This document shows positions 1 through 64,000 of a DNA stretch of 64,000 bases, in pieces (within the stretch, counting starts at the first letter, position 1; each line of letters begins with the position of its first letter). Location of the stretch: contig OZ223209.1 in NCBI GenBank assembly GCA_965140415.1, forward strand, positions 896,001 to 960,000, in the 5' to 3' direction. This DNA comes from Myxococcota bacterium. Lineage in GTDB: Bacteria; Myxococcota_A; SURF-8. The translations under genes and the position numbers were made by a program. The notes beneath the pieces were generated by a model that saw only the letters and a list, made by a program, of their open reading frames with translations, was not told the DNA's origin and searched no databases.

Positions 1-2
1 TT

Positions 3-851
3 TCCTTCGTGTTTACACCGAAACGAAATCTGCCGCGCGTTCTTGCGGACCCTGGACAGATCGAACAGGTCGTAATCAACCTTTGTGTCAATGCACGCGA
101 CGCCATGCCGGATGGCGGAGTCCTGACGATCGAGACCGCGAATGTGGAGCTGAATGAAAGCTATTGCGAACACCATCAATATGTTTCGCCCGGAAGCTAT
201 GTCATGTTGATTGTCAGCGACACCGGAATCGGAATGGATGAAACAACGAAGCAACGAATATTCGAACCGTTTTTCACCACCAAGCCTAAAGATCGAGGAA
301 CCGGCCTGGGACTGGCTACGATTTACGGTATTGTGAAGCAGCATGAAGGTCATGTTGAAGTTTATTCAGAACCTGGTGAAGGAACCTGTTTTAGAGTCTA
401 TCTACCTCAGACGGAGAAGTTGGAAGAAACGCCCGCGCAGAAACTTTCTGCCGAACTTCCGGGTGGGACGGAAAGCATTTTGCTGGTAGAGGATGAGACT
501 GTCGTGCGTTCGATTGCAGCAAAGATGTTGAAGCGCTTGGGATATACCGTATTGGAGGCGGCATCGGGTGCGGAGGCCAGAATCATTTCGGACGAACTCA
601 CTCAAAAAATCGATTTACTGATGACCGATGTGGTGATGCCGGGAGAAAATGGACACGAACTCGCCCTGTATATCTTGCAGACGCGTCCAAGGGTAAAGGT
701 GCTGTATACCTCGGGTTATACGGAAGACACCATTGCGCACCACGGTGTGTTGGATAAGGGGCTTCAGTTTCTTGGCAAGCCGTTCACTCCTAAACTGCTC
801 GCCAAAAAGATCAGAGAAGTTCTGGATAACGGATCATCGTTGGATACCTGA
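3..851 (+). CDS. Hybrid sensor histidine kinase/response regulator, C-terminal part (HATPase_c + REC); 5'-truncated by the window edge
   Basis: N box (INLCVNARDAM), G1 (VSDTGIGM), F (FEPFFTTK) and G2 (GTGLGL) boxes, then a receiver domain (LLVEDE...TDVVMP...KPF). The frame is open from the window start and the H-box is absent. Confidence 0.92.
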   Translation, partial: SFVFTPKRNLPRVLADPGQIEQVVINLCVNARDAMPDGGVLTIETANVELNESYCEHHQYVSPGSYVMLIVSDTGIGMDETTKQRIFEPFFTTKPKDRGTGLGLATIYGIVKQHEGHVEVYSEPGEGTCFRVYLPQTEKLEETPAQKLSAELPGGTESILLVEDETVVRSIAAKMLKRLGYTVLEAASGAEARIISDELTQKIDLLMTDVVMPGENGHELALYILQTRPRVKVLYTSGYTEDTIAHHGVLDKGLQFLGKPFTPKLLAKKIREVLDNGSSLDT

Positions 852-958
852 ATGAATTCCTTGTGTTCGCCTTGACCCTGTCCCTAAATGGTTTCTCTTT
901 GTATGTGGGAATTGCCATGCTACACTATGTAAAATCTCAAGTTTATCGAGGGTGAGGC

Positions 959-2071
959 ATGGCAAGTCGGGAGCACATCGCACGTGCAGCAAAGGTTTTG
1001 GTCGAGCTGAGCGGACAGCTTCATGACTTGCGCGACTTTCACGAGTTTCCGGCGTTATTGCACCAATTTCTTAAAAAGCATATGCCGGTGGACTGGTTGT
1101 TCGTTGGGATTCCCAATCCTCGCAAAGACTGCCCTGCTGGATACGACTTTCTCGGTCATAATATCGATTTGACCAGTCCCTGGTGGGAGGAATACCCCAA
1201 GATCTGTCAGTATGATTATCTGCTGAAACAGATCTTGATTGTCCCGGAGCGCCATCTCGTTTACGATCGATTCATTCACGATTCTCGTAATGAAGAGCAC
1301 GAATTCATCAAGAGTCAGGCGAACCGCTATACCGACACCCAGTATTGCCTTGCCGCTTCACTACATAAAGCGCCAGGAGCTTTGATTTCTCTGAGTTTGC
1401 ATCGCACGGATAAAAAGCATCCCTTTTCCGAACAGGACCGTGAATTTCTCTCTGCCTTGTTGCCGTTGATGTCGATCGAAACCAAGAATTGGTTACTGTA
1501 CGCACAAAACAACCTGGTTAAGCAGTCCATCGAAGAACTACTGCACCAGCATCATGATGAAGCCATTATTCTCAACCACAATTTGAATGTTGTATATCAT
1601 GATGAGATATTCTTGTCGAAGCTGCAACCAGGTAAAGGCAAGCACAACACAGGCGACATGCCGATTTCGATTCTGCGCTGGATTCATGAAGAGATCGCCC
1701 CGCAGGAGCATTTACCTGCTTTGGGTGGCCCTTGGTATTTGAAACGCAGTTTAGCAAACCCCACCATCGAACTGGTTGCCCATCTGATAGGCAGCCGAGA
1801 TGGCGCTAAGCGCTACTTGCTTGTTACAAAGAATTCGGACCAGCGGGAATCGGATTTTAGTTCGCTTGCACGTATCGGGCTTACCGAGCGAGAGATTGAA
1901 ACACTGACCTATCTTCCTTTTGGATACACAAACTCACAAATCGCCGGAGCAATGAATCTTCGTGAGATCACGATAAAGAAGCATTTTCGTCATATTGGTA
2001 GGAAGCTGAAAGCGAAACGGAAAACGGAAATTCTTTCTAACGCATTGTTGCAAGTGCAGGAGTTGAAGTAG
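959..2071 (+). CDS. LuxR-family HTH transcriptional regulator with an N-terminal GAF-like/sensor region
   Basis: C-terminal LTEREIETLTYLPFGYTNSQIAGAMNLREITIKKHFRHIGRKL matches the LuxR HTH pattern. Purine-rich GAGGGTGAGG lies just upstream of the ATG. Confidence 0.85.
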   Translation: MASREHIARAAKVLVELSGQLHDLRDFHEFPALLHQFLKKHMPVDWLFVGIPNPRKDCPAGYDFLGHNIDLTSPWWEEYPKICQYDYLLKQILIVPERHLVYDRFIHDSRNEEHEFIKSQANRYTDTQYCLAASLHKAPGALISLSLHRTDKKHPFSEQDREFLSALLPLMSIETKNWLLYAQNNLVKQSIEELLHQHHDEAIILNHNLNVVYHDEIFLSKLQPGKGKHNTGDMPISILRWIHEEIAPQEHLPALGGPWYLKRSLANPTIELVAHLIGSRDGAKRYLLVTKNSDQRESDFSSLARIGLTEREIETLTYLPFGYTNSQIAGAMNLREITIKKHFRHIGRKLKAKRKTEILSNALLQVQELK

Positions 2072-2487
2072 AGCTGTTACGAGATTCCGATTGGATTCAC
2101 TTCGGCTAGCCGGAAATGTCTCCGCCGCCTACTGATCGGTCGTTTGCATCTTGTATGTAGACTCTGCCCATATGGGAACCGGTTACACCTATCATCGCTG
2201 TTTACCCCAATGCTAATGATTTAAATAAGGGTTCAGTCGAAAGGCACCCTGTCCAAAAAATCACGTTCAGAATCTTACAGGACGTAAAAATTTCTAGGTA
2301 GTACCCAAAAGGATAACTTACTCGCTGAAAAATATTGATAAAAACCAGTAAATACGGGTAGATAGGAGCGTGACAGATTAGGTCGTGTTTGTGGTGTGAA
2401 GTTTGGGGTGGTTAAGTTCTTGGGTCGGATGCTACGCTGCCAATGCCAGTTAAAATTATTTTCACATTGGGTTACGAGCAACCTGGT

Positions 2488-2557
2488 GTCATCCTGAGCG
2501 TTAGCGAAGGATCTATCTGAAATAATAAGAGATTCTTTGGCTGCGCCTCAGAATGAC
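2488..2557. repeat. CGTC/TGTC-type REP-like palindromic doublet
   Basis: GTCATCCTGAGCGTTAGCGAAGGATCT ... AGATTCTTTGGCTGCGCCTCAGAATGAC. The two halves are imperfect inverted repeats, located between convergent genes. Confidence 0.75.
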
Positions 2558-2607
2558 GAGTCGCATTCGGTAAAAATGATTATGAGCCGAACGATGATCC
2601 TGAAATG

Positions 2608-2634
2608 AAAAAGACCGCGATTGCTCGCGGCCTT
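2608..2634 (-). terminator. Intrinsic terminator of the minus-strand lipoprotein/FadL unit
   Basis: Minus strand reads AAGGCCGCGA-GCAA-TCGCGGTCTTTTT, about 35 nt after the stop at 2669. Confidence 0.75.
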
Positions 2635-2668
2635 AACTGTCCAAATGGACGATTATCGTTTTAGAATG

Positions 2669-4114
2669 CTATTTCTCAGAAGTTACCGGCGGGGTCCATT
2701 CCGGGTCCATGCCGATGGAGAAATTAAGCCAGCTGCCATCCTTTTCCTTTTCCGCCAGGACATCCTCGCAGGTGGCATCTTCTGTCATACGCAACATGCG
2801 GAAATAACTACGTTCCTCTTCAGGATAGGGCACCGTCTCAATTTCATACACAAGCTGCGGGTTACTGGCGCTCACCTGATACTGCTCGTTCGTATGATTG
2901 TTGATGGCCCAAATGCGATCTTCATCGACAACTTCGGCCTCGATCACCGACGACCAGATCTGAGCCGAGTAGACTTCACCGTTCAAGGCGCCAGTCATGC
3001 GCGTCGTCATGGCTACCAGTCCATCTTTGTCCTGATCGAAGAACAGGGCATCGATGCAGGCCTGATCGCCTTCGCAATTGTTATATTCTTTCATACCTGG
3101 AAGCACGCCTTCTTTGGTAGGATCGTCGATCCACGCGCCACGCACTTCCCAGAAGCGATCGCTTTCAAACGTTGCACCCGCTTCCAGTTTGGGCATCGAA
3201 TCCGTATGCTGTACGATCGTCGCCACGTTTTTGTAATACGGTTCGGGGATCACCATGTAGGCGACATCCGTATCGAACACCTTGTCATCCTTGAAATTCT
3301 TGATGACCAATGTGCACAGCTTGTGCTTCAACGTGACGCCTTCGTCCTCTTGTGAGACCCTGGTCAGCATGTAGTGAATCGAAACCGTGTCCTGATACGG
3401 CACCAGTGGCAAGCCTTTGGTACGCACCGCCGTAGTCATGACCGTACCCCACACGCCGGTATATGCCGCCGCGTTTTTGCTGTCGTCTACCGTACCCAGA
3501 TCCAGACCGGTGTCTACGCAGAGATTGTCTTCCCCGCAGGTATACTGCCAACCGTATCCGGCACACTCACGATCGCCACAGCCGCTCATCCAATGATGCG
3601 AGGAACAGACATCGTCGGTCATGTAGTTGCAACTCCAGTCGGTGGCGATGATCGCCGGGCAACCCATTATGGCATCTTCAGGCAGGCTTTCAGGTAGCTG
3701 GCACATGCAGTTGGCGCAGATCTTGCCACCTTCGCCGTCACCGTCTACACCGTCGTTGAACAACCAGCAGTCGTCATCAACACGGCACTGCGCCATGCAG
3801 TGACCTTCCTCGTTGCAATATCCGAAAGGTGTACAATCATCGTTTTCGGCGCAGGCGCGGTAATGCTTGTTGCTGATGCAGATTCCTTCGTCGTTGCAAT
3901 AACCAAAGGCATCACAATCGGCATTGCTGGTGCAGTCGCACTGGCCCTGATCGTTGCAGCTTCCACTGCCGTTATCCGAACAATCGGCATTTTCCGCGCA
4001 GGTTTGCGGCAGGTTGGCCAATTCCAGCAATTCTCCATCGGTTTTCGAACAACCAAAAAGACTGATTCCGGCCACCACGATTATGGCGACACAGAGAATA
4101 GACGTAACTTTCAT
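2669..4114 (-). CDS. Cys-rich lipoprotein with N-terminal short disulfide repeats and an uncharacterised C-terminal domain
   Basis: Signal peptide with lipobox LFGC. Repeated C-x4-C...GYCNxEGxC units. RBS GGAGG. Confidence 0.8.
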   Translation of the reverse strand: MKVTSILCVAIIVVAGISLFGCSKTDGELLELANLPQTCAENADCSDNGSGSCNDQGQCDCTSNADCDAFGYCNDEGICISNKHYRACAENDDCTPFGYCNEEGHCMAQCRVDDDCWLFNDGVDGDGEGGKICANCMCQLPESLPEDAIMGCPAIIATDWSCNYMTDDVCSSHHWMSGCGDRECAGYGWQYTCGEDNLCVDTGLDLGTVDDSKNAAAYTGVWGTVMTTAVRTKGLPLVPYQDTVSIHYMLTRVSQEDEGVTLKHKLCTLVIKNFKDDKVFDTDVAYMVIPEPYYKNVATIVQHTDSMPKLEAGATFESDRFWEVRGAWIDDPTKEGVLPGMKEYNNCEGDQACIDALFFDQDKDGLVAMTTRMTGALNGEVYSAQIWSSVIEAEVVDEDRIWAINNHTNEQYQVSASNPQLVYEIETVPYPEEERSYFRMLRMTEDATCEDVLAEKEKDGSWLNFSIGMDPEWTPPVTSEK

Positions 4115-4129
4115 GATATCCTCCTGCCC

Positions 4130-5671
4130 TTAAAACTTATAGCCGATGGAAAGCGACGCCACGAGCATCCAGCCCTTCTGCGTAAATCCAGGATATCCGG
4201 GATTGTTCGTTTGCAGACCCTGGGTGGAACCAAAGGGATCATCCGTCTGACCCAGCAGGTGCAGCGAATCGTCCGGTACTTCGTCTTTGAGGGCGTCCGG
4301 ATCTTTGTAGGTGGTCCGTTCGTTAAGCATCCAGAATTGGAATCCCAGCTCGGCATAAAAATTCTTGCCCATCACGGGGAAGTCGAAACGATGTCCCAGC
4401 GCGACACACCAGGTGTCGTTGTCGACGTAGTTCGTACGTCCGATCTGTGCGGGAACCGGTGTCGGATAAAAACCGAATCCGGTTTTGACGGTATAGTAAT
4501 CCAGGTATTTGTAGCTGAGACCCAGGTTGAACGAAATCGTGTCGGAGAATTTAAACGCATCGCCATCAATGGACGGGATATTGTCTTCGTAGGTGGCGCT
4601 GTCTTGCGGATGAATGTTTTGCAGATCGCGATAGCGCGACCAGCGATTCCAGGTCACGTTACCCTGGACGTTCAAACCCTTGTAGTTGAATCCCACACCA
4701 CCGGCAACTTCCATCGGCTCAAAATCGAGGGCATATTTGAAATCCACCGCGATCTGTTCCGGCATGGTTTTGGAGTCCGGAGTGGTGTCGTTTTTCCACA
4801 GTGTCATGTTGCCCTTGCCGTCGATGGCCATATACGACTCGTTACGCCATACCAGGCTCAACGCCATGAAGTCGGTCGGCTCGATCGACACAGAAGCAAT
4901 GGGACGTACGGTGCCGGTCATTTTGGTATCGACATTTACCAGCATGTAATCCTGCACGGTCGCTTCCGGGATGTAAATGTCCATCACCGCCACGGTAGCC
5001 GCTGATACTTGCAAAGCCATACCCAGCGAGATGTATTTCACCGGCATGTAAGACAGCGCCAGCATACCATTGATGATGGGTGACCATTCACCGAAGCGCG
5101 AGAAATGCAGTTGGTTGGTGAAGAACTGCTCGCGCTCATCGAAGTAATAGGTGTTGATGGAAATGGCGTTACGCAGCGGCAACATGGCCAATAATCCCAG
5201 GCGAAAGCCCTTAAGACCGAACGAATACGTAAATCCGGCGCTCAAGAAGGTTTCGACATCACTTACGCTGGTGTTGCTGCGTTGATTGGGTAGCTCCACC
5301 GTCGGCAACGGGCGGTCGGGATTGTTCGGGTATTTCTGCACGTCCGTATCGTAGTAGGTGTAGGGAACGTCTGCCGCGGCGGGACGATCCATCAGGGTGA
5401 TATCCAGTTCCGGTTTGTACAAGATCAATCCGGCACCGATTTGTTCTTCCATTCTCGAAAGCAGCGCCGGGTTTGTAAACATTACGCCCAGCCCATCGCC
5501 ATAGGTCATTTGGCTGTTGCCGCTTCCGATTGCGCCGGCATCGTATCCGATCATGCGCCAGGGAGATGCCAAGGCTACAGAGGGCAGCAGCAAGCAGACG
5601 AGAAACAATCCTGTCATCCACGGCACGAAAGGCCGTTTACACCAATACTTCATGCACGGATTCATCAGCAT
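4130..5671 (-). CDS. FadL/OmpP1-like outer-membrane beta-barrel transporter
   Basis: Signal peptide (ALA-S), hatch motif NPA (FTNPALLS), alternating beta-strands and C-terminal IGYKF. The start codon is uncertain. Confidence 0.75.
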   Translation of the reverse strand: MLMNPCMKYWCKRPFVPWMTGLFLVCLLLPSVALASPWRMIGYDAGAIGSGNSQMTYGDGLGVMFTNPALLSRMEEQIGAGLILYKPELDITLMDRPAAADVPYTYYDTDVQKYPNNPDRPLPTVELPNQRSNTSVSDVETFLSAGFTYSFGLKGFRLGLLAMLPLRNAISINTYYFDEREQFFTNQLHFSRFGEWSPIINGMLALSYMPVKYISLGMALQVSAATVAVMDIYIPEATVQDYMLVNVDTKMTGTVRPIASVSIEPTDFMALSLVWRNESYMAIDGKGNMTLWKNDTTPDSKTMPEQIAVDFKYALDFEPMEVAGGVGFNYKGLNVQGNVTWNRWSRYRDLQNIHPQDSATYEDNIPSIDGDAFKFSDTISFNLGLSYKYLDYYTVKTGFGFYPTPVPAQIGRTNYVDNDTWCVALGHRFDFPVMGKNFYAELGFQFWMLNERTTYKDPDALKDEVPDDSLHLLGQTDDPFGSTQGLQTNNPGYPGFTQKGWMLVASLSIGYKF

Positions 5672-5864
5672 ACCTGTCTGGAAATGGGCTGCATATACAG
5701 CCGGTTAACAATCGCTTTGAAAACGAGTTCACTTTTTGCGGTGCAGATTTTGATCACTAACACTAACGGGGGTCATCATAGAAAATGGAGCAATACTTGG
5801 CAAGGAATTTAATCGAATTCTGACATTCAAAGGACCAAGCTAAAAAGCTGTAGATCTAAAGAGT

Positions 5865-5906
5865 TCCCGACCTCTTCCTTCCAATAACTGAAGAAAGAGG
5901 TCGGGA
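5865..5906 (-). terminator. Strong hairpin just after the giant lipoprotein gene (terminator or mRNA stabiliser)
   Basis: TCCCGACCTCTTCCTTC / GAAGAAAGAGGTCGGGA, a 16/17 inverted repeat 17 nt after the stop. The U-tract is weak. Confidence 0.55.
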
Positions 5907-5922
5907 TTCCCTTACAAAAGAC

Positions 5923-8900
5923 CTAATAGGTCCGTACGTTGCTCTTATAACCGGTGCAGCCGGTCTGCCCGCTCGTGGCCTGAGAGCCATCGCCGCCGGT
6001 GCGACCACCCGCGCCGCCAGCACCACCGCTTCCGCCGCTGCCACCGGAATAGCTTACATTGATGGTTGCGATAGACGAACTGCTTACCAGCGCCGTGCCG
6101 ATGGATGGACCGCCGCAGCCGCCAGCCGAGCCACCTGCGCCACCGCCGTCACCGCCCGAATTGCCGCCGCCGCCGGTACCGGCTTCGTCACCGCTGGGAT
6201 TGTATCCCGCGCCGCCGCCTTTGCCGACACCGCCGTTTCCACCGGCGCCACCCGACCCGCCGTTACCGCCGTCACCGAGTTCGATATCCGTGTTGGTCAC
6301 TCGAATCGTGGAACCGATCAGCACGATGCCGAAGGAGCCGCCGCCCTGACCGCCACCGGTGCCGGGTAAGCCGCCGCAGCCGCCCGCGCCGCCGCCGCCG
6401 CCGCCGCCGCCGATCTGCGTACCCGACCAGAAGACGCAATACCAGGGGTCGATGTCGGTTCCACCGCCACCGCCGCCACCGCCACCGGTACCGTTTTTAC
6501 CTCGGTAGCCTGAGCTACTAGTGGCACCATACCAGTAACCGCTGGAGAAATAGCCGTCTGAGTCGCTGGAGGTGCTGCCTCGCGATCCGGTTGCTCCGGC
6601 ATATCCGGCTCCGCCGCCACCGCCGTTACCGCCGGTATCGTCACAACCGCTGCATTTGTTTGAACCGGCGGAACCGCCGCCGCCACCGCTGGCGGTATCC
6701 GTTCCTGCCGAGCCTGTTCCTCCACCGCCGCTGCCGCAATCCCAGGAGCCGCCACCGGTGCCTCCATTGGCGCTACCGTAAGGGCTACAATTGACGGTGC
6801 CTCGCGATCCGCCGGAGCCGCCGGAGCCATTACCACCGTTGCTACCGGTGGCTCCGGTAGAACCGCTGGATCCATCGACGCCGCGACCACCGTTTCCGGC
6901 TTGAATCAAGCAGTTATCCACCAACAGGCGCTCCGACAAGGTGTTGTTAACCCACAAAGCGTAGGTGGCTGTACCGCTGCTGGAGTAATTCTTGCCGCGA
7001 ATGGTCAAGCCCTGCAACTTGGTGTCGCTGCTCAAGCCGTTGGCGATGACCGCTCGTGTTGTGCTTCCTACAATTACTGTTTGAATGGACAGATTGCGCG
7101 CCCAGGTGCTGGGATCGTAACCGCCGAACAAGTCTACTCCTGCAACCAGCGTAACGCTGGCGGTATAGGTGCCGCTGCTGATCAGCACATCGCATTTGGG
7201 TGAGCAGCTATTGGCCAGCGTGATGGCATGGGCGATGGTTGCGACCGGATCGCCGAATGCACCACTGTTGGAGTCGCTGCCGCCATTGGCCGGAGTCGCC
7301 ACAAAGATGGATGTCGCCTTGACGCCATCGACGCCGTCACAGTTGGAATCGATGCCGGAGGAATCCGGGGCATCGGTGGATTGCGGTGTCTGCTGTCCGA
7401 CACAGCTTCCATAGCTTCCACCGGAGCAGGTTTTCATGCCGCCGTGACAAATACCTACATCCTCGGTGCCCGACGGACCGGTGTAGCAGTCGGCGGTAAG
7501 GGGATTGCCTGCATCGTCTTCATCGGTGTAACCGTCGCAGTCGTCATCCGAACCGTTGCAGGTCTCGGTTGTGCTGCCGGTGGAGTCGGTACAGACCTGA
7601 TGACTGGACTGGCACAGGTTCACACCTTCCATGCACAAGTCGCTGTCCGGGCCGTCGCAGGCGGTGTTGTACCAGGATTCATCCGAACCGTCCGGGGTGG
7701 CACCGTTGCAGTCGTCGTTGACGCCGTTGCATAGTTCCAGGTTATTGCCGGTCGTGTCGGTACAGGTTTGATTGCCGCCGGAGCAGACGGAAATTCCCTC
7801 CGTGCACAAGTCGCTGTCGGGACCGTCGCAGCTGTTTCCAAGCCAGGATTCATCTGCACCGTCGGCGCTGCTGGGATCGCAGTCATCGTCGATGCCGTTA
7901 CAGATTTCCACGTTATTCCCACTGGTGTCCGAACAGAGTTTGCTGCCGGAGGAACAATAGAAATTGCCTTCCGCACAGAAATCGGAATCCGTACCGTCGC
8001 AGGCATCGCCCAGCCAGGATTCATCCGCGCCGTCTGCGGTGGCGGGGTTACAGTCGTCATCGTTGCCATTGCACAATTCGAGATCGTTGCCGCTGGTGTC
8101 GCTGCAACTCTGGTTACCGTTGGTGCACGAGTAGGTTCCTTCCTTGCACAGATCGCTGTCTGCGCCGTCGCAGGGATCGCCCAACCAGCTGGCATCCGTG
8201 CCGTCGGCGGTGGCGGGATTGCAGTCGTCGTCCACCCCGTTACAGATTTCCGCATTGTTGCCGCTGGTATCGCTGCAACTCTGAGATCCACCGCTACAGG
8301 TATACACGCCTTCGTGGCACAGATCCGTGTCGGAACCGTCGCAGGTATCACCCAGCCAACTGGCATCCGCACCGTCTGCGGTGGCGGGGTTGCAGTCGTC
8401 GTCTGCGCCATTGCACAGATCCAACGTGTTGCCGGTCGCGTCGTTACAGGTTTTGCTGCCACCATCGCAGATGAACGAGCCCTCCTGGCACAGGTCCGTG
8501 TCGGGACCGTCGCAGGGATCGCCCAGCCAGGTGGCGTCGGTACCGTCTGCGGTGGCAGGGTTACAGTCATCGTCTACGCCGTTGCACAGATCCAGCGAAT
8601 CGCCAGTGTTGTCGCCACAGGTTTTGCTTCCACCGCTACAGATGAAGCCGCCTTCCTGGCACAAGTCGCTGTCGGGACCGTCGCAGGGATCACCCAGCCA
8701 ACTGGCATCCGCGCCATCGGCGGTAGCCGGGTTGCAGTCGTCGTCCGAACCGTTGCACAGATCCAGCGTGTCGCCGGTCGTGTCGTTACAGGTCTGGCTG
8801 CCATTGTTACAGATGTAGCTTCCTTCCTTGCACAGATCGCTGTCCGCGCCGTCGCAAGCCGTGCCCAGCCAACTGGCATCCGCACCATCCGGGGTGGCGG

Positions 8901-11900
8901 GGTTACAGTCGTTGTCCAATCCGTCACACAGTTCAAGAGACGAGGTGCTGGTATCGGTACAGGTCTGACTGCCTCCGCTACAGACGTATACGCCCTCCTC
9001 GCAGAGATCATCGTCCGGGCCGTCGCATACGTCGTTCAACCAGCTTTCCTGGGAGCCGTCTGCGGTGGCCGGGTTGCAGTCGTCGTCGGTGCCGTTGCAA
9101 AGTTCCACGTTGTCGGCGGTTGTATCGTTACAGGTCTGGTTGCCATCCTGACAGATGTATTCGCCTTCCTTGCACAAATCCGTATCCACGCCGTCGCAGG
9201 TTGTTCCCAGCCAGGTTGCATCTGCGCCGTCAGCAGTGGCGGGGTTGCAGTCGTCGTCTACGCCGTTGCAGGATTCAACATTATTCGACGTGGCGTCGGT
9301 GCAGGTTTTGACCGAATCCGTACAGGTGTAGCTGCCTTCCTCGCACAGATCCGTGTCGGGACCGTCGCAGGAATCGCCGAACCAGCTTTCATCCCGGCCA
9401 TCCAGGGTGGCGGGGTTGCAGTCGTCATCGTTGCCGTTACAGAGTTCCAGATTGTCACCGCTAGTGTCCGAACAGGTTTTCGAGCCAAACGCGCATTCGA
9501 ACACGCCTTCCAGGCACAGATCGGCGTCGTTGCCGTCGCAGGCCGTACCAAGCCAGGTTTCATCGGCGCCGTCGGGAGTGGCGGGGTTGCAGTCGTCATC
9601 CACGCCATTGCATAGCTCCGCACCGAAACCGGGATCATCCACACACTGCTGACCGCCGCTGATGCACTGATAGCTGCCGTCCTCGCACAAATCCGCATCG
9701 TTTCCGTCGCAGGCCGTGCCGAACCAGGCTTCATCCGCGCCATCGGAGGTGGCGGGGTTGCAGTCGTCGTCCTGCCCATTGCACAGATCCAAAGTGTCCG
9801 CGCTGTTGTCGTTGCAGGTTTTGGCGGCACCCGAACAGATATACACACCCTCCTCACACAGATCCGAGTCGTTACCATCACAGAGATCGCCTAGCCAGGT
9901 TGCATCCGCACCGTCGGCGGTGGCGGGGTTACAGTCGTTGTCCAAGCCGTCGCAAAGTTCGGGATTTTCTCCGCTGGTATCCGAGCAGCTCTGCCCGCCA
10001 TCGACGCACTGGAAAAAGCCTTCTTCGCACAAATCGCTGTCGCTTCCATCGCAGGCCGTGCCCAGCCAGCTCTCGTGTGCACCGTCCGGCGTGATGGGAT
10101 TGCAGTCGTCGTCCTGGCCGTTACACAAATCGGGGGTGTCGCCGCTCTCGTCATTACAGGTTTTTGCGGCACCCGAGCAGACGTACACTCCTTCCTGGCA
10201 CAGATCCGCATCGTTACCGTCGCAGGCATCGCCAAGCCAGGTTGCGTCGGCGCCGTCGGCGGTAGCGGGGTTGCAGTCGTTGTCCAGCCCGTCGCACAAT
10301 TCCAGGTTCGCGCCGGTCGTGTCCGAGCAACTCTGCCCGCCATCGACGCAGCGCAGGAAACCTTCTTCGCACAAATCGCTGTCCTCGCCGTCGCAGGCGT
10401 CACCCAACCAGCTTTCGTCGGCTCCGTCCGGGGTGTAGGGATTGCAGTCGTCGTCCTGCCCGTTGCAGAGATCCGGTGTGTCGTCGCTGGCATCGTTGCA
10501 GGTTTTCACACTGTCCTGGCAGGTAAAGTTCCCCTCGTTGCACAAGTCGCTATCGGGTCCATCGCAGGGAGTGTCATACCAGGCTTCATGCTGGCCATCG
10601 ATGGTGGCGGGGTTGCAGTCGTTGTCCTCGCCGTCGCAGAGATCCAGCAGGTTGCCGGTGGTATCCGAGCAGCTTTGCGCTGCATCGACGCATTGGAAAA
10701 TTCCCTCTTCGCACAGATCGGTATCTTCGCCGTCGCAGGCATTGCCAAGCCACTCTTCATCGTTGCCGTCGGCTGTAAAGGGATTGCAGTCGTCGTCTTC
10801 GCCGTTACACAATTCCAGGTTGTTTGACGTCGTATCGTCGCAGGTTTTGTCTCCGTTTACACACTGGAAAACGCCTTCCTCGCACAAGTCGGCGTCTTCG
10901 CCGTCGCAGGGATCGCCCAGCCAAACGGCGTCCGCGCCATCCGCCGTATTCGGGTTGCAGTCGTTATCCTGGCCATCGCAGTATTCCAGGTTGTCGGTGG
11001 TATTGTCGCTACAGATCTGCGCACTTTCGGAGCACAGGAAAATTCCTTCCGCGCATAAGTCGGCGTCCTCGCCATCGCATTCGTTGCCGTACCAGTCTTC
11101 ATCTCGTCCGTCCAGCGTAAAGACGTTGCAGTCGTTATCCACGCCGTCGCAGAGTTCCAGATTGTCGCCGGTATTATCGGAGCAGCTCTGTTGCGCGTCG
11201 ATACAGGAGTAAATCCCTTCCTTGCAGTTATCCGAATCCTCGCCGTCGCAATCCGTGCCGTACCAGCTTTCATCCGATCCATCGGGTGTGTCGGGGTTGC
11301 AGTCGTTATCCTGACCATCGCAGATGTCGCGGGTGTTGTCGGTAGTGTCGGTACAGACCTGATTGCCTCCCTGACAGATGTACAGACCCTCTTCGCACAG
11401 ATCGGTGTCCGTTCCGTCGCAGGCGGTCTGCAACCAGCTTTCACCCGAGCCATCTGCGGTCAATGGGTTGCAGTCGTCGTCTTCGCCGTTGCAAAGGTCC
11501 AGGTTGTTTTCGCTGGTGTCGGTACAGACCTGGCTGCCATCCTGGCAGATATACTGTCCCTCTTCGCACAGATCGGTGTCCGTTCCGTCGCAGGCGGTGG
11601 AGAGCCAGCTTTCATGCGTGCCATCGGGAGTATCCGGGTTGCAGTCGTCATCTTCGCCATTGCATAGATCCGGCGTATCCGAGGAAATATCGGTACAGAT
11701 CTGCTCACCGAGTTCACAGGTGAACACGCCTTCCTCGCACAAATCCGCGTCGTTGCCGTCGCAGGGTTGGCCGATCCATTCCAGTGGATCGCCGACGCAG
11801 GCGCCATCTTCGCCGCAACGGTCGTTGTCCGTGCAGGGATCGCCATCGTCGCAGCCTTCGCCGACGTTTGCCGGCAGCGCGATGCAGGAATCGTGCTCTT

Positions 11901-14900
11901 CATCACAATCGGGAACCTGACATTGCGGCTCAACAATGGCTTCGGAGCAGTCGCGCGGCTGCGTGTCGGTGCAATCACCCGCCGAGCAGGCATCATCCAC
12001 GGTGCAGAATAGACCGTCATCACACAGTGCGCCGTCTTCGATATCGCTCCAGCTTGTTGGATCGAAGAAAGGCAGGCAGATCCGGCAGACATTATCCGGG
12101 TTCGAGTCGCGATATTCATAGCAATCATGATCGATCAGGCATTGGTTCTCTTCGATCTGATGACCGCACATCCCCTGTTCACACACATTAAACGTACACG
12201 TATTGCCATCATCCTGACACTCCAGACACCCAGAGCCGCAGTGCATGGGATCATCGTCGGGATAACATTGTTCGCCGCAGCGGTGGTAGCCTTGCAGACA
12301 TTCAAAGTCGCAGAATCCATAGGGGCAGATGGCCAGTGCATAGTCGGGCGGCGTGCAGTTGCTGGTTACGTTCGCACCGTCGTCGGTTTCTCCGTTGCAG
12401 TCGTTGTCCAGATCGTCGCAGATTTCCACGCCGTAGTTGCTGATATCGCAGGGATATTCGCAGTCGCTGGGATCGTCGTCCAGATCCCACCAACCTTCCG
12501 GGCAGGGAACGCCGCGCCCGGCCAGTTCGTAATCGCTGGTTGTGGAAAGATACGAGTTGCTGGTGATCTGCACGGTGGCATTGAAATCGAAGGGTTCTTC
12601 GCTGCTTTCGCCTTCGGGAACGACCGGCAAAAATGCGATATCAACCGCAAGCGTATTGGCTTCGCCGGGATACAACTCAAAGGGCAAACCTTGTTCTGGC
12701 GGCAGAATCACAAAGACATCCGAATAGAATCCGGGCAGTACTTCCAGCGAATCGACGACCAATACGCCTAAAATTCCGGAGTTGCGCAGGCGGATGCGCT
12801 GCACGTTCTGGGCGGCGAAGTGCGTATCGGGAAATTCCAAAGGCGATACGGGCGCCACGCTCAATCGCTGGTCCGTACCGATTCCGAACAACCCAATGGC
12901 TACCTGGGGAGAGAAGGGATCGTCTCCGGTGATCAGGAAACCGCCGATGTCCTCGCCCGGATAGGTAATCGGGCTGTAGCGCAGGGTCACTCCGACGTGA
13001 CCGCCGGCGGCGATCTGGATCGAACCGGTATCTTCGAAAGAGAATTCCTCTAACGTGGAATTGGTGGTGATCTGCAAGGACTGAATGGTCAACACGGCAT
13101 CGCCTTGATTGGCCAGATCCAGGACACGCTCTTCCGTGCTGTTCAAACCCACTTCCCCGAAATCGATTTGATCCACGAAATCGGGATTGTCGCGTTCGGT
13201 CACGACCAGCACCGGTGCGATACCCAAGCCGCCTACGGCGATATCCTGCGAAACCGTGACCAGATCGTCGGTCACGATATGAATCAATGCGCTGTAATTC
13301 TGACGCGCCAGCGGCGCGAAGGTGACGTGCAGTTCGTGTGTGCCTTCGCTTTCCAGGACCACATTTTCCAGCACATCGGTTTCATCGAATGAGAAGACGT
13401 CGCTGGTTTCCGCAAATCCGATCGTTACCAGCGTTACCGGCAAGGAACCAGTATTGGTCAATGTCAATGTGCGCGTAACCTGTTGACTGACGCGCGTTTC
13501 CGGGAACTGCAACGCTTCCGGATCGGCCAGCAACGAGGAAGGCACCGCTTCTCCACGCAGATTGACAATGAAGTTCTGCGAACCGAAGGTGTTGTTGTCG
13601 ATTCGGATCTGTCCGCTGTGTTCACCCACCGTCATCGTGTTGAATGTCACCGGCAGCGCCGCATGTTGTCCCGCTTCCAACGCGATCTCGCCATTGGCGA
13701 AAGCGGTCAGATCGAGGCTGAATGCCTCTGAAGAGGTATCCACCATTTCGGGTGGTTGCACGATCAACATACCACCGCCGGAGTTGGACAGGGTCAACTC
13801 GATCGTTACCGGCACACCCGCTCGCTGCTCACCGAAATTCAAAGTGTTCTGTGCCTGTAGTGTTTCCACTTTCAGAACGGGAGCAACACCGGTGCAACTC
13901 AATTCCACGACATAGGTGGATTCGTCGATATCGTTGCTTTCCACGATCAACCGGTCGCTAAATTCGCCCATTTGCGGCGGATGGCACAAAACCGTGATTT
14001 CCAGTTCCTGTCCTTGGCCGATGCGTAGCGGCAATGTGCTTGCGTTGACCGCAAAGACTTCGGAAGATTCGGATTCCAGATACAGACCATTGATGCGCAG
14101 CACGGCGTTGTCGTTTTCACCGCCTGGCAGGTTTTTAAGAATCAAGGTGCGCTCGGCAGCGGGATCTCCAACGACGACATTATGGAAATCCAACGGATTG
14201 GGGTTGGCGTCGATATCCGCCGTTCCCTTGTATTGGGACCGTAACTGCACCCGGAAGGGACCGTCGGGATCATCGGAGCTGATGACCAGTTCCGCCTCGT
14301 CGGGACCGGCGTCGAGTGGTTTGTAGCTGATATCCACCTGGATCGATTCGGCAATACCTGTGATCATCGCCGGGAAATCCGGGGGTTGGATCAGGCTGAA
14401 TTCAGTGCTGGTGGAAACGATTTCCATACTCGTAACGGTGAGTGTCCGTCCCTCGCAGAGATTGGAGATGTTGACTGTGCGCACAACCTCGGTGTTATAA
14501 GGGACATAGCCGAAATCCAGGATCTGCTCTGCCAGAATTTCCGGACCCAGTTCGCAGTCGCCCACCGGTTTGTCGCCATCGACGGTGCCGTCATCATCAC
14601 CGCCGCCATCGCCATCGGGAACGTCGCCATCCGTACCGCTACAGGTGCAATCGTCGCCGCAAGCCTCACCTACGGGGCAATCCGTATCGCGGCTGCACTC
14701 CTCGCCTTCCGAACAGGGATTCTGATCGCTGGGGATGCAGTTTCCTTGATGACAAACCGAATCGCTGGGGCAATCCAGATCCAGCAGACAACCCGTTCCG
14801 CCGGATTCCTGATCGGTATCCGTGTCGCCGTCGGTATCCGCCACGCCGGAATCGTCGGCACAAGCCGATAGCAACCCGATTGCAAGCATCACCGCCAAAA

Positions 14901-14934
14901 CCAGCATGAACCATCGATTGATAGAGCTTTTCAT
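5923..14934 (-). CDS. Giant (~3003 aa) surface lipoprotein: six choice-of-anchor-D/ASH-like Ig domains, 25 x 57-aa Cys/Asp repeats (MopE-like putative metal-binding motif), DUF1565-like segment and Gly-rich C-terminus
   Basis: ATG at 14934 with RBS AAGGGA gives MKSSINRW...LLSAC (lipobox). Six 'LDFGxV...xLxN' Ig-like units. ELCNGxDDDC repeats. SIFVA...GSDSNSG...PVATIAHAI...GTY. Gly-rich tail. The ORF track's start at 15078 overlaps the predicted promoter. Confidence 0.88.
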   Translation of the reverse strand: MKSSINRWFMLVLAVMLAIGLLSACADDSGVADTDGDTDTDQESGGTGCLLDLDCPSDSVCHQGNCIPSDQNPCSEGEECSRDTDCPVGEACGDDCTCSGTDGDVPDGDGGGDDDGTVDGDKPVGDCELGPEILAEQILDFGYVPYNTEVVRTVNISNLCEGRTLTVTSMEIVSTSTEFSLIQPPDFPAMITGIAESIQVDISYKPLDAGPDEAELVISSDDPDGPFRVQLRSQYKGTADIDANPNPLDFHNVVVGDPAAERTLILKNLPGGENDNAVLRINGLYLESESSEVFAVNASTLPLRIGQGQELEITVLCHPPQMGEFSDRLIVESNDIDESTYVVELSCTGVAPVLKVETLQAQNTLNFGEQRAGVPVTIELTLSNSGGGMLIVQPPEMVDTSSEAFSLDLTAFANGEIALEAGQHAALPVTFNTMTVGEHSGQIRIDNNTFGSQNFIVNLRGEAVPSSLLADPEALQFPETRVSQQVTRTLTLTNTGSLPVTLVTIGFAETSDVFSFDETDVLENVVLESEGTHELHVTFAPLARQNYSALIHIVTDDLVTVSQDIAVGGLGIAPVLVVTERDNPDFVDQIDFGEVGLNSTEERVLDLANQGDAVLTIQSLQITTNSTLEEFSFEDTGSIQIAAGGHVGVTLRYSPITYPGEDIGGFLITGDDPFSPQVAIGLFGIGTDQRLSVAPVSPLEFPDTHFAAQNVQRIRLRNSGILGVLVVDSLEVLPGFYSDVFVILPPEQGLPFELYPGEANTLAVDIAFLPVVPEGESSEEPFDFNATVQITSNSYLSTTSDYELAGRGVPCPEGWWDLDDDPSDCEYPCDISNYGVEICDDLDNDCNGETDDGANVTSNCTPPDYALAICPYGFCDFECLQGYHRCGEQCYPDDDPMHCGSGCLECQDDGNTCTFNVCEQGMCGHQIEENQCLIDHDCYEYRDSNPDNVCRICLPFFDPTSWSDIEDGALCDDGLFCTVDDACSAGDCTDTQPRDCSEAIVEPQCQVPDCDEEHDSCIALPANVGEGCDDGDPCTDNDRCGEDGACVGDPLEWIGQPCDGNDADLCEEGVFTCELGEQICTDISSDTPDLCNGEDDDCNPDTPDGTHESWLSTACDGTDTDLCEEGQYICQDGSQVCTDTSENNLDLCNGEDDDCNPLTADGSGESWLQTACDGTDTDLCEEGLYICQGGNQVCTDTTDNTRDICDGQDNDCNPDTPDGSDESWYGTDCDGEDSDNCKEGIYSCIDAQQSCSDNTGDNLELCDGVDNDCNVFTLDGRDEDWYGNECDGEDADLCAEGIFLCSESAQICSDNTTDNLEYCDGQDNDCNPNTADGADAVWLGDPCDGEDADLCEEGVFQCVNGDKTCDDTTSNNLELCNGEDDDCNPFTADGNDEEWLGNACDGEDTDLCEEGIFQCVDAAQSCSDTTGNLLDLCDGEDNDCNPATIDGQHEAWYDTPCDGPDSDLCNEGNFTCQDSVKTCNDASDDTPDLCNGQDDDCNPYTPDGADESWLGDACDGEDSDLCEEGFLRCVDGGQSCSDTTGANLELCDGLDNDCNPATADGADATWLGDACDGNDADLCQEGVYVCSGAAKTCNDESGDTPDLCNGQDDDCNPITPDGAHESWLGTACDGSDSDLCEEGFFQCVDGGQSCSDTSGENPELCDGLDNDCNPATADGADATWLGDLCDGNDSDLCEEGVYICSGAAKTCNDNSADTLDLCNGQDDDCNPATSDGADEAWFGTACDGNDADLCEDGSYQCISGGQQCVDDPGFGAELCNGVDDDCNPATPDGADETWLGTACDGNDADLCLEGVFECAFGSKTCSDTSGDNLELCNGNDDDCNPATLDGRDESWFGDSCDGPDTDLCEEGSYTCTDSVKTCTDATSNNVESCNGVDDDCNPATADGADATWLGTTCDGVDTDLCKEGEYICQDGNQTCNDTTADNVELCNGTDDDCNPATADGSQESWLNDVCDGPDDDLCEEGVYVCSGGSQTCTDTSTSSLELCDGLDNDCNPATPDGADASWLGTACDGADSDLCKEGSYICNNGSQTCNDTTGDTLDLCNGSDDDCNPATADGADASWLGDPCDGPDSDLCQEGGFICSGGSKTCGDNTGDSLDLCNGVDDDCNPATADGTDATWLGDPCDGPDTDLCQEGSFICDGGSKTCNDATGNTLDLCNGADDDCNPATADGADASWLGDTCDGSDTDLCHEGVYTCSGGSQSCSDTSGNNAEICNGVDDDCNPATADGTDASWLGDPCDGADSDLCKEGTYSCTNGNQSCSDTSGNDLELCNGNDDDCNPATADGADESWLGDACDGTDSDFCAEGNFYCSSGSKLCSDTSGNNVEICNGIDDDCDPSSADGADESWLGNSCDGPDSDLCTEGISVCSGGNQTCTDTTGNNLELCNGVNDDCNGATPDGSDESWYNTACDGPDSDLCMEGVNLCQSSHQVCTDSTGSTTETCNGSDDDCDGYTDEDDAGNPLTADCYTGPSGTEDVGICHGGMKTCSGGSYGSCVGQQTPQSTDAPDSSGIDSNCDGVDGVKATSIFVATPANGGSDSNSGAFGDPVATIAHAITLANSCSPKCDVLISSGTYTASVTLVAGVDLFGGYDPSTWARNLSIQTVIVGSTTRAVIANGLSSDTKLQGLTIRGKNYSSSGTATYALWVNNTLSERLLVDNCLIQAGNGGRGVDGSSGSTGATGSNGGNGSGGSGGSRGTVNCSPYGSANGGTGGGSWDCGSGGGGTGSAGTDTASGGGGGSAGSNKCSGCDDTGGNGGGGGAGYAGATGSRGSTSSDSDGYFSSGYWYGATSSSGYRGKNGTGGGGGGGGGTDIDPWYCVFWSGTQIGGGGGGGGAGGCGGLPGTGGGQGGGSFGIVLIGSTIRVTNTDIELGDGGNGGSGGAGGNGGVGKGGGAGYNPSGDEAGTGGGGNSGGDGGGAGGSAGGCGGPSIGTALVSSSSIATINVSYSGGSGGSGGAGGAGGRTGGDGSQATSGQTGCTGYKSNVRTY
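7504..11778 (-). repeat. Intragenic tandem array of 25 x 171-bp (57-aa) units
   Basis: The first Trp codon is at 11778 and the 25th at 7674, a difference of 4104 = 24 x 171. Consensus WLGxxCDGxDxDLCxEGxxxCxxGxxxCxDxxGxxxELCNGxDDDCNPATADGADxx. Confidence 0.92.
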
Positions 14935-15063
14935 GGGATATCCCTTTTTATTGCAGTGGCAATGATGGAACGGCGCAACCGCCCGAAGCACCCCACCCGG
15001 GCCGCTTGCCGATCCAACCTTCATGACCGTTTCGTTTGTACTAATTTCTAACTCACACTTCCT

Positions 15064-15093
15064 ATTATGTTGTGCCAACTAGCCTTTTGTCAA
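15064..15093 (-). promoter_or_regulatory. Sigma70-type promoter for the giant lipoprotein gene
   Basis: Minus strand TTGACA-N18-CATAAT, about 130 nt upstream of the ATG at 14934. Confidence 0.6.
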
Positions 15094-15197
15094 CTTGAAC
15101 TGAAGGATTCGTATATTTCAATCAATTTGACTTTTTTCACTAGCTCGGCTATGAGCGAATGAGGATTAAATCAGATATGTATTATGAGGAGCGATTC

Positions 15198-15746
15198 ATG
15201 ATTGAAGCGAAAACCATCAATCTGCGTAACATCGAAGAGGGAGATATCGATCTGCTGCTTGGTGCTTTCCGTGCCATCCAGAAAGTCGGTGACTATTGGC
15301 CGATCAATCTCAAGTCCAAAATCAAATTCAAAGAAGATTTCGAAAAGTCCGGTTTTTGGGATGAGAAGATGGGATCGCTGCTTGTGGAAGACAAGCAGGG
15401 GGGACCGTTGGGAGTGATTACCTATTTCGAAATCGCTAACTTCATAGCCGGATACGAAATCGGTGGTTTCATGTTCGATCCTGAAAAGCGCGGCCAGGGC
15501 GTTATGACCGAAGCGCTCAAGGTTTTCTGCGCCTATCTATTTGAATTGAAACCGATTCCTCGTATTCAGGTCGGACTGATTCAAGGTAACCAGGCAACGC
15601 TTCGTGTAGCGGAGAAATGCGGATTTACCCACGAAGGCACCTTGCGAAACGGTTGCTTCCATCGTGGAGAATATAGAAATCTGGAGCAATATTCACTGCT
15701 TCGCGAAGAATGCCCCTCGCTCAAGCAAACCTTGGCGGATCTGTAA
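15198..15746 (+). CDS. GNAT N-acetyltransferase, RimJ/RimL-like
   Basis: Acetyl-CoA motif RGQGVMTEAL, N...RVAEKCGFTHEGTLR. RBS GAGGAG before the ATG at 15198. Confidence 0.9.
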   Translation: MIEAKTINLRNIEEGDIDLLLGAFRAIQKVGDYWPINLKSKIKFKEDFEKSGFWDEKMGSLLVEDKQGGPLGVITYFEIANFIAGYEIGGFMFDPEKRGQGVMTEALKVFCAYLFELKPIPRIQVGLIQGNQATLRVAEKCGFTHEGTLRNGCFHRGEYRNLEQYSLLREECPSLKQTLADL

Positions 15747-15760
15747 GCCAAATCTGTCGA

Positions 15761-18502
15761 TCAATCGCAGACCGGCACTAGCGAGACCGTATCCAGCGCG
15801 ATATTGTAAGCGTTGGATACGGAATTCTTGCTCATCACTTTCACGATCACGCGATGGGTTCCGGCTTTCAAGTTTTGGTTAGGATAAACCGCCATCAACG
15901 CTTCGGAACCCGTTCCACGATACAAATCGATGGGATCTCGGCCATAGGTTTCTTCTTCCAAAGCGCGATTCAATGGGCTGTCCATGAAGACCCGCACCAT
16001 TGCGGAATTGGCCTGCTGATGGAATCCCAGTTGCAATTCACCAGTGAAATCATGCTCCAACTGCAAGGTAAGCACCAACTGGTCACCCACTTCAAATCCA
16101 TGACCTAGCAGCAGTGAATCATCCGACGAGCCCGATACGTCGATCATTTCCTGATCCTGCGGCGGCAGGCAAAGATCGTGATTTACAACCTCTTCCGCCT
16201 CCCATTCCATGCCGCTATCCAGGCAATCCACTACAGGTGGAGCCGTTTCGCAGGCATCGCCAGGGAAGCTACCGTCGTCGTTGGCCTGATCGGCATTGGG
16301 TGTGTTGATGCAGTTGTCCGTGCAATAAAAGACCTGTCCCGGCAGACAGTAGGCGCTGCCAAGATCGGAAATCCCGTCGCGGTCACGGTCGAACTGGGGA
16401 GACGCGCACCGGAAGCCCAGATCTTCGGCGCTGTTCATCTGCACGACGCTGCGGCGGAAACCGGAGAGGATCGGCCTTGGACCATCCTGATACGAGCCGC
16501 CGCGTATCATGCGCACACCGCCCGAGCGTGTCAGCGGATTGGTGGCGTCGGTGGAATCGTAGGCGGCGTAAGCATCGAAAACCCATTCGGCGACATTTCC
16601 GGCCAGATCGAACACCCCGAAATAGCTGCGGCCATCCTTGGTCTGGTTCGAGCCGTCGTAGCTCCCCACCGGCATCGGATGCGACTTGCAGGGATCGTCG
16701 TCTACGCCATCGCCGTTCTGGTCGCCATAGTTTGTTAACTTGCAGGAAGGTGCATCATCGCCCCAGGGATAATCACGCCCATCCGGGTTGCTGTTGGGGC
16801 CGCGCGCGCCATATTCCCATTCCGCTTCGCTTAGCAGGCGCTTGCCGGTATATCGGCAATAGGCTTCCGCCGCCGACCAACAGATCTGAGTGACCGGCCA
16901 GAGTTCATGACCCACTTCGGGCACGGCGCCGAATTCGCCATAGGTCGTACCACAGGCGTTGTCGGTATGATTTTTCCATTGCGGCAGCGCCGTTACGAAA
17001 CTGTAATAGTCCTGCTCCGTAACTTCGGTGCGATCCACCCAGTAACCTTGGTTTAGAAGCGTGTTGTGAGTCGGGCGGGCGTTATCGCAACTCATTGCCT
17101 CGCAGCTTTCCTGGGACAGTCCCTGGAGGAAGCTGTTGGGTCGGATGTACACCATTTCACTCGTGCTGTTGCCGTTGCCCATGACGTTGGTTGCACAGAA
17201 ACCGAGTTCATCTAAGGGCCAGTCCATACAGTCCGGGTTCACCCCGCGACAGTAGCCACCTTTGCATTGATCGCTTTGCGTACCGGGTAGACCGTCGTTG
17301 CAACTCATTCCATCCTGCACCGGAGAATAGGTACAGGCATGTTGTTCCTGGCTCCATTGGTCCAGGGTGCATACGTTGTCGTCATTACAGACCGGAAGAA
17401 CGTCATCCTCGACTTCATCTCCGTCGATGAGCTCATCCGCATCGCCGTCGCCATCACCGTCGAAATCGCCATCGGGCGACTCCCACAAGCCCATCAACAC
17501 GCTTTCCAGATGTTCCAGAACCAAAACCAGTTCGGCATCGTTGGGACAGATGAAATCGATTAAGCGATCCGTTTCGAAGTCCGTAATATCCTGACCGAAG
17601 AAATACAGGTGGCCGCTCCATCCGTCGCTACAGGGACGCCCGTTGAAGCAGTAATCCAATGACTGCAAATGTCCGACGAGGTAATTCACCAGACTGTCGG
17701 CCTGATCTGTGGACAATACTCCCTGCTGCTGCTCCGTGCCACTATTCGGTGTTGTAAGTTGCATCCAGTAACTACGATCCGGGTCAAGGCGGAAGACCAG
17801 TTCGTTTTCCAGCGGGTTGTTCCGGCGATAGTCGAGCCTGGGCATTTGTTCGTAATCGCCCGGACCGCTGCATTCGCCTTCCCAGTCCAGATCGTCATCC
17901 AAATCGCCGTCTACGGTTGATTCATCCGAATCGCCGGGCAACTCATCGCCATCGGCCTGCATGAAGTGTACGATGTACTGATCCAGCCACAGATGCAGAT
18001 CATCCAGCAGCAACAACAGGCGATCATCAGCGCTGCAACGCCAGCTAAGCTCCGCTTCCGGTGTTCCTCTGAAAATCAGCGAACCGGCCAGACAAGCCCC
18101 CGTATCCACTTCATAATCGCCGGTCAGTTGTGGTAGATGTTCTCCCAGCAGTTCCCGCAGAGCCTGAATCGCTGCCGGTCCCAGTTCACCTTGCTTTTGT
18201 TCGGTGCGCACCGTCATACCGGTGAAATTATAATCTGCCCGGTAGGTTCCATCGGCTTGCAAATTGAGATCCAGACCCAGTTTTTCCGGAATGGTTGTGG
18301 AGAGTTCAACCAGCGCTTCCGTTGCGGCATCCGCAGAATCATTATCACCATCGGGAATGTAAATATCACCGTCCGAGATCTGTGTGTCACTGTCCCCGAT
18401 ATGGTATACGTTCGTTCCGGAATTGCAGGCGTATGATGCCGCCAGCACCATCATCAGGAAAAAACCGGATGCTATCGTTTTAGCCAGGACTTCATTTTGC
18501 AT
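15761..18502 (-). CDS. Multidomain lipoprotein with an FGE-sulfatase (SUMF1/EgtB/PvdO-like) domain, Cys-rich and TSP3-like motifs and a C-terminal beta-sandwich
   Basis: Lipobox-like SYAC. FGE motifs DRTEVT, PVTQICWSAAEAYC, KRLLSEAEWEYGARG, YPWG, DLAGNVAEW, RGGS and GFRC. DNCINTPNADQANDD. RBS GGAG before the ATG at 18502. Confidence 0.85.
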   Translation of the reverse strand: MQNEVLAKTIASGFFLMMVLAASYACNSGTNVYHIGDSDTQISDGDIYIPDGDNDSADAATEALVELSTTIPEKLGLDLNLQADGTYRADYNFTGMTVRTEQKQGELGPAAIQALRELLGEHLPQLTGDYEVDTGACLAGSLIFRGTPEAELSWRCSADDRLLLLLDDLHLWLDQYIVHFMQADGDELPGDSDESTVDGDLDDDLDWEGECSGPGDYEQMPRLDYRRNNPLENELVFRLDPDRSYWMQLTTPNSGTEQQQGVLSTDQADSLVNYLVGHLQSLDYCFNGRPCSDGWSGHLYFFGQDITDFETDRLIDFICPNDAELVLVLEHLESVLMGLWESPDGDFDGDGDGDADELIDGDEVEDDVLPVCNDDNVCTLDQWSQEQHACTYSPVQDGMSCNDGLPGTQSDQCKGGYCRGVNPDCMDWPLDELGFCATNVMGNGNSTSEMVYIRPNSFLQGLSQESCEAMSCDNARPTHNTLLNQGYWVDRTEVTEQDYYSFVTALPQWKNHTDNACGTTYGEFGAVPEVGHELWPVTQICWSAAEAYCRYTGKRLLSEAEWEYGARGPNSNPDGRDYPWGDDAPSCKLTNYGDQNGDGVDDDPCKSHPMPVGSYDGSNQTKDGRSYFGVFDLAGNVAEWVFDAYAAYDSTDATNPLTRSGGVRMIRGGSYQDGPRPILSGFRRSVVQMNSAEDLGFRCASPQFDRDRDGISDLGSAYCLPGQVFYCTDNCINTPNADQANDDGSFPGDACETAPPVVDCLDSGMEWEAEEVVNHDLCLPPQDQEMIDVSGSSDDSLLLGHGFEVGDQLVLTLQLEHDFTGELQLGFHQQANSAMVRVFMDSPLNRALEEETYGRDPIDLYRGTGSEALMAVYPNQNLKAGTHRVIVKVMSKNSVSNAYNIALDTVSLVPVCD

Positions 18503-18634
18503 GTCGCACTCCCTGTGCATGATTGTCCGATACGACATTTTACCATTTCCCCGCAACGAAGTGAAACTATTACAGAGAATCCCTCGCCATAGGGTACATC
18601 ACAAGATAGTGCATTGATTCTTTAGGTTTACCAG

Positions 18635-18727
18635 CGCTCATCCCGAGTGTCGTCCGAAGGGCGGAGTATCGAGGGATTTTCGCTATGGTTCGATAGAATT
18701 GGTTTTGCCAATCACTCACCATGAGCG
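18635..18727. repeat. REP-like palindromic element with two internal hairpins
   Basis: CGCTCATCCCGAGT...GTATCGAGGGA and TGGTTCGATAG...ACTCACCATGAGCG. The outer arms CGCTCAT/ATGAGCG pair. Internal stems are CGTCC-GAA-GGGCG and ATTGG-TTTTG-CCAAT. Confidence 0.6.
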
Positions 18728-18850
18728 GGATCCTTGAAAATCGCAATCATTTGTGATGCACCCTGCCAGGCTCCCACATCTGAAATTGACTTTACGTTTC
18801 AAGGGCTTTCGGATACAGTAAGCGCTGTTGCAACAAGGAATGACGTAGTT

Positions 18851-20947
18851 ATGCGCAGAGATTTGAACGATTTCGACACGTTTTCGGCTTTTATTGCGGA
18901 TTTAATCCGTGAACGAAGTCCGTTGGAATCCGTGCGCGTTTCTCCCCAGGCAGACGGATCGTTGCGCTTCGATATCCAGGTGAAATCTCTCGATTTCACT
19001 TTCTTCTGGAGTGAAGATTCTCCGATCACAGGAATCTGCAACCCGTTAAGAGACGGCTATCTCTGCTGCAACGCAGAGCCGAACGAGTCCGATTTGCTTC
19101 GCAAAGCCTGGACCGTTAAATTGACAGCCTTTCTTTCGGAAAAAATCAACCGCTTGCTCGATGGCGAACCGCCCGCCCTGCTGCAATGGCGAAACCGACA
19201 TCATCAAACGATTTCCTGGGGAATCCGACTTTTTCCGTGGTTGTTTTCCGGGTTGATCAAGAAGGGGCGCACCCGCTTCGGGGAATATACCCTGATTGAC
19301 CTCAATGAGTATGAAGGATACCTGAATCTTGTTTTCGAATCGAGACAAGCTCGGGTAGCATTTCGGCTTTCACCAAAAGGAACGGTCAAAGGAAAACCGG
19401 TGTGCTCGCGTGGTCCGCTTGAATTGCATATCATGGAGGATACACGCAGTCATAATGATCTATTGGAGCCTTTCCATGCGATTGAGCAATTCATGGGGTA
19501 CGTACTGGCTCGCTGCCTGCCGAAATCCTTTAGTCTGATCTTCGAAGGCAACGATGTACCTGCCGGGTTGCGGTCACCGGAAGTTCAACTCAATTTTCTC
19601 AATACGGAGCCGCCGGTCGGTTCCTCCATTTATGAAACGATTTTCACTACTTCACCGGATATCGTGACCATTTCGGCCTGCGATCATGAATGCTTCAATA
19701 TGTTTTCTTTTATCGCCGCGCCGCGTGAAAGTTGGCTGACGGTCATGCCTTGGTCGCTTAAACCGCGACTGGATTTCGTCGATCATGGACACAACGTGCT
19801 GCTCTCGAATCGAAGCATTATCATGGGCTCCGATGAAGTGGAGCATTCCCTGGCGCAATTGGACCACCTGAATCCATCGCCGGAAATGGCGATTTTCGTT
19901 GAATCCTGTATTCCGCGTATGATCGGTCTGGACCTGGAAGGTCCGGTCAATCGTTTTCAGAGGAAAAACACCGTTCCTCTCATTCCGTACAAGGTAACGC
20001 TTTCTGAAAAGCAGTATCTGGACACGTTCAGAGAGTTTTGGGTGCATTGCTACGAACAAATGGCCGATAAAGCCGCCGCACCGGAGTCGGATGTTGTCTC
20101 CCTGTTTGGAATCACAGACGATACAGGCGATTTGGTGTATCAACTGCTTGAACAAAACGGCGTTCGCTGCCAATCGAATCTGTTCCCGCTGCTCGACGTT
20201 CCCTCCCTTCGGAATCTACCGAAAAGCTCTCTGCTTGTGGTGAATGAATGGGAGTACATCGAGGTTCTGTTTTCCGATCTGATACAAAAACTGAATCGCC
20301 CGGTGTTGCGCCTGCCACTGCCATACGGTATTGAAGGTTCACTTTTATTCGTGCGCGAAATCGTGAAAAGGCTGCATGATCGGGATCTCATGTCGCTGGA
20401 TCAAAACGAGCAACTGTTGCAATACCAACAGGAGTTTCAAAAGGAGAAGGAGCGTATCGAAGGCGAGCGGGTAGCCATCATTCTGAAAATGGAGGATTTA
20501 CCCGAGCAACTGCTGCCCGGGCGTCGCTTCGGTCTGCCGTTTATCGATTTGCTTCACGAACTTGGTTTGGCAGTCGATTGTCTGGTGTATGTGCCTGATG
20601 CGACTTCAAGCGACCTCGTAGAGCCTTGTAGGGCAGCAGGGTTGAAGTTGGAAAACGGGGATCGTTGCACTGTGTTTCGCCGTTACGACGACCTGACGGA
20701 ACTGCTTCACGACGGTGAATTCAAGCTGGTATACAGTGAGGCGTTTCGGGATCGCAGGATCACGAGTGCAGGGAAGTTTCCAATCAATCTGAAGGCGTTC
20801 CAACCCGGATTCTCGGGAGCCGTAGCGACAGCCAGGCGCATTGCCAAAGCGCTTGAAATGAACTTCTACAAAAATCACGGTTATCGTCTGACTTCGCCGG
20901 TCGCCCATCTGCGTCCATCTGAAAAGGAGGAGCGCAATGGAGAATAA
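18851..20947 (+). CDS. Divergent nitrogenase component-1-like oxidoreductase subunit (NifD/BchN-like) with a large unknown N-terminal extension
   Basis: The C-terminal ~440 aa shows component-1 signatures: ACDHEC, LSNRSIIMGS, IFVESCIPRMIGLDL, LPLPYGIEGSLLFVREI, EGERVAI and FQPGFSGAVATARRI. It overlaps the next gene. The start is either TTG 18734 or ATG 18851 (AAGGA upstream). Confidence 0.7.
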   Translation: MRRDLNDFDTFSAFIADLIRERSPLESVRVSPQADGSLRFDIQVKSLDFTFFWSEDSPITGICNPLRDGYLCCNAEPNESDLLRKAWTVKLTAFLSEKINRLLDGEPPALLQWRNRHHQTISWGIRLFPWLFSGLIKKGRTRFGEYTLIDLNEYEGYLNLVFESRQARVAFRLSPKGTVKGKPVCSRGPLELHIMEDTRSHNDLLEPFHAIEQFMGYVLARCLPKSFSLIFEGNDVPAGLRSPEVQLNFLNTEPPVGSSIYETIFTTSPDIVTISACDHECFNMFSFIAAPRESWLTVMPWSLKPRLDFVDHGHNVLLSNRSIIMGSDEVEHSLAQLDHLNPSPEMAIFVESCIPRMIGLDLEGPVNRFQRKNTVPLIPYKVTLSEKQYLDTFREFWVHCYEQMADKAAAPESDVVSLFGITDDTGDLVYQLLEQNGVRCQSNLFPLLDVPSLRNLPKSSLLVVNEWEYIEVLFSDLIQKLNRPVLRLPLPYGIEGSLLFVREIVKRLHDRDLMSLDQNEQLLQYQQEFQKEKERIEGERVAIILKMEDLPEQLLPGRRFGLPFIDLLHELGLAVDCLVYVPDATSSDLVEPCRAAGLKLENGDRCTVFRRYDDLTELLHDGEFKLVYSEAFRDRRITSAGKFPINLKAFQPGFSGAVATARRIAKALEMNFYKNHGYRLTSPVAHLRPSEKEERNGE

Positions 20948-22253
20948 CAACCGCAAAAATCCTTTGGGAACGCCGATTAACATCGTTGCTCCCTACGTCG
21001 ATGGCGCATACCTGGCTACCAATGCGATATCGGATGCCTACCTGATCTATCATGCTCACGATTGCGGCTATTTCAAAGCGGAAAAAATTGTCGGGCACCA
21101 TGATCTGTTCTCGGATCTATTGAGATACGAGCGGATAGGGAGGGTAGTGCGCAGTAATATCGGCTCGAAGGAATTCGTGTTGGGCGGAGAGGACAGGCTC
21201 TCGCGCCGCATACGGCAAATCACCGAAACTTATCGCTGTGAAGTGCTGTTCGTAGTCAGTTCAAACGTCTCGATTCTTGCCGGCGAAGACCTGCGTCCGC
21301 ATCTGGTTGAGATGGAAGGGAAAACCGGCGTACCGATTGTCACTCTGCCTGAGCGTCACGTTTACAAGGATTACCTGACCGGCTACCTGGATACTGTCAA
21401 GGCGCTGCTTGAACGGGTGCAGTTCAATTCAGACGAGGCGTCGCACGGCGTTGCGATTACAGGTTTTGTGTTCGAACGCAATGAAGCGGATACTGCGGCG
21501 GATATAGAAGAAATCAAATCGATGTTGGCCGCGATGGGCGTTGAAGTGTCGGCGGTGTTTTTGGATGGCGGAAGAGCGCAACGCTGGAAAGAACTTCCGC
21601 CACCGGAGGCGGTGATCGACATCGCTCACGGAGAGGGAGGCGGAGCCACGCTTGCCAATCGCTATGACATTCCCTGCCTGGAGATCGGGGCGCCAATCGG
21701 AATTGAAGGAACAAAGAAATGGCTTGAGGAAGTCGCGGCTTGGTTGAACGCAGAGGCCAAGGCGAAGTCCTATATCGAATGGCAACTGGAAGGGCTGGTC
21801 GATCAACTCGAATGGATCATTCCCCGGTATTTTCTGGGGCGAGGTGCAATTCTGTTTGCCGATCGTCTTAAAATGGTTGCGCTTGCAGATTTTCTTGAAG
21901 AGATTGGGCTGACTGTACTGGGAGCAGAATGCACGTCGCATGAATTCGAAGACGATGCGAAAAACCTTCTCGCCCAGCGCTATGGCAGGCTTCCCGTGAT
22001 GGCCATGGAACTACGCGAATATATTACCGATAACATGAAGAGGGACCGGTTGCATATCGGTCTGGGTACCAGTTTGTTCAACCAGAACGCTGCCGCGCAG
22101 GGACTGCCCTTCGTCGAGATCGGTTATCCTTCGAATTTCCACCATGCTCTTTATCCAAGACCTACATTCGGCTTTGGCGGAGTCCGGGTGCTTATTGAGC
22201 GAATGATCAACGCGATCAATGCCACCGAAATTTATTATGGGAGTAACCGATGA
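20937..22253 (+). CDS. Nitrogenase component-1-like oxidoreductase subunit (NifK/NifE/BchB-like)
   Basis: DGAYLATNAISDAYLIYHAHDC, EFVLGGEDRL, ILAGEDL, DIEEIKSMLAAMG, APIGIEGTKKWLEEVA, PFVEIGYP and PTFGFGG are typical Oxidored_nitro motifs. RBS AAGGAGGAG. Confidence 0.85.
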   Translation: MENNNRKNPLGTPINIVAPYVDGAYLATNAISDAYLIYHAHDCGYFKAEKIVGHHDLFSDLLRYERIGRVVRSNIGSKEFVLGGEDRLSRRIRQITETYRCEVLFVVSSNVSILAGEDLRPHLVEMEGKTGVPIVTLPERHVYKDYLTGYLDTVKALLERVQFNSDEASHGVAITGFVFERNEADTAADIEEIKSMLAAMGVEVSAVFLDGGRAQRWKELPPPEAVIDIAHGEGGGATLANRYDIPCLEIGAPIGIEGTKKWLEEVAAWLNAEAKAKSYIEWQLEGLVDQLEWIIPRYFLGRGAILFADRLKMVALADFLEEIGLTVLGAECTSHEFEDDAKNLLAQRYGRLPVMAMELREYITDNMKRDRLHIGLGTSLFNQNAAAQGLPFVEIGYPSNFHHALYPRPTFGFGGVRVLIERMINAINATEIYYGSNR

Positions 22254-23071
22254 GAATGATTGCATTTTACGGAAAAGGCGGCATCGGAAAATCGACCCTC
22301 GTTTCTGCGCTTTCCACCTTGTTCGCCAAGAATGGGCATCGAGTGCTTCAGTTCGGTTGCGATCCGAAGAGCGATTCCTGCTTCACACTTTTGGACGGCC
22401 CAATCACCACCGTAATGGAAGAGTGGACAGAGCGCGGCGAGCAGGATTTGACTTTGGAGCACTGCTTGATGACGACACCCAACGGTGTCGATTGCCTTGA
22501 AGTGGGCGGTCCGCAACCGGGAAGCGGATGTGCGGGGCGAGGTATCACGAAGACTTTGGAAATGATAGGAAGCCCCACGGAGTTGAAGAATCGGTACGAC
22601 ATCGTCCTTTTCGATGTGCTGGGCGACGTGGTTTGTGGTGGTTTTTCCGCACCGATGCGTGAAGGCTACGCACAAGAAGTGTACATCGTTACTTCAGGCG
22701 AATTTCGATCGCTGTATGCAGCCAACAATATCGCTTTCGGAGTGAAGAAGAACGCCATCAACGGAACGCGGCTGGGAGGTTTGATCGCCAACTTGCGCAA
22801 TGTTCCGGAAGAAGTGGAAAAAATCGAACAACTGGCAAAGTTGCTAAAAACTCGCGTAGCCGGTGTCATCCCGCGTGACGATGCCATAGGAAAAGCCGAG
22901 TTGATGCGACGCCCGGTCGTCGATACCGACCCGAACTGTCCGGCTACCAAGGCGCTGATGAAGCTCTCCGAAACGATTTCCGCTATCGAGCAAAGCCAGC
23001 TCGTCGTTCCTGCACCATTGCCTCGCATCGAATTCGAAAATCTATTCTTCAATACCAGGTCAACGAGTTAG
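22250..23071 (+). CDS. nifH: NifH-family Fe protein (nitrogenase reductase-like ATPase); probably not part of a canonical N2-fixing nitrogenase
   Basis: YGKGGIGKST P-loop, GCDPKSDS, GGPQPGSGCAGRG (Cys94, Arg97), DVLGDVVCGGF (Cys129) and YAANNI. ATGA overlap with the upstream gene. Confidence 0.93.
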   Translation: MRMIAFYGKGGIGKSTLVSALSTLFAKNGHRVLQFGCDPKSDSCFTLLDGPITTVMEEWTERGEQDLTLEHCLMTTPNGVDCLEVGGPQPGSGCAGRGITKTLEMIGSPTELKNRYDIVLFDVLGDVVCGGFSAPMREGYAQEVYIVTSGEFRSLYAANNIAFGVKKNAINGTRLGGLIANLRNVPEEVEKIEQLAKLLKTRVAGVIPRDDAIGKAELMRRPVVDTDPNCPATKALMKLSETISAIEQSQLVVPAPLPRIEFENLFFNTRSTS

Positions 23072-23292
23072 AACCGGATATTACCCACCTGAAGCCTCTA
23101 CAAATGGACTAGACAAATTCTGAGCGGTGCTTCAATTGAATTCAATAAATTGAAACATTCCTACATAGGAATCAACATATTCGCTCGACGAACGGCTGAA
23201 TTATCGGTACACTGGTTTTGTAAGGAGGGGCTGACAGCAGATCGGTTGTTGTATGCGATCCGCAATCACCTAATTGAGGCGGGGTCTGAACT

Positions 23293-25767
23293 GTGCATAT
23301 CGACGAGCTGGAAAAGCGAAAAGCGGAGTTGCTGCAAGAAATCGAAGCGCTTACCGAGCGTGAGCAGGAGTTGCGTCAGAAGCTAGACGCCCTATCTAGT
23401 TCAAAAAATACCGACTGCTGTTCCGATAGTAATCGATTTCGCCTGTTAGTTGAAGCCTCCAACGATTGGATCTGGGCGGCAGATCGTAACGGGTTCATTA
23501 CCTATGCGAGTCCTCGTGTAAAAGAGGTGCTCGGCATGGACCCGGAAGAATTGGTCGGGAAGACTCCCATCGATTTGCTACCCGCAGAAGTCGCAGAACG
23601 AATTCTTGAAAACTTTTCGTTTTCAAGAGAAACCGGTGCTCCATTAGATCCGTTTGAATTTTCTCTCGAAAACAAATCTGGAAATCTGCAACAATTGGAA
23701 ATCGGGGGGCGCGCTATCCTACAAGCGGATGGCACGTTCTTGGAGTATCACGGATACCTACGTGATATCAGCCTTCGAAAACGTGCAGAGGCGGAACTGA
23801 TTGCTCATCGCGAGAAGCTTGAAAAAGTTGTTGATGAGCGCACTCAGGAAATGGATCATGCCATTCAGGAATTGACTCGGCAAATCAACAAACGCGCCGC
23901 CACAGAGCATGCCTTAATGGAAAGCGAAGCGCGCCTGCGTTCGGTAATCGACCATTCCCCATTGATCTTCTGGACGGTGAATCAGAAAGGTATCCTGACC
24001 TTCATGCAGGGGCAGGCTTTGACAAACCTCGACTGGAATTCGGAAGAACGGATCGGTCATCCCATAAACGAACTTGGCTTATTGGGAAACGAGCAGCAAA
24101 CCCGGAAAAATCTGGACCGTATCATTAGCGGTAAGAATTTGACCGTCGAAGTGGAAATCGACGGGATTACCTTCGAAAATCGCTGTGCGCCTCATTTCGA
24201 TGCCGTTGGCGATATCTCCGGGGCGATTGGTGTGGCTATCGATATTTCCGAGCGACGCAAAGCGGAACGCGCCTTAGAAACCGAACGCGAGCAACTGCTT
24301 TCCATTTTCGACAGCATGGATGAGCCGATCTACATTGCCGATCCAGATAATTACCATCTGCTCTTCGTCAATCAGGCGTTCAGCAAAATCTTCGAAACTG
24401 GTGATAACGGTTTGTGCTACCAGGTATTATACGGTCTGGATTCTCCCTGCGCCTTCTGCACGAATACGATTATTTTGCAAGAAGAACACGGGCGCTCGCA
24501 TATATGGGAATATCGAAATCGCAAAAACATGCGGTGGTATAAATGTATCGACCGAGCCATAAAATGGCCCGATGGTCGTATGGTGCGCTTTGAACTGGCG
24601 ATTGACATCACGGAAAGCAAGCTCGCCGAGATTCAATTGCAGCGCGAAAAGAAAATGTTTATCGCCGGACCGCTGGTGGCATTTAAATGGGTTGCAGATA
24701 GCGATTGGAGTTGCGAATATGTTTCGCCCAATGTCAGTCAATTCGACTATGCTCCCAGTGATTTTACCAGTGGCCTGGTCAAATATTCGGATCTTATTCA
24801 TCCCGAAGACCAGCAGCGCGTCCTCTCCGATGTCAAAACTTTTCTCGAACAGGAAAGCGATTATTCCGAGCGTGATTACCGTTTCCTGACAGGTGCGGGT
24901 TTGGTACGCTGGCTCTACGAATTCTCGGCCAAAGTGCGAGACACCAATGGTGTGGTGACGCATCTGGACAGCTACATTCTGGATATTACCGACCGCAAGC
25001 AGGCAGAGGCCGATCTGATGACCAAATCGGATGCTCTGGTGCGCAGTAATAATGACTTGCAGCAATTCGCCTACGTTGCTTCTCATGATTTGCAGGAACC
25101 GTTGCGTTCGATCGCCGGATATGTGCAATTGTTGGAGAAGAGATACGGAAAAGACTTAGACGACAAGGCCAAGCACTACATCAATCGCTCGGTAGCTGCC
25201 AGCAAACGCATGCAAAGTCTGATCAACAATCTGCTGGAATTTTCCCGTGTGGCCACCAAAGCTAAGCCTTTCGAACCGGTTCGGATTGAAGACGTTGCAT
25301 CTGAAGCTATGGAGAATCTGAAGGCTCGTATCAGCGACAGTGGCGCTAAGGTCATTTTAGGAGCCCTGCCCGAAGTGTCCGCCGACCGGAACCAACTCGG
25401 GTTGTTGATGCAGAATCTGCTTGGTAACGCGATGAAATTTATCGACAAGCGCCCACCCGAAATCCACGTCGATGCCTTGCGTACCGAAGAGACTGACGAA
25501 AATACTCCCGAAATCGCTCGTGTTCCGGGCTGGACGATCCGTGTCGCTGACAATGGTATCGGTATTGAGAAAGACTATTTCGAACGCATTTTCCAACTCT
25601 TTCAGCGTCTTCATACGCGCGAAGAGTATCCCGGTACCGGGATGGGATTGTCGATTTCCAAGCGTATTGTTGAACGTCACGGAGGATATATCTGGGTCCA
25701 ATCGCAAGTCGGCAAAGGAACCACTTTTTACTTCAGCATTCCCGATCACAGAGAGGAAACCACATGA
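23293..25767 (+). CDS. Cytoplasmic sensor histidine kinase with four PAS domains (Cph1-like HisKA)
   Basis: Four PAS/PAC units ending in DIS/DIT-x-RK-like motifs. H-box FAYVASHDLQEPLR, NLLGNAMKF, DNGIGI, FQRLH and GTGMGL. No TM segment. Confidence 0.92.
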   Translation: MHIDELEKRKAELLQEIEALTEREQELRQKLDALSSSKNTDCCSDSNRFRLLVEASNDWIWAADRNGFITYASPRVKEVLGMDPEELVGKTPIDLLPAEVAERILENFSFSRETGAPLDPFEFSLENKSGNLQQLEIGGRAILQADGTFLEYHGYLRDISLRKRAEAELIAHREKLEKVVDERTQEMDHAIQELTRQINKRAATEHALMESEARLRSVIDHSPLIFWTVNQKGILTFMQGQALTNLDWNSEERIGHPINELGLLGNEQQTRKNLDRIISGKNLTVEVEIDGITFENRCAPHFDAVGDISGAIGVAIDISERRKAERALETEREQLLSIFDSMDEPIYIADPDNYHLLFVNQAFSKIFETGDNGLCYQVLYGLDSPCAFCTNTIILQEEHGRSHIWEYRNRKNMRWYKCIDRAIKWPDGRMVRFELAIDITESKLAEIQLQREKKMFIAGPLVAFKWVADSDWSCEYVSPNVSQFDYAPSDFTSGLVKYSDLIHPEDQQRVLSDVKTFLEQESDYSERDYRFLTGAGLVRWLYEFSAKVRDTNGVVTHLDSYILDITDRKQAEADLMTKSDALVRSNNDLQQFAYVASHDLQEPLRSIAGYVQLLEKRYGKDLDDKAKHYINRSVAASKRMQSLINNLLEFSRVATKAKPFEPVRIEDVASEAMENLKARISDSGAKVILGALPEVSADRNQLGLLMQNLLGNAMKFIDKRPPEIHVDALRTEETDENTPEIARVPGWTIRVADNGIGIEKDYFERIFQLFQRLHTREEYPGTGMGLSISKRIVERHGGYIWVQSQVGKGTTFYFSIPDHREETT

Positions 25768-26201
25768 ATGAGCGCGCTTTGGAAATCCTGATGATCGAAG
25801 ACAACCCCGATGATGTCGAGTTGGCGATCGAGGCTTTGCAAGAAGCCAAGATGCTGATTCACATCGAGGCCGTTCATGACGGCCTGGAAGCCTTGAAGTA
25901 CCTGCGCAAAGAAGATCCTTACCAAAACAAAACAACTCCGGACCTGATCCTGCTGGATCTCAACATGCCACGCATGGATGGTCGCCAGGTTTTAGCGGAA
26001 ATCAAGCAGGATCACATTCTGCGTCGCATTCCGGTTGTAGTACTGACTACCAGTTCCGCAGAAGACGATATAATCAAAGCATATGAGCATCACGTGAACT
26101 GCTACATCACGAAGCCGGTGGATTTCGAGCAATTTTTAAAAGTCGTGCAAGCCATCGAGAATTTCTGGTTCACGGTCGTACAACTTCCTCCAAAGGAGTG
26201 A
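25764..26201 (+). CDS. Single-domain response regulator (Rcp1-like)
   Basis: IEDNPDD, LLDLNMPRMDG, LTTSS and YITKPVDF. ATGA overlap with the kinase. Confidence 0.93.
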   Translation: MNERALEILMIEDNPDDVELAIEALQEAKMLIHIEAVHDGLEALKYLRKEDPYQNKTTPDLILLDLNMPRMDGRQVLAEIKQDHILRRIPVVVLTTSSAEDDIIKAYEHHVNCYITKPVDFEQFLKVVQAIENFWFTVVQLPPKE

Positions 26202-26205
26202 GGAC

Positions 26206-27486
26206 ATGACCAAACCCCAGGTTCGCATTCTATTGGTTGAAGATAATCCGGACGATGCTTTTTTGTTCACCGAAATGCTGGACGAAGACCTGCCATATCA
26301 TGTCAATATCGACCACGTCGAACGGTTGAAGCAAGCCATCAGCCGTGTTGAGACGCAGCGCTACGATGTGGTTTTTCTCGATTTGGGACTTCCGGAGAGC
26401 AAAGGCCTGGACACCTTTCGACTTTTTCAACCCAAAGGCGGTCATTTGCCGGTGATTCTTTTAACCGGCCTGAATGATGAGGATGTCGCATTAACGGCCT
26501 TACAGGAAGGAGCGCAGGACTTTCTGGTTAAAGGCGATGTAGACGGCAAGGAGCTAAGTCGAGCCATCCGCTACAGCATTGAACGGAAAAAAGTGCAGTT
26601 GGCATTTGAGGAAAGTGAAAAACGTTTTCGAATTCTTGCCGATGCCGCTCTGGAAGGATTGTGGTTTCATGATAAAGGCAAGGTGCTTGACGTCAATCGG
26701 GCGCTGTGCACGATGTTCGGTTACAAGGCTTCGGAATTGATCGGAAAGCAGGACTTGAGTTTTTTCTTTGAACCGGAGCCTTCAGAAGAACTGGTGCAGG
26801 CACTCTTTTTTGGCTCTGAAATCCCTTTCGAAGCCACCTGTATGCGTAAAAATGGCGAACCGTTTATCGCAGAAATCAACGATCGACCGATTCCATATCA
26901 TGGAAAAATGGTACGTGTGGTTGTGCTTCGCGATATTACGGATCGCAAGCGTATGGAAGAAGTGCTGCAACAACACGCCACAATGGACAGCCTGACAAAT
27001 TTATTCAACCGGCGCATGATTATGGATCATCTAAGCCGGGAGTTCAAATCGAGTCAACGCCATGATTATCCGTTCAGCGTTTGCCTGATCGATCTGGATA
27101 AATTCAAACAGATCAACGACACCTATGGGCACCAGGCCGGAGACGAAGTGCTGGTGCGTTTTGCCAAATTATTAAAGGAGCAACTCCGCACCGAAAATCT
27201 GGCCGGTCGCTACGGTGGTGATGAATTTATCATCCTCTTTCCACACACCAACGCATCACAGGCCGAGATCGCTTTGGAGCGTGTGCGTAAAGCGCTGGAG
27301 CAAATTGTCTTTCTCGCTGAAGATGGTGAACATTTTTCCGTTACCGGAACCTTCGGTGTGGCTGAAAATTGCCCGGAATTCAACGATCATGAAGAGTTGT
27401 TCAAAATGGCGGATCAAGCTTTGTATGCGGCCAAGGAGCGGGGACGCAACCAGGTTTATAAAATCGAAGCGAAAAACGAAAAATAA
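26206..27486 (+). CDS. REC-PAS-GGDEF diguanylate cyclase
   Basis: Receiver (VEDNPDD, FLDLGLP), PAS, DSLTNLFNRR, DLDKFKQINDTYGHQAGD and RYGGDEF. Confidence 0.93.
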   Translation: MTKPQVRILLVEDNPDDAFLFTEMLDEDLPYHVNIDHVERLKQAISRVETQRYDVVFLDLGLPESKGLDTFRLFQPKGGHLPVILLTGLNDEDVALTALQEGAQDFLVKGDVDGKELSRAIRYSIERKKVQLAFEESEKRFRILADAALEGLWFHDKGKVLDVNRALCTMFGYKASELIGKQDLSFFFEPEPSEELVQALFFGSEIPFEATCMRKNGEPFIAEINDRPIPYHGKMVRVVVLRDITDRKRMEEVLQQHATMDSLTNLFNRRMIMDHLSREFKSSQRHDYPFSVCLIDLDKFKQINDTYGHQAGDEVLVRFAKLLKEQLRTENLAGRYGGDEFIILFPHTNASQAEIALERVRKALEQIVFLAEDGEHFSVTGTFGVAENCPEFNDHEELFKMADQALYAAKERGRNQVYKIEAKNEK

Positions 27487-27527
27487 CTTGCCAACATGGC
27501 ATTGGATTTTGTAAACTCCGTTCCCAC

Positions 27528-27614
27528 GCCGGAGTGGCGGAATTGGTAGACGCGCTAGACTCAAAATCTTGTATCCGTCAGGGTGTGAGGGTTCGAGTCC
27601 CTCCTCCGGCACCA
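27528..27614 (+). tRNA. tRNA-Leu (anticodon CAA)
   Basis: Acceptor GCCGGAG/CTCCGGC + ACCA, D-loop AATTGGTAGA, anticodon loop CT-CAA-AA, long variable arm, T-loop GGTTCGAGTCC. Confidence 0.95.
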
Positions 27615-27615
27615 T

Positions 27616-27664
27616 CAAAAAAGACGGTCACTTGGACGATAATCCGGGTGGCCGCTTTTTTTTT
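27616..27664. terminator. Bidirectional intrinsic terminator between tRNA-Leu and the DedA-like gene
   Basis: A-run, then the stem CGGTCACTTGGA/TCCGGGTGGCCG (with G-U pairs), then 9 T. Confidence 0.85.
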
Positions 27665-27775
27665 GCAGTAGATTCTATGAACATTGGAGTTATTGGCGGC
27701 TGTTTCGATTTGTGAACAAAATTGATAAATTGTCCGGCTGTGAGGCAATGACAGCGTGATCGGTATCGATACGGG

Positions 27776-28453
27776 TTAAATGTTTTTCGTTTTTTCGAGC
27801 CAGATCGCCAGTAGCGCAGCCAATCCGAACAGCAGAATCGAAATCAGACCTGGCCAATCCAGCGCCTGCCTCCAGTCTCCACTGCTCCAGATCTCCAACA
27901 CACGATCTCCCACCCAGGTCAGCATGAAGATCGCCGGAAAGGTGCCAATGGCAGTGCCGATCAGGTAATCGCGCTTGCGGATGCGACTGAGACCGGCGGA
28001 GATGCAGGCAACCGAGAAGGGAACGAAAGCCAGTCTCATAAAAGCCACTGCCAGCAGACCACGTTCTTCCAGGCGTCGATCCAGGTTCTCCATGCGATCC
28101 GGCAGGAAACGTTGCACCGATTCACGCCCCATGCGGCGTGCTAGAATGAACCAGACTAGCGCGCCGATATTGACGCAAATCACAGACAACACCATGCCCA
28201 GCAAAGGTCCGAAAAGGAAACCGGCGGTAAGGGTCAGTGAAGTAGGTGGAATGAACAACAACAAGACCAGACAAAAAAGCAGTGCGTACAACAACGGTCC
28301 GAAGGCACCGCTCGTCAATGCCCATGTGCGAATTTGATCCGGGTTCAGCAGGTTTTCCGTTACCCCGCTAAACGCCAGTGCGACAATAACCACAATCAGC
28401 GCGACCAATGCGGCTAAATGCCAGCGGCGTTTATGAAGCGGGATCGTCGCCAT
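27776..28453 (-). CDS. TVP38/TMEM64 (DedA/VTT domain) membrane protein
   Basis: LTAGFLFGPLLG, FILARRMGR, MRLAFVPF, AGLSRIRKRDYLIGTAIG. Multiple TM segments. Confidence 0.9.
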   Translation of the reverse strand: MATIPLHKRRWHLAALVALIVVIVALAFSGVTENLLNPDQIRTWALTSGAFGPLLYALLFCLVLLLFIPPTSLTLTAGFLFGPLLGMVLSVICVNIGALVWFILARRMGRESVQRFLPDRMENLDRRLEERGLLAVAFMRLAFVPFSVACISAGLSRIRKRDYLIGTAIGTFPAIFMLTWVGDRVLEIWSSGDWRQALDWPGLISILLFGLAALLAIWLEKTKNI

Positions 28454-28533
28454 GCATGGCTCTTTCTGTTCTTGCTACCAGATCTTTTGGACCGTCATAC
28501 CGCGACGGTGAATGATTGTTTTCCGACCGCCTT

Positions 28534-31500
28534 TTATTTTGCCTGCGCCGTAGCTGCCGGATCGGATTTCTGGCGGTAGATCAGCAAGGTCTTCTGACCG
28601 ACGAACTCGTCGTTTTCACGAGCGACGATGTTGATGCGGTTGCTGCCTTCCTTCAGTTCGATCAACGCCGAGAAAGGCATCTGCAAGGGATTGGTGCCGC
28701 GCTTGTTCGATTTGAAATAGGCCTTATCTCCATTGGTTAGAATGTAGAGATCTTGAATGTGATTATCGTCCTGTACCTGACCCTCGATCAACAGGTGATC
28801 TACATCCGTATACAGCACCTTGCTGCTCTCTGCCAAAGTGATTACCGGCGGTCGAATGCCCGGCAATGCTTTCAGGCGAGTGGCTTTCTGACCCATGCTT
28901 TTGGAAACTTCATTTCCAGCGCGAATATAGCCTCGGCGTACCTCTTTCAAGGCGATGCCAAGCCACTCGTTGCCGATGGTTTTAACCTTGAGCAGGCTTT
29001 CTTTTTCGGCACGAGCCAACACCGGTGATTCTTCATCCGGAGAGGCATACACCGGCGTTCCGGCTGCCACGCGCACCAGCTTGCCTTTTTGCGGTGTAAA
29101 TGCCATCGGAGGCTTGATTTTAAAGGTGATTTCCTGGCTCAAAAAATCACGCAGCGTCGGATCCCAGATCGTGATATCCATCGGGAAACTGGATTCCTCC
29201 AGGCCAGGGTCTACACGGAAGGTAAAGGTGACCTCGGTGCTCTGATTTACTTTCAGTGGATCGAATTTCACTCGGCCCGTATTGATGAAGATCGCTTTAA
29301 GATTGTCGCTGTTTCGCAGTGTCGCCAGACCTTCCGCCATGTCGCCGGGACCATTGTTGAAAATGGTAACGACCAGATCCAGGGTTTCTCCGACCTGGAT
29401 CAGGTTGTCCTTGTTCCCTTTGTCGTCCACCAGTTGATAGGTGTAGGAGAAGGACGGATGCACCTGCGAGCGGATATCGAAACGCTGGGTCAGTGGTGCG
29501 GGGATGTTGTTATTGGCTTCGTAGAAACGGAAAACGACATCATCCGCGCTATCCGGGGAATCCTTTGGAATCGGCAGTTTTGCTGTGTAGGTTTTGCTTT
29601 TTCCGGGGGCGACTTTGCCCAGGAAGAATTCCAATCCATCGTAAAGCAGATTGTCCGAATCCGTGATGGCTCGCAATCTATATAGGGGGAAGTTCCCGTT
29701 ATTGGTGACTTTCAGGCTGATGTTGGCTTCGTCTCCGGCTTTTAGAATTTTTTGCGGTTTTACTGAAATCGTTGCGGCGGTCTGAGGAGTTTCGGATTTT
29801 TCCTCTTTCGTGCTCCAATTGATATGGAACTTTTTGAATGCCGCCACCATGTGCGCTTCCTGATCGCTTGCGGTTTTGGCCAAAACGTCGATGGAGCGTT
29901 GCAGCAGGATTTCACGCCGGCTGATGGCTCCTACCGTTTTCAGAATGGTGTGTGCCAACTGGGTCGTGAAATCCTTGACATGTACGTAATCCGCAGGTGC
30001 GTCGATGTCGTATTCGTCGCGTTTCTCGTCGTAGAGATATTGCAGGCTTTCAAAGGGTTTGTCGTGCATCGTGGAGGCATGCTCCAGGTGCTTGTCCAGA
30101 TCGAATTCCCGGCGCATTTTCTCGCTGGTATAAAAGTCGATATTGTCTTTTTCTATAAAGACCGGCAATAGTTCGATATCCGGCACGACACCTACGGATT
30201 GAATCGAGATGTCCCCTGGCGTCAGGTATTGCGCCACGGTCAGTTTCAGCGCTGAACCATCGTCCATCTGGTAGATCACCTGCACCGAACCTTTGCCGAA
30301 GGTACGATCGCCCAGTACGACGGCACGATTGTTGTTTTTCAGCGCTCCTGCCACGATCTCGCTGGCCGAGGCGGAGGAGGAGCCAACCTGTACGATAATG
30401 GGGTATTTGTGTTCGGTTCCCAGGAAAGAGGCTTTCTCCACTTCCAGTGCTTCGTTGCCTGCGCCTACGGTCGTCACAATGACGCCGGAGTCCAAAAACA
30501 GATCGGCCACTTTGACGGCAGCATCCAGCAAACCGCCGGGATTGCCTCGCAGATCCAGAATCAAGCCTTTCAATTTTCCCTGTTTGGACATTTCTTCCAG
30601 GGCCGAGCGGACTTCTTTGTCCGTCGTTTCGTGGAAGTTCAGGATTTGCAGGTAACCGATGTGATTGGCTAACAGCTTGTTCTTGACAGACTGGATTTTG
30701 ATGATATCCCGAATCAGATCGAAATCCTTCGGATTGGTAAAGCCTTTTCTCATCACCGATAATTTGCAGGGAGTACCGGGATCGCCGCGCATCAAACTAA
30801 CAGCCTGATCCAAAGACATGTTGACGGTGCTTTGTCCGTCGATCTTGATGATTGTATCTTTGGCTTTGATGCCAGCCCGCCAAGCCGGAGTACCGGGAAT
30901 CGGAGAGATGATCGTCAGTTTGCCGTCGCGAATGCCGATTTGAATGCCCAAGCCTCCGAACTTGCCGCGTGTGGACAGTTTCAATTCTCTGTACATTTTG
31001 GGACTGATGTGTACGCTGTGCGGGTCCAGTGTGTTGAGCATCCCGTTTATAGCGGCGTATTCCACATCTTTCGGGTCCATGTCTTTTTCGAGGTTCGGCT
31101 GCATAAAACGGAAAATATCCGAAATTCGGTATTGAATCTTCCAAACCGAGTCGATGTCTCCATAGGGGAAAGATTGCTGTTCGGTATCGACTTTTACGAG
31201 CACCTGCTTGGTCTGTTCGTTGTAGTCAACCATGACCGAGGGAACCGAGCGGGCGACTTCGTTCAATGCTGAACGGAACATGTTTTCCGGGTCAATCCGC
31301 CCAGGGTCGTAGTAGTAGTTTTTGATGTAGCTGATGACGCGAGTCATAACCACGATGGAAGACAAATTGTAGTCGGCATTGGCAACCGGTTTGGCTTCGG
31401 CGCGCTGAATACTGATTCGGGAAGGAGACTCATCGCCGTTTCGGGTGTATTGGGAATACACCAGCGCCACACCTGCCAAAACGGCAAACACACCCAAAAT

Positions 31501-31536
31501 TGCCACGATGCGAATCAACTTGGAGAATTTTTTCAT
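28534..31536 (-). CDS. S41 carboxyl-terminal-processing protease with PDZ domain and long C-terminal Ig-like extension (MXAN_5808-like)
   Basis: GMLNTLDPHS, FGGLGI (PDZ), LDLRGNPGGLL, SASASEIVAGAL (catalytic Ser) and TFGKGSVQ (Lys). N-terminal TM. RBS GGAG before the ATG at 31536. Confidence 0.92.
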   Translation of the reverse strand: MKKFSKLIRIVAILGVFAVLAGVALVYSQYTRNGDESPSRISIQRAEAKPVANADYNLSSIVVMTRVISYIKNYYYDPGRIDPENMFRSALNEVARSVPSVMVDYNEQTKQVLVKVDTEQQSFPYGDIDSVWKIQYRISDIFRFMQPNLEKDMDPKDVEYAAINGMLNTLDPHSVHISPKMYRELKLSTRGKFGGLGIQIGIRDGKLTIISPIPGTPAWRAGIKAKDTIIKIDGQSTVNMSLDQAVSLMRGDPGTPCKLSVMRKGFTNPKDFDLIRDIIKIQSVKNKLLANHIGYLQILNFHETTDKEVRSALEEMSKQGKLKGLILDLRGNPGGLLDAAVKVADLFLDSGVIVTTVGAGNEALEVEKASFLGTEHKYPIIVQVGSSSASASEIVAGALKNNNRAVVLGDRTFGKGSVQVIYQMDDGSALKLTVAQYLTPGDISIQSVGVVPDIELLPVFIEKDNIDFYTSEKMRREFDLDKHLEHASTMHDKPFESLQYLYDEKRDEYDIDAPADYVHVKDFTTQLAHTILKTVGAISRREILLQRSIDVLAKTASDQEAHMVAAFKKFHINWSTKEEKSETPQTAATISVKPQKILKAGDEANISLKVTNNGNFPLYRLRAITDSDNLLYDGLEFFLGKVAPGKSKTYTAKLPIPKDSPDSADDVVFRFYEANNNIPAPLTQRFDIRSQVHPSFSYTYQLVDDKGNKDNLIQVGETLDLVVTIFNNGPGDMAEGLATLRNSDNLKAIFINTGRVKFDPLKVNQSTEVTFTFRVDPGLEESSFPMDITIWDPTLRDFLSQEITFKIKPPMAFTPQKGKLVRVAAGTPVYASPDEESPVLARAEKESLLKVKTIGNEWLGIALKEVRRGYIRAGNEVSKSMGQKATRLKALPGIRPPVITLAESSKVLYTDVDHLLIEGQVQDDNHIQDLYILTNGDKAYFKSNKRGTNPLQMPFSALIELKEGSNRINIVARENDEFVGQKTLLIYRQKSDPAATAQAK

Positions 31537-31794
31537 TTTTGCTCCCGAGTCCAAGTGCATAGACCCCTCTATCTTATCAGAAAAACAACTATTTTTACCC
31601 GATTTGTATTGTTTGGGCAATCAATTTCTTCCTCTTCGGGTAAGAAAGGAAGGCATACTTGCACCCTGCGAAAGTAAACTTCCGCATTAATTAGAACCCA
31701 AGCCCCCACCCAATCATTCCCTATTCTTGCAATCTAAGGCAAATAGTCAGGATCGTTTTATCTTGCGAGGAAGAAGTTGCAATCCGGTTTTTGC

Positions 31795-32160
31795 TTATAT
31801 CGAATGGATATTGTCTTCCATCAGATCCATAGAATGAACGATGAATTCGTTAAGGATATCCTGGTGTTCCGATATTACATCCGTGAATTGCACTCCCATG
31901 CCGGAGGGGCGTAAACTGCGTTCCGTGCTCATGCGAGCCCAGCGGGGAACCCCGACCGCGCTAACGGCGCCATCGGGCAGATGAAGTTCCAACTCGATAG
32001 TTTGACCCAAGGGCATCGGGTAGGGAGTGGCAACAAATGCACCACCCATCGAAATGTTCTGTGTGACCCCTTTGGCGGAATAGTCCTCTGACCGGAACGT
32101 TATGTCGAACGAAACCGGAACTCTTGCTGCCTGACGTTTGGTTTCTGCTGAATCCGCCAT
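31795..32160 (-). CDS. PilZ-domain protein (TIGR02266-like)
   Basis: RQAAR (RxxxR), NISMGG and GMGVQF. RBS GGAGG. Confidence 0.88.
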   Translation of the reverse strand: MADSAETKRQAARVPVSFDITFRSEDYSAKGVTQNISMGGAFVATPYPMPLGQTIELELHLPDGAVSAVGVPRWARMSTERSLRPSGMGVQFTDVISEHQDILNEFIVHSMDLMEDNIHSI

Positions 32161-32242
32161 GGTAGCCTCCTATGATGCGGGAGGTGGTAATCTAAAGGAG
32201 CGCTTGCGATGATACACCGGATCACCGAAGCGGTCCGGAAAA

Positions 32243-32638
32243 TTAATCCTCATCCTCTTCTGGATGAAAATAGGGCTCCCGAAATTTCAAGATATACTCG
32301 TTGATGATCTTTTCATCTTCGCCGTTCAAGTCTTCAAAGCGCAAACCCATTCCAGGATGGGTTTCGGGATACACGGGATTGTACTCCCGATACCAGCAGA
32401 CGACTCCGGTGGCTTCGATCGTGCGCGGCGTATTGGGCAACGTAAACGATAGAGGAATCTTCTCGCCGACTTTAGCCGGGACGTGGGTGGCCACAAAAAT
32501 GCCGCCCGTCGAGATATTCACGGCAAAACCGGTGTAGAAATTCGTCGGGGATTGAATGCCGATTTCTACCTTAAGGCTGACTCGCGTATTGGTGCGCGAC
32601 TCGTTACCCGATGTCATCTGATTCTCCTTCTTTTCCAC
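32243..32638 (-). CDS. PilZ-domain protein (TIGR02266-like)
   Basis: RTNTR (RxxxR), NFYTGFAVNISTGGIFVAT and PGMGLRF. The start may be the ATG at 32617. Confidence 0.9.
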   Translation of the reverse strand: MEKKENQMTSGNESRTNTRVSLKVEIGIQSPTNFYTGFAVNISTGGIFVATHVPAKVGEKIPLSFTLPNTPRTIEATGVVCWYREYNPVYPETHPGMGLRFEDLNGEDEKIINEYILKFREPYFHPEEDED

Positions 32639-32665
32639 AGCGCCCGAATATGGGCTGTTCGCTGA

Positions 32666-33178
32666 TTAAAAACCTTCCGGTATTCCTACATATAAACCGC
32701 ATCCGGGGCATTCATTCACACCTTGAGGAATGACTGCTTCGCAGGCCGGACAGGTGATTTGCTCTGCTTCCAGATCCAACGCATCGCCGAATTGAGCGGG
32801 GTCAACGTTTTCGTTGGCCACTGTCGCCACCAACTCTTGAAACTCGTTCTGCAAAACTTCCGCAGCGCGTTGGAGATCTTCTGCGGCGACGGCCAAGTCC
32901 AACGAGGGGGAACATCCGCCTGTCGAGCAACTTCCTTCCTTCCGTAGGATAACATTAGCAATAGCATTTTGGCAAAACAAGTTTTTCACACGCTTCAATT
33001 GATCGAGTGGCGCCTGTAAAACTACTGCCAATTCCTTGTCGTTCAGATACTCCATCATGGACCGATCGTCCATAAGGGGTTTGACCTGTTCCAGCGATTC
33101 CACCAACGCAACTTCGCAGGTCGCACAAAACGCGACTCCCGGTAAGAATTCTGAGCGGCATTCAGGACAAAAAGGCAT
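32666..33178 (-). CDS. Hypothetical protein with N- and C-terminal zinc ribbons
   Basis: MPFCPEC...CATC and CPAC...CPGC, with a central CSTGGC. RBS GGAG before the ATG at 33178. Confidence 0.75.
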   Translation of the reverse strand: MPFCPECRSEFLPGVAFCATCEVALVESLEQVKPLMDDRSMMEYLNDKELAVVLQAPLDQLKRVKNLFCQNAIANVILRKEGSCSTGGCSPSLDLAVAAEDLQRAAEVLQNEFQELVATVANENVDPAQFGDALDLEAEQITCPACEAVIPQGVNECPGCGLYVGIPEGF

Positions 33179-33349
33179 CGAACAACTCCACGGTGCTAAG
33201 TAATGTATCATAATCTCATGGAGCCGCGACTATATCAGAAGTGACGGGTGAATGTAAAGTAGAAGGAAAGGGATAATTTTCAAGGTCCGATCACATCCCT
33301 TTCTTGCGGTTACTTAAGTACCGGAGGTTGGAGTCGTTTACTATCGGGA

Positions 33350-33664
33350 TCAATAATCGTCCGTGGTCAAAGCACGCATCTTGCCGTCTTGCTCGACGAC
33401 CAACATGCGCATGCGAAGCAGCAGAATTTCTTTTTCTCGATTCGTAACCGAGGAACGAAAACGCGGGTCTCTACTAATAGCTAGAATTGCATCGAGATCA
33501 CAAACCACATGAGTGGGTGAATAGCGGTATTTCTGTTTGAAAGATTCGATTGCCAATTCAATGGTTTCAACCGGATAACCCTTTTTGGTCCCCCAGTTTT
33601 CCGTATCCAGATTCAGATCGTGCAGGCGATTGGCATGGTCGATAAAAATGAGCTTGGCTTTCAT
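33350..33664 (-). CDS. Small hypothetical protein
   Basis: ORF fills the gap between co-oriented genes. AAAGG lies upstream of MKAKL. No recognisable motif. Confidence 0.55.
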   Translation of the reverse strand: MKAKLIFIDHANRLHDLNLDTENWGTKKGYPVETIELAIESFKQKYRYSPTHVVCDLDAILAISRDPRFRSSVTNREKEILLLRMRMLVVEQDGKMRALTTDDY

Positions 33665-33766
33665 GAGTGACCTTTCTTTGTACAACACCTGATTTTAGGT
33701 TTACAGATTGTACACGGTCTTGTCAATCTTATCCCGAAAACTGCTGCGTAGAAAACAAATAAACCG

Positions 33767-34783
33767 TTAGTCTCCGCCGCCACGTTCGCCATACCACTGT
33801 TTGTGGAAATTCTTATATTCCCCGGAAAGAATGCGCTGCCACCAGCCTTCATGGTCACGGTACCAGTCGATCAACTCCGGTAGGACGTCTTCGATAGTGA
33901 TTGTAGCTTGATAGCCCAACTCTCGCTCGGCTTTGGTCGAATCGATGGCGTAGCGCAGATCGTGTCCGGGTCGATCCTTGACGAAGGTAATCAGCTCATG
34001 TGATTGTCCGAGTCGATCGCAGATGTATTGCGCGATTTGCAGATTGGTACGCTCGCAGTTGCCGCCGAAATTGTAGGTTTCTCCCACTTTGCCTTCTAAT
34101 ACGATTTGTTCCAGGCCGCGGCAATGATCGGAAACGTGAACCCAGTCGCGCACGTTCTGTCCGTCGCCGTACAAGGGTAGCGGTTTGCCCTCCATGGTGC
34201 GCAGAATAAAGAGCGGAATGAATTTCTCCGGGAACTGATACGGGCCGTAATTGTTCGAACAGTGAGTGATAACCACAGGAAAATCAAAGGTTTTGAAGTA
34301 GCTGCGCGCTAACAGATCGCTGGCGGCTTTGCTGGCGGAATATGGGTTGTTGGGTGCATAGGGTGTTTGTTCGGTGAACATGCCTTCTGCTCCCAAGGAA
34401 CCGTAAACTTCATCTGTGGAAACATGCACGAATTTCTGGACACCTTCTTCACGGGCGGCATCGAAGAGCACCTGAGAACCGATTACGTTGGTGGTGATGA
34501 ATACCTGCGGTCCCAGAATGGAACGGTCTACGAAACTTTCCGCAGCGAAATGCACGACGACCTGGCAGCCTTTCATTGCCTCGTGTACCTGTTTGGCGTT
34601 GGTGATGTCGCCTTTAATAAAGCGATAACCGGGTTGGCCCTCGATATCGCTTAAGTTTTCCAGGTTGCCGGCATAGGTCAACGCATCCAGATTGACGAGT
34701 TCATCCTTGGGGTATTTCGAGCGCCAGTGATGGATGAAGTTACTGCCGATAAATCCGGCTCCGCCAGTGACCAGTAGTCGCAT
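33767..34783 (-). CDS. rfbB: dTDP-glucose 4,6-dehydratase
   Basis: LVTGGAGFIGSNF, DALTYAGN, HFAAES, STDEVYG, YSASK, NNYGPYQFPEK and DRPGHDLRY. Confidence 0.96.
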   Translation of the reverse strand: MRLLVTGGAGFIGSNFIHHWRSKYPKDELVNLDALTYAGNLENLSDIEGQPGYRFIKGDITNAKQVHEAMKGCQVVVHFAAESFVDRSILGPQVFITTNVIGSQVLFDAAREEGVQKFVHVSTDEVYGSLGAEGMFTEQTPYAPNNPYSASKAASDLLARSYFKTFDFPVVITHCSNNYGPYQFPEKFIPLFILRTMEGKPLPLYGDGQNVRDWVHVSDHCRGLEQIVLEGKVGETYNFGGNCERTNLQIAQYICDRLGQSHELITFVKDRPGHDLRYAIDSTKAERELGYQATITIEDVLPELIDWYRDHEGWWQRILSGEYKNFHKQWYGERGGGD

Positions 34784-34828
34784 GTCGTGATAATTCCTGA
34801 TTAATGGGTAATGGTTGTTCGATTGATG

Positions 34829-35629
34829 CTAAGCACCATTCTTTTTAACGACAGGTTTTAAAACGACTTTGCCGTTTTTCTCCACAACCTTGAAATCGAT
34901 ATCGTGATCTTTGTACGTTTTTCGCAGTTTTCCGACCTGCCGGTCCAGTTCGTTTTGCAGAGCTTGTTTGCTGACCACCCCGCTCGCTCCGGTTTGCCGT
35001 CTGGCCTGGTTGTATTCCTGATAGATGCGATCCACCGAGCCGGAGTTGAGACACCCCGACTTTTCCGGTGAAGGTGTTTGCGAAGTGGCTGTCGCAGATT
35101 TTTCCTCTACCGACGGTCCGGCTAGCGGGCGCTTGTGGGACAGGTTTTTCATGTCCTTTTCGTCAATGGTTGTTGCCCGGATATCCAGCCGCCGCGTTTT
35201 GTCCTTTTCCTGCGGTGCACCGATCAAATCTTCCCGCTTGTGTTCTGCATTCTCTTCTTTACTGGCGATCTTAGGTGGTTCCTTGCCGAAAAACGCTTTC
35301 GGCTTGTCCGGTTGATTGATCGCAGAGCGAAACATGCTGCGCTGAAAGCGGCCTTCCTCGATTTCACGCTGAATGCGCGTCCAGTACTGGTTGAGCGAGA
35401 CGAAGCGTCCCACCAGCGACTGAAAACGGAAACGCACCGCCGGGTTTTTAATGTGCATTTCATGCAGTTTCGCAATGATCTGTCGGATTCGGATCTTTTT
35501 ATCGGATGGGTCGATGTGATCCAGCCCGGCGAAATAGACATCGTAAGCATGCTTGATTTTTTCGATACGGTCTTCCAGTTCTGCAACTTCTCTTAGACCG
35601 ACACTTGATCTCGGATCGCTTTTAAGCAT
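34829..35629 (-). CDS. Conserved hypothetical protein resembling the MXAN_5187 C-terminal-domain family
   Basis: YDVYFAG...RFRFQSLVGRF...W..IQREIEEG at the N-terminus and IYQEYNQAR...FKVVEKNGKVVLK at the C-terminus. Family recognised from memory. Confidence 0.7.
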   Translation of the reverse strand: MLKSDPRSSVGLREVAELEDRIEKIKHAYDVYFAGLDHIDPSDKKIRIRQIIAKLHEMHIKNPAVRFRFQSLVGRFVSLNQYWTRIQREIEEGRFQRSMFRSAINQPDKPKAFFGKEPPKIASKEENAEHKREDLIGAPQEKDKTRRLDIRATTIDEKDMKNLSHKRPLAGPSVEEKSATATSQTPSPEKSGCLNSGSVDRIYQEYNQARRQTGASGVVSKQALQNELDRQVGKLRKTYKDHDIDFKVVEKNGKVVLKPVVKKNGA

Positions 35630-35683
35630 GGATTTGAACCTCTTCTTGCCAGCTCGGTACAGATGAGATAATGTACCAAAGCC

Positions 35684-36907
35684 GTGCGAATTCTACAAGT
35701 AATTGGGAGTACGCCAATAATGAAAGCAACGAACAAGTTACTGCAAGTCGTAATTATACTACTGATTTCGATGTGTTATTCTCCTATATCAGCTCTTGCT
35801 GCGAGTTCTCTCGGAGAGGGGGCCAATTCGGAAGTCAAGCAGGATACACCCGGAACCGATTCGGACCGGGAGATGTATTACCAGGCTGTGAGCCTGGCGC
35901 GCAAGGATCAATATGAAGCGGCCAAGCGATTGCTTGAGCAATTGATCGAGCTGCACCCCGCGGGAAAATTCGCCGATGATGCCATGTACGAGTTGGCGCG
36001 CATCACCGACGAAGAACAGTCGCAGTTTTCGCAGGCAGTCGCTTTGTACAAGAAATTCCTTGAGAATTATCCCAGTAGTCGGTTGATGCGGCGCGTTCAG
36101 AATCGCGTAACCTATCTGGAAAAGGGATTGGCGACCGGCGAGGAGGCTTTCCGTGAATTCGAGCAGGTACGCCTGAAATTATCACTAAAATCGGCGGATG
36201 AAGGTGTGAGGCGCTTGGAAGCCTTATTACAAAAGCATCCCGATTTCAGCCTGCGCCTCAATGCCATGAGATGGATTGCCAATGCCCATCGGCGAAACAA
36301 CCATTTCAAAGAGGCGATTGTCGTTTTCGAGCGCATTGCCAAGGAATTCGAAGGCAGCGACGACGCCCGCCGCGCACTTGTCGGTGCCGGGGAATGCTGG
36401 ATGGAATTGGGGCAAGGAGAAAAGGCTTGGAATATTTTTCATCAGCTTTATGAATCTGAAGGTTATGGCGGTGATATCGCTCGTAATTATATGGACAAGT
36501 TGAGCAGCACCAAAGCCAAGGTGACCTTGTTCTATCTTTCGTTAGCTGTGCTTATCCTGGCAGTATTACTTGGGATATTCGCCATCAGCGTTCTACGTCC
36601 TCCCTCCAGTGCGTTCGTTCCGACGATCGAAGTCTGGATGGTTGCTACCATGTTCGGGGCCATTTTCGCCGCGACATGGTCGCGTCCCGATTTTTCCTCT
36701 GCCATCGCATGGAAAACCGGATTGGCAGTCAGTCTGGTTCTGTATTTCAATGGGATTCTTGCACCGCTGTTGCGTCGGAAACCGCTATTCCGCTGGTTGT
36801 ACCTGCTGCTGCTTATACTCGTTGGTGTCAGTGCGGCCTATGCAATTATTTTCTCGCTGGAACTGGTCGACCAGGTTCTCTATGATGCGGGTGAATGGTT
36901 AGGTTGA
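35684..36907 (+). CDS. Exported TPR-repeat protein with C-terminal transmembrane helices
   Basis: N-terminal hydrophobic signal, BamD/YbgF-like TPR motifs (YKKFLENYPSS) and about five C-terminal hydrophobic segments. The start may be the ATG at 35720. Confidence 0.8.
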   Translation: MRILQVIGSTPIMKATNKLLQVVIILLISMCYSPISALAASSLGEGANSEVKQDTPGTDSDREMYYQAVSLARKDQYEAAKRLLEQLIELHPAGKFADDAMYELARITDEEQSQFSQAVALYKKFLENYPSSRLMRRVQNRVTYLEKGLATGEEAFREFEQVRLKLSLKSADEGVRRLEALLQKHPDFSLRLNAMRWIANAHRRNNHFKEAIVVFERIAKEFEGSDDARRALVGAGECWMELGQGEKAWNIFHQLYESEGYGGDIARNYMDKLSSTKAKVTLFYLSLAVLILAVLLGIFAISVLRPPSSAFVPTIEVWMVATMFGAIFAATWSRPDFSSAIAWKTGLAVSLVLYFNGILAPLLRRKPLFRWLYLLLLILVGVSAAYAIIFSLELVDQVLYDAGEWLG

Positions 36908-37133
36908 CTGACAGTCATGTCAGCCTTCACAAAGGTTGCTCATTTGGCGCTCCGGCAATTTTGCTTGCCTTTAACCAGCGTCAACGGTACATTGATATCG
37001 CGGGAGGCGTGTGTTCGGCATACGTCGATCCTGGAAAAATGAATCGAAATTTCGAAATAATATCAAGGCCATGATGTAGAATGACGTCTGAAGCCACTGC
37101 TGGTGTTCACACGCGAAGCGAAGAGGGATAGCC

Positions 37134-40100
37134 ATGAATGATGGCGAGTTCAGAAGCAATGATGGAATCGAAATCGAAGACATGGACGAAATGGAATTGT
37201 TCGAAGCGTCCTCGCCGGAGCAGGGAGGCTTGGCCGACGGTACGGAGACTCCGATAGACGAAGACGCTTCGGAGGCTGTCGAGGAAGACCTCGCCGAAGA
37301 AAGCCAGGCCGAAGCTGGGGAAGTATCGGAAATAGAGGATACTTCCGAATCGATTCCGGAATCCGTGGAGCAAGAGCCTGCTGATGAACTGGAGGACGAA
37401 CCGATTCGTGAAGAACGCGGTGACGATACGGCATCTGTTGAAGCTGCAAGTGAAGAGGCTGATTCTCTAGAAGCGCTGGCAGAGGAGCCGGAAGCTTCTG
37501 CCGATTCCGATGCGGATGAGAATTCACTGCAAGCCGAAGATTCACAACAGGCCGAAGATCAACCGGAAACGGATACTGCCGAGGGTTCTGATGTAGCTGA
37601 TGCAGATGAAGAGGCGCAGTCAGACGAAGCCCCGGAGGAAGTCTCCGAGCGTCAACGCCAGGAATGGCAACGATTGTTGACGATTCTCGAACGCGAACTG
37701 GGTGTGACTACCGATCCTTTGCGCATGGCGGAATTGCATTTCGCCGTTGGTGAAATTCTGGAATTGCAGTTTGGGGAAACCGAACGCGCCGTATTGAATT
37801 ACCAGCAGGCTTATGCCGCCAATCCCTCGCATCAACCTACGTTAAAGGCTGCAACACGACTGTTTAAGGAGTTCGGGCGCTGGGAAATGGTGATCGAACT
37901 GCTTGAGGCGCAGGAAAACAGCACGCTGACTCAAAGCGAAAAACTGGATCTGCTGATCGAAAAAGCGCAAGTCTACGCGACCCGGCTGGAACAGCCCGAA
38001 GTAGCGGCCACACATTTGGAGCGGGTATTGGATATCGACCCGCGCAACGAAACGGCCTTTAAATTACTGGAGAAAATCTATTCGATCGGAGGCGAGAAAA
38101 ACCTGCTGATCGAATTTTACAAGCGCTACATCTACGATCCGAATTTTGCCGAATTGCATGTGTCGCTGATGCAGAATCTGGCCCAAATTCAGAGCGAAGA
38201 GGACCATCAGCAAATCGATGCGGTGGAGACCTATCACAAGATCATCGAGTTGGATACGCACAACCTGTTGGCGATCAGCGCGTTGAAGCGCTTGCTGGTG
38301 AAGCAGGAAAACTGGGATGAACTGGCGAAGTTGTACGAACAGGAAGAAGTTGTCACCGAGGAGCCGCAGCGGCAGGCGCTACTGAAGTATCTGCGCGCCC
38401 GGTTACTATCCGATCGCCTCGGACGTACAGAGCAGGCCATCGAATTGTTGCAGCAGGCTTTGGAAATCGATCCGACGAACATCCTGTTACTGGATGAACT
38501 GGAGGCGATTTACGAAGCGGCGCACGAATGGCAGCAACTGGTCGGCGTTCACGAGCGACAGTTCGAGCTGGCGGACGAAGAAGGCAAGCGAGTGGATATT
38601 GCCTTTAAGCTGGGGGCGCTGTTGCAGGAGAGGTTGCAGCAGTATTCCGAGGCGGCCATCTGGTATGAAAAAGCGTTAGAGGCCAAATCCGACTATCTGC
38701 CGGCGTTGCATGTGCTCGGCAAGATTTATTCGCGAGCCGGTGAATTTGAAAAGCTGCTGGAAATCTATCGGCGTGAACTGGCGCTCGTGGAAGATGCCCG
38801 GCTTAAAGCAGATAAGTACTTTACGATTGCAGAGCATGCTCAGCAGAACCTGAGCGATTTCGATCTGGCAATCGATTCCTACAGGCACGTATTGGAATTG
38901 CTGCCCGGCTATCTGCCAGCGATCAAGGCGCTATCGGAGTTGTTTTCGTATCTCGGTCGCTTACGGGATTTGATCGAGATGAACGAGTTACAGGTCGAAC
39001 ACAACCCGAATCTGAGCGGGGAGCAGTTTGTCTACCTGCTGGAAAAGAACGCCAGTTTGTGGGAACTGGAAGGCGAACTGGATCATGCGGTAGATTGCCA
39101 TCGCCGGATTCTGCAACGCCGCCCGGAGTATCTGCCTTCGATACAGGCGCTGGGGCGCATCTGCCATAAAGCCGGTATGTGGGAAGATCTGCTCGAAATC
39201 AATCGGCAGGAAGTGGACCTGATCAACGATCAGCACCGGATTGTTTCGTTGCTGTATAAGAGCGGTGAAGTCTGCGAATACCAGTTGGAAGATACCGAGC
39301 GCGCCGTCGGTTATTACCGGCGGGTGCTGACGTTGTCGCCTTCGTATCTGCCTGCCGTAAAGGCTTTGGGTGCGGTTTACCACAAGCAACAACGCTGGGA
39401 AGATCTGATCAAGATGTATCACCGTGAACTGGAAACGGTGAAAGAGGGCGAGCAGGCGGTAAGTATTCGTTTCAAAGTGGCTCAGATCTACGACGAACGC
39501 CTGGATGATTACCGCAAAGCGGAAATGAACTACCGCAAGATTCTACAGGAAAACCCGGATTTTACTCCGGCGTTGCACGCCTTGACCAAACTGTTCCAGC
39601 GCGAAGGAAATTCGGCGGCGTTGATTGAAATTCTGGAAGGCCAGATCAAGGCCAGTCAGGACCCGGCAGGAAAACTGCTCTCCCTGTACAAAATTGCCGA
39701 ACTGTATGAGTCGCGGCTACACGACATGGAAAATGCGGAGAGCGCATATCTCCGCATTCTGGAACTGGACCCGGATAATCTGGCGGCTTCGCGCGGGTTG
39801 TTCCGGATCTATGCCCAGATCAATGACAAGCCGAAGCAACTCAGCTTGACGCTAAAGGATCTGGAACGCGAACAGGATGTCGCCAAGCGGCTGCCGTTGC
39901 TTGTCACCGCTGCGGACATCTGCAACGAACTGGATGACAAGGGCGATGAAGCCGTTCGCCTCTATCGCGAAATTCTGGATCTTGAACCGGGCAACGAAGT
40001 TGCATTCCAGCAATTGGAGCGCCTGTTCCGTCACAGCCGTTCGTTCGGCGAGTTATGTGATTTGTACGAGGCGCGCCTGTTGCGGACGGAAGAGGATAAG

Positions 40101-42611
40101 AAGCGGTTGTCGCTGTTATGGATGACCATCGACCTGCTGGAAAATCATCTGGACGACTTCGAGCGCCTGTTGGCTTGTTACACCGAAGTGTTGCGCATCG
40201 ATTCCTATAACGCACGGGCGCTGGAGTTCTTTGAAGATGTGTACATCCACGAAAGACAGTGGGAAGATTTGCTGGAGATCTACGAACGCATGCGGCAATT
40301 GACCGAAGATCGGGAACAGTTGTTGCACATCAATGTTGCCAGCGGTCAACTGCTTGAACTGGAACTGGGACGCAACGAGCAGGCGGCGCGGCGCTATGAA
40401 AGCGCATTGGCGCTGGCTCCGCATCAGTTCGCCGCCGTACAGGGTGCCAAGCGCGTGTATGCCAAACTGGAGCGCTGGTCGGATCTGATGGGCTTATTGG
40501 AGGACGAACTTGAAGTTGCAAGCTCTTCGATTGCCTACATTGCCATTGCTTACCAGCTTGCTTATATTAAGGAAACGAAATTCGGTCAACGTCCCCAGGC
40601 TGCCAAGCTATACGGAAAGATCCTGGAATTGGACCCAGGGCACAAAGATGCCTTCGTGCGCGCCCGTAAATTGCTGACCGAAGCGCAAGACTATCAGAAG
40701 CTGATCGAAATCGGCGAGCGCCGACTCTCTACAATCAGCAAAAATCAGGAAGAGCAGGAAGAGCTACACTCCTGGATTGCAAAGCTGGCCGAAGAAGGTT
40801 TGTCTGATATCGAACGCGCCATTGCTCATCGTAAGCGATTGGTCGAGTACAACCCGCAAGACAATTCACAAATGAAATTGCTGGCGGATCTGTATGTTAA
40901 GAGTTCTGAGTGGAACGAAGCCATCGAGTTGTATGAAACGATCGCTCCGCGTATCGACAATGCCGACGAACTGCGCGAGTTGTACTATACGATGGGAAGA
41001 ATCTACCAGGAGGAATTGCAGAATAACTCGCGTGCGGTTAGTGCCTTTGAAACCATTTTCTCCTATGAGCCTGATGACATGCAGGCCATGGAGCGGCTGG
41101 GCGAGTTGTACATGATGATGGGTCTGGCGGAAGAGTCCAGCGAAATGCTGCAAAAGCTGCTGTCTCACGATCTGCCGCGCGAAAAGGAAATCCGCTACAA
41201 CCTGATGGTTGGTGAAATCAATCTGTCCCAGCTTAACGACGAAGACGAGGCTATTGCCTACTTCGAGCGTGCCATGGCGTTGGACCCGAGCAACCGCAAA
41301 GTCATCGATACGTTAAGCAGCATTTTCGAGAAACGCGGCAAATGGGATCAACTGGTCAGTATCTACGAGCGCAACATCGAAGAAGCGGCTGAAGGCCAAA
41401 CTGGCAAGCGTGTCGAGTTGCTGATGGGGTTGGCCCAGCTTGAAATGGAAAAAATCGGTGATGTGGAAAAAGCGCTGGAACGACTGAAAGCCGCGCGGGA
41501 ACTGGACGAGTATAACCTGGAAATTCAGGCCATGCAGGCCGAAGCCATGGGAATGAACGCGCTCTACTACCTCGAAGCCATCGACACGCATCGTCACCTG
41601 CTGGCGCAAAATCCTTTCCGTGTGGAAAGCTACCAGGAAATGTTCCGCATCTTTACCGAGCGTAAAGAACTGGATAAAGCCTTCTGCTGCCTGATCGCGT
41701 TGGATTTCCTTAAGGCGCTCGACGAGGAACAGGCAGCGTTGTATCGCCAGCAACGGGAGAGCGTGACCGGAGGAATCGCCGCGACGATTCCGGAAAAGGC
41801 GCAGAAGCAACTGCTGGTACATCCGCGTGAGAAGGGGAGTCTGCGCGATATTTTCCACCATCTGGAAACGGCGCTGTACAAACTGGAACCGGTGAATCTG
41901 GAGCCTTACGATCTGCCGAACTGCAAGGTAGCCGGGGTGAATTCCTCTATTTACCACCTCATGGAAAACGCCGCCTACCATCTGGGTGTGGATCTGTTCA
42001 AAGTGTATATTTCGCAGAAACAGCCGGATATCCTGGCCGTGGAAAACACAAAGCCGCCAACGGTTATCGTCGGTGGCAACCTGGCTTTTGCCACGGAAGG
42101 TGTGAAGCGTTTCCTTTCCGGCATTATCATGAGCCGCATTTCAAACGACCACGTACAGTTTGCGGATCTGGACCCGGCCCAGCTTCGTTATTGGGCGGAA
42201 GTGGTGGCGCACATGTACATACCGGAAGTCATGGTGCGTGATGCGGATGCCGAGCAGGTCGAGGATCTGGTCAAGCGGCTCAATCGCGTCATTTCCAAAC
42301 CGGCGCGCAAAGAACTGGAACTGGCTGCCCAGAACTATTACAAACAGGAACCCAAACCGGATTTCAAGAAGTTCCGCGACAGCATGCATCACACCGACAA
42401 CCGCATGGGGCTGCTGCTGGCGGGCGATATGATGGCGGCGGCGGAATGCCTGATTTTCCTTGAAACCGGCGAACCGTATCGCAACGGTGGCACGACCACG
42501 GACATCGTGGAGCGTTTCCGCTCCCACGAGCAGATCAAGGAATTGCTGGTATTTCTCGTCAGCGAAGATCTGTTCGAACTGCGCAAGCTGGTGCGCATGA
42601 ATGTCGAATAG
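37134..42611 (+). CDS. Large TPR-repeat protein (1825 aa) with a hyperacidic N-terminus, of the myxobacterial AgmK-like type
   Basis: Dozens of helical repeats (A..Y..ILELDP.N..A...L..LY...W..L). First ~160 aa are Asp/Glu-rich. RBS GAGGG. Confidence 0.85.
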   Translation: MNDGEFRSNDGIEIEDMDEMELFEASSPEQGGLADGTETPIDEDASEAVEEDLAEESQAEAGEVSEIEDTSESIPESVEQEPADELEDEPIREERGDDTASVEAASEEADSLEALAEEPEASADSDADENSLQAEDSQQAEDQPETDTAEGSDVADADEEAQSDEAPEEVSERQRQEWQRLLTILERELGVTTDPLRMAELHFAVGEILELQFGETERAVLNYQQAYAANPSHQPTLKAATRLFKEFGRWEMVIELLEAQENSTLTQSEKLDLLIEKAQVYATRLEQPEVAATHLERVLDIDPRNETAFKLLEKIYSIGGEKNLLIEFYKRYIYDPNFAELHVSLMQNLAQIQSEEDHQQIDAVETYHKIIELDTHNLLAISALKRLLVKQENWDELAKLYEQEEVVTEEPQRQALLKYLRARLLSDRLGRTEQAIELLQQALEIDPTNILLLDELEAIYEAAHEWQQLVGVHERQFELADEEGKRVDIAFKLGALLQERLQQYSEAAIWYEKALEAKSDYLPALHVLGKIYSRAGEFEKLLEIYRRELALVEDARLKADKYFTIAEHAQQNLSDFDLAIDSYRHVLELLPGYLPAIKALSELFSYLGRLRDLIEMNELQVEHNPNLSGEQFVYLLEKNASLWELEGELDHAVDCHRRILQRRPEYLPSIQALGRICHKAGMWEDLLEINRQEVDLINDQHRIVSLLYKSGEVCEYQLEDTERAVGYYRRVLTLSPSYLPAVKALGAVYHKQQRWEDLIKMYHRELETVKEGEQAVSIRFKVAQIYDERLDDYRKAEMNYRKILQENPDFTPALHALTKLFQREGNSAALIEILEGQIKASQDPAGKLLSLYKIAELYESRLHDMENAESAYLRILELDPDNLAASRGLFRIYAQINDKPKQLSLTLKDLEREQDVAKRLPLLVTAADICNELDDKGDEAVRLYREILDLEPGNEVAFQQLERLFRHSRSFGELCDLYEARLLRTEEDKKRLSLLWMTIDLLENHLDDFERLLACYTEVLRIDSYNARALEFFEDVYIHERQWEDLLEIYERMRQLTEDREQLLHINVASGQLLELELGRNEQAARRYESALALAPHQFAAVQGAKRVYAKLERWSDLMGLLEDELEVASSSIAYIAIAYQLAYIKETKFGQRPQAAKLYGKILELDPGHKDAFVRARKLLTEAQDYQKLIEIGERRLSTISKNQEEQEELHSWIAKLAEEGLSDIERAIAHRKRLVEYNPQDNSQMKLLADLYVKSSEWNEAIELYETIAPRIDNADELRELYYTMGRIYQEELQNNSRAVSAFETIFSYEPDDMQAMERLGELYMMMGLAEESSEMLQKLLSHDLPREKEIRYNLMVGEINLSQLNDEDEAIAYFERAMALDPSNRKVIDTLSSIFEKRGKWDQLVSIYERNIEEAAEGQTGKRVELLMGLAQLEMEKIGDVEKALERLKAARELDEYNLEIQAMQAEAMGMNALYYLEAIDTHRHLLAQNPFRVESYQEMFRIFTERKELDKAFCCLIALDFLKALDEEQAALYRQQRESVTGGIAATIPEKAQKQLLVHPREKGSLRDIFHHLETALYKLEPVNLEPYDLPNCKVAGVNSSIYHLMENAAYHLGVDLFKVYISQKQPDILAVENTKPPTVIVGGNLAFATEGVKRFLSGIIMSRISNDHVQFADLDPAQLRYWAEVVAHMYIPEVMVRDADAEQVEDLVKRLNRVISKPARKELELAAQNYYKQEPKPDFKKFRDSMHHTDNRMGLLLAGDMMAAAECLIFLETGEPYRNGGTTTDIVERFRSHEQIKELLVFLVSEDLFELRKLVRMNVE

Positions 42612-42699
42612 AGCCTGTTGTAAGCGACTTTCAGAGTTAGGCGTCGAGTCTATCGTACGCAACACATAGACAGCGAAAAGCACCAGGAGGGAAAAGGCC

Positions 42700-43491
42700 A
42701 TGGATCTTGGAATCGCCGGAAAAGTGGCTGTCGTGACTGCCGCCAGCAAAGGGCTGGGGTATGCTGTAGCCCAGCGCCTATGCGAAGAAGGTGCGCGTGT
42801 GGCCATCTGCGCACGAAACGCCGAAGCCCTGGAGCAGGCTCATGCCCAGTTGCAGCAATGCGGCGGACAACCCGTTTTCGCGCAAACCTGCGATGTCTCC
42901 GATCGCCAACAGATTCAATCGTTTTTTGCCGCCCTCAAACAAGAGCTTGGAGAAGCGGACATTCTGGTCTGTAACGCCGGAGGACCGCCTCCAGGCACGT
43001 TTGAAAGCGTTAACGAAGGACAGTGGCAGGACGCCTTCGATCTGAACCTGATGAGCGCGGTTCACCTGATTCACCAGGCGCTGCCGGCCATGAAAAAAAG
43101 ACAGTGGGGGCGCATTCTGCTGATGGTGTCGATTTCGGCCAAGCAACCATTGGCCAATCTGCTGCTAAGCAACGCCATCCGCGCCGGTGTCATCGGTATG
43201 GCCAAAACGCTGGCCGACGAAGTGGCTTCCTACGGCGTGCTGGTGAACAGCCTGTGTCCCGGCTTTATCGAAACCGGGCGCATGAAGCAGGTAATCGAGT
43301 CGCAGGCGCAGGCCAACGGCGTGGATTACGAACGGCAACTGGCCAAGGTAAGTCAGAGTATTCCACTAGGTAGGCTGGGGCAGCCGGAGGAGTTTGCGGA
43401 CTTTGCCGCCTATCTCGTCAGCGAGCGGGCTTCGTTTGTGACCGGTGGCACGTTTTTGGCCGATGGCGGTATGTTCCGAGGCTTGATGTAA
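42700..43491 (+). CDS. Short-chain dehydrogenase/reductase (FabG-like SDR)
   Basis: VVTAASKGLG, NAGGPPPG, SNAIRAG, VNSLCPG, IPLGRLGQPEEFA and DGG. Confidence 0.92.
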   Translation: MDLGIAGKVAVVTAASKGLGYAVAQRLCEEGARVAICARNAEALEQAHAQLQQCGGQPVFAQTCDVSDRQQIQSFFAALKQELGEADILVCNAGGPPPGTFESVNEGQWQDAFDLNLMSAVHLIHQALPAMKKRQWGRILLMVSISAKQPLANLLLSNAIRAGVIGMAKTLADEVASYGVLVNSLCPGFIETGRMKQVIESQAQANGVDYERQLAKVSQSIPLGRLGQPEEFADFAAYLVSERASFVTGGTFLADGGMFRGLM

Positions 43492-43543
43492 ACGCTTGTT
43501 ACATTCTTATTCAGTGGATTTACTATAGTCAATCGGAGGAGTT

Positions 43544-44239
43544 ATGAGGGCTCGATGGAGTTTCAGGATCGCAGCGATTATTAGCACACTGCTTGCTGTT
43601 TTATGGATTTCCGCCTGTAGCGACAATGCGAAATCGGGCGGCGGCGCATCCTCGTCAGGTACGGTAAGCAAAACTATCGACGGTGTTTCCTACCAACTCG
43701 CTTCGATTTACGAACAGGATTTCAGCAGCGGCAAACTCGGCCCGGAATGGAAGATCGAAGGCGGTGACTGGCGGGTGGAAAACGGTACCTTGCAGTCGAA
43801 TCAGGCGTTTAACAAAGATTTGCTGCTGGTGAAGAACATGCCGCAAAACGCCGTAATCGAAGTGTCCATGATCTCCCATTCGCCACAGGTAGACATCAAA
43901 TTTCGCGCCTGGGGCCATCGAGACGGCAACCCGCACGACAACGGGGCCTACCACTTCATTCTGGGCGGCTGGAACAACAGCCTGTCCACCCTGGCGCCTT
44001 TCGGCGAACATGACAAGCGGCGCATCGTCAAACGTGGCAAATTGAAGCAGGATACCTGGTACAAGGCTACGGTGGTGCGTAACAAAGGCGTGATCACTCT
44101 CTATTTAGACGGCAAGCCCTTTATGCGATATGATGACGTCGATCCCCTGGATGCGGCGACGTTTTCCTATTTCAGTTTCGGAAACTGGAAGAGTGTGTGC
44201 GAATTCGACAACCTGAAAATATATAAAATCGTGAACTAA
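43544..44239 (+). CDS. Lipoprotein with a concanavalin-A/DUF1080-like beta-sandwich
   Basis: Lipobox ISAC, GDWRVENG, FILGGWNN, WYKATVVR...LYLDG and FDNLKIY. RBS GGAGGAG. Confidence 0.75.
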   Translation: MRARWSFRIAAIISTLLAVLWISACSDNAKSGGGASSSGTVSKTIDGVSYQLASIYEQDFSSGKLGPEWKIEGGDWRVENGTLQSNQAFNKDLLLVKNMPQNAVIEVSMISHSPQVDIKFRAWGHRDGNPHDNGAYHFILGGWNNSLSTLAPFGEHDKRRIVKRGKLKQDTWYKATVVRNKGVITLYLDGKPFMRYDDVDPLDAATFSYFSFGNWKSVCEFDNLKIYKIVN

Positions 44240-44311
44240 AATTGTTAGTTCTACCGAACCGAAAGTGAAGTGATTTTATTTCGTTACAACTCCGACGCGG
44301 CGCGAATGTTC

Positions 44312-44340
44312 TTGACAAAACGCGACATTTGAAATACAAG
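44312..44340 (+). promoter_or_regulatory. Possible sigma70 promoter of the nuo operon
   Basis: TTGACA-N17-TACAAG, about 135 nt upstream of nuoE. Confidence 0.45.
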
Positions 44341-44474
44341 TCAGGGTCACGATCCGCCGTGCGGTAACCATCATAATTCGCGGATTACCGGTATTTTTCC
44401 TCATTGGTTGGAATGCAAATGGCCAAACGTGGGGGAAACGACGTCAACAGACCAATACATGTACAGGTGCAAAC

Positions 44475-44948
44475 ATGGCGCTGGAGTTCTCAGCAGAATC
44501 GGAAGCGCAGATCAAGGATGCCCTGGAGGAGTTTTACACCACCCAGGCAGCCCTTATCCCCGTGCTTTATGTTGCCATCGACCAATTCGGCCATTTGACT
44601 CCGGAAATTCTGGATCTGGTCGCGAAACGGCTCGATTTGCCGCGCATGTTCGTTGAGAGCGTGGCCTCGTTCTACACCATGCTGCACAAGCAGCCGGTGG
44701 GGCGCTATCACGTGCAGGTCTGCCGTACGCTGAGTTGCGCTATGACCGGATCGAAGTCGGTGGTCGAGCATATCAAAAAACGATTGCAGATCGAGCCGGG
44801 CCAGGTGACCGAAGACGGCAAGTTTTCGCTGGAGGAAGTGGAGTGTCTGGCCATATGCGGCACGGCTCCGGCCATGATCATCAATAAAACCAATTACGAA
44901 AATCTTACGATCGAGGCGGTTGACCGTATTCTCGACGAACTCGATTAG
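44475..44948 (+). CDS. nuoE: NADH-quinone oxidoreductase subunit E
   Basis: VASFYTM, QVCRTLSC and EVECLAICGTAP ([2Fe-2S] ligands). Confidence 0.96.
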   Translation: MALEFSAESEAQIKDALEEFYTTQAALIPVLYVAIDQFGHLTPEILDLVAKRLDLPRMFVESVASFYTMLHKQPVGRYHVQVCRTLSCAMTGSKSVVEHIKKRLQIEPGQVTEDGKFSLEEVECLAICGTAPAMIINKTNYENLTIEAVDRILDELD

Positions 44949-44969
44949 TCTCGGCAGCGGAGCATACCC

Positions 44970-46244
44970 ATGACCCAGCTAGTGTTAAGCAGGCGGTTTG
45001 GAAAGCCCGATTCCCATCTGTTGGAAACCTACGAGGCCGACGGCGGCTATCAAGCCGCGCGCAAGGCGCTGGCCATGTCTCCCGACGACGTGATCGAGGA
45101 GATGAAAAAGGCCAATCTGCGCGGGCGCGGCGGCGCGGGTTTCCCTGCCGGAATCAAATGGTCGTTTATGCCCAAGGAAGACGGCAAAACGCATTTTCTG
45201 TGCGTCAACGCCGACGAGGGCGAACCGGGCACCTTCAAAGATCGCGCCCTGATGCGCAACGACCCTCATCAATTGCTTGAGGGCATCATCATCGCCTGCT
45301 ACGCCATGCGCGCCGAGTACAGTTACATTTACGTGCGCGGCGAAATGTGGGACGAAAAGCAGATCCTGTGGGACGCCATCAAGGAATGTCGCGCAAAAGG
45401 CTATTTAGGCAAGGGTATTTTCGGCACCAACGTCAATCTTCACATTGCGGTGCATACCGGCGCGGGCGCGTACGTCTGCGGTGAAGAAACGGCCATGATC
45501 AACTCGATCGAAGGTAAACGCGGCGAGCCGCGCCTGAAGCCGCCTTTCCCTGCCCAGGTCGGTGCGTTCGGCATGCCAACCACTGTCAACAACGTGGAGA
45601 CCATTTCCAACGTGCCGCACGTCATCAATCACGGCGGCGAGTGGTTCAGCGAGTTGAGCCTGGTGGAAAAGGATGGCGGTACGCGGCTTTACGGCATCAG
45701 CGGCGCGGTGAAAAAGCCGGGCCTGTACGAGTTGCCGCAGGGCACCAACATGAAAACGCTGATTTACGACATCGCCGGTGGAATGAAAGACGGCCTGGAA
45801 CTGAAAGCCGTGATTCCGGGCGGCTCGTCCTGTCCGGTGCTGCTGCCGGATGAAATCGACATTCCGCACAGTTACGATGGCCTGCGCGATGCGGGCAGCA
45901 TGGCCGGTTCGGCGGGTCTGATCGTCATTCCGCATACCACCTGTGTGGTGGCGGCCATGAACAACCTGGCGCATTTCTACGCGCATGAATCCTGCGGGCA
46001 GTGTACGCCCTGCCGCGAAGGCACGCACTGGTTGCATCTGCTCATCTCCCGCATCGAGCGCGGCGAGGGCAAAATGGAAGATATCGACACGCTGCTGGAA
46101 GTCTGCCAGAACATGATGGGCACCACCATCTGCCCGCTGTCCGATGCGGCGGCGATGCCGATGAAAGCCTTTGTGACCAAGTTCAGAGACGAATTCGAAG
46201 AGCACGTGAGATTGGGACGCTGTCCGCTGAATGGACAGATCTAG
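44970..46244 (+). CDS. nuoF: NADH-quinone oxidoreductase subunit F
   Basis: LRGRGGAGFP, NADEGEPGTFKDR, GAGAYVCGEET and ESCGQCTPCREG. Confidence 0.97.
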   Translation: MTQLVLSRRFGKPDSHLLETYEADGGYQAARKALAMSPDDVIEEMKKANLRGRGGAGFPAGIKWSFMPKEDGKTHFLCVNADEGEPGTFKDRALMRNDPHQLLEGIIIACYAMRAEYSYIYVRGEMWDEKQILWDAIKECRAKGYLGKGIFGTNVNLHIAVHTGAGAYVCGEETAMINSIEGKRGEPRLKPPFPAQVGAFGMPTTVNNVETISNVPHVINHGGEWFSELSLVEKDGGTRLYGISGAVKKPGLYELPQGTNMKTLIYDIAGGMKDGLELKAVIPGGSSCPVLLPDEIDIPHSYDGLRDAGSMAGSAGLIVIPHTTCVVAAMNNLAHFYAHESCGQCTPCREGTHWLHLLISRIERGEGKMEDIDTLLEVCQNMMGTTICPLSDAAAMPMKAFVTKFRDEFEEHVRLGRCPLNGQI

Positions 46245-46266
46245 CCTATAGAGCGAGGAGCCGACG

Positions 46267-47910
46267 ATGCCAGATATGGTAAAAGTCACGTTCAACGGCG
46301 TCGAGTATGAATTACCTTCCGGACTGACCATTTTGCAGGCGGCCAAGCAGGTCGGGATCGAGATCCCCTATTTCTGCTGGCACGAGCACCTCTCGATCTC
46401 CGGTAACTGCCGCATGTGCCTGGTAGAAGTCAAACCCGGCCCGCCCAAACCACAGATTGCCTGTGCCACGCGCATCGCCGATGGCATGGAAGTGGTGACC
46501 GAAAGCGAGAACATCACCCGCACCCGCAAGGCCGTGCTCGAATTTCTGCTGCTCAATCACCCGTTGGATTGTCCGGTCTGTGATGAAGCCTACGAATGCA
46601 AGTTGCAGGATTACACGTACAAATACGGTTCCTCAGACAGTCGCTTCGTGGATTTCCACAACAAAAAGCGCATTTTCGAGCGCCGCGACCTGGGCAAGCT
46701 CTGGGTGGAAATGAACCGCTGCATCGACTGCACCCGTTGCGTGCGCTATCTCAAGGAAGTGGCGGGCGTGTACGAAATGGACCGCACGCATCGCGGTCAC
46801 GAATTGAAAATCAATACCTACAAAGACGCGTTCGAATCCGATTTCGCCATCAATGCGGCGGATTTATGCCCGGTTGGTGCGCTGGAAGACAAGAAATTCC
46901 ATTTCAAGGCGCGTAATTGGGATCTGGTTCGCACTCCCAGTATCTGCCCGTCCTGCTCGATCGGCTGCAACATTGACATCGATGTATACGAGGGTGAGAT
47001 TCAGCGCCTGTTGCCGCGTGAAAACAACGATGTCAACGCCTGCTGGATCTGCGACTATGGACGCCATAACTATGACTATGTCAACGGTAATCGCCTGGGC
47101 AGCGCCTACCGGCGCATCGATGCGGATCTGGTGGAATGCTCTTATGACGACGCCCTTGAGCAGGCGGCTACAAGCCTGAAGGAAATCAGCGCCGTTCACG
47201 GCGGAGAAGCCATTGGGATGTTGCTGTCGCCACAGATGACCAATGAGGAGTTGTTCACCGGTAAGCAGCTTGCCGAATTGCTCGGTGTTGACCGGGTGGG
47301 CGTGTTGGCCGGATACAATCATCGGCCCATCGTGCCGGTGATGAGCGACATTCTCCCTAAAACGCTGGTCAGCGATGACAAAACGCCCAACAGCACCGGC
47401 GCGCGGCTGATGAATTTGCGCGAAGGCGAAGAGGAATTCACGTTTGCCCACGAACTGCTGACGGCGATTGAAGACGGCAAGATCAAGGGCTTGATCCTGT
47501 TCCACGAAGATCTGGCCGCCATGGAAGGTTTCGACACCGTACAGGTCAAGAAAGCCATGGCGTTATTGGACTTTTTGCTTGTGGTTTCCGTAAAGCCGAC
47601 CGGAATCGGACAGCAGGCGCATGTCGTGCTACCGACATTGACCTATGCCGAAAAGGCAGGCACCTTTACCAATCACCAGAAACGGGTGCAGCGGCTCTAT
47701 AAAGCCGTGACGCCGTTAGCTGGAGTGCTGGGCGAACTGCCTATTCTGACCCGGCTCGGTCGTAAATTCAACGAAACCTTCGGATATGACAAAGTTCGCG
47801 ACGCTTTTGCGGTGCTGTGTGAGAAGGAAACCGCCTTCGCCGGGCTGCAATGGCAGCAAATCGGCGAGCAGGGTGTATTGATTGACGAAGCGAAAACGGA
47901 GTCCGACTAA
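46267..47910 (+). CDS. nuoG: NADH-quinone oxidoreductase subunit G (short form, 547 aa)
   Basis: IPYFCWH...GNCRMCLV, NHPLDCPVCD, RCIDCTRCVR, CPVGAL and CPSCSIGC (N7-type). Confidence 0.94.
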   Translation: MPDMVKVTFNGVEYELPSGLTILQAAKQVGIEIPYFCWHEHLSISGNCRMCLVEVKPGPPKPQIACATRIADGMEVVTESENITRTRKAVLEFLLLNHPLDCPVCDEAYECKLQDYTYKYGSSDSRFVDFHNKKRIFERRDLGKLWVEMNRCIDCTRCVRYLKEVAGVYEMDRTHRGHELKINTYKDAFESDFAINAADLCPVGALEDKKFHFKARNWDLVRTPSICPSCSIGCNIDIDVYEGEIQRLLPRENNDVNACWICDYGRHNYDYVNGNRLGSAYRRIDADLVECSYDDALEQAATSLKEISAVHGGEAIGMLLSPQMTNEELFTGKQLAELLGVDRVGVLAGYNHRPIVPVMSDILPKTLVSDDKTPNSTGARLMNLREGEEEFTFAHELLTAIEDGKIKGLILFHEDLAAMEGFDTVQVKKAMALLDFLLVVSVKPTGIGQQAHVVLPTLTYAEKAGTFTNHQKRVQRLYKAVTPLAGVLGELPILTRLGRKFNETFGYDKVRDAFAVLCEKETAFAGLQWQQIGEQGVLIDEAKTESD

Positions 47911-47985
47911 GAGCCTAACTCAATAGGGTAGGTAAATGCTCCGCAGCCGAATCGGCATGCGGTTGATTATCGGGAGAACGGACAC

Positions 47986-48480
47986 ATGGTAGAAGCGATC
48001 ATTTTCTGGATATTTTCTTTGATGGCGCTGGCTGGAGCGGGGATTTTGATCTTCCATAAAAACCCGATTCACTCGGCGCTGGCGTTGATCATGACGCTAT
48101 TCAGCACCGCTGCACTGTTCGTTCTGCTGCACGCGGGTTTCATTGCGGTTTTGCAGGTTCTGGTTTATGCAGGCGCGATCATGGTGTTGTTCGTCTTCGT
48201 GATCATGCTGCTCAACCTGCAACGCGAAGAGTGGGGCTTGCGCCATATCGCGGTCAAAAAGGCGGTGGCGATCGTGATCTCCGTGGCTATTGCGGTTAAA
48301 TTCGTGACCGTTGTGGCTTTTGCCAATGTGCCGCGAGTGCCTCTGCCGGAGAACTTCGGTTCCATCGAAAAGGTCGGCATGCTGATGTTCACGGACTTCT
48401 TGCTGCCTTTCGAAGCGATTGCCGTGGTGCTGCTGGCAGCGGTAGTCGGAGCGGTCGTGATAGCGAAAACGCGCATCTAA
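47986..48480 (+). CDS. nuoJ: NADH-quinone oxidoreductase subunit J
   Basis: NPIHSAL, QVLVYAGAIMVLFVFVIMLL and LPFE. Confidence 0.96.
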   Translation: MVEAIIFWIFSLMALAGAGILIFHKNPIHSALALIMTLFSTAALFVLLHAGFIAVLQVLVYAGAIMVLFVFVIMLLNLQREEWGLRHIAVKKAVAIVISVAIAVKFVTVVAFANVPRVPLPENFGSIEKVGMLMFTDFLLPFEAIAVVLLAAVVGAVVIAKTRI

Positions 48481-48489
48481 CGGGGAGGA

Positions 48490-48816
48490 GTGATTCCCAT
48501 GGAATGGTTGACAACGATAACGCTGAATCACTACCTGGCCCTGGCGGTCATCCTGTTTCTGACTGGCATGACCGGGGCGATTCTGCGTAAAAACGGACTG
48601 ATTGTCTTTATGTGCATCGAACTGATGCTCAATGCTGCGAATCTGGTCTTTATTGTGTTTGCCGCAAAAAACGGCAACGAAATCGGACATGTCATCGTCT
48701 TTTTCGTCATGACCGTAGCGGCGACGGAAGCGGCGGTGGGGCTGAGTATTTTCGTGGCGTTGTTCCGCAATAAAGAAACGGTGTACGTGGACGAAGCGAC
48801 GGAACTGAAACATTGA
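48490..48816 (+). CDS. nuoK: NADH-quinone oxidoreductase subunit K
   Basis: MCIELMLNAANL and VAATEAAVGL. RBS GGAGG. Confidence 0.96.
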   Translation: MIPMEWLTTITLNHYLALAVILFLTGMTGAILRKNGLIVFMCIELMLNAANLVFIVFAAKNGNEIGHVIVFFVMTVAATEAAVGLSIFVALFRNKETVYVDEATELKH

Positions 48817-48886
48817 TTTGTCGCATCGAATGCCGAAGCTTCGGCAGGATCGATTCGGTCGTCATATGCGAATACGAGGATAAACG

Positions 48887-50971
48887 ATGAGCCATCACGA
48901 CCATGAACACGAACAGGGAGCGGTTGCAGCCCAGCCGGTAGGCGCAGGAACGTATGTCCTGTGGGTGCTGGCGGCGGTATTGGCAGCGGTTTTCTTCGCT
49001 CTGAGACTTCGCAGCGCATCGGAGCTGCACCTGGAGCAATGGCTGTTCCTGATTCCCCTGATGCCTGCGGTGGGTGCGCTGATCAACGGCGTATTTCTGA
49101 ACAAGCTGCCCAAGTCGCTGGTAACGGCCTTGGCGGTGGGCAGTGTCGCCGTCAGCTTCTTCATTTCGCTGACGCTATTCATCAGCATGAAAGTCGGCGG
49201 GGAAGCGCTGCACCAGGTCGTGTACAACTGGATGAGCAGCGAAACGATGTCGGTGAATGTCGCCTTCACAATGGACGGCCTTTCCGGCGTCATGGCACTG
49301 GTGGTTTCCGGCGTCGGTTCCCTGATTCACATCTATTCGATCGGTTACATGGCGCATGATAAAAGCTATGCGCGTTACTTCACCTACCTGAATATCTTCA
49401 CGTTTTCGATGTTGACGCTGGTAATGGCCGACAGTCTGCCGCTGATGTTCGTCGGCTGGGAAGGTGTGGGCCTGTGCTCCTACCTGCTGATCGGCTTCTG
49501 GTTCGAAGACAACGAGAAAGCCAGCGCGGGTAAAAAAGCCTTTATCGTCAACCGTATCGGCGACATGGGCTTTGTGATCGCCATGATGATCCTGTTCTGG
49601 CAGGCGGGCACCTTGCAATATGAGGGTCTGCGCGCCGCCGCCGGATCGATTCCTACTGTCTGGGTATTGGTGGCGACCTTGCTGCTCTTTTTCGGCGCTA
49701 CCGGCAAATCGGCACAGATTCCGCTTTATGTCTGGCTGCCCGACGCCATGGCCGGTCCTACACCGGTGAGCGCGCTAATCCACGCGGCCACCATGGTGAC
49801 GGCGGGTGTGTATATGATCGCGCGCTTGAGCTTCCTGTACGTCTTGGCTCCGCAGGCCATGATGGTCGTGGCCATCGTCGGTGCAGTGACAGCGCTGTTT
49901 GCCGCCACAATCGGCTTATTCCAGTATGATATCAAGAAGGTGCTGGCTTACTCCACTGTAAGTCAGCTTGGATTCATGTTCCTGGGTGTCGGCGTTGGCG
50001 CTTTTGCCGCCGGTATTTTCCACCTGATGACGCACGCCTTTTTTAAGGCCTGCCTCTTCTTGGGTTCCGGCTCGGTCATTCACGGCATGCATGGCGAGCA
50101 GGACATCCGTGTAATGGGTGGGCTGGACAAGCTGATGCCCATTACCAGCAAAACCTTTTTCGTCAGTTGTCTGGCGATTGCTGGCATTCCGCCGCTGGCG
50201 GCTTTCTTCAGTAAAGACGAAATCCTGTATAAAGCGTTCTCCGTCCATTACGGTTCGCCCAGTTGGTTGGGAGTCGCGTTATGGATCGTGGGTGCGGTGG
50301 CGGCGGCCTGTACGTCGTTTTATATGTTCCGCCTCTATTACATGACCTTCTCCGGCGAATGCCGCGCCCCGGAAGAGACCAAGAAAAAGGGCATTCACGA
50401 ATCGCCTTATACCATGACGATCCCCTTGATTGTACTGGCATTTCTGGCCATCGTCGGTGGTTGGGTCGGCATGCCGCACATCTTCCATATGTTCCCCAAT
50501 GTCTTCGAAGCCAACCTGCATGAAGTGCTGGAGCCGGCCAACAAGGTCATGGGCGAGCACCACGGTTCCGTGGCGCTGGAATGGGCCCTGATGCTGATCT
50601 CCACCGGTATCGCCTTTGGCGGCTGGTTCGTGGCCCGCGCGCTGTACAAGGACAACAAGAGCGAGGTTCCGGCGCGTATGAAAGAACGTTTCGCCGGAAT
50701 TCACAAGGTGATTTTCAACAAATACTACGTGGACGAAGGCTACTTCTACGTATTTATCCGTCCGCTGGTCAATTTCTCCACCTTCCTGTGGGGCTTTGTG
50801 GATACGGTGCTGGTTGATGGTGTGTTGGTGCGTGTTTCCGCCTGGATGGTGCGTTCGGTGGGCGAAGGCGTGCGTTTCGTGCAGACCGGCAACGTTCAGA
50901 CGTACCTGTTGGCTTTTCTAATCGGGACGGCGGCGTTCTTGATTTACCTGTGGCAGGGAGCCGCAATGTAG
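48887..50971 (+). CDS. nuoL: NADH-quinone oxidoreductase subunit L
   Basis: FVGWEGVGLCSYLLIGFW, GKSAQIPLYVWLPDAMAGPTPVSALIHAATMV and HAFFKA. Confidence 0.97.
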   Translation: MSHHDHEHEQGAVAAQPVGAGTYVLWVLAAVLAAVFFALRLRSASELHLEQWLFLIPLMPAVGALINGVFLNKLPKSLVTALAVGSVAVSFFISLTLFISMKVGGEALHQVVYNWMSSETMSVNVAFTMDGLSGVMALVVSGVGSLIHIYSIGYMAHDKSYARYFTYLNIFTFSMLTLVMADSLPLMFVGWEGVGLCSYLLIGFWFEDNEKASAGKKAFIVNRIGDMGFVIAMMILFWQAGTLQYEGLRAAAGSIPTVWVLVATLLLFFGATGKSAQIPLYVWLPDAMAGPTPVSALIHAATMVTAGVYMIARLSFLYVLAPQAMMVVAIVGAVTALFAATIGLFQYDIKKVLAYSTVSQLGFMFLGVGVGAFAAGIFHLMTHAFFKACLFLGSGSVIHGMHGEQDIRVMGGLDKLMPITSKTFFVSCLAIAGIPPLAAFFSKDEILYKAFSVHYGSPSWLGVALWIVGAVAAACTSFYMFRLYYMTFSGECRAPEETKKKGIHESPYTMTIPLIVLAFLAIVGGWVGMPHIFHMFPNVFEANLHEVLEPANKVMGEHHGSVALEWALMLISTGIAFGGWFVARALYKDNKSEVPARMKERFAGIHKVIFNKYYVDEGYFYVFIRPLVNFSTFLWGFVDTVLVDGVLVRVSAWMVRSVGEGVRFVQTGNVQTYLLAFLIGTAAFLIYLWQGAAM

Positions 50972-50983
50972 GAGCTTGGTGAT

Positions 50984-52579
50984 ATGAACCTGGAAAGCAT
51001 CCATATTCTGTCCTTACTGACGTTCTTGCCCCTGGTGGGCGCACTGGTTGTTGCGCTGCTGCCTGCGTCGGAAAAAGGGGCCATCCGGGGCTTCACGCTG
51101 GCCTGGAGCGCGCTGGTGTTCGTGCTGTCTTTGCCGGTGCTGTTTGCCTTCAAGGAAGGCTCGGCGGCCATGCAGTTTGTCGAGGCGGTCGAGTGGATTC
51201 CCACCTTCGGCATCGGCTACCGGGTCGGTGTGGACGGCATCTCGCTGTTGATCGTGATGCTGACGACCTTTTTAACGCCGCTGGTGGTGCTTAGTGCCTT
51301 CCGTGCGGTGGAAAAGGGCGTGAAAGGCTTCATGTTCTCGATTCTCTTCCTTGAAACCGGCATGATCGGCACGCTGGTTTCCACCGACATCTTCCTGTTC
51401 TACATCTTCTGGGAATTGATGCTGATTCCGATGTACTTCCTGATCGGCATCTGGGGCGGGGAGAAGCGGATTTACGCAGCCGTCAAATTCTTCATTTACA
51501 CGATGGTCGGCTCGCTGTTGATGCTGGTGGCGATCATCTATCTGTACATGGTCTACGCGCAGCAGAACGGCGTGTATACCACCGATTTGAACATGCTGAT
51601 CAGCACGGCCCTGCCGGTCAAAGCACAGATTCTGATGTTCGGTGCGTTTGCCCTGGCCTTTGCCATCAAGGTGCCGATGTTTCCCTTCCACACCTGGTTG
51701 CCCGATGCGCATACCGAAGCGCCGACTGCCGGTTCCGTGATCCTGGCTGGCGTTTTATTGAAGCTTGGAACCTACGGATTCCTGCGTTTCGCCATTCCGC
51801 TCTTCCCGGTGGCGGCTCAGTACGCCATGCCCGTGATCGCCGCGCTGGCGATTATCGGTATCATTTACGGGGCGCTGGTGGCGATGGTGCAGAAGGACGT
51901 CAAACGCCTGGTGGCATACAGTTCGGTGTCTCACCTTGGCTTCTGTATGCTGGGTATTGCGGCGATGAACGTGCAAGCGGTGGAAGGCTCGATTTACCAG
52001 ATGTTGAATCATGGTATCTCCACCGGCGCGCTGTTCTTGATCGTCGGTGTGATTTACGAACGTCGTCATACTCGTTTGATCAGTGAATTCGGTGGCTTGT
52101 CCAAAGTCATTCCGGCCTTTGCCGCGTTTTTCATGATCACCACCTTAAGTTCGATCGGCCTGCCGGGTTTGAACGGCTTCGTGGGCGAATTCATGATTTT
52201 AATCGGCAGCTTCCGTTCGGAGTCGCTGCCCTATGCCCCGGTCTTTACCATTCTGGCTTCTACCGGAGTGCTGCTGGGTGCGATTTACATGCTGTGGATG
52301 TTCCAGCGTGTAATGTTCGGGCCTGTAACCAACGAGAAAAACGAACATTTAGAAGATTTGAACCTGCGCGAATACATCGTGCTGGTTCCCTTGATTCTGA
52401 TGATGTTCTTTATGGGATTGTATCCCAATTATTTCCTGCGCAAAATGGACGCCAGTGTGGAAGCGCTGGTTCAGGATTACAATACGAAGATTTCCACCTA
52501 TAACGCCGGACTGCTGCCCGATGCCGAGCAGCCGTCGATGAAACTGGTGGAACTTCGCGAACGTAACGGTGAGCAATAG
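50984..52579 (+). CDS. nuoM: NADH-quinone oxidoreductase subunit M
   Basis: FWELMLIPMY, KVPMFPFHTWLPDAHTEAPTAGS and LVAYSSVSH. Confidence 0.97.
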   Translation: MNLESIHILSLLTFLPLVGALVVALLPASEKGAIRGFTLAWSALVFVLSLPVLFAFKEGSAAMQFVEAVEWIPTFGIGYRVGVDGISLLIVMLTTFLTPLVVLSAFRAVEKGVKGFMFSILFLETGMIGTLVSTDIFLFYIFWELMLIPMYFLIGIWGGEKRIYAAVKFFIYTMVGSLLMLVAIIYLYMVYAQQNGVYTTDLNMLISTALPVKAQILMFGAFALAFAIKVPMFPFHTWLPDAHTEAPTAGSVILAGVLLKLGTYGFLRFAIPLFPVAAQYAMPVIAALAIIGIIYGALVAMVQKDVKRLVAYSSVSHLGFCMLGIAAMNVQAVEGSIYQMLNHGISTGALFLIVGVIYERRHTRLISEFGGLSKVIPAFAAFFMITTLSSIGLPGLNGFVGEFMILIGSFRSESLPYAPVFTILASTGVLLGAIYMLWMFQRVMFGPVTNEKNEHLEDLNLREYIVLVPLILMMFFMGLYPNYFLRKMDASVEALVQDYNTKISTYNAGLLPDAEQPSMKLVELRERNGEQ

Positions 52580-52629
52580 GATATTCACCGGATTTGATGG
52601 TGAATCAGCACCTGTAAGGAGCCGGGTAC

Positions 52630-54114
52630 ATGCAGATATCGTTCAACCCTGCCGATCTGTCGCACATGTTGCCGTGGATCATCGTGGTCATTTTCGCAAT
52701 GGCCGTGCTTTTGATCGATGTGGTCGCCAACAAGGAAACCGACCGCGCCTACGCCGGATGGCTGACGCTGGCCGGGCTGGGTTGCGCCTTCGCGCTGAAC
52801 CTGTGGCAGTGGGGCCAGCCGTCGGTTGCCGTGTTTTCCAACATGGCGGTAGTCGACCGCTTCGGTTTGTTCTTCAACGGCGTATTTCTCGCGGCAGCGG
52901 CGCTCTCAACGCTATTGGGAATGACTTTCTTCAAGGAACACGGCCTGCATCGCGGTGAATTCTACGCGCTGATGCTGATGTCGGTAGCCGGCATGATGCT
53001 GATGGGCATGGTCAACGACCTGCTGATGTTCTTTGTAGCGTTGGAAGTCATGTCGATTCCGGTATACGTTCTGGCCGCTTACCAGCGCCACCTGAACCAA
53101 TCCATCGAATCCGCCCTGAAATACTTCCTAATGGGCGCCTTCAGCACCGCGTTCTTGCTGATGGGTATTGCATTTACCTACGGTGCGGTTGGAAACACCA
53201 ACTTGATCAACATCATGGAGTTCATCAAATCTAACGGTATCGCCGGTGCTCCGCTGTTGCCGCTGGGCATGGTTTTCGTGCTGGTCGGTTTTGCCTTCAA
53301 AGCGGCTCTGGTGCCGTTTCACATGTGGACGCCCGATGTCTACGAGGGCGCTCCCTCTCCGGTGACGGGCTTTATGGCGGCGGCGGTAAAAGCCGCTGGT
53401 TTCGCTGCCTTCGTGCGCGTCTTCATCACGGCCTTCTATTTCCTCAAGCTGGGTGATTTCGGCTGGTACAACCTGTTATGGGTGGTGGCGGTCGCCACGA
53501 TGACGCTGGGTAATTTCGCCGCGCTGGTGCAGGACAACGTCAAGCGCATGCTGGCTTATTCTTCCATCGCTCACGCAGGCTATCTGCTGGTCGGTTTCCT
53601 GACGATCACCCAGAGCCCGGAGAACAACGGCGCGGCCAGTTTGCTGTTTTACCTGCTGGTGTATACCTTCATGAACCTGGGCGCTTTCGGCGTGGTAATC
53701 CTGTTCGGCAAGCGCGACCAGGAGAACCTGCTGGTGAGCAAAGGCTGGGGTGGTATCGGATTGCGCGCTCCTTTCCTGGGCGTCGCCATGACGATCTTCA
53801 TGCTGTCGTTGGCCGGGATTCCACCCACCGCCGGATTTATGGCCAAGTTCTACATTTTCAAGTCCGCCATCGATCAGGGCCTGGTGGTCATTACCGTGCT
53901 GGCGGTATTGAACTCGCTGATTTCGGTGTATTACTATCTGCGAATCCTGGTGTTCATGTACATGGTTCCCGAAACCGAGAACGCCGTGCAGCCGTCGTTG
54001 GCGCTGCCTGCCACACTGGCCGTCGTTTCCGCTGTCATCGTCACTCTTGGATTGGGTATACTGCCCGGTTCGATGCTGACCTATGCGCAACAGGCGGTGC
54101 AGTCGCTCTTCTAA
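52630..54114 (+). CDS. nuoN: NADH-quinone oxidoreductase subunit N
   Basis: ESALKYF, PFHMWTPDVYEGAP, KRMLAYSSIAHAGY and SLAGIPP. Confidence 0.97.
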   Translation: MQISFNPADLSHMLPWIIVVIFAMAVLLIDVVANKETDRAYAGWLTLAGLGCAFALNLWQWGQPSVAVFSNMAVVDRFGLFFNGVFLAAAALSTLLGMTFFKEHGLHRGEFYALMLMSVAGMMLMGMVNDLLMFFVALEVMSIPVYVLAAYQRHLNQSIESALKYFLMGAFSTAFLLMGIAFTYGAVGNTNLINIMEFIKSNGIAGAPLLPLGMVFVLVGFAFKAALVPFHMWTPDVYEGAPSPVTGFMAAAVKAAGFAAFVRVFITAFYFLKLGDFGWYNLLWVVAVATMTLGNFAALVQDNVKRMLAYSSIAHAGYLLVGFLTITQSPENNGAASLLFYLLVYTFMNLGAFGVVILFGKRDQENLLVSKGWGGIGLRAPFLGVAMTIFMLSLAGIPPTAGFMAKFYIFKSAIDQGLVVITVLAVLNSLISVYYYLRILVFMYMVPETENAVQPSLALPATLAVVSAVIVTLGLGILPGSMLTYAQQAVQSLF

Positions 54115-54142
54115 AAGGCAGATACAATCTGTTGGAAATTCC

Positions 54143-54168
54143 CAGGGGCCGTCATAAGACGGCCCCTG
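54143..54168 (+). terminator. Perfect 11-bp hairpin after nuoN (terminator or REP-like)
   Basis: CAGGGGCCGTC-ATAA-GACGGCCCCTG. The U-tract is weak. Confidence 0.55.
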
Positions 54169-54250
54169 ATGGTTTATGGGGTCCTTGACAGAATACCACG
54201 GGCTTGCCCGTGGATGAATGAGCCCAAACATGGGGAGCAGGACAGGAGCC

Positions 54251-55556
54251 CACAGCTGTCCCGTTAACTATTGAATAATTCCAACTGCTTACCAAAAGGG
54301 ATATTGGTAGGCAGGGAGGCGTTTGCCTTTAGCACCTGTAAAATGGGGCTTTCCTCGAAAAGCGTGACGCTTAAAATCTGTAGAATCGTCATCAAACTGT
54401 GCTCGAGATTCAGATCCTTTTTCAGAATCGCAACCAACAGATAAACCGTAATCGAAATCCACACTTGTGTCTTTACCGCATTGGCGCTGCGACCGTAAAA
54501 CGCCTTGATTCGCAGATTCTGTTTGATCCATTTGAAAAACACTTCGATACTCCACCGCAGCCGGTACAAGTCCGGAATCGTTTCCGAAGAAAGATCAAAG
54601 TTGTTGGTCAGCCAGACAAATCGGGTGTTCGATTCTGGATCGATGTAGTTGATTCGCCGCACATGATCCGGATAGCGTCGAATGGAAGCACGGTCCACGA
54701 AGCTCACGGTCTGATCGGCGCGCAATCCCAAGCTCTTGTCGATGGGGTGTGAATAGATTCGCTTTGTGCTGGTGTTCTTGCTGGCTCTAAGAATGAAGAA
54801 GGCTCCCGCCCGATGGATGCGATGCATGCGTCCGTAATCGACATAACCGCGATCCATGATATAAAATGCGCCCGCTTCCAAAGGCAGAATATCCAGTAAA
54901 CGCTTGTCATGGCTCTTGCCGTCCGTAATGGAAATAAAGGCGGGAATCCGTCCGCGAAGGTCCATTTGCGTGTGAAGACGCAATGATCCATTGTATCGCG
55001 TGAATTTGGCCCATGGAAAAAGCGACAAACTCAAATCAATCGCTGTCGTGTCGAGCGCGTAGGTGGTGGCGTCTAGGTCGACGGCGAGCTTCTCGTCCGC
55101 ATACAGCGCGCGGGCGCGCCGTATCAGGGGCTGAGCGAGATCTGCGTAAATGCGCCAGTCGCGTTTTTCATTCGCTCTGGCCAGTGTGTTGCGAGAGACT
55201 TTTCCACGCAGACCCATGTGATAAAGTTTCAGCTGAATAGCCCGCAAGGTCGCTTCAATATCGCGCAGGCTTTCGCGGTAGGCCAGCTGGGCAAATGCCA
55301 TGCAAATGAATTGATCCATACAGGAAAAGGTACGAATGCGCTTGTTCCCCTGATAGCGATTGACACAACGGCGGAAATGGCGATCCGGCAAATAGTCGAG
55401 CACTTGCGAAAAGACAGTCTGTGTCATTTTGATCTCCTGCATTTCTTGACTATTCGAAATGCAGAAAAACTATCGCGGACACCTGATAATCACAAATTCA
55501 ATCTGTAATAATAAGTAGTTGTAGCGCTGAACCTGGAAGTTAGCGGGACAGCTGTG
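54251..55556 (-). mobile_element. IS4-family insertion sequence, about 1306 bp
   Basis: Terminal inverted repeats CACAGCTGTCCCGTTAACT (54251-54269) and AGTTAGCGGGACAGCTGTG (55538-55556), 18/19 match, enclosing one transposase gene. No clear target-site duplication. Confidence 0.92.
54264..55427 (-). CDS. IS4-family transposase (DUF4372-like N-terminus + DDE domain)
   Basis: ALDTT, MDRGY and YRLRWSIEVFFKWIKQ (YREK signature). RBS AGGAG before the ATG at 55427. The stop lies inside the inverted repeat. Confidence 0.94.
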   Translation of the reverse strand: MTQTVFSQVLDYLPDRHFRRCVNRYQGNKRIRTFSCMDQFICMAFAQLAYRESLRDIEATLRAIQLKLYHMGLRGKVSRNTLARANEKRDWRIYADLAQPLIRRARALYADEKLAVDLDATTYALDTTAIDLSLSLFPWAKFTRYNGSLRLHTQMDLRGRIPAFISITDGKSHDKRLLDILPLEAGAFYIMDRGYVDYGRMHRIHRAGAFFILRASKNTSTKRIYSHPIDKSLGLRADQTVSFVDRASIRRYPDHVRRINYIDPESNTRFVWLTNNFDLSSETIPDLYRLRWSIEVFFKWIKQNLRIKAFYGRSANAVKTQVWISITVYLLVAILKKDLNLEHSLMTILQILSVTLFEESPILQVLKANASLPTNIPFGKQLELFNS

Positions 55557-55599
55557 ATAGGCAAGCTTCGTTTCTCTGCGCTTGGCTCATGCCACACGT

Positions 55600-55629
55600 C
55601 GGCGGGCTTACGCCTCGCCGCTGCAAAAA
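55600..55629 (-). repeat. GTAG-type REP-like palindrome, copy 1
   Basis: Minus strand TTTTTGCAGCGGCGAGGCGTAAGCCCGCCG, 28/30 identical to 62683-62712. Confidence 0.75.
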
Positions 55630-55647
55630 TGGTTACCGTTTATTCAC

Positions 55648-56424
55648 TCAACCATACATGATGTTGGTCATCGCGAGATTCGCCAGAATCGTGACCATGC
55701 CGGTCAAGACGACCGCCTTGTTGGTGGCGCGTCCCACGCCTTCCGGGCCTTTCTCGGCGCGAAAACCGAAGTAGCAACACATCGTGGCGATAATCACACC
55801 GAAAACCAGACCTTTGATCATGCCGTTGATCAGATCCATGAAACCGATATAGGTGATCGTGTAATTCCAGAATGCGCCGGGGTCCAGCCCCAGTTGCCAG
55901 GTGGAAACGGCATAGGTTGCGCCGATGGCGACGGCATCGGAGATCAGAATCAGGCAGGGAATCATAATCAGAGTAGCTAGAAAGCGTGGAACCACCAGGT
56001 ATTGCACCGGATCGACCGCCATGACTTCCAATGCGTCGATCTGCTCCTTGATCTTCATCAGTCCGATGGAGGCTGTCATGCGCGTTCCCGCTTTGGCCAC
56101 CAGAATCGCCGCCGCAATGGCCGGGCAGAGTTCGCGGACTTCCGTCATCCCGGCGAAAACGCCCACCATGTTTTCTCCGCCGAAACTGAGAAACACCGTG
56201 TAGCCTTCCAGCGCAACGCTCATACCGACGAAAACCGATACCGCTACCAATACCAGCAGTGATTGAATACCGATCTCGTAGCATTGATGAAAAAGCTGTG
56301 AGAAGTCCGGGAGATGGGTGGCCGAACTGCGTATCGTTTGCAGTAGAAACAAGAGCAGGCGGCCCAATTCGGCAAAGAATCCAAGTACGGTATTACTGGC
56401 GATGGTGAACAGATGCGTAAACAT
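55648..56424 (-). CDS. mlaE: MlaE-family ABC transporter permease
   Basis: EIGIQSL, VRELCP, MKIKEQIDALEVMAVDPVQYLVVPR and GPEGVGRATNKAVV. Confidence 0.92.
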   Translation of the reverse strand: MFTHLFTIASNTVLGFFAELGRLLLFLLQTIRSSATHLPDFSQLFHQCYEIGIQSLLVLVAVSVFVGMSVALEGYTVFLSFGGENMVGVFAGMTEVRELCPAIAAAILVAKAGTRMTASIGLMKIKEQIDALEVMAVDPVQYLVVPRFLATLIMIPCLILISDAVAIGATYAVSTWQLGLDPGAFWNYTITYIGFMDLINGMIKGLVFGVIIATMCCYFGFRAEKGPEGVGRATNKAVVLTGMVTILANLAMTNIMYG

Positions 56425-56444
56425 GCCTTGCCGTTTACCGTCGG

Positions 56445-56996
56445 CTATTTGGTGAATTTGGTTTGTAACAGCAGGCTTTCTTCCGCATCCCACAGTTTCA
56501 GCAGGTATTCGCCGTCTGTCAGGTCATCGATACTGGATTCGAACCGATAATAGCAGGTTTCGCTGGTTTGCAGATCCCGGTCGATGAAGACTTCGATCAG
56601 GTTGACCGTTTCTTTAACGACGAAGGTTGCCAGTTCAATCGATGTCACCCGGTAATCGCTGTCCTTGTAATATTCCGAATCCGGGTCGTTGTACTGATCG
56701 AAAATCCACTGCGGATAGCAAGGATATGGAGCGTTGACATGCACGACGGTGGGCAGCCCGCGCTTTTTCTTGACGTAGATCTGCTCGACGCAGTCATCGG
56801 ACTGCTCGTCGCAAAACGGTGTCACCTGTCCATCCACGAGCGAAAGGCAATTGCCTTCTTCGCCGCTGAAGTCGGTAGTACAGGTATGCGAAACGGTGTA
56901 ATCCTGCCCGGTCACAAACGGCGTGGGGACACTGGAGCCGCCACAGGCGATCAGAGTCAGTCCAACCAGCAGGCTAAATAGTAGCTTTCCATTCAC
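56445..56996 (-). CDS. Hypothetical lipoprotein
   Basis: GTG at 56996 with RBS GGAGG gives MNGKLLFSLLVGLTLIAC (lipobox). Confidence 0.7.
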   Translation of the reverse strand: MNGKLLFSLLVGLTLIACGGSSVPTPFVTGQDYTVSHTCTTDFSGEEGNCLSLVDGQVTPFCDEQSDDCVEQIYVKKKRGLPTVVHVNAPYPCYPQWIFDQYNDPDSEYYKDSDYRVTSIELATFVVKETVNLIEVFIDRDLQTSETCYYRFESSIDDLTDGEYLLKLWDAEESLLLQTKFTK

Positions 56997-57091
56997 GGTA
57001 CGACCTCCCAACCAAAAAGGAAGGTCGATCCTACACCGCCGCGCCCGGACTGGCAAGCATTCGTCATGGATTTCTTGGAGTGTGCAATCGT

Positions 57092-57484
57092 TCACTTCAT
57101 CGTGTTATTGGTGCCGGATTGATTGAAGCGGATATCGAAACCGATGTCGGTCAGGGGAATGTTGCGCCGGACCGTGTAATCGGCTTTCAGGTAAACGAAG
57201 CGTTTTTCTTTTGTAACAACAATTTCTTCCGGGTCGAAGTGGTAATCCTGATGCCGCAGTTCTTCCAGTGCGAAGAGCTTGATTTCTTCCACCGACTGCA
57301 TTCCTGCTGTTTTAGCGGCGATCGAGCGGAACATGCCGCCCAGTTTCCAATTCTGGAAAAATGGAGGCACGAACAGGTAAATTGCCAATATAAGCAAAAT
57401 CACACCGATCGTTATCATCAAGTTCGATAAAGAACTCGCCCCTTTACGAGAAGAGATCCAACTACGAGTGCCAGCTTTTTCCAT
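57092..57484 (-). CDS. DUF4845-like membrane-anchored protein with a pilin-like leader
   Basis: RKG followed by a hydrophobic helix and VPPFF, with C-terminal Y.VR.NIP...I.F. RBS GGAGG. Confidence 0.6.
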   Translation of the reverse strand: MEKAGTRSWISSRKGASSLSNLMITIGVILLILAIYLFVPPFFQNWKLGGMFRSIAAKTAGMQSVEEIKLFALEELRHQDYHFDPEEIVVTKEKRFVYLKADYTVRRNIPLTDIGFDIRFNQSGTNNTMK

Positions 57485-57713
57485 CTTCCCCTCCACTTGG
57501 ATAGTTGCCATCAGCGCGCTTCCCCAAATACGCATTGTCTCATGATGTACGTTTCTCTAGGAAGAACACCATTAAACCACTCTTTGGCGGATGTGTCCAG
57601 TGCTTTGAAACGGGAGTTAAGAAAGGGGGGAATCGCAGAGAAGGAAATCGCTTCTAGAGCCGCCAGAAACGGAATTTTCGCGTAGGTCGGGTCGTTTGGC
57701 CCGACATTCATCC

Positions 57714-59459
57714 TTATTCTTCTCCCAACCCGATAAGAATTCCACGCGCTTCGGCGGCTTTGGGATGATCGGGGTAGTCGGTCAGCAGGCGTCGCAGCAC
57801 CGGGACGCAGTCTATCGCGCGGTTGGCTTTGAGCAGGCTCATGCTCTGTTGATACAGTGCATCGCCCGCCAGTGCGGGAGCGGCTTGCTTGGCAAGACGA
57901 CCGTACAACTGCGCGGCCTGGTCGAAATCGCCAAGTCGGTAAGCGGCTTTGGCTGCGCGTTGCAGCGCCTGCGGAGCCTGATGGCTGCCGGGATTCTCGT
58001 TTGCGATTTGGCTGCATCGCACTAACGCCAGTTCCAGGCGGTCGGAATCGTACAGGTTGCGGCACAGCGCGGCGGCGGCCTGTTCGTGCAAAACGCCCTC
58101 CGGGTAATCGCGCAAATAACGCTCCCAGGCCTGGCTCGCCTCTTCAGGGCGTTGCAGATAGCTATCGAGCACGTAACCGATGGTATACAACGTGTTTCCG
58201 CGTAATTCCGGTTGCTTCAGATCTCGTTCCGCAATGCGCAACGCTTGCAGCGCTTCTTCCGGCTTTCCGGCTCCCAGCAGGTTTTCTCCGATCAGGTACA
58301 AGCTTTGTTGCTGCTGCGGTGTGTTTGGAAACTCTTTTCCGAGTTGAAGCAATAAACCGAGCGCCTCGGTGAAACGTCGTTCTCGCTGAGCCTGCCGAGC
58401 CTGATGCAAAAGCGTTTCGGCGGGGTTTACCTGTTCCTCATCGACGATGGCTGCTTCCGGTACAACTCGCGCCAATGCCTGTACGGCTGGAGTTACAGGC
58501 TTATCTGAAACCGGGAGCGACGCTTTGACTTGGTTCGCAACGGGCGGCAGTTCGAACAGGTGCAGCGGGATTTTCTCCGCTTCCAAGGGATGCAGGCCGC
58601 CGTTGGTATCGACAAGCAGTGCTTCCCCTGCTTGCAGCAGCACCGACACACTTTCCCGTTCCAGGGTGAAAACTCGCACCCGACCTTCTTTAACGGCGAT
58701 CAGGCTGCCGGTCTGTTTCCGGTGACGGACGGCGAAAACCGTTCCAACGACGTCCACCTGCGCCAGTGGCGTTTGAATCGAAAAGCGCTGGCCTTCCGTG
58801 CGTTTAGCTACCCAGGCGGCGATGTCGCCCTGTGCCAGTTGAAACTCGACCCGTTGCGTCGTCGCTTCGCTCAGTGTGGCTGTAGCGCCTTGTAGCAGCA
58901 GCTTATCGCCGCTTTCAAGTTGAATGCGGGCGTGAGCCTGCTCCGGCATGGCAATTCGAGTTCCGAGCTGTAAACGGGAAACGTCGCTGTTATTTCCAGT
59001 GCTGCTTAGCTGTACGCCTTCACTGGCGTTGATGAGCTTGCCGTCGATCGGTTGGGCCGTGATCGTTGTTGCTGCCGGATCTGAAAGCGGGGAAAGTTGG
59101 GATGGATCTTTCGGGGAATCCGTGGCGCTAGTCCACCAGAAAAGGCCGAGAACCGCAACCAGGACGACGGATGCCAGGGCCCAGGCCGGGCGATGGATGG
59201 ATTGCCACAGCCGCGAATACCAGGTCTCTTCCGCCGAATCCAGCGCGGCATGGATGAAACGGGCGCGCGCACGAAAAACGTCTTCTCGGGTCGGATCGGG
59301 AACTTGGGTTTGCAGTCGTTGCAGGGTTTCTTGCGTGATTGCCATGCGTTGGCGGCATTTCGGGCACTGTTCGACATGCACCGCCCATTTACGCAGGGCT
59401 GGGGAATTCGGATCGCTTACGAATTCCTGAAGTTCTTCTTGTGTCGGATGGCGCTCCAT
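57714..59459 (-). CDS. Anti-sigma factor: ZAS zinc motif, TM helix, FecR domain and C-terminal TPRs
   Basis: HVEQCPKC (HxxxCxxC), TM LASVVLVAVLGLFWW, FecR motif FSIQTPLAQVDVVGTVFAV...VKEGRV and TPR YLRDYPEG. The start overlaps the sigma stop codon. Confidence 0.88.
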   Translation of the reverse strand: MERHPTQEELQEFVSDPNSPALRKWAVHVEQCPKCRQRMAITQETLQRLQTQVPDPTREDVFRARARFIHAALDSAEETWYSRLWQSIHRPAWALASVVLVAVLGLFWWTSATDSPKDPSQLSPLSDPAATTITAQPIDGKLINASEGVQLSSTGNNSDVSRLQLGTRIAMPEQAHARIQLESGDKLLLQGATATLSEATTQRVEFQLAQGDIAAWVAKRTEGQRFSIQTPLAQVDVVGTVFAVRHRKQTGSLIAVKEGRVRVFTLERESVSVLLQAGEALLVDTNGGLHPLEAEKIPLHLFELPPVANQVKASLPVSDKPVTPAVQALARVVPEAAIVDEEQVNPAETLLHQARQAQRERRFTEALGLLLQLGKEFPNTPQQQQSLYLIGENLLGAGKPEEALQALRIAERDLKQPELRGNTLYTIGYVLDSYLQRPEEASQAWERYLRDYPEGVLHEQAAAALCRNLYDSDRLELALVRCSQIANENPGSHQAPQALQRAAKAAYRLGDFDQAAQLYGRLAKQAAPALAGDALYQQSMSLLKANRAIDCVPVLRRLLTDYPDHPKAAEARGILIGLGEE

Positions 59460-60112
59460 CACGCTTCCTCTTTCCGCTTGTGACCCGGCTTTTCCGTGTC
59501 GAAATAGCCCTGTCGCTCGATTTTCTGCCAGAAGAGCTTGCGAGCATGATGCAGCCGCGAATACACCGCCGAAACGGAACAATTCAAGATCTCTGCAATT
59601 TGCTCGCTTTCAAGTTGTTCCACATCCGCCAGCAGGAAGACATCCCGTTTTTTGCGCGGCATGGTGCGAACGACGTCCCAGAGCTTTTGCGTGTGCTCAT
59701 CCAGCAATAACTGCCACAACGCGCCGCGATCGCCGGAGATCGTCAATTCCGCTTCCATCTGGGGGCGGTTGCGTTCGCGCATGCTTTGCCGCAGATGCTG
59801 ATTGGCGACGTTCAACGCGATGCGATATACCCAGGTTCCCAGGCGCGCCTCGCCGCGAAAACGCGGTAAACTGCGATAGACTTCCATCAACGCCGTTTGG
59901 ATGATGTCCTCCAGATCCTGCTCCGGACCTAAAATACGAAGTAATATCCGGCGCATGTCGGGATATTGGCGGCTGAACAACAGATCCAGCGCTTCCCTGT
60001 CGCCCCGCTGACAGCGCCGCAGCAATTCTCGTTCCTGCTGTTCGCTCAGTGGGTTCGACTCCTCGCGCTTGTCCGGCCCGAGTGTCATGCTGATCCATCC
60101 GCCAAAGATCAT
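59459..60112 (-). CDS. ECF RNA polymerase sigma-70 factor
   Basis: Region 2 EDIIQTAL...FRGEARLGTWVYRIALN and region 4 EQIAEILNCSVSAVYSRLHHAR. Confidence 0.93.
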   Translation of the reverse strand: MIFGGWISMTLGPDKREESNPLSEQQERELLRRCQRGDREALDLLFSRQYPDMRRILLRILGPEQDLEDIIQTALMEVYRSLPRFRGEARLGTWVYRIALNVANQHLRQSMRERNRPQMEAELTISGDRGALWQLLLDEHTQKLWDVVRTMPRKKRDVFLLADVEQLESEQIAEILNCSVSAVYSRLHHARKLFWQKIERQGYFDTEKPGHKRKEEA

Positions 60113-60178
60113 CTTCGCCTCACAACTCCTCTATCCATTGGTTGCTCTAGTCTGCGTTTTCTTCCATCGAATCGACCG

Positions 60179-61282
60179 TTACCGGTGAAAAAAATCGAAG
60201 GTGAAACCGGCCATGGCCCACAAGGCGTAGCTCGGCTGGGTGAAAACGGTTTTTCCATCGATCTGATAGCGCTGAATCTGCGGGGTATAACTCACGTTGA
60301 ACTGAGCCTGGAAGCCCAGTATCTTATGGAAATAATAGGAGTATCCCAGCCCGCCGACCAGTCCTACATTCACCCGTTCATATCGTTTCTGCTCGATCCA
60401 TTTGTAGCGATCGGTAAAGGTAATCAGGGTCACATCCGCCAGCATCGATAGATTGACCTGGATTTCGTGGCCATTCAGCAGCGCAATGTAGTGTCCACCG
60501 ACCCAGATCGGCACCTCCCGATAATGAATCTTGAACCGGTCCTGCTTGGGAGCGGCAGTGCTTAGCGCCCCCACGCCGAAGCCCAACGCAACGGGAGGAA
60601 AGGGAAAATAGGTCAATTCAACGGTGGCTCCACCCAGTACGATCTCTTGTTGCGGATGGGTCAATACCGCGCCCAATAACGAAACCGCCAGCTTTTTCGG
60701 TTCGGGAACGGCCAGTGCATCCGCCTGGGTTTCAATGACTTCCGGTGCGATGTCCGTTGCATTCGACCGATCGCGAGACTCGGGAGGAATCAACTCTTCC
60801 GCCAAAAGCGAAACCAGTGGAGCCGTGGCGACCGCCTGGTTTTTCCGGCTGGCAAGCGAACGCAATACCCGCCTGCCTGATTCTGGAAAGTATATTGAAA
60901 TCAATATGATAGAGTCCTGCTGGTCCTCGCTTGGCGGGTTCCAGTCCAGCCAGATAATGGCATTTACCTTTTGTGGAGGTGGGTTTTTCTGGAAATGCGT
61001 TTCCAGTTCCGAAGATGCCAGGGCCTGTCGCTGCAAACGGATCACGCGCGTGTGCAGATCGGCGCGGGAAATGTCCGCATCCAAAAAGGCGGCTACTTCC
61101 TGCACGTTGCCGCCGGGCTGCTCGATGGAATCACCGCGATCCAACAGCCAGACTTCACGAGTCCCATTTTCGGCAGCGTGGGCATGTGCCGCAAGGAGAC
61201 ACAATAAGGCCAGGGCCACTAGCAAGGCGGCTCGACTCGCAAGAAAGCGAGGCGTATCAATTGGTAGAAAATCCATGTTCAT
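60179..61282 (-). CDS. Hypothetical exported protein, N-terminal alpha/beta domain plus probable C-terminal beta-barrel
   Basis: Signal peptide (AHA-A), with C-terminal amphipathic beta-strands ending AGFTFDFFHR. The start is uncertain. Confidence 0.65.
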   Translation of the reverse strand: MNMDFLPIDTPRFLASRAALLVALALLCLLAAHAHAAENGTREVWLLDRGDSIEQPGGNVQEVAAFLDADISRADLHTRVIRLQRQALASSELETHFQKNPPPQKVNAIIWLDWNPPSEDQQDSIILISIYFPESGRRVLRSLASRKNQAVATAPLVSLLAEELIPPESRDRSNATDIAPEVIETQADALAVPEPKKLAVSLLGAVLTHPQQEIVLGGATVELTYFPFPPVALGFGVGALSTAAPKQDRFKIHYREVPIWVGGHYIALLNGHEIQVNLSMLADVTLITFTDRYKWIEQKRYERVNVGLVGGLGYSYYFHKILGFQAQFNVSYTPQIQRYQIDGKTVFTQPSYALWAMAGFTFDFFHR

Positions 61283-61444
61283 CGTTATATTGTAGCCGGT
61301 TTCCGAAAAAAGAATAGATTGTTTTTCACGATTCCCCAATATATATGTTATGGAGCGTGAAAAAATGCTCAGAGAAAAACAGACTCATCTTTTTGATAAT
61401 ACTAGTTTATTTGTGTGTTTGCCGATTTGCCATGGAAAATTCTC

Positions 61445-61472
61445 TTGACGCGGCTTGTCACCTCGCTATAGT
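61445..61472 (+). promoter_or_regulatory. Sigma70-type promoter of dprA
   Basis: TTGACG-N16-TATAGT, about 30 nt upstream of the start. Confidence 0.55.
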
Positions 61473-61504
61473 CGTGTGCTGTTTGGGTCTGGCATAAACG
61501 AGGT

Positions 61505-62653
61505 GTGTTTGTGAACGAGCAACGACAACTCGCACTGCTGTGGCTGGCAATGAAGCTGGGACCGGTAGGGCAGCGGCACGCCTTGGCCTGGATTCAGGAT
61601 GACAGGTTCTTTGAACGCACGAAACAGGACTGGCAATCCAGCGGATTGACCGAGGCGCAGTCACAAGCGCTTACCGGAACGAAGGGGCGCAAGCAGGCGG
61701 AACGAACCCTGTTGCGAATGCAGCAGGAAGGGATTCAAATCCTGCTAAGTGGTCAGGATGACTTCCCTTATTCCTTGCCAACCGCAGAATATCTGCCGCC
61801 GATTCTCTTCATCAAGGGATCACAGCACGCGTGGCGGCGCGCAGGCTTGGCCGTGGTTGGCACTCGCAAGCCGAGCGGCTATGGCCTTGAAATGGCAAAG
61901 GAAATCGCCTGCGAAGCAGCGTTACGCGGCATTCCGGTTGTAAGCGGTGCCGCGTTGGGAGTCGATACCGCCGCGCATCGGGGAGCCTTGCAGGCCGGTG
62001 GATTGACCGTGGCGGTATTGGGCTGCGGCTTGTTCCATACTTATCCGCCTTCCGCCAGGGAATTGCTGGAGCGCATCGCCGAAAACGGTGTATTGGTGAG
62101 CCAGTTCGACCCGGAACGTCGCCCGGATAAATCCACCTTCCCGATTCGCAATCAGGTTATTGCCGCTTTAAGCGAAGGTGTGGTGATCGTGGAAGGGCTG
62201 TTGCGCTCCGGCGCGGCTCATACGGCGCGTTTCGCCGGGAAAATGCAGCTTCCGCTCTACGCATTACCCGGAGATATCACCCGGCCCCAGGCGCAGTTGC
62301 CCAACCGCTTGATAACCGAAGGCGCGGTGCCGATTTTGATGCCTGCCGATCCGGTGGACCCGGTTGGGCGAAAACAGGCCGGTCAGGCGGAATTACCGCT
62401 ACAGCCTACGCGAAAACAGGCCAGGTCGAAATCGGGTCTTTCACCGAAGGATCTGTCTGCGTTGCCGGAATTGCAGCGACGACTTGTGAGTTGCATCAAC
62501 GAAGGCAGCGGTTCGGTAGATGAGTTATTGAGCGCCGGTCTTGGGGAGGCGGGCGAAATCAATCAGGCGTTATTGCAGTTGGAACTTTCCGGTTTGTTGC
62601 GACAGGAGCCCGGACGTCGCTATGCGCTGAACAAACCGGTTTCGGATAGCTAG
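61505..62653 (+). CDS. dprA: DNA-processing protein DprA/Smf
   Basis: AVVGTR, VVSGAALGVDTAAHRGAL, AVLGCG, FPIRNQVIAALS, SGAAHTA and C-terminal LLQLELSG winged helix. Lies upstream of topA. Confidence 0.94.
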   Translation: MFVNEQRQLALLWLAMKLGPVGQRHALAWIQDDRFFERTKQDWQSSGLTEAQSQALTGTKGRKQAERTLLRMQQEGIQILLSGQDDFPYSLPTAEYLPPILFIKGSQHAWRRAGLAVVGTRKPSGYGLEMAKEIACEAALRGIPVVSGAALGVDTAAHRGALQAGGLTVAVLGCGLFHTYPPSARELLERIAENGVLVSQFDPERRPDKSTFPIRNQVIAALSEGVVIVEGLLRSGAAHTARFAGKMQLPLYALPGDITRPQAQLPNRLITEGAVPILMPADPVDPVGRKQAGQAELPLQPTRKQARSKSGLSPKDLSALPELQRRLVSCINEGSGSVDELLSAGLGEAGEINQALLQLELSGLLRQEPGRRYALNKPVSDS

Positions 62654-62682
62654 AGGAGTTACGATTCATTATTGGCGATCAC

Positions 62683-62712
62683 TTTTTGTAGCGGCGAGGC
62701 GTCAGCCCGCCG
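62683..62712 (+). repeat. GTAG-type REP-like palindrome, copy 2
   Basis: TTTTT-GTAG-CGGCGAGGCGTCAGCCCGCCG between dprA and topA. Confidence 0.75.
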
Positions 62713-62822
62713 GAATACACCTTGAAAACGGTGGGCTTACTCCACCGCTACGGGAATCCAAAAAGTCTTTACCGCAAAAATGAATGAGACTGCTGTAAGA
62801 ATGGCGAAAGGAAACAGACAAC

Positions 62823-64000
<1,178 letters not shown>

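Follow-up and report, generated by a model that had tools for sequence, protein, structure and literature searches.

A three-gene nitrogenase-like operon in a Myxococcota genome, placed by D/K phylogeny in the Group VI NflHDK family and predicted to encode an ATP-dependent reductase

Three overlapping genes in the 64-kb window (the whole stretch of DNA analysed) encode two component-1-like subunits and the Fe protein of a nitrogenase-like system, which by its D/K phylogeny is a member of the Group VI NflHDK family. The operon is a genuine member of this known, named but uncharacterised family and is probably functional. That it encodes a complete, active two-component ATP-dependent reductase (NflD-NflK-NflH), working throughout by the mechanism proposed below, is the explanation we favour and consider reasonably probable. 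The system almost certainly does not fix nitrogen. An earlier interpretation of the DNA letters (the sequence-only reading) had described an operon standing alone and not acting on N2; by the genome search and the ligand alignment it does stand alone, and both the cofactor machinery and the ligands for N2 reduction are missing.

Gene layout and the three subunits

The ORF listing and Pfam confirmed the previously described three co-directional genes in D/K/H order, with an 11-nt overlap of D and K (20937-20947) and an ATGA at 22250-22253 common to the K stop and the H start. The earlier span of 18734-23071 stands for the genes but not for the start of D, which is most likely the ATG at 18851 (Met40 of ORF1), giving a protein of 698 aa and an operon of 18851-23071. 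The database gene call P0001 begins at this ATG, alignments with full-length D homologues begin at residues 1-15 of these and at query residues 40-53 (737-aa numbering), and an AAGGA is found 9-13 nt 5' of it. The K gene is preceded by a strong Shine-Dalgarno sequence (AAGGAGG), and the overlaps along with the good ribosome-binding sites point to translational coupling of D, K and H. The features are as follows.

18557-18850, + strand: upstream intergenic region, expected promoter location; no promoter recognised
18734-20947, + strand: ORF1, D-like, 737 aa, open from TTG
18851-20947, + strand: D-like (NflD-type) catalytic subunit in its probable extent, 698 aa (Pfam, AlphaFold2, Foldseek, tree)
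18851-19615, + strand: additional domain at the N-terminus of D, roughly residues 1-255 in 698-aa numbering
19679-19693, + strand: CxxxC motif of D (CDHEC), Cys316/Cys320 in 737-aa numbering, Cys277/Cys281 in 698-aa numbering
19907-19909, + strand: D Cys392 (Cys353 in 698-aa numbering), by alignment
20937-22253, + strand: ORF2, K-like (NflK-type) catalytic subunit, 438 aa (ORF listing, Pfam, K clade)
21063-21065, + strand: K Cys43, by alignment
22250-23071, + strand: ORF3, NifH-type Fe protein (NflH-type), 273 aa, Fer4_NifH match
22271-22294, + strand: P-loop of the Fe protein, GKGGIGKS, residues 8-15
22529-22531, + strand: Fe protein Cys94 in GCAGRG, equivalent by motif to NifH Cys97
22634-22636, + strand: Fe protein Cys129 in the switch II motif DVLGDVVCGGF, equivalent to NifH Cys132

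As claimed before, there is no sigma-54 site (TGGCAC-N5-TTGC, at most two mismatches) in 18557-18850. The nearest match, at 18504-18518, has two mismatches and lacks the GG, and the whole window holds 58 such matches against 72.9 expected. The scan of 18557-18850 for sigma-70-like sites gave none on the + strand, and the whole region had 4 against 4.6 expected. With a haem-copper oxidase encoded in its genome, the organism does not live as a strict anaerobe; an O2-labile enzyme would then have to be regulated, and no regulation of the operon was identified.

The sequence-only reading had been staked on an Oxidored_nitro fold in the first ORF, and Pfam found one limited to residues 356-707 (E 3.4e-15). 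The AlphaFold2 model of D has a mean pLDDT of 92.6 and a pTM of 0.86, and its C-terminal ~440 residues match the NifD/MarD/NifE folds (Foldseek E about 1e-15, target-normalised TM 0.6, 15-16% identity). Homologues of D amounted to 531 representatives at 50% identity (E <= 0.001). The large extra domain of ~250 residues behind the length of ORF1 (737/698 aa) had been overlooked by the earlier reader. It is modelled as two lobes, each a beta-sheet plus a long helix, and when modelled alone reaches pLDDT 87.9 and pTM 0.87. No Pfam family matched it, Foldseek against the PDB gave a top TM of 0.21, and the best VIA-align Z of 7.9 (Mdm12 SMP domain) is at noise level, as unmatched models typically reach a best Z of 7-8 with this tool. 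By its model, this is a confidently predicted domain with no clear structural relative. Its profile was detected in 60 of 149 family representatives, and a jackhmmer search of 85 loci gave no match in the Elusimicrobia loci.

In ORF2 the Oxidored_nitro match spans the whole frame (E 1.3e-54). We modelled the complex of D residues 255-698 and K, which scored 0.72 (best of three controls 0.00) and passed a mark that 58 of 80 solved complexes and 2 of 110 mismatched pairs also reach; contacts agreed by at least 70% between runs, with a partner pLDDT of at least 84. The model supports D/K binding but is not proof of it, as the pass may reflect likeness to the solved NifDK and BchNB complexes. The predicted interface includes D 278-284, D 353-354 (698-aa numbering) and K 41-43, hence the conserved cysteines are predicted to sit at the interface, which would fit one [4Fe-4S] cluster bridging the two subunits, the arrangement known from DPOR.

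Fer4_NifH covers the whole of ORF3 (E 3.9e-81), and with the P-loop, Cys94 and Cys129 in place the Fe protein is intact, as proposed earlier; a DPKSDS motif occupies residues 38-43. The NCBIfam scores were 286.5 bits for nifH (cut-off 394.35), 272.6 for CfbC (402) and 196.5 for BchL (345), all below the equivalog cut-offs. A cyanobacterial NifH is 46.5% identical to the protein, and a BchL 38%. The scores and the H trees agree with the former description of this protein as NifH/CfbC-like and not BchL-like. In the H trees it forms a subclade with L015, L026, L028 and L046 (support 99), apart from the Elusimicrobia Group VI Fe proteins and nearer the NifH references (supports 96-98). Constraining all 42 locus-derived H proteins to one clade cost 20 log-likelihood units and was not rejected (p-AU 0.116).

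Family placement and cluster ligands

In the component-1 tree, with 11 Nif/Bch references (NifDKEN, BchNBYZ), the family forms a D clade of 64 rows (support 100) and a K clade of 63 rows (support 95). The window D and K fall within the same two clades as the Elusimicrobia Group VI D/K, apart from all 11 references, and the clade members include records of GWA2_69_24, which Meheust et al. 2020 name as a genome carrying the new group. It should be noted that the trees hold no CfbCD, MarHDK, IsrHDK or NfaHDK references, and placement relative to Group IV is by profile scores only. The Elusimicrobia and myxobacterial paralogue clade mentioned in the sequence-only reading is real: it is the family described in 2020, which Meheust et al. 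report in 14 aquatic Myxococcales genomes. The Chem Rev 2026 review (section 7) still calls Group VI uncharacterised, with no characterised member, so that placement in it is not placement within a characterised group, the outcome that would have told against the sequence-only reading. Genes of K type were present in 67 of 401 genomes sampled from the phylum and, at E <= 0.001, in all five other genomes of the same family, while the window type is a rare subclade found in 3/401.

Compared with what Meheust et al. 2020 and Chem Rev 2026 give for Group VI in groundwater Elusimicrobia, Gracilibacteria and aquatic Myxococcales, the locus shares the D/K clades, an intact Fe protein that retains the two cysteines of its cluster, the lack of FeMo-cofactor ligands, P-cluster positions with no more than four cysteines, a genome without NifB and the common presence of several copies per genome. 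It differs in gene order, which is D-K-H here but H-D-K or an H-D fusion plus K there, in having no radical SAM gene within 100 kb, in the N-terminal domain and CxxxC pair of D, and in a Fe protein that branches closer to the NifH references than those of Elusimicrobia.

To locate the cluster ligands NifD/K/E/N and BchN/B/Y/Z were aligned with 14 family D rows and 14 family K rows. D Cys320, which aligns with NifD Cys88 and BchN Cys51, and D Cys392, which aligns with NifD Cys154 and BchN Cys112, are both kept in all 14 D rows shown, and Cys392 is invariant in alignment A2. K Cys43, at the position of NifK Cys95 and BchB Asp36, is the sole invariant K cysteine (16/16 rows). The Cys88/Cys95 position is Cys in both subunits, the Cys154 position in D only, and the Cys62/Cys70 position is empty in 14/14 D and 14/14 K, so only three of the six cysteine positions of the P-cluster remain. 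D has neither of the FeMo-cofactor ligands: the NifD Cys275 position is replaced (Glu in the window D) and the NifD His442 segment is deleted in 14/14 D rows. The putative fourth ligand, D Cys316, lies four residues ahead of the Cys88 equivalent and occurs in 5/5 window-type D rows but in 0/9 of the other family D rows shown. Being confined to the window-type subclade, it suggests that ligation by four Cys may not apply to every member of the family.

Neighbourhood and genome content

Pfam scans of the window's larger ORFs gave no nif accessory, bch/chl, cfb, molybdate-transport or radical SAM gene, matching the earlier list of absences; the neighbours include sensor kinases, a GGDEF regulator, an S41 protease, nuo genes and a transposase. 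The surroundings of the operon out to 100 kb are likewise free of radical SAM genes, in line with the observation that none flank the locus. A genome search for nifB and nifEN, suggested with the sequence-only reading, found neither: the top NifB match had 29.1 bits (cut-off 343.65), and the genome holds only four Oxidored_nitro and two full-length NifH-type matches, all in the window cluster and a second, distant paralogous cluster. This paralogue lies 137 kb from the operon and had been overlooked before. NifUS and NifV are missing as well.

Proposed reaction and alternatives

In the mechanism we propose, the H protein would be a homodimer holding one [4Fe-4S] cluster by Cys94 and Cys129 of each chain, and would bind and hydrolyse MgATP to pass single low-potential electrons to D/K. 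D and K would pair as NifDK or BchNB, and their interface would carry a single simple Fe-S cluster, most likely of the [4Fe-4S] type; in the window subclade its ligands would be D Cys316, Cys320 and Cys392 and K Cys43, with the 3+1 asymmetry of the DPOR NB cluster. With neither a P-cluster nor a FeMo-cofactor-type cluster predicted, the substrate would be an organic molecule and not N2. To judge from the analogous DPOR, COR and CfbCD, the likeliest chemistry would be to reduce a conjugated C=C system step by step. The two-lobed domain of D would capture or present a hydrophobic substrate, a role that is a guess given its noise-level structural matches. The former suggestion of an ATP-driven low-potential reductase not acting on N2 is supported by the ligand pattern and the lack of cofactor genes.

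DPOR (BchL/BchNB, ChlL/ChlNB; Group V) resembles the proposed enzyme in being an ATP-driven reductase of two components whose catalytic subunits share one [4Fe-4S] cluster, putative in our case, in a 3+1 arrangement, and with its K/B-side ligand at the NifK Cys95 position. That ligand is Cys here but Asp in DPOR, and in the window D the ligands at the Cys88 and Cys154 positions would be joined by a new Cys, four residues upstream of the Cys88 equivalent, in place of the Cys62-position ligand; the BchN (28.6, cut-off 420) and BchB (89.6, cut-off 490) scores fall short, as does that of BchL, and bch genes are missing. CfbCD (Ni-sirohydrochlorin a,c-diamide reductive cyclase, Group IV-B) is also a simple-cluster nitrogenase-like enzyme, and the CfbC score of the window Fe protein nearly equals its nifH score. 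However, CfbD works without a K partner whereas distinct D and K are both present here, CfbD scores 31.4 (cut-off 268.4), and there is no cfbABE or mcr context.

For Group VI, Meheust et al. 2020 put forward the hypothesis that the enzyme reduces a tetrapyrrole. This narrows our explanation by naming the substrate and seems rather unlikely as such. Tetrapyrroles are the substrates of all characterised simple-cluster relatives (DPOR, COR, CfbCD), related loci adjoin B12-binding radical SAM genes (among them 2/6 window-type loci outside G000, L026 and L028), and the precursors are within the genome's capacity, with two HEM4 (uroporphyrinogen-III synthase) and two TP_methylase matches, of which one pair forms a fusion within a 522-aa frame. 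These families are however near-universal (HEM4 in 12/14 and TP_methylase in 14/14 control genomes) so that their presence says little, no tetrapyrrole genes occur in the window or beside the orthologous G006 cassette, and the published argument builds on radical SAM/HemN_C neighbours missing at this locus. ISR and MAR also show that nitrogenase-like enzymes beyond tetrapyrroles exist (Chem Rev 2026). Both are bacterial non-N2 reductases (IsrHDK and MarHDK, Groups IV-F and IV-C), and a comparable C-S bond cleavage of organosulfur compounds for sulfur assimilation might be read from the D profile, whose best sequence matches among solved structures are the Mar chains 9d9u_A and 9fmg_A (E 1.8e-31), second and third for the K profile, and from the Fe protein on the NifH/Group IV side of the H trees. 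We find this improbable: MAR has nitrogenase-type P- and L-like clusters and requires NifB or MarB (Chem Rev 2026), whereas this genome has no NifB and this D lacks the ligands of those clusters, IsrDK keeps another four cysteines (Cys88 in D; Cys70, Cys95 and Cys153 in K), no sulfur-metabolism or transport genes flank the cluster, and in the component-1 tree the window D and K stay apart from the Nif-type references.

The chance of a cryptic N2-fixing nitrogenase, as claimed for Group IV-A Nfa, is practically nil. The operon resembles the Mo-, V- and Fe-nitrogenases (Groups I-III) in its Fe protein plus D/K architecture, D core fold and H P-loop/switch motifs, and the intact Fe protein gains its highest NCBIfam score on the nifH model, but that score is below the cut-off. 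The incomplete P-cluster set, the missing FeMo-cofactor ligands and a genome without NifB, NifEN or any component-1 gene outside the two Nfl-type pairs set it apart as a non-nitrogenase, as does the lack of NifUS and NifV. A very improbable alternative to the active reductase is a decaying or non-catalytic remnant, that is a horizontally acquired cassette with a D too far drifted, or one with a structural or regulatory role only. The extreme divergence of D, with 15-16% identity to NifD over the fold and the longest split in the component-1 tree, and the rarity of the window type would agree with this, as would G006, where the cassette lies between transposase genes and D shows up as two frames, one of 166 aa and one of 557 aa. 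In the window, on the other hand, none of the three frames is broken and their starts are coupled. D is modelled with very high confidence, distant homologues share the ligand cysteines and many further residues without exception, and the GC content (51.5%) matches that of the genome (52.4%).

The operon and its placement in Group VI

The operon codes for two component-1-type subunits, D and K, followed by a NifH-type Fe protein, H. The three genes and their Pfam matches are as follows.

18734-20947, forward strand: ORF1 (D), 737 aa from a TTG start; Oxidored_nitro only at residues 356-707 (E 3.4e-15)
20937-22253, forward strand: ORF2 (K), 438 aa; Oxidored_nitro along the full length (E 1.3e-54)
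22250-23071, forward strand: ORF3 (H), 273 aa; Fer4_NifH along the full length (E 3.9e-81)

The ORF listing agrees with the 11-nt and ATGA overlaps noted in the sequence-only reading, and the match in ORF1 bears out the Oxidored_nitro fold expected there; the first ~350 residues of this ORF gave no Pfam match. For D the probable start is ATG 18851, which gives 698 aa, because the database gene call begins there, full-length homologues align from that point and AAGGA sits 9-13 nt upstream. The motifs of H are intact (P-loop GKGGIGKS, DPKSDS and DVLGDVVCGGF), and both cluster cysteines are kept, Cys94 (in GCAGRG) and Cys129. The GC content is 51.5% vs 52.4% for the genome, which gives no compositional sign of recent transfer.

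Meheust et al. (2020) defined 'group VI' on the NifH phylogeny from NifH paralogues in groundwater Elusimicrobia, and reported homologues in 2 Gracilibacteria and 14 aquatic Myxococcales genomes, with zero to 13 radical SAM genes adjacent. The main text of a Chem Rev 2026 review names the proteins NflH, NflD and NflK, and describes them as having no accompanying NifB, at most four of the six P-cluster cysteines and no characterised member; it counts the function of uncharacterised systems among the greatest challenges of the field. Full-text literature searches found no characterisation of Group VI.

To place the subunits we built a component-1 tree with FastTree (138 rows, 496 columns), its references being NifD/K/E/N from a cyanobacterial and a clostridial plasmid and BchN/B/Y/Z from a Sulfitobacter plasmid, without CfbD, MarDK, IsrDK or Nfa. 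One branch (support 100) set apart all 64 family D rows and another (support 95) all 63 family K rows, and the 11 Nif/Bch references lay outside both clades. The window D and K each sit in a subclade that branches early, of 7 rows for D (support 99) and 6 for K (support 100), together with L015, a locus of genome G006, and the loci L026-L030. Thus D and K cluster with the Elusimicrobia Group VI subunits and apart from Nif/Bch, as seen with FastTree only.

The trees of H (84 rows under LG+G4 and 48 under PMSF, without the Group IV references CfbC, Mar, Isr and Nfa) gave a window subclade with support 99 that joins four NifH references (supports 96-98), apart from a 23-row Elusimicrobia clade containing the GWA2_69_24 protein. 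The NifH-like affinity read from H thus held, but a separation from the other Fe proteins of the family did not stand firmly: forcing the 42 locus-derived H proteins into one clade cost 20 log-likelihood units and was not rejected (p-AU 0.116).

None of the operon proteins reached an NCBIfam equivalog cut-off. ORF3 scored 286.5 of 394.35 for nifH, 272.6 of 402 for CfbC, 196.5 of 345 for BchL and 160.9 of 331 for BchX; the scores on the nifD, nifK and CfbD models were 19.8 of 654, 27.8 of 427 and 31.4 of 268.4. All models of DPOR/COR (Group V) were accordingly below cut-off, and CfbCD (Group IV-B) differs further in having a single catalytic subunit type, whereas the window has two distinct ones. 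Nitrogenase (Nif/Vnf/Anf, Groups I-III) has six P-cluster Cys, FeMo-cofactor ligands, NifB and usually NifEN, a set that the window lacks. The ligand sets given in the 2026 review also set apart MAR, with P-cluster and L-cluster ligands and MarB/NifB that are absent at the window locus, and ISR, with Cys at the NifD Cys88 and NifK Cys70, Cys95 and Cys153 positions, a pattern that differs from that of the window.

The genome, in which the window spans G000:C1:896001-960000, is a single contig of 5.98 Mb with a completeness of 93.7%, and the best NifB match in it reached 29.1 bits vs a cut-off of 343.65. It holds 4 Oxidored_nitro matches and 2 full-length NifH-type matches, and component-1 matches were found only in two Nfl-type clusters, so that the lack of nifB and nifEN noted for the window extends to the genome search. 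[quoted passage not shown] Judged by the sequences of D and K the locus is a Group VI member, hence a genuine member of an already named family, and it is probably functional. The earlier inference of an ATP-driven nitrogenase-like reductase that acts on a substrate other than N2 is supported. The locus is at the same time a distinct variant, marked by its D-K-H order, a CxxxC ligand pair, an extra N-terminal domain in D (N-domain), a NifH-proximal Fe protein and no accessory genes nearby.

Metal ligands and the D/K interface

Ligand columns were read from an L-INS-i alignment with references, in which 14 family D and 14 family K rows are shown. D residues are numbered for the 737-aa form unless stated otherwise.

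Cysteines at reference ligand positions in family D and K
NifD Cys62 / NifK Cys70 / BchN Cys26 position: D 0/14 Cys; K 0/14 Cys
NifD Cys88 / NifK Cys95 / BchB Asp36 position: D 14/14 Cys (window Cys320); K 14/14 Cys (window Cys43)
NifD Cys154 / NifK Cys153 position: D 14/14 Cys (window Cys392); K 0/14 Cys (window Asn)

Three of the six P-cluster positions therefore carry Cys. In D of the window type an extra Cys lies four residues before the Cys88 equivalent (5/5 rows shown: the window, L015, L026, L027 and L028), which in the window is Cys316 in CDHEC. Glu replaces NifD Cys275 and the segment with His442 has been deleted, so the loss of both cofactor ligands and of all but at most four P-cluster cysteines agrees with Group VI. 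In DPOR the ligands are BchN Cys26, Cys51 and Cys112 and a BchB Asp, whereas the window has no Cys at the Cys26 position and a Cys in place of the Asp. We infer that D and K would be bridged by one [4Fe-4S] cluster, held 3+1 as in DPOR, which makes for an explicit ligand prediction of three D cysteines and one K cysteine.

A model of the complex between D(255-698) and K scored 0.72 while the best of 3 controls scored 0.00; the mark used is reached by 58/80 solved complexes and 2/110 mismatched pairs. The runs share at least 70% of contacts with a partner pLDDT of at least 84. The confident interface covers D 278-284 and 353-354 (698-aa numbering) and K 41-43, stretches that hold three of the four cysteines, with the fourth, Cys277, adjacent. 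The model supports binding of D(255-698) to K, but the pass may reflect likeness to the solved NifDK and BchNB complexes.

The N-terminal domain of D and possible substrates

Full-length D was modelled from 115 sequences with pLDDT 92.6 and pTM 0.86. The C-terminal ~440 residues match NifD, MarD and NifE, while in the model residues 1-~255 (698-aa form) make up two lobes, both built of a curved sheet and a long helix; on its own this domain was modelled with pLDDT 87.9. Of the 149 other D representatives listed, 60 match its profile; among the 85 related loci the matches are confined to the window type, three Myxococcales D-K-H loci, locus L071 and the second cluster of the genome.

Foldseek against the PDB found nothing convincing (TM at most 0.21, one match at E 6.8e-4, to DynU16), and the ESM Atlas gave unnamed viral clusters with a best score of 0.77 and no lead. 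With VIA-align against 48,161 chains the best match was Mdm12 at Z 7.9, for lobe 1, inside the stated noise of the tool. Lobe 1 matched BPI (6.3), SPLUNC1, juvenile-hormone-binding protein, Der f 7 and Aha1 at Z 5-6.3, over residues 4-113 only, and lobe 2 matched the SRPBCC-type DynU16 at Z 4.8, with residues 114-240 barely covered. The modelled likeness to lipid-binding TULIP-type domains is thus a lead only, given by matches at noise level.

At 17 of the 85 loci a NifH-like domain and the D core are fused in one ORF, usually with K next. These H-D ORFs have 750-880 aa and a complete NifH-like domain, e.g. the following.

L032:25-2460
L049:7626-9971
L051:7685-9985
L081:7752-10004

In such a fusion the Fe protein would be permanently tethered. 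The main texts of Meheust et al. 2020 and the 2026 review do not use 'fusion' or 'N-terminal extension' in this context. The fusions prompted the idea that the N-domain is a degenerate NifH domain, which we rejected: D has no Fer4_NifH match, the modelled sheet-plus-long-helix is not a P-loop alpha/beta fold, and at least one representative, P0039 with 958 aa, is matched by the NifH query and by the N-domain profile alike. With its D-core match at residues 382-938, P0039 appears from its sequence to be a triple fusion, which would put the N-domain between H and the D core when these are joined.

As to the substrate, it may be held by the additional domain, which is confidently folded in the models. 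Tetrapyrrole reduction is the published guess for Group VI (Meheust et al. 2020); we consider it improbable for this locus. We speculate, as the boldest reading of the data, that the N-domain could instead be a TULIP/SRPBCC-like module capturing a hydrophobic ligand of lipid, isoprenoid or polyketide type, with the Myxococcota-type Group VI reducing a lipid-like metabolite and not a tetrapyrrole, but we hold this for a long shot. If true, it would add a new substrate class to the nitrogenase superfamily, the carrier being a minimal three-gene cassette that is self-sufficient and can be transferred. The locus is a favourable test case: its three genes form a complete unit in a closed 6-Mb genome, and no radical SAM or other accessory genes would have to be co-expressed. 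Provided that the enzyme can be produced, anything that co-purifies with D/K would reveal the substrate class of a family with a K-like match (E <= 1e-10) in 67/401 genomes sampled from the phylum, about one in six.

Relatives, surroundings and the second cluster

K matched 12 clusters at 40-51% identity and then an Elusimicrobiota protein at 26%. A pattern scan with the K alignment, using one genome per species, matched 96 stretches, of which 76 were confirmed, giving 73 loci. Most of these are from Elusimicrobia MAGs, GWA2_69_24 and GWA2_66_18 among them; other loci bear the labels Myxococcales, Polyangia, Bradymonadales or 'Deltaproteobacteria', and Binatia, Oligoflexales, Spirochaetes, a Desulfobacter and two DPANN archaea contribute a few. 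For D a full HMMER scan was required because the word-indexed search gave only D itself and one 36% relative; it returned 531 representatives (50% identity) at E <= 0.001, of which 330 at E <= 1e-10. H has 49 clusters among the matches listed at 287-384 bits (P0168-P0216), after which matches fall to at most 258 bits, where true NifH proteins start; named members of the close set are labelled 'Myxococcota bacterium' or 'Deltaproteobacteria bacterium', and judging from these names the source organism probably belongs to Myxococcota.

Among the 401 phylum genomes the window type was found, besides the present genome, only in G006 (42%) and G043 (39%). The G006 orthologue, the closest genomic one, has ISL3, IS4/5-type, DDE_Tnp_1 and rve transposase genes on both flanks (L108/L109, G006:C1:1106000-1139999) and looks transferable between genomes; its D gene is in two ORFs of 166 and 557 aa joining at L108:15609, the result of either a split or of a frameshift.

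The neighbours met most often across the 85 loci are radical SAM genes, of which one sequence cluster occurs at 28 loci and B12-binding ones at 9, including L026 and L028. By BLAST, genes like SGNH/GDSL-type hydrolases adjoin nitrogenase-like clusters of different subclades at 5/85 loci, a hint that the pathway involves ester or acyl chemistry.

L013:12806-13996 (SGNH/AlgX-like, directly upstream of the second cluster)
L026:6819-7766
L053:11564-12697
L032:3752-5917
L049:11892-14150

The surroundings of the operon were surveyed by Pfam scans of the larger ORFs across the whole window. Downstream are a PAS histidine kinase and a receiver-PAS-GGDEF protein; the window also has an S41 protease, TPR proteins, nuoE-N genes, dprA, topA and the following.

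5923-15078, reverse strand: 3051-aa ORF with HYDIN/ASH-type Ig-like domains, G+C 0.59-0.62 vs ~0.52 in the rest of the window
15761-18556, reverse strand: secreted FGE-sulfatase-domain protein, upstream of the operon
54264-55442, reverse strand: DUF4372 + DDE_Tnp_1 transposase gene, directly past nuoL/M/N (48887-54114)

Among these ORFs, genes for nif accessories, bch, cfb, molybdate transport or radical SAM proteins were not detected, nor was a sigma-54 site in the spacer upstream of the operon, both as the sequence-only reading had it; promoter and terminator consensus scans gave nothing exceeding shuffles. The PAS kinase, the GGDEF regulator and the FGE-sulfatase protein were rejected as partners, not being conserved beside orthologues. 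An FGE-sulfatase-domain protein also lies near the second cluster (L013:2973-4532), probably by chance, because the genome has 37 such matches and there are none at orthologous loci.

The genome has 94 Radical_SAM matches, unusually many, of which 90 exceed the cut-off. The operon lies at 914,734-919,071 in genome coordinates and there is no match between 807,973 and 1,249,771, hence none within 100 kb of either nitrogenase-like cluster. At least six matches are tightly grouped at G000:C1:4884000-4890401 in this genome, including a 940-aa frame with three. Homologues of the radical SAM genes flanking the Myxococcales D-K-H loci occur elsewhere in the genome (51-60% identical). The contexts of the two regions inspected for dispersed partners are unrelated; one has a sulfate symporter, an LPG-synthase-like membrane protein and an epimerase, the other an aminotransferase and DNA polymerase III tau. 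The genome also has a haem-copper oxidase, two HEM4 matches and two TP_methylase matches.

The second nitrogenase-like cluster, which holds half of the genome's Oxidored_nitro and NifH-type matches, lies outside the window.

G000:C1:1056380-1060679 (L013:8380-12679), reverse strand: H-D-K order; H 280 aa, D 723 aa, K 430 aa

Identities to the window proteins are 40% for H, 28% for K and 22% for D, and the two sets are old paralogues; the second D has the same N-terminal domain. A K-like gene at E <= 0.001 was found in 5/5 other genomes of the same family, and it is the second-cluster type, not the window type, that is common to them. L013:17699-19897 (G000:C1:1065699-1067897) codes for a 732-aa fusion of a class-V aminotransferase (cysteine desulfurase-like) and AIR-synthase-related (SelD/ThiL-type) domains.

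What the first reader, a model, noticed from the sequence alone, without database searches (positions are those of the whole stretch)
19679..21266. Non-canonical cluster ligands in the two component-1 subunits
Seen in sequence (numbering from 18734): subunit 1 has C316-x3-C320 (ACDHEC) and C392 (ESCIPRMIGLDL). Subunit 2 keeps only C43 (HAHDC); its first Cys position reads PYVDGA (cf. CAFDGA in NifE) and its third reads SSNVSILAGEDL. I could not identify equivalents of the FeMo-co ligands Cys275/His442. Established: the P-cluster needs three Cys from each subunit, whereas the DPOR NB-cluster uses three BchN Cys plus one BchB Asp. Inference: a single intersubunit [4Fe-4S] cluster with 3+1 or 2+1 ligation, and an open organic-substrate cavity. 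The alignment was done by eye.
Basis: partly seen in the sequence, partly recalled or inferred. Interest (0 to 1): 0.75.

Follow-up and report, generated by a model that had tools for sequence, protein, structure and literature searches.

The report
Nitrogenase-like reductase with reduced cluster ligands
This is a three-gene nitrogenase-like enzyme, most likely one of the uncharacterised "Group VI" relatives of nitrogenase, whose two large subunits keep only three of the six usual cluster-holding cysteines, so it probably carries one simple iron-sulfur cluster rather than nitrogenase's complex metal centres.

Summary
Numbering from 18734, subunit 1 has C316, C320 and C392. Subunit 2 keeps only C43, with Y20 and N110 at the other two P-cluster positions.

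The genes form a translationally coupled operon: NflD-like 18734-20947, NflK-like 20937-22253, NflH-like 22250-23071.

Across relatives only three cysteines are conserved:
- alpha C320 (inferred NifD Cys88 position), 35/35 rows.
- alpha C392 (Cys154 position), 35/35 rows.
- beta C43 (inferred NifK Cys95 position), 128/138 rows.

C316 is lineage-specific (6/35 rows) and is not the Cys62 equivalent. It may act as a substitute fourth ligand here. The column matching MarD Cys270 (the review's counterpart of the FeMo-co cysteine) holds Glu. No His lies where His442 would be expected. The genome has no NifB.

A heterodimer model scores 0.73 against 0.01 for the best control and puts C320, C392 and C43 at the interface.

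The best reading is an ATP-driven reductase with one inter-subunit [4Fe-4S] cluster. It fits the uncharacterised Group VI NFL systems, for which loss of P-cluster cysteines is already published. I did not test its phylogenetic placement.

Extras: every alpha-like subunit examined has an N-terminal extension of at least 136 residues (about 285 here, folded, only weakly like lipid-binding folds). The genome also holds a second paralogous operon.

The parts
18734..20947 (+). NflD-like (alpha-like) component-1 subunit, 737 aa from TTG 18734 (the public gene call starts at ATG 18851 = M40). It has a folded N-terminal extension (about residues 45-270), a disordered linker (271-303) and a nitrogenase component-1 core (about 304-720).
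   Evidence: PF00148 matches residues 356-707, E 3.4e-15. The AF2 model has pLDDT 73.7 and its core matches NifE/NifN/NifD chains at Foldseek E about 1e-15. Only one non-self full-length relative turned up among 5.8 billion proteins (P0002, 41% identity).
19679..19693 (+). C316-D317-H318-E319-C320. This is the family motif H-x-[DE]-x-E-C, here reading A-C-D-H-E-C. C320 is the inferred NifD Cys88-type ligand. C316 is a lineage-specific extra Cys.
   Evidence: C320 is Cys in 35/35 rows, C316 in 6/35, D/E317 in 33/35 and E319 in 30/35; H315 is His in 30/35 but Ala here. Residues 317-329 lie at the modelled alpha/beta interface.
19907..19909 (+). C392, the NifD Cys154-type ligand (ESCIPRMIGLDL).
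   Evidence: Cys in 35/35 rows. It aligns to the 'TSC'/'NTC' Cys of MarD and NifE and lies at the modelled interface.
20937..22253 (+). NflK-like (beta-like) component-1 subunit, 438 aa. Its start overlaps the subunit-1 stop by 11 nt.
   Evidence: PF00148 matches residues 23-427, E 1.3e-54. The family has 800 representatives at E<=1e-3 and 157 at E<=1e-30. The C-terminal half aligns best to NifK/AnfK chains.
21060..21065 (+). D42-C43 of the beta-like subunit. C43 is its only conserved Cys and sits at the inferred NifK Cys95 / BchB Asp36 position.
   Evidence: C43 is Cys in 128/138 and 22/22. D42 is Asp in 62/138 and 14/22. C43 lies at the modelled interface.
20994..20996 (+). Y20, an aromatic residue at the inferred first P-cluster Cys position of the beta-like subunit (PYVDGA).
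   Evidence: Y or F in 119/138. Residues 16-22 lie at the modelled interface.
21264..21266 (+). N110, at the third P-cluster Cys position of the beta-like subunit.
   Evidence: It aligns to the MarD and NifE Cys. The family has Pro 81, Ser 24, Thr 9 of 138 at this column.
22250..23071 (+). NflH-like ATP-dependent iron protein, 273 aa, with P-loop GKGGIGKS and cluster Cys C94 and C129. Its start overlaps the subunit-2 stop by 4 nt.
   Evidence: PF00142 E 3.9e-81. The best solved relatives are NifH chains, E about 1e-65 over the full length. No NCBIfam equivalog cut-off is reached: nifH 286.5 against 394.35, CfbC 272.6 against 402.

Best explanation
The three overlapping genes encode a nitrogenase-like (NFL) two-component reductase.

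Component 2 is an NflH dimer holding a [4Fe-4S] cluster on C94 and C129. It binds and hydrolyses ATP and passes low-potential electrons to component 1.

Component 1 is an NflD/NflK hetero-oligomer with a single Fe-S cluster at the alpha/beta interface, most likely a [4Fe-4S]. The cluster is held by alpha C320 and C392 (the inferred NifD Cys88 position and the aligned Cys154 position) and beta C43 (the inferred NifK Cys95 position). In this orthologue, C316 is the best candidate for the fourth ligand. It would replace the lost Cys62-type Cys and give an all-Cys 3+1 site like NifEN.

There is no P-cluster and no FeMo-co-type cofactor. Electrons go from the interface cluster to an organic substrate that is still unknown.

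The system is most probably a member of the uncharacterised Group VI NFL clade (Elusimicrobia, Gracilibacteria, Myxococcales).

Shown here: gene identities, conservation of the three Cys, absence of the other ligands and of NifB, and a supported heterodimer model with the three Cys at the interface. Inferred: cluster type, C316 as a ligand, direction of electron flow, and Group VI membership.
For: -
- Conserved Cys: C320 and C392 in 35/35 alpha-like rows, and these are the only Cys columns at 90% or more. C43 is Cys in 128/138 and 22/22 beta-like rows.
- C392 and N110 are mapped residue by residue onto the MarD and NifE Cys.
- The motif 'F-x-F-[IV]-x-H-x-D-x-E-C' follows a beta strand and starts a helix in the model (E310-316, H318-324), as the Cys88 motif does in NifD (recalled).
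- Complex model: ipSAE 0.73 against 0.01 for the best of 3 controls. The runs agree in at least 62% of contacts and partner pLDDT is at least 82. That mark was reached by 58 of 80 solved complexes and 2 of 110 mismatched pairs. Interface residues include alpha 317-329 and 392-393, and beta 16-22, 41, 43 and 109-111.
- The MarD Cys270-equivalent column is Pro in 25/35 rows and E505 here.
- No NifB: best match 29.1 bits against a cut-off of 343.65.
- Only two NifH-like genes exist in the genome, one in each paralogous operon.
- Fit to Group VI: NflH keeps both cluster Cys and the P-loop; at most 4 of 6 P-cluster Cys are present; there are no FeMo-co ligands and no NifB. These features are described in PMC13474568, sections 2.4 and 7 (read).
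- Radical SAM genes are confirmed by Pfam beside the operon in 6 of the 20 fetched related loci, with a seventh grouped with them by BLAST only. This matches the hallmark in bioRxiv 10.1101/765248 (passages read).
- Named relatives are 'Myxococcales bacterium'.
Against: - C316 is absent from 29 of 35 alpha-like rows, including the paralogue in the same genome. It was not among the confidently contacting interface residues. The local model confidence is low: pLDDT 59-68 for residues 301-320 and 40 for 321-330.
- The equivalence C320 = Cys88 rests on motif and secondary-structure position. HMMER local alignments to solved chains did not print that stretch, and the family has about 12 extra residues between this Cys and the next conserved block.
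- The complex score may reflect the model's memory of solved NifDK, NifEN and DPOR complexes.
- No coordinates were available, so no Cys-to-cluster distances were measured.
- This operon has no radical SAM or tetrapyrrole genes nearby.
- Group VI placement was not tested by phylogeny, because no reference sequences were at hand.
- Three conserved Cys also fit a [3Fe-4S] cluster or a site-differentiated [4Fe-4S] cluster.
Confidence: 0.6

Rival explanations
1. The cluster is a site-differentiated [4Fe-4S] held by only the three conserved Cys (alpha C320, C392; beta C43). The fourth iron carries a carboxylate (alpha D317, E319 or beta D42), water, or the substrate itself. C316 is not a ligand. 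Catalysis would then happen at the cluster iron, as in the ATP-activated 2-hydroxyacyl-CoA dehydratases or in IspG/IspH (recalled analogies).
For: Only three Cys are conserved across the family. The candidate fourth ligand varies: a Cys62-type Cys in one sub-clade, a Cys at -4 in 6/35 rows, and neither in the rest. D/E at position 317 occurs in 33/35 rows and E319 in 30/35. One pair (L044) has no fourth Cys and no acidic residue at alpha 317 or beta 42. D317 and E319 are interface residues in the model. DPOR sets a precedent for a carboxylate ligand (PMC13474568, section 2.4).
Against: In this orthologue, its closest relative P0002 and the L035 orthologue, a fourth Cys sits four residues from C320. 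That C-x3-C spacing can bind one cluster, as in radical SAM enzymes (recalled). No chemistry was tested. The acidic residues may serve proton delivery or substrate binding instead.
Confidence: 0.25
2. The interface holds a smaller cluster, [3Fe-4S] or [2Fe-2S], bound by the three conserved Cys.
For: Three invariant Cys is the usual count for a [3Fe-4S] cluster (general knowledge).
Against: Every characterised member of the superfamily has at least a [4Fe-4S] cluster at this site: DPOR, CfbD, NifEN, and ISR as predicted (PMC13474568, sections 2.4, 6.2 and 9.4). A cluster that accepts electrons from an NifH-type [4Fe-4S] at very low potential is expected to be [4Fe-4S].
Confidence: 0.07
3. Component 1 is a degenerate or regulatory scaffold that no longer binds a redox cluster. 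The three Cys would be structural.
For: Canonical ligands are heavily lost. An earlier scan note (e1-1169261) describes a Myxococcota NflH partner said to have lost all its cluster Cys. This operon has no metabolic genes beside it.
Against: The three Cys are strictly conserved at 20-30% identity, exactly at cluster-ligand positions. NflH is intact, with both cluster Cys and the P-loop. The genes are translationally coupled. The family is widespread and multi-copy (42 of 201 genomes in the phylum).
Confidence: 0.05
4. It is a true nitrogenase or maturase-type protein with a P-cluster and/or an L/M-type cofactor.
For: The best solved-structure matches by sequence profile are MarD and NifE, and the fold matches NifEN and NifD.
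Against: Only 3 of the 6 P-cluster positions are Cys. There is no Cys at the column matching MarD Cys270 and no His442 equivalent. There is no NifB. No NCBIfam equivalog cut-off is reached.
Confidence: 0.02

Closest known systems
Group VI nitrogenase-like (NFL) systems NflH/NflD/NflK (Meheust et al. 2020, bioRxiv 10.1101/765248; reviewed in Chem Rev 2026, PMC13474568 section 7)
   Same: An H+D+K gene set with an intact NflH (cluster Cys and P-loop). NflD and NflK are very divergent and keep at most 4 of the 6 P-cluster Cys. There are no FeMo-co ligands and no NifB in the genome. Relatives often sit next to radical SAM genes. The group occurs in Myxococcales. Its function is unknown and a simple [4Fe-4S] cluster is predicted.
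   Different: I did not test membership by phylogeny. This operon has the gene order D-K-H and no radical SAM or tetrapyrrole neighbours. Neither paper, in the parts I read, mentions the N-terminal extension of at least 136 residues on NflD, the invariant 2 alpha + 1 beta Cys triad, or the C-x3-C variant. Their supplementary alignments (Figs S5, S6) could not be seen and may show some of this.
DPOR BchN/BchB (ChlN/ChlB) NB-cluster
   Same: A single inter-subunit [4Fe-4S] cluster, asymmetric ligation, no second cofactor, and an organic substrate reduced with electrons from a NifH-like ATPase. The beta subunit contributes one ligand at the NifK Cys95 position.
   Different: DPOR uses three alpha Cys plus one beta Asp. 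Here the alpha subunit keeps only the Cys88- and Cys154-type Cys, and the beta ligand is Cys (C43) with a semi-conserved Asp just before it. NCBIfam BchN and BchB scores are far below their cut-offs (35 against 324; 90 against 490).
NifEN [4Fe-4S] site (three NifE Cys plus one NifN Cys; ligand numbering recalled)
   Same: An all-Cys 3+1 inter-subunit cluster is what this orthologue would have if C316 is a ligand. The 'FFC' sub-clade of the family keeps exactly the NifE-type three alpha Cys. NifE is among the best profile and fold matches.
   Different: There is no L-cluster or FeMo-co site and no NifB. In this protein the third alpha Cys lies at -4 from the Cys88-type Cys, not at the Cys62-type position.
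[quoted passage not shown]
   Same: It uses the Cys88- and Cys154-type Cys of the D subunit to bind a bridging [4Fe-4S] cluster (PMC13474568, section 6.2).
   Different: CfbD is a homodimer with symmetric 2+2 ligation. Here there is a heterodimer whose beta subunit has lost the Cys154-type Cys (N110). The TIGR03282 match is weak: 31 bits against a cut-off of 268.
Isethionate reductase IsrDK (Group IV-F)
   Same: An NFL heteromer predicted to hold one [4Fe-4S] cluster through a reduced Cys set (PMC13474568, section 9.4).
   Different: ISR keeps alpha Cys88 plus beta Cys70, Cys95 and Cys153 (1+3). This family keeps alpha Cys88 and Cys154 plus beta Cys95 (2+1). ISR is linked to a NifB-like IsrB, and no NifB-like gene is found here.

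Membership tests
Nitrogenase component-1 superfamily (Pfam PF00148 Oxidored_nitro) | Match to PF00148 above the gathering score in both large subunits | tested here: met
   Subunit 1 scores 56.3 bits and subunit 2 scores 186.1 bits, against a cut-off of 28.6. The fold matches NifE/N/D at E about 1e-15.
NifH/Fe-protein family (PF00142) | P-loop plus two cluster Cys (NifH Cys97/Cys132 equivalents) | tested here: met
   272.9 bits. GKGGIGKS, C94 and C129 are aligned to NifH chains.
Group VI NFL (NflHDK) | NflD/NflK keep at most four of the six P-cluster Cys positions | tested here: met
   Three of six canonical positions are Cys (alpha C320, C392; beta C43), plus the non-canonical C316.
Group VI NFL (NflHDK) | No FeMo-co ligands (Cys275/His442 equivalents) and no NifB in the genome | tested here: met
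   The MarD Cys270-equivalent column is E505 here and Pro in 25/35 rows. No His lies between residues 659 and 715. The best nifB match is 29.1 bits against a cut-off of 343.65.
Group VI NFL (NflHDK) | Neighbouring radical SAM genes | tested here: inconclusive
   None lie within about 15 kb on either side of this operon. Radical SAM genes are confirmed by Pfam in 6 of the 20 fetched related loci (L026, L028, L029, L032, L033, L034), and L027 is grouped with them by BLAST only.
Group VI NFL (NflHDK) | NflH/NflD branch inside the Group VI clade (sister to Group V) in a phylogeny with reference sequences | not testable with these tools
   No named Group VI reference sequences could be fetched. Supplementary data of 10.1101/765248 are closed. 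The support is indirect only: named relatives are Myxococcales MAG proteins.
Nitrogenase proper (NifDK/VnfDK/AnfDK) | Three P-cluster Cys in each subunit, plus Cys275 and His442 | tested here: not met
   The NCBIfam nifD, nifK and nifE scores are 20-65 bits against cut-offs of 427-653.
DPOR (BchN/BchB) | Three BchN Cys plus the BchB Asp ligand; equivalog-level similarity | tested here: not met
   The alpha subunit lacks the first Cys. The beta ligand position is Cys, and the preceding Asp is conserved in only 62/138. BchN scores 35.2 against 324 and BchB 89.6 against 490.
CfbCD | Homodimeric D subunit with symmetric 2+2 Cys ligation and no K subunit | tested here: not met
   A distinct K-like gene is present and is modelled as the partner. 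The beta subunit lacks the Cys154-type Cys.
Methylthio-alkane reductase (MarDK) | A full P-cluster Cys set, plus MarD Cys270 and His429 for the L-like cluster, and MarB | tested here: not met
   MarD is the best solved sequence match (2.5e-31), but the ligand columns are not Cys or His and no NifB/MarB-like gene reaches the cut-off.

The most novel reading that the evidence does not exclude
The whole family, likely Group VI NFL, may work with a three-cysteine, site-differentiated [4Fe-4S] cluster at the alpha/beta interface. Its open iron, or an iron with a variable ligand, would bind the substrate directly. The N-terminal extension on NflD, a tandem alpha/beta-wrap domain of about 225 residues here with faint likeness to lipid-binding folds, would capture or deliver a hydrophobic substrate. 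That would be a catalytic logic not yet seen in the nitrogenase superfamily: ATP-gated electron injection into a substrate-bound cluster, as in the 2-hydroxyacyl-CoA dehydratase 'archerase' systems (recalled analogy).
Probability: 0.12. Interest if true: 0.8.

Novelty: new member of a known kind. Interest (0 to 1): 0.45.

Why it matters
According to the 2026 review, Group VI NFL enzymes have no characterised member and occur mostly in organisms that cannot be cultured.

This locus adds several things:
- A residue-level hypothesis for the cluster site: alpha C320 and C392 plus beta C43 are invariant, and the fourth ligand varies between sub-clades.
- An N-terminal extension on every NflD-like subunit examined, which the parts of the literature I read do not mention.
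- Two paralogous operons in one single-contig genome, one with and one without the extra C316. They form a natural pair for testing what the fourth ligand does.

If the three-Cys site proves to be site-differentiated, it would widen the known range of cluster chemistry in the nitrogenase superfamily. The general point, that P-cluster and FeMo-co ligands are lost and a simple [4Fe-4S] cluster is predicted, is already in print for this group. The surprise for a specialist is therefore moderate.

Tried and rejected
1. The search for related loci in genome contigs. The single protein gave no confirmed relative. A 3-sequence alignment (A6) gave 4 loci, one titled 'uncultured Myxococcales bacterium'.

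2. The full-length subunit-1 word-based search found only itself and one relative. The profile search with A3 found 11 proteins, nine of them from one sub-clade, because only 8000 candidates were scored. The alpha-like census (35 rows) is therefore dominated by one phylum and is not a random sample.

3. HMMER profile searches against solved structures, using the N-terminal parts of the alpha and beta families (A4, A9), did not print alignments over C320 or C43. Their equivalence to NifD Cys88 and NifK Cys95 (BchB Asp36) stays inferred from motif position and the interface model.

4. N-terminal domain:
- The ESM Atlas gave no usable hit.
- Foldseek against PDB gave no hit at E<=1e-3; the best was DynU16 at 4.4e-3 with TM 0.22.
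- VIA-align gave Mdm12 SMP at Z 8.2 (rmsd 3.7, 95 aligned), SPLUNC1 and BPI at Z 6.4, JHBP at Z 5.5 for residues 4-111, and DynU16 at Z 4.9 for the second half.
- These values are in the range the tool calls common for unmatched models, so I claim no fold assignment.

5. I looked for compensation among the candidate fourth ligands (alpha Cys62-type, alpha -4 Cys, beta Asp42) in 22 pairs and saw no clear pattern.

6. Literature: a search for 'nitrogenase-like' + 'Myxococc' + 'group VI' found 0 papers. A search with 'nitrogenase', 'group VI', 'NflH', 'Elusimicrobia' and 'tetrapyrrole' found 5 papers, none of them characterising Group VI.

7. I considered and rejected a P-cluster, a FeMo-co-type cofactor and a cluster-less scaffold (see the rival explanations).

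Full report
**What is there.** The finding lies inside three co-directional, overlapping ORFs:
- 18734-20947, 737 aa.
- 20937-22253, 438 aa, overlapping the first by 11 nt.
- 22250-23071, 273 aa, overlapping the second by 4 nt.

Pfam assigns the first two to the nitrogenase component-1 family PF00148 (residues 356-707, E 3.4e-15; residues 23-427, E 1.3e-54). It assigns the third to the NifH family (E 3.9e-81). No NCBIfam equivalog cut-off is reached for nifD/K/E/N, BchN/B, BchZ, CfbD, nifH, CfbC or BchL. This is therefore a nitrogenase-like (NFL) system and none of the named enzymes.

The third protein has the P-loop GKGGIGKS. It also has Cys94 and Cys129, aligned to the two cluster cysteines of solved NifH chains.

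HMMER alignments place N110 of subunit 2 on the cluster Cys of MarD (9d9u_A, 'ATSC') and of NifE ('NTC'). They place C392 of subunit 1 on the same Cys.

One caveat concerns numbering. The public gene call for subunit 1 (P0001) begins at M40, the only close relative aligns from there, and residues 1-41 are disordered in the model. The true numbering may therefore be 39 lower.

**Conservation.**
- *Beta-like family.* Subunit 2 belongs to a sizeable but unnamed family: 800 representatives at E<=1e-3 and 157 at E<=1e-30 among 1.84 billion. I aligned 138 of the best 150, leaving out 12 whose lengths fell outside 380-480 aa. C43 is Cys in 128. Position 20 is Tyr or Phe in 119. Position 110 is Pro 81, Ser 24 or Thr 9. 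D42 is Asp in 62.
- *Distribution.* In the window's own phylum the family occurs in 42 of 201 sampled genomes, with up to 7 matches per genome.
- *Alpha-like partners.* I fetched 20 of these loci. With the window and a second operon in the same genome (below), each beta-like gene sits next to an alpha-like gene, and in 18 of the 22 loci an NflH-like gene was also detected. In 35 alpha-like rows (2 of them duplicates of locus ORFs), C320 and C392 are Cys in all 35 and are the only columns with at least 90% Cys.
- *Alpha motif.* The family motif around C320 is H-x-[DE]-x-E-C: His in 30/35, Asp or Glu in 33/35, Glu in 30/35. In the window protein the His position is Ala and the next residue is C316.
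- *The fourth Cys.* C316 is Cys in only 6 of 35 rows: the window, its orthologue L035, P0002, L027, L029 and L034. It is Ala in the genome's own paralogue. A different sub-clade (L037, L041, L042, P0163-P0169) has a Cys in the 'FFC' motif about 30 residues upstream, at the likely Cys62-type position. The window has F288-L-N there.

The conserved core is therefore two alpha Cys plus one beta Cys. The fourth ligand is either one of two alternative Cys positions or is not a Cys at all.

**Other ligands and maturation.** MarD Cys270 is the ligand of the L-like cluster and is the residue the review lists for MarD alongside nitrogenase's FeMo-co Cys275. It aligns to a family column that is Pro in 25/35 rows and E505 in the window protein. 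Subunit 1 has no His between 659 and 715, where a His442 equivalent would lie (the position is judged by eye against the recalled NifD motif). The genome has no NifB: the best match is 29.1 bits against a cut-off of 343.65. It has only two NifH-type genes, one in each operon.

**Structure.**
- *Heterodimer.* A model of the alpha core (residues 286-737), the beta subunit and a riding [4Fe-4S] scored ipSAE 0.73 (three runs: 0.69-0.77) against 0.01 for the best of three controls. The runs agree in at least 62% of contacts and partner pLDDT is at least 82. The tool's mark was reached by 58 of 80 solved complexes and 2 of 110 mismatched pairs. The tool warns that the pass may come from memory of solved relatives and that my own alignments and the ligand differ from its calibration.
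- *Interface.* Confident interface residues include alpha 317-329 (D317, E319, C320) and 392-393 (C392), and beta 16-22 (Y20), 41, 43 (C43) and 109-111 (N110). C316 is not listed. The tool says an unlisted residue is uncertain, not absent from the interface.
- *Full-length alpha.* The AF2 model (pLDDT 73.7) shows C316 at the end of strand 310-316 and C320 at the start of helix 318-324, which is the strand-to-helix position of the Cys88 motif in NifD (recalled). Local confidence is low. The core matches NifEN and NifD chains at Foldseek E about 1e-15.
- No coordinates are returned, so I could not measure ligand distances or a substrate cavity.

**N-terminal extension.** Every alpha-like protein examined has at least 136 residues before the core. 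Gene-called proteins are 576-606 aa, and the extension is about 285 residues in the window protein. Residues 40-285 fold confidently on their own (pLDDT 86.6, pTM 0.84) into two similar alpha/beta units.

No sequence family, Atlas hit or Foldseek hit at E<=1e-3 was found. VIA-align gives Mdm12 SMP at Z 8.2, SPLUNC1 and BPI at Z 6.4 and juvenile-hormone-binding protein at Z 5.5 for the first unit, and DynU16 at Z 4.9 for the second. These hint at lipid or hydrophobic-ligand wrap folds, but they lie within the tool's stated background range. The parts of the literature I read do not mention this extension.

**Context.**
- The operon is flanked upstream by an FGE-sulfatase-domain protein (931 aa) and a GNAT acetyltransferase (195 aa). 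Downstream are a PAS histidine kinase, a response regulator (judged from its sequence) and a receiver-PAS-GGDEF protein. There are no radical SAM or tetrapyrrole genes nearby.
- A paralogous operon in the order H-D-K (280, 723 and 430 aa) lies about 140 kb away at G000:C1 about 1,056,380-1,060,680. It is also near an FGE-sulfatase-like gene, as judged from its sequence.
- Among the 20 related loci, Pfam confirmed radical SAM genes next to the NFL genes in 6, and a seventh (L027) was grouped with them by BLAST only.
- Named relatives are from 'Myxococcales bacterium' MAGs.

**Comparison with the literature.** I read sections 2.4, 6.2, 7 and 9.4, and passages of section 10, of the 2026 Chem Rev review (PMC13474568). 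I also read passages of Meheust et al. 2020 (bioRxiv 10.1101/765248).

Group VI NFL systems were found in Elusimicrobia, two Gracilibacteria genomes and fourteen Myxococcales genomes. They have NflH with both cluster Cys, very divergent NflD and NflK with at most four of the six P-cluster Cys, no Cys275 or His442, no NifB, and many radical SAM neighbours. [quoted passage not shown] The window operon fits every sequence-level feature I could test, but I could not run the defining phylogeny.

The published ligand patterns of the other single-cluster relatives differ from the 2+1 core here:
- DPOR: 3 alpha Cys plus a beta Asp.
- CfbD: 2+2, from the Cys88- and Cys154-type residues.
- ISR: alpha Cys88 plus three beta Cys.
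- NifEN: 3+1 (recalled).

**Verdict.** The interpretation of one simple inter-subunit Fe-S cluster and no complex cofactors is reasonable, and it agrees with what is already predicted in print for Group VI.

The specific 3+1 reading through C316 is possible for this orthologue but is not a family feature and is unproven.

Cluster type, the fourth ligand, the substrate and the role of the N-terminal domain remain open. Supplementary figures of Meheust et al., which I could not see, may already show parts of the Cys pattern.

Noticed in passing
G000:C1 about 1,056,380-1,060,680 (L005:6381-10680, minus strand), outside the window: A second, paralogous NFL operon in the same genome, in the order NflH (280 aa), NflD-like (723 aa, same N-terminal domain), NflK-like (430 aa). 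It keeps the C320, C392 and C43 equivalents but has Ala at the C316 position, which makes it a natural comparison for the fourth-ligand question.
   Followed up: partly
window 18851-19588 (subunit-1 residues 40-285): A folded N-terminal extension on the NflD-like subunit (pLDDT 86.6) made of two similar alpha/beta units. It has no sequence family and only weak structural likeness to SMP/BPI/JHBP-type and START-like lipid-binding folds (Z 8.2 and below). All alpha-like relatives examined carry at least 136 extra N-terminal residues.
   Followed up: partly
window 5923-15078 (-): A 3051-aa ORF with a signal-peptide-like start and about 30 tandem Cys/Asp-rich repeats (pattern CDG.D.DLCEEG...C.D....N.ELCNG.DDDCNP.T.DG). 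It ends in a right-handed-helix-like region followed by a very Gly-rich tail. It is probably a giant secreted or surface protein.
   Followed up: no
window 15761-18556 (-) and L005:974-2533 (-): A protein with FGE-sulfatase (SUMF1-like) character and acidic low-complexity regions lies near each of the two NFL operons. The window copy is confirmed by Pfam; the L005 copy is judged from its sequence only. This may be coincidence in a genome rich in such genes.
   Followed up: no
window 23293-27486 (+); L039:4679-7030 and 11646-14642: A PAS histidine kinase, a response regulator and a receiver-PAS-GGDEF protein follow the operon. Histidine kinases that group with the window's kinase also flank the NFL operon of a same-family genome (L039), which hints at a shared regulatory link.
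   Followed up: no
L035:4809-5306 and 5309-6982 (G018, same order): In the closest orthologous operon (same D-K-H order, NflH E 5e-118) the NflD N-terminal domain is split over two adjacent ORFs. This is either a frameshift or assembly error, or a genuine split gene.
   Followed up: no
L041 and L042 (G046, G168): Some genomes have two NflD-like genes flanking one NflK-like gene (D-K-D). Both D copies carry the canonical three alpha Cys ('FFC...HGDLEC...STCV').
   Followed up: no
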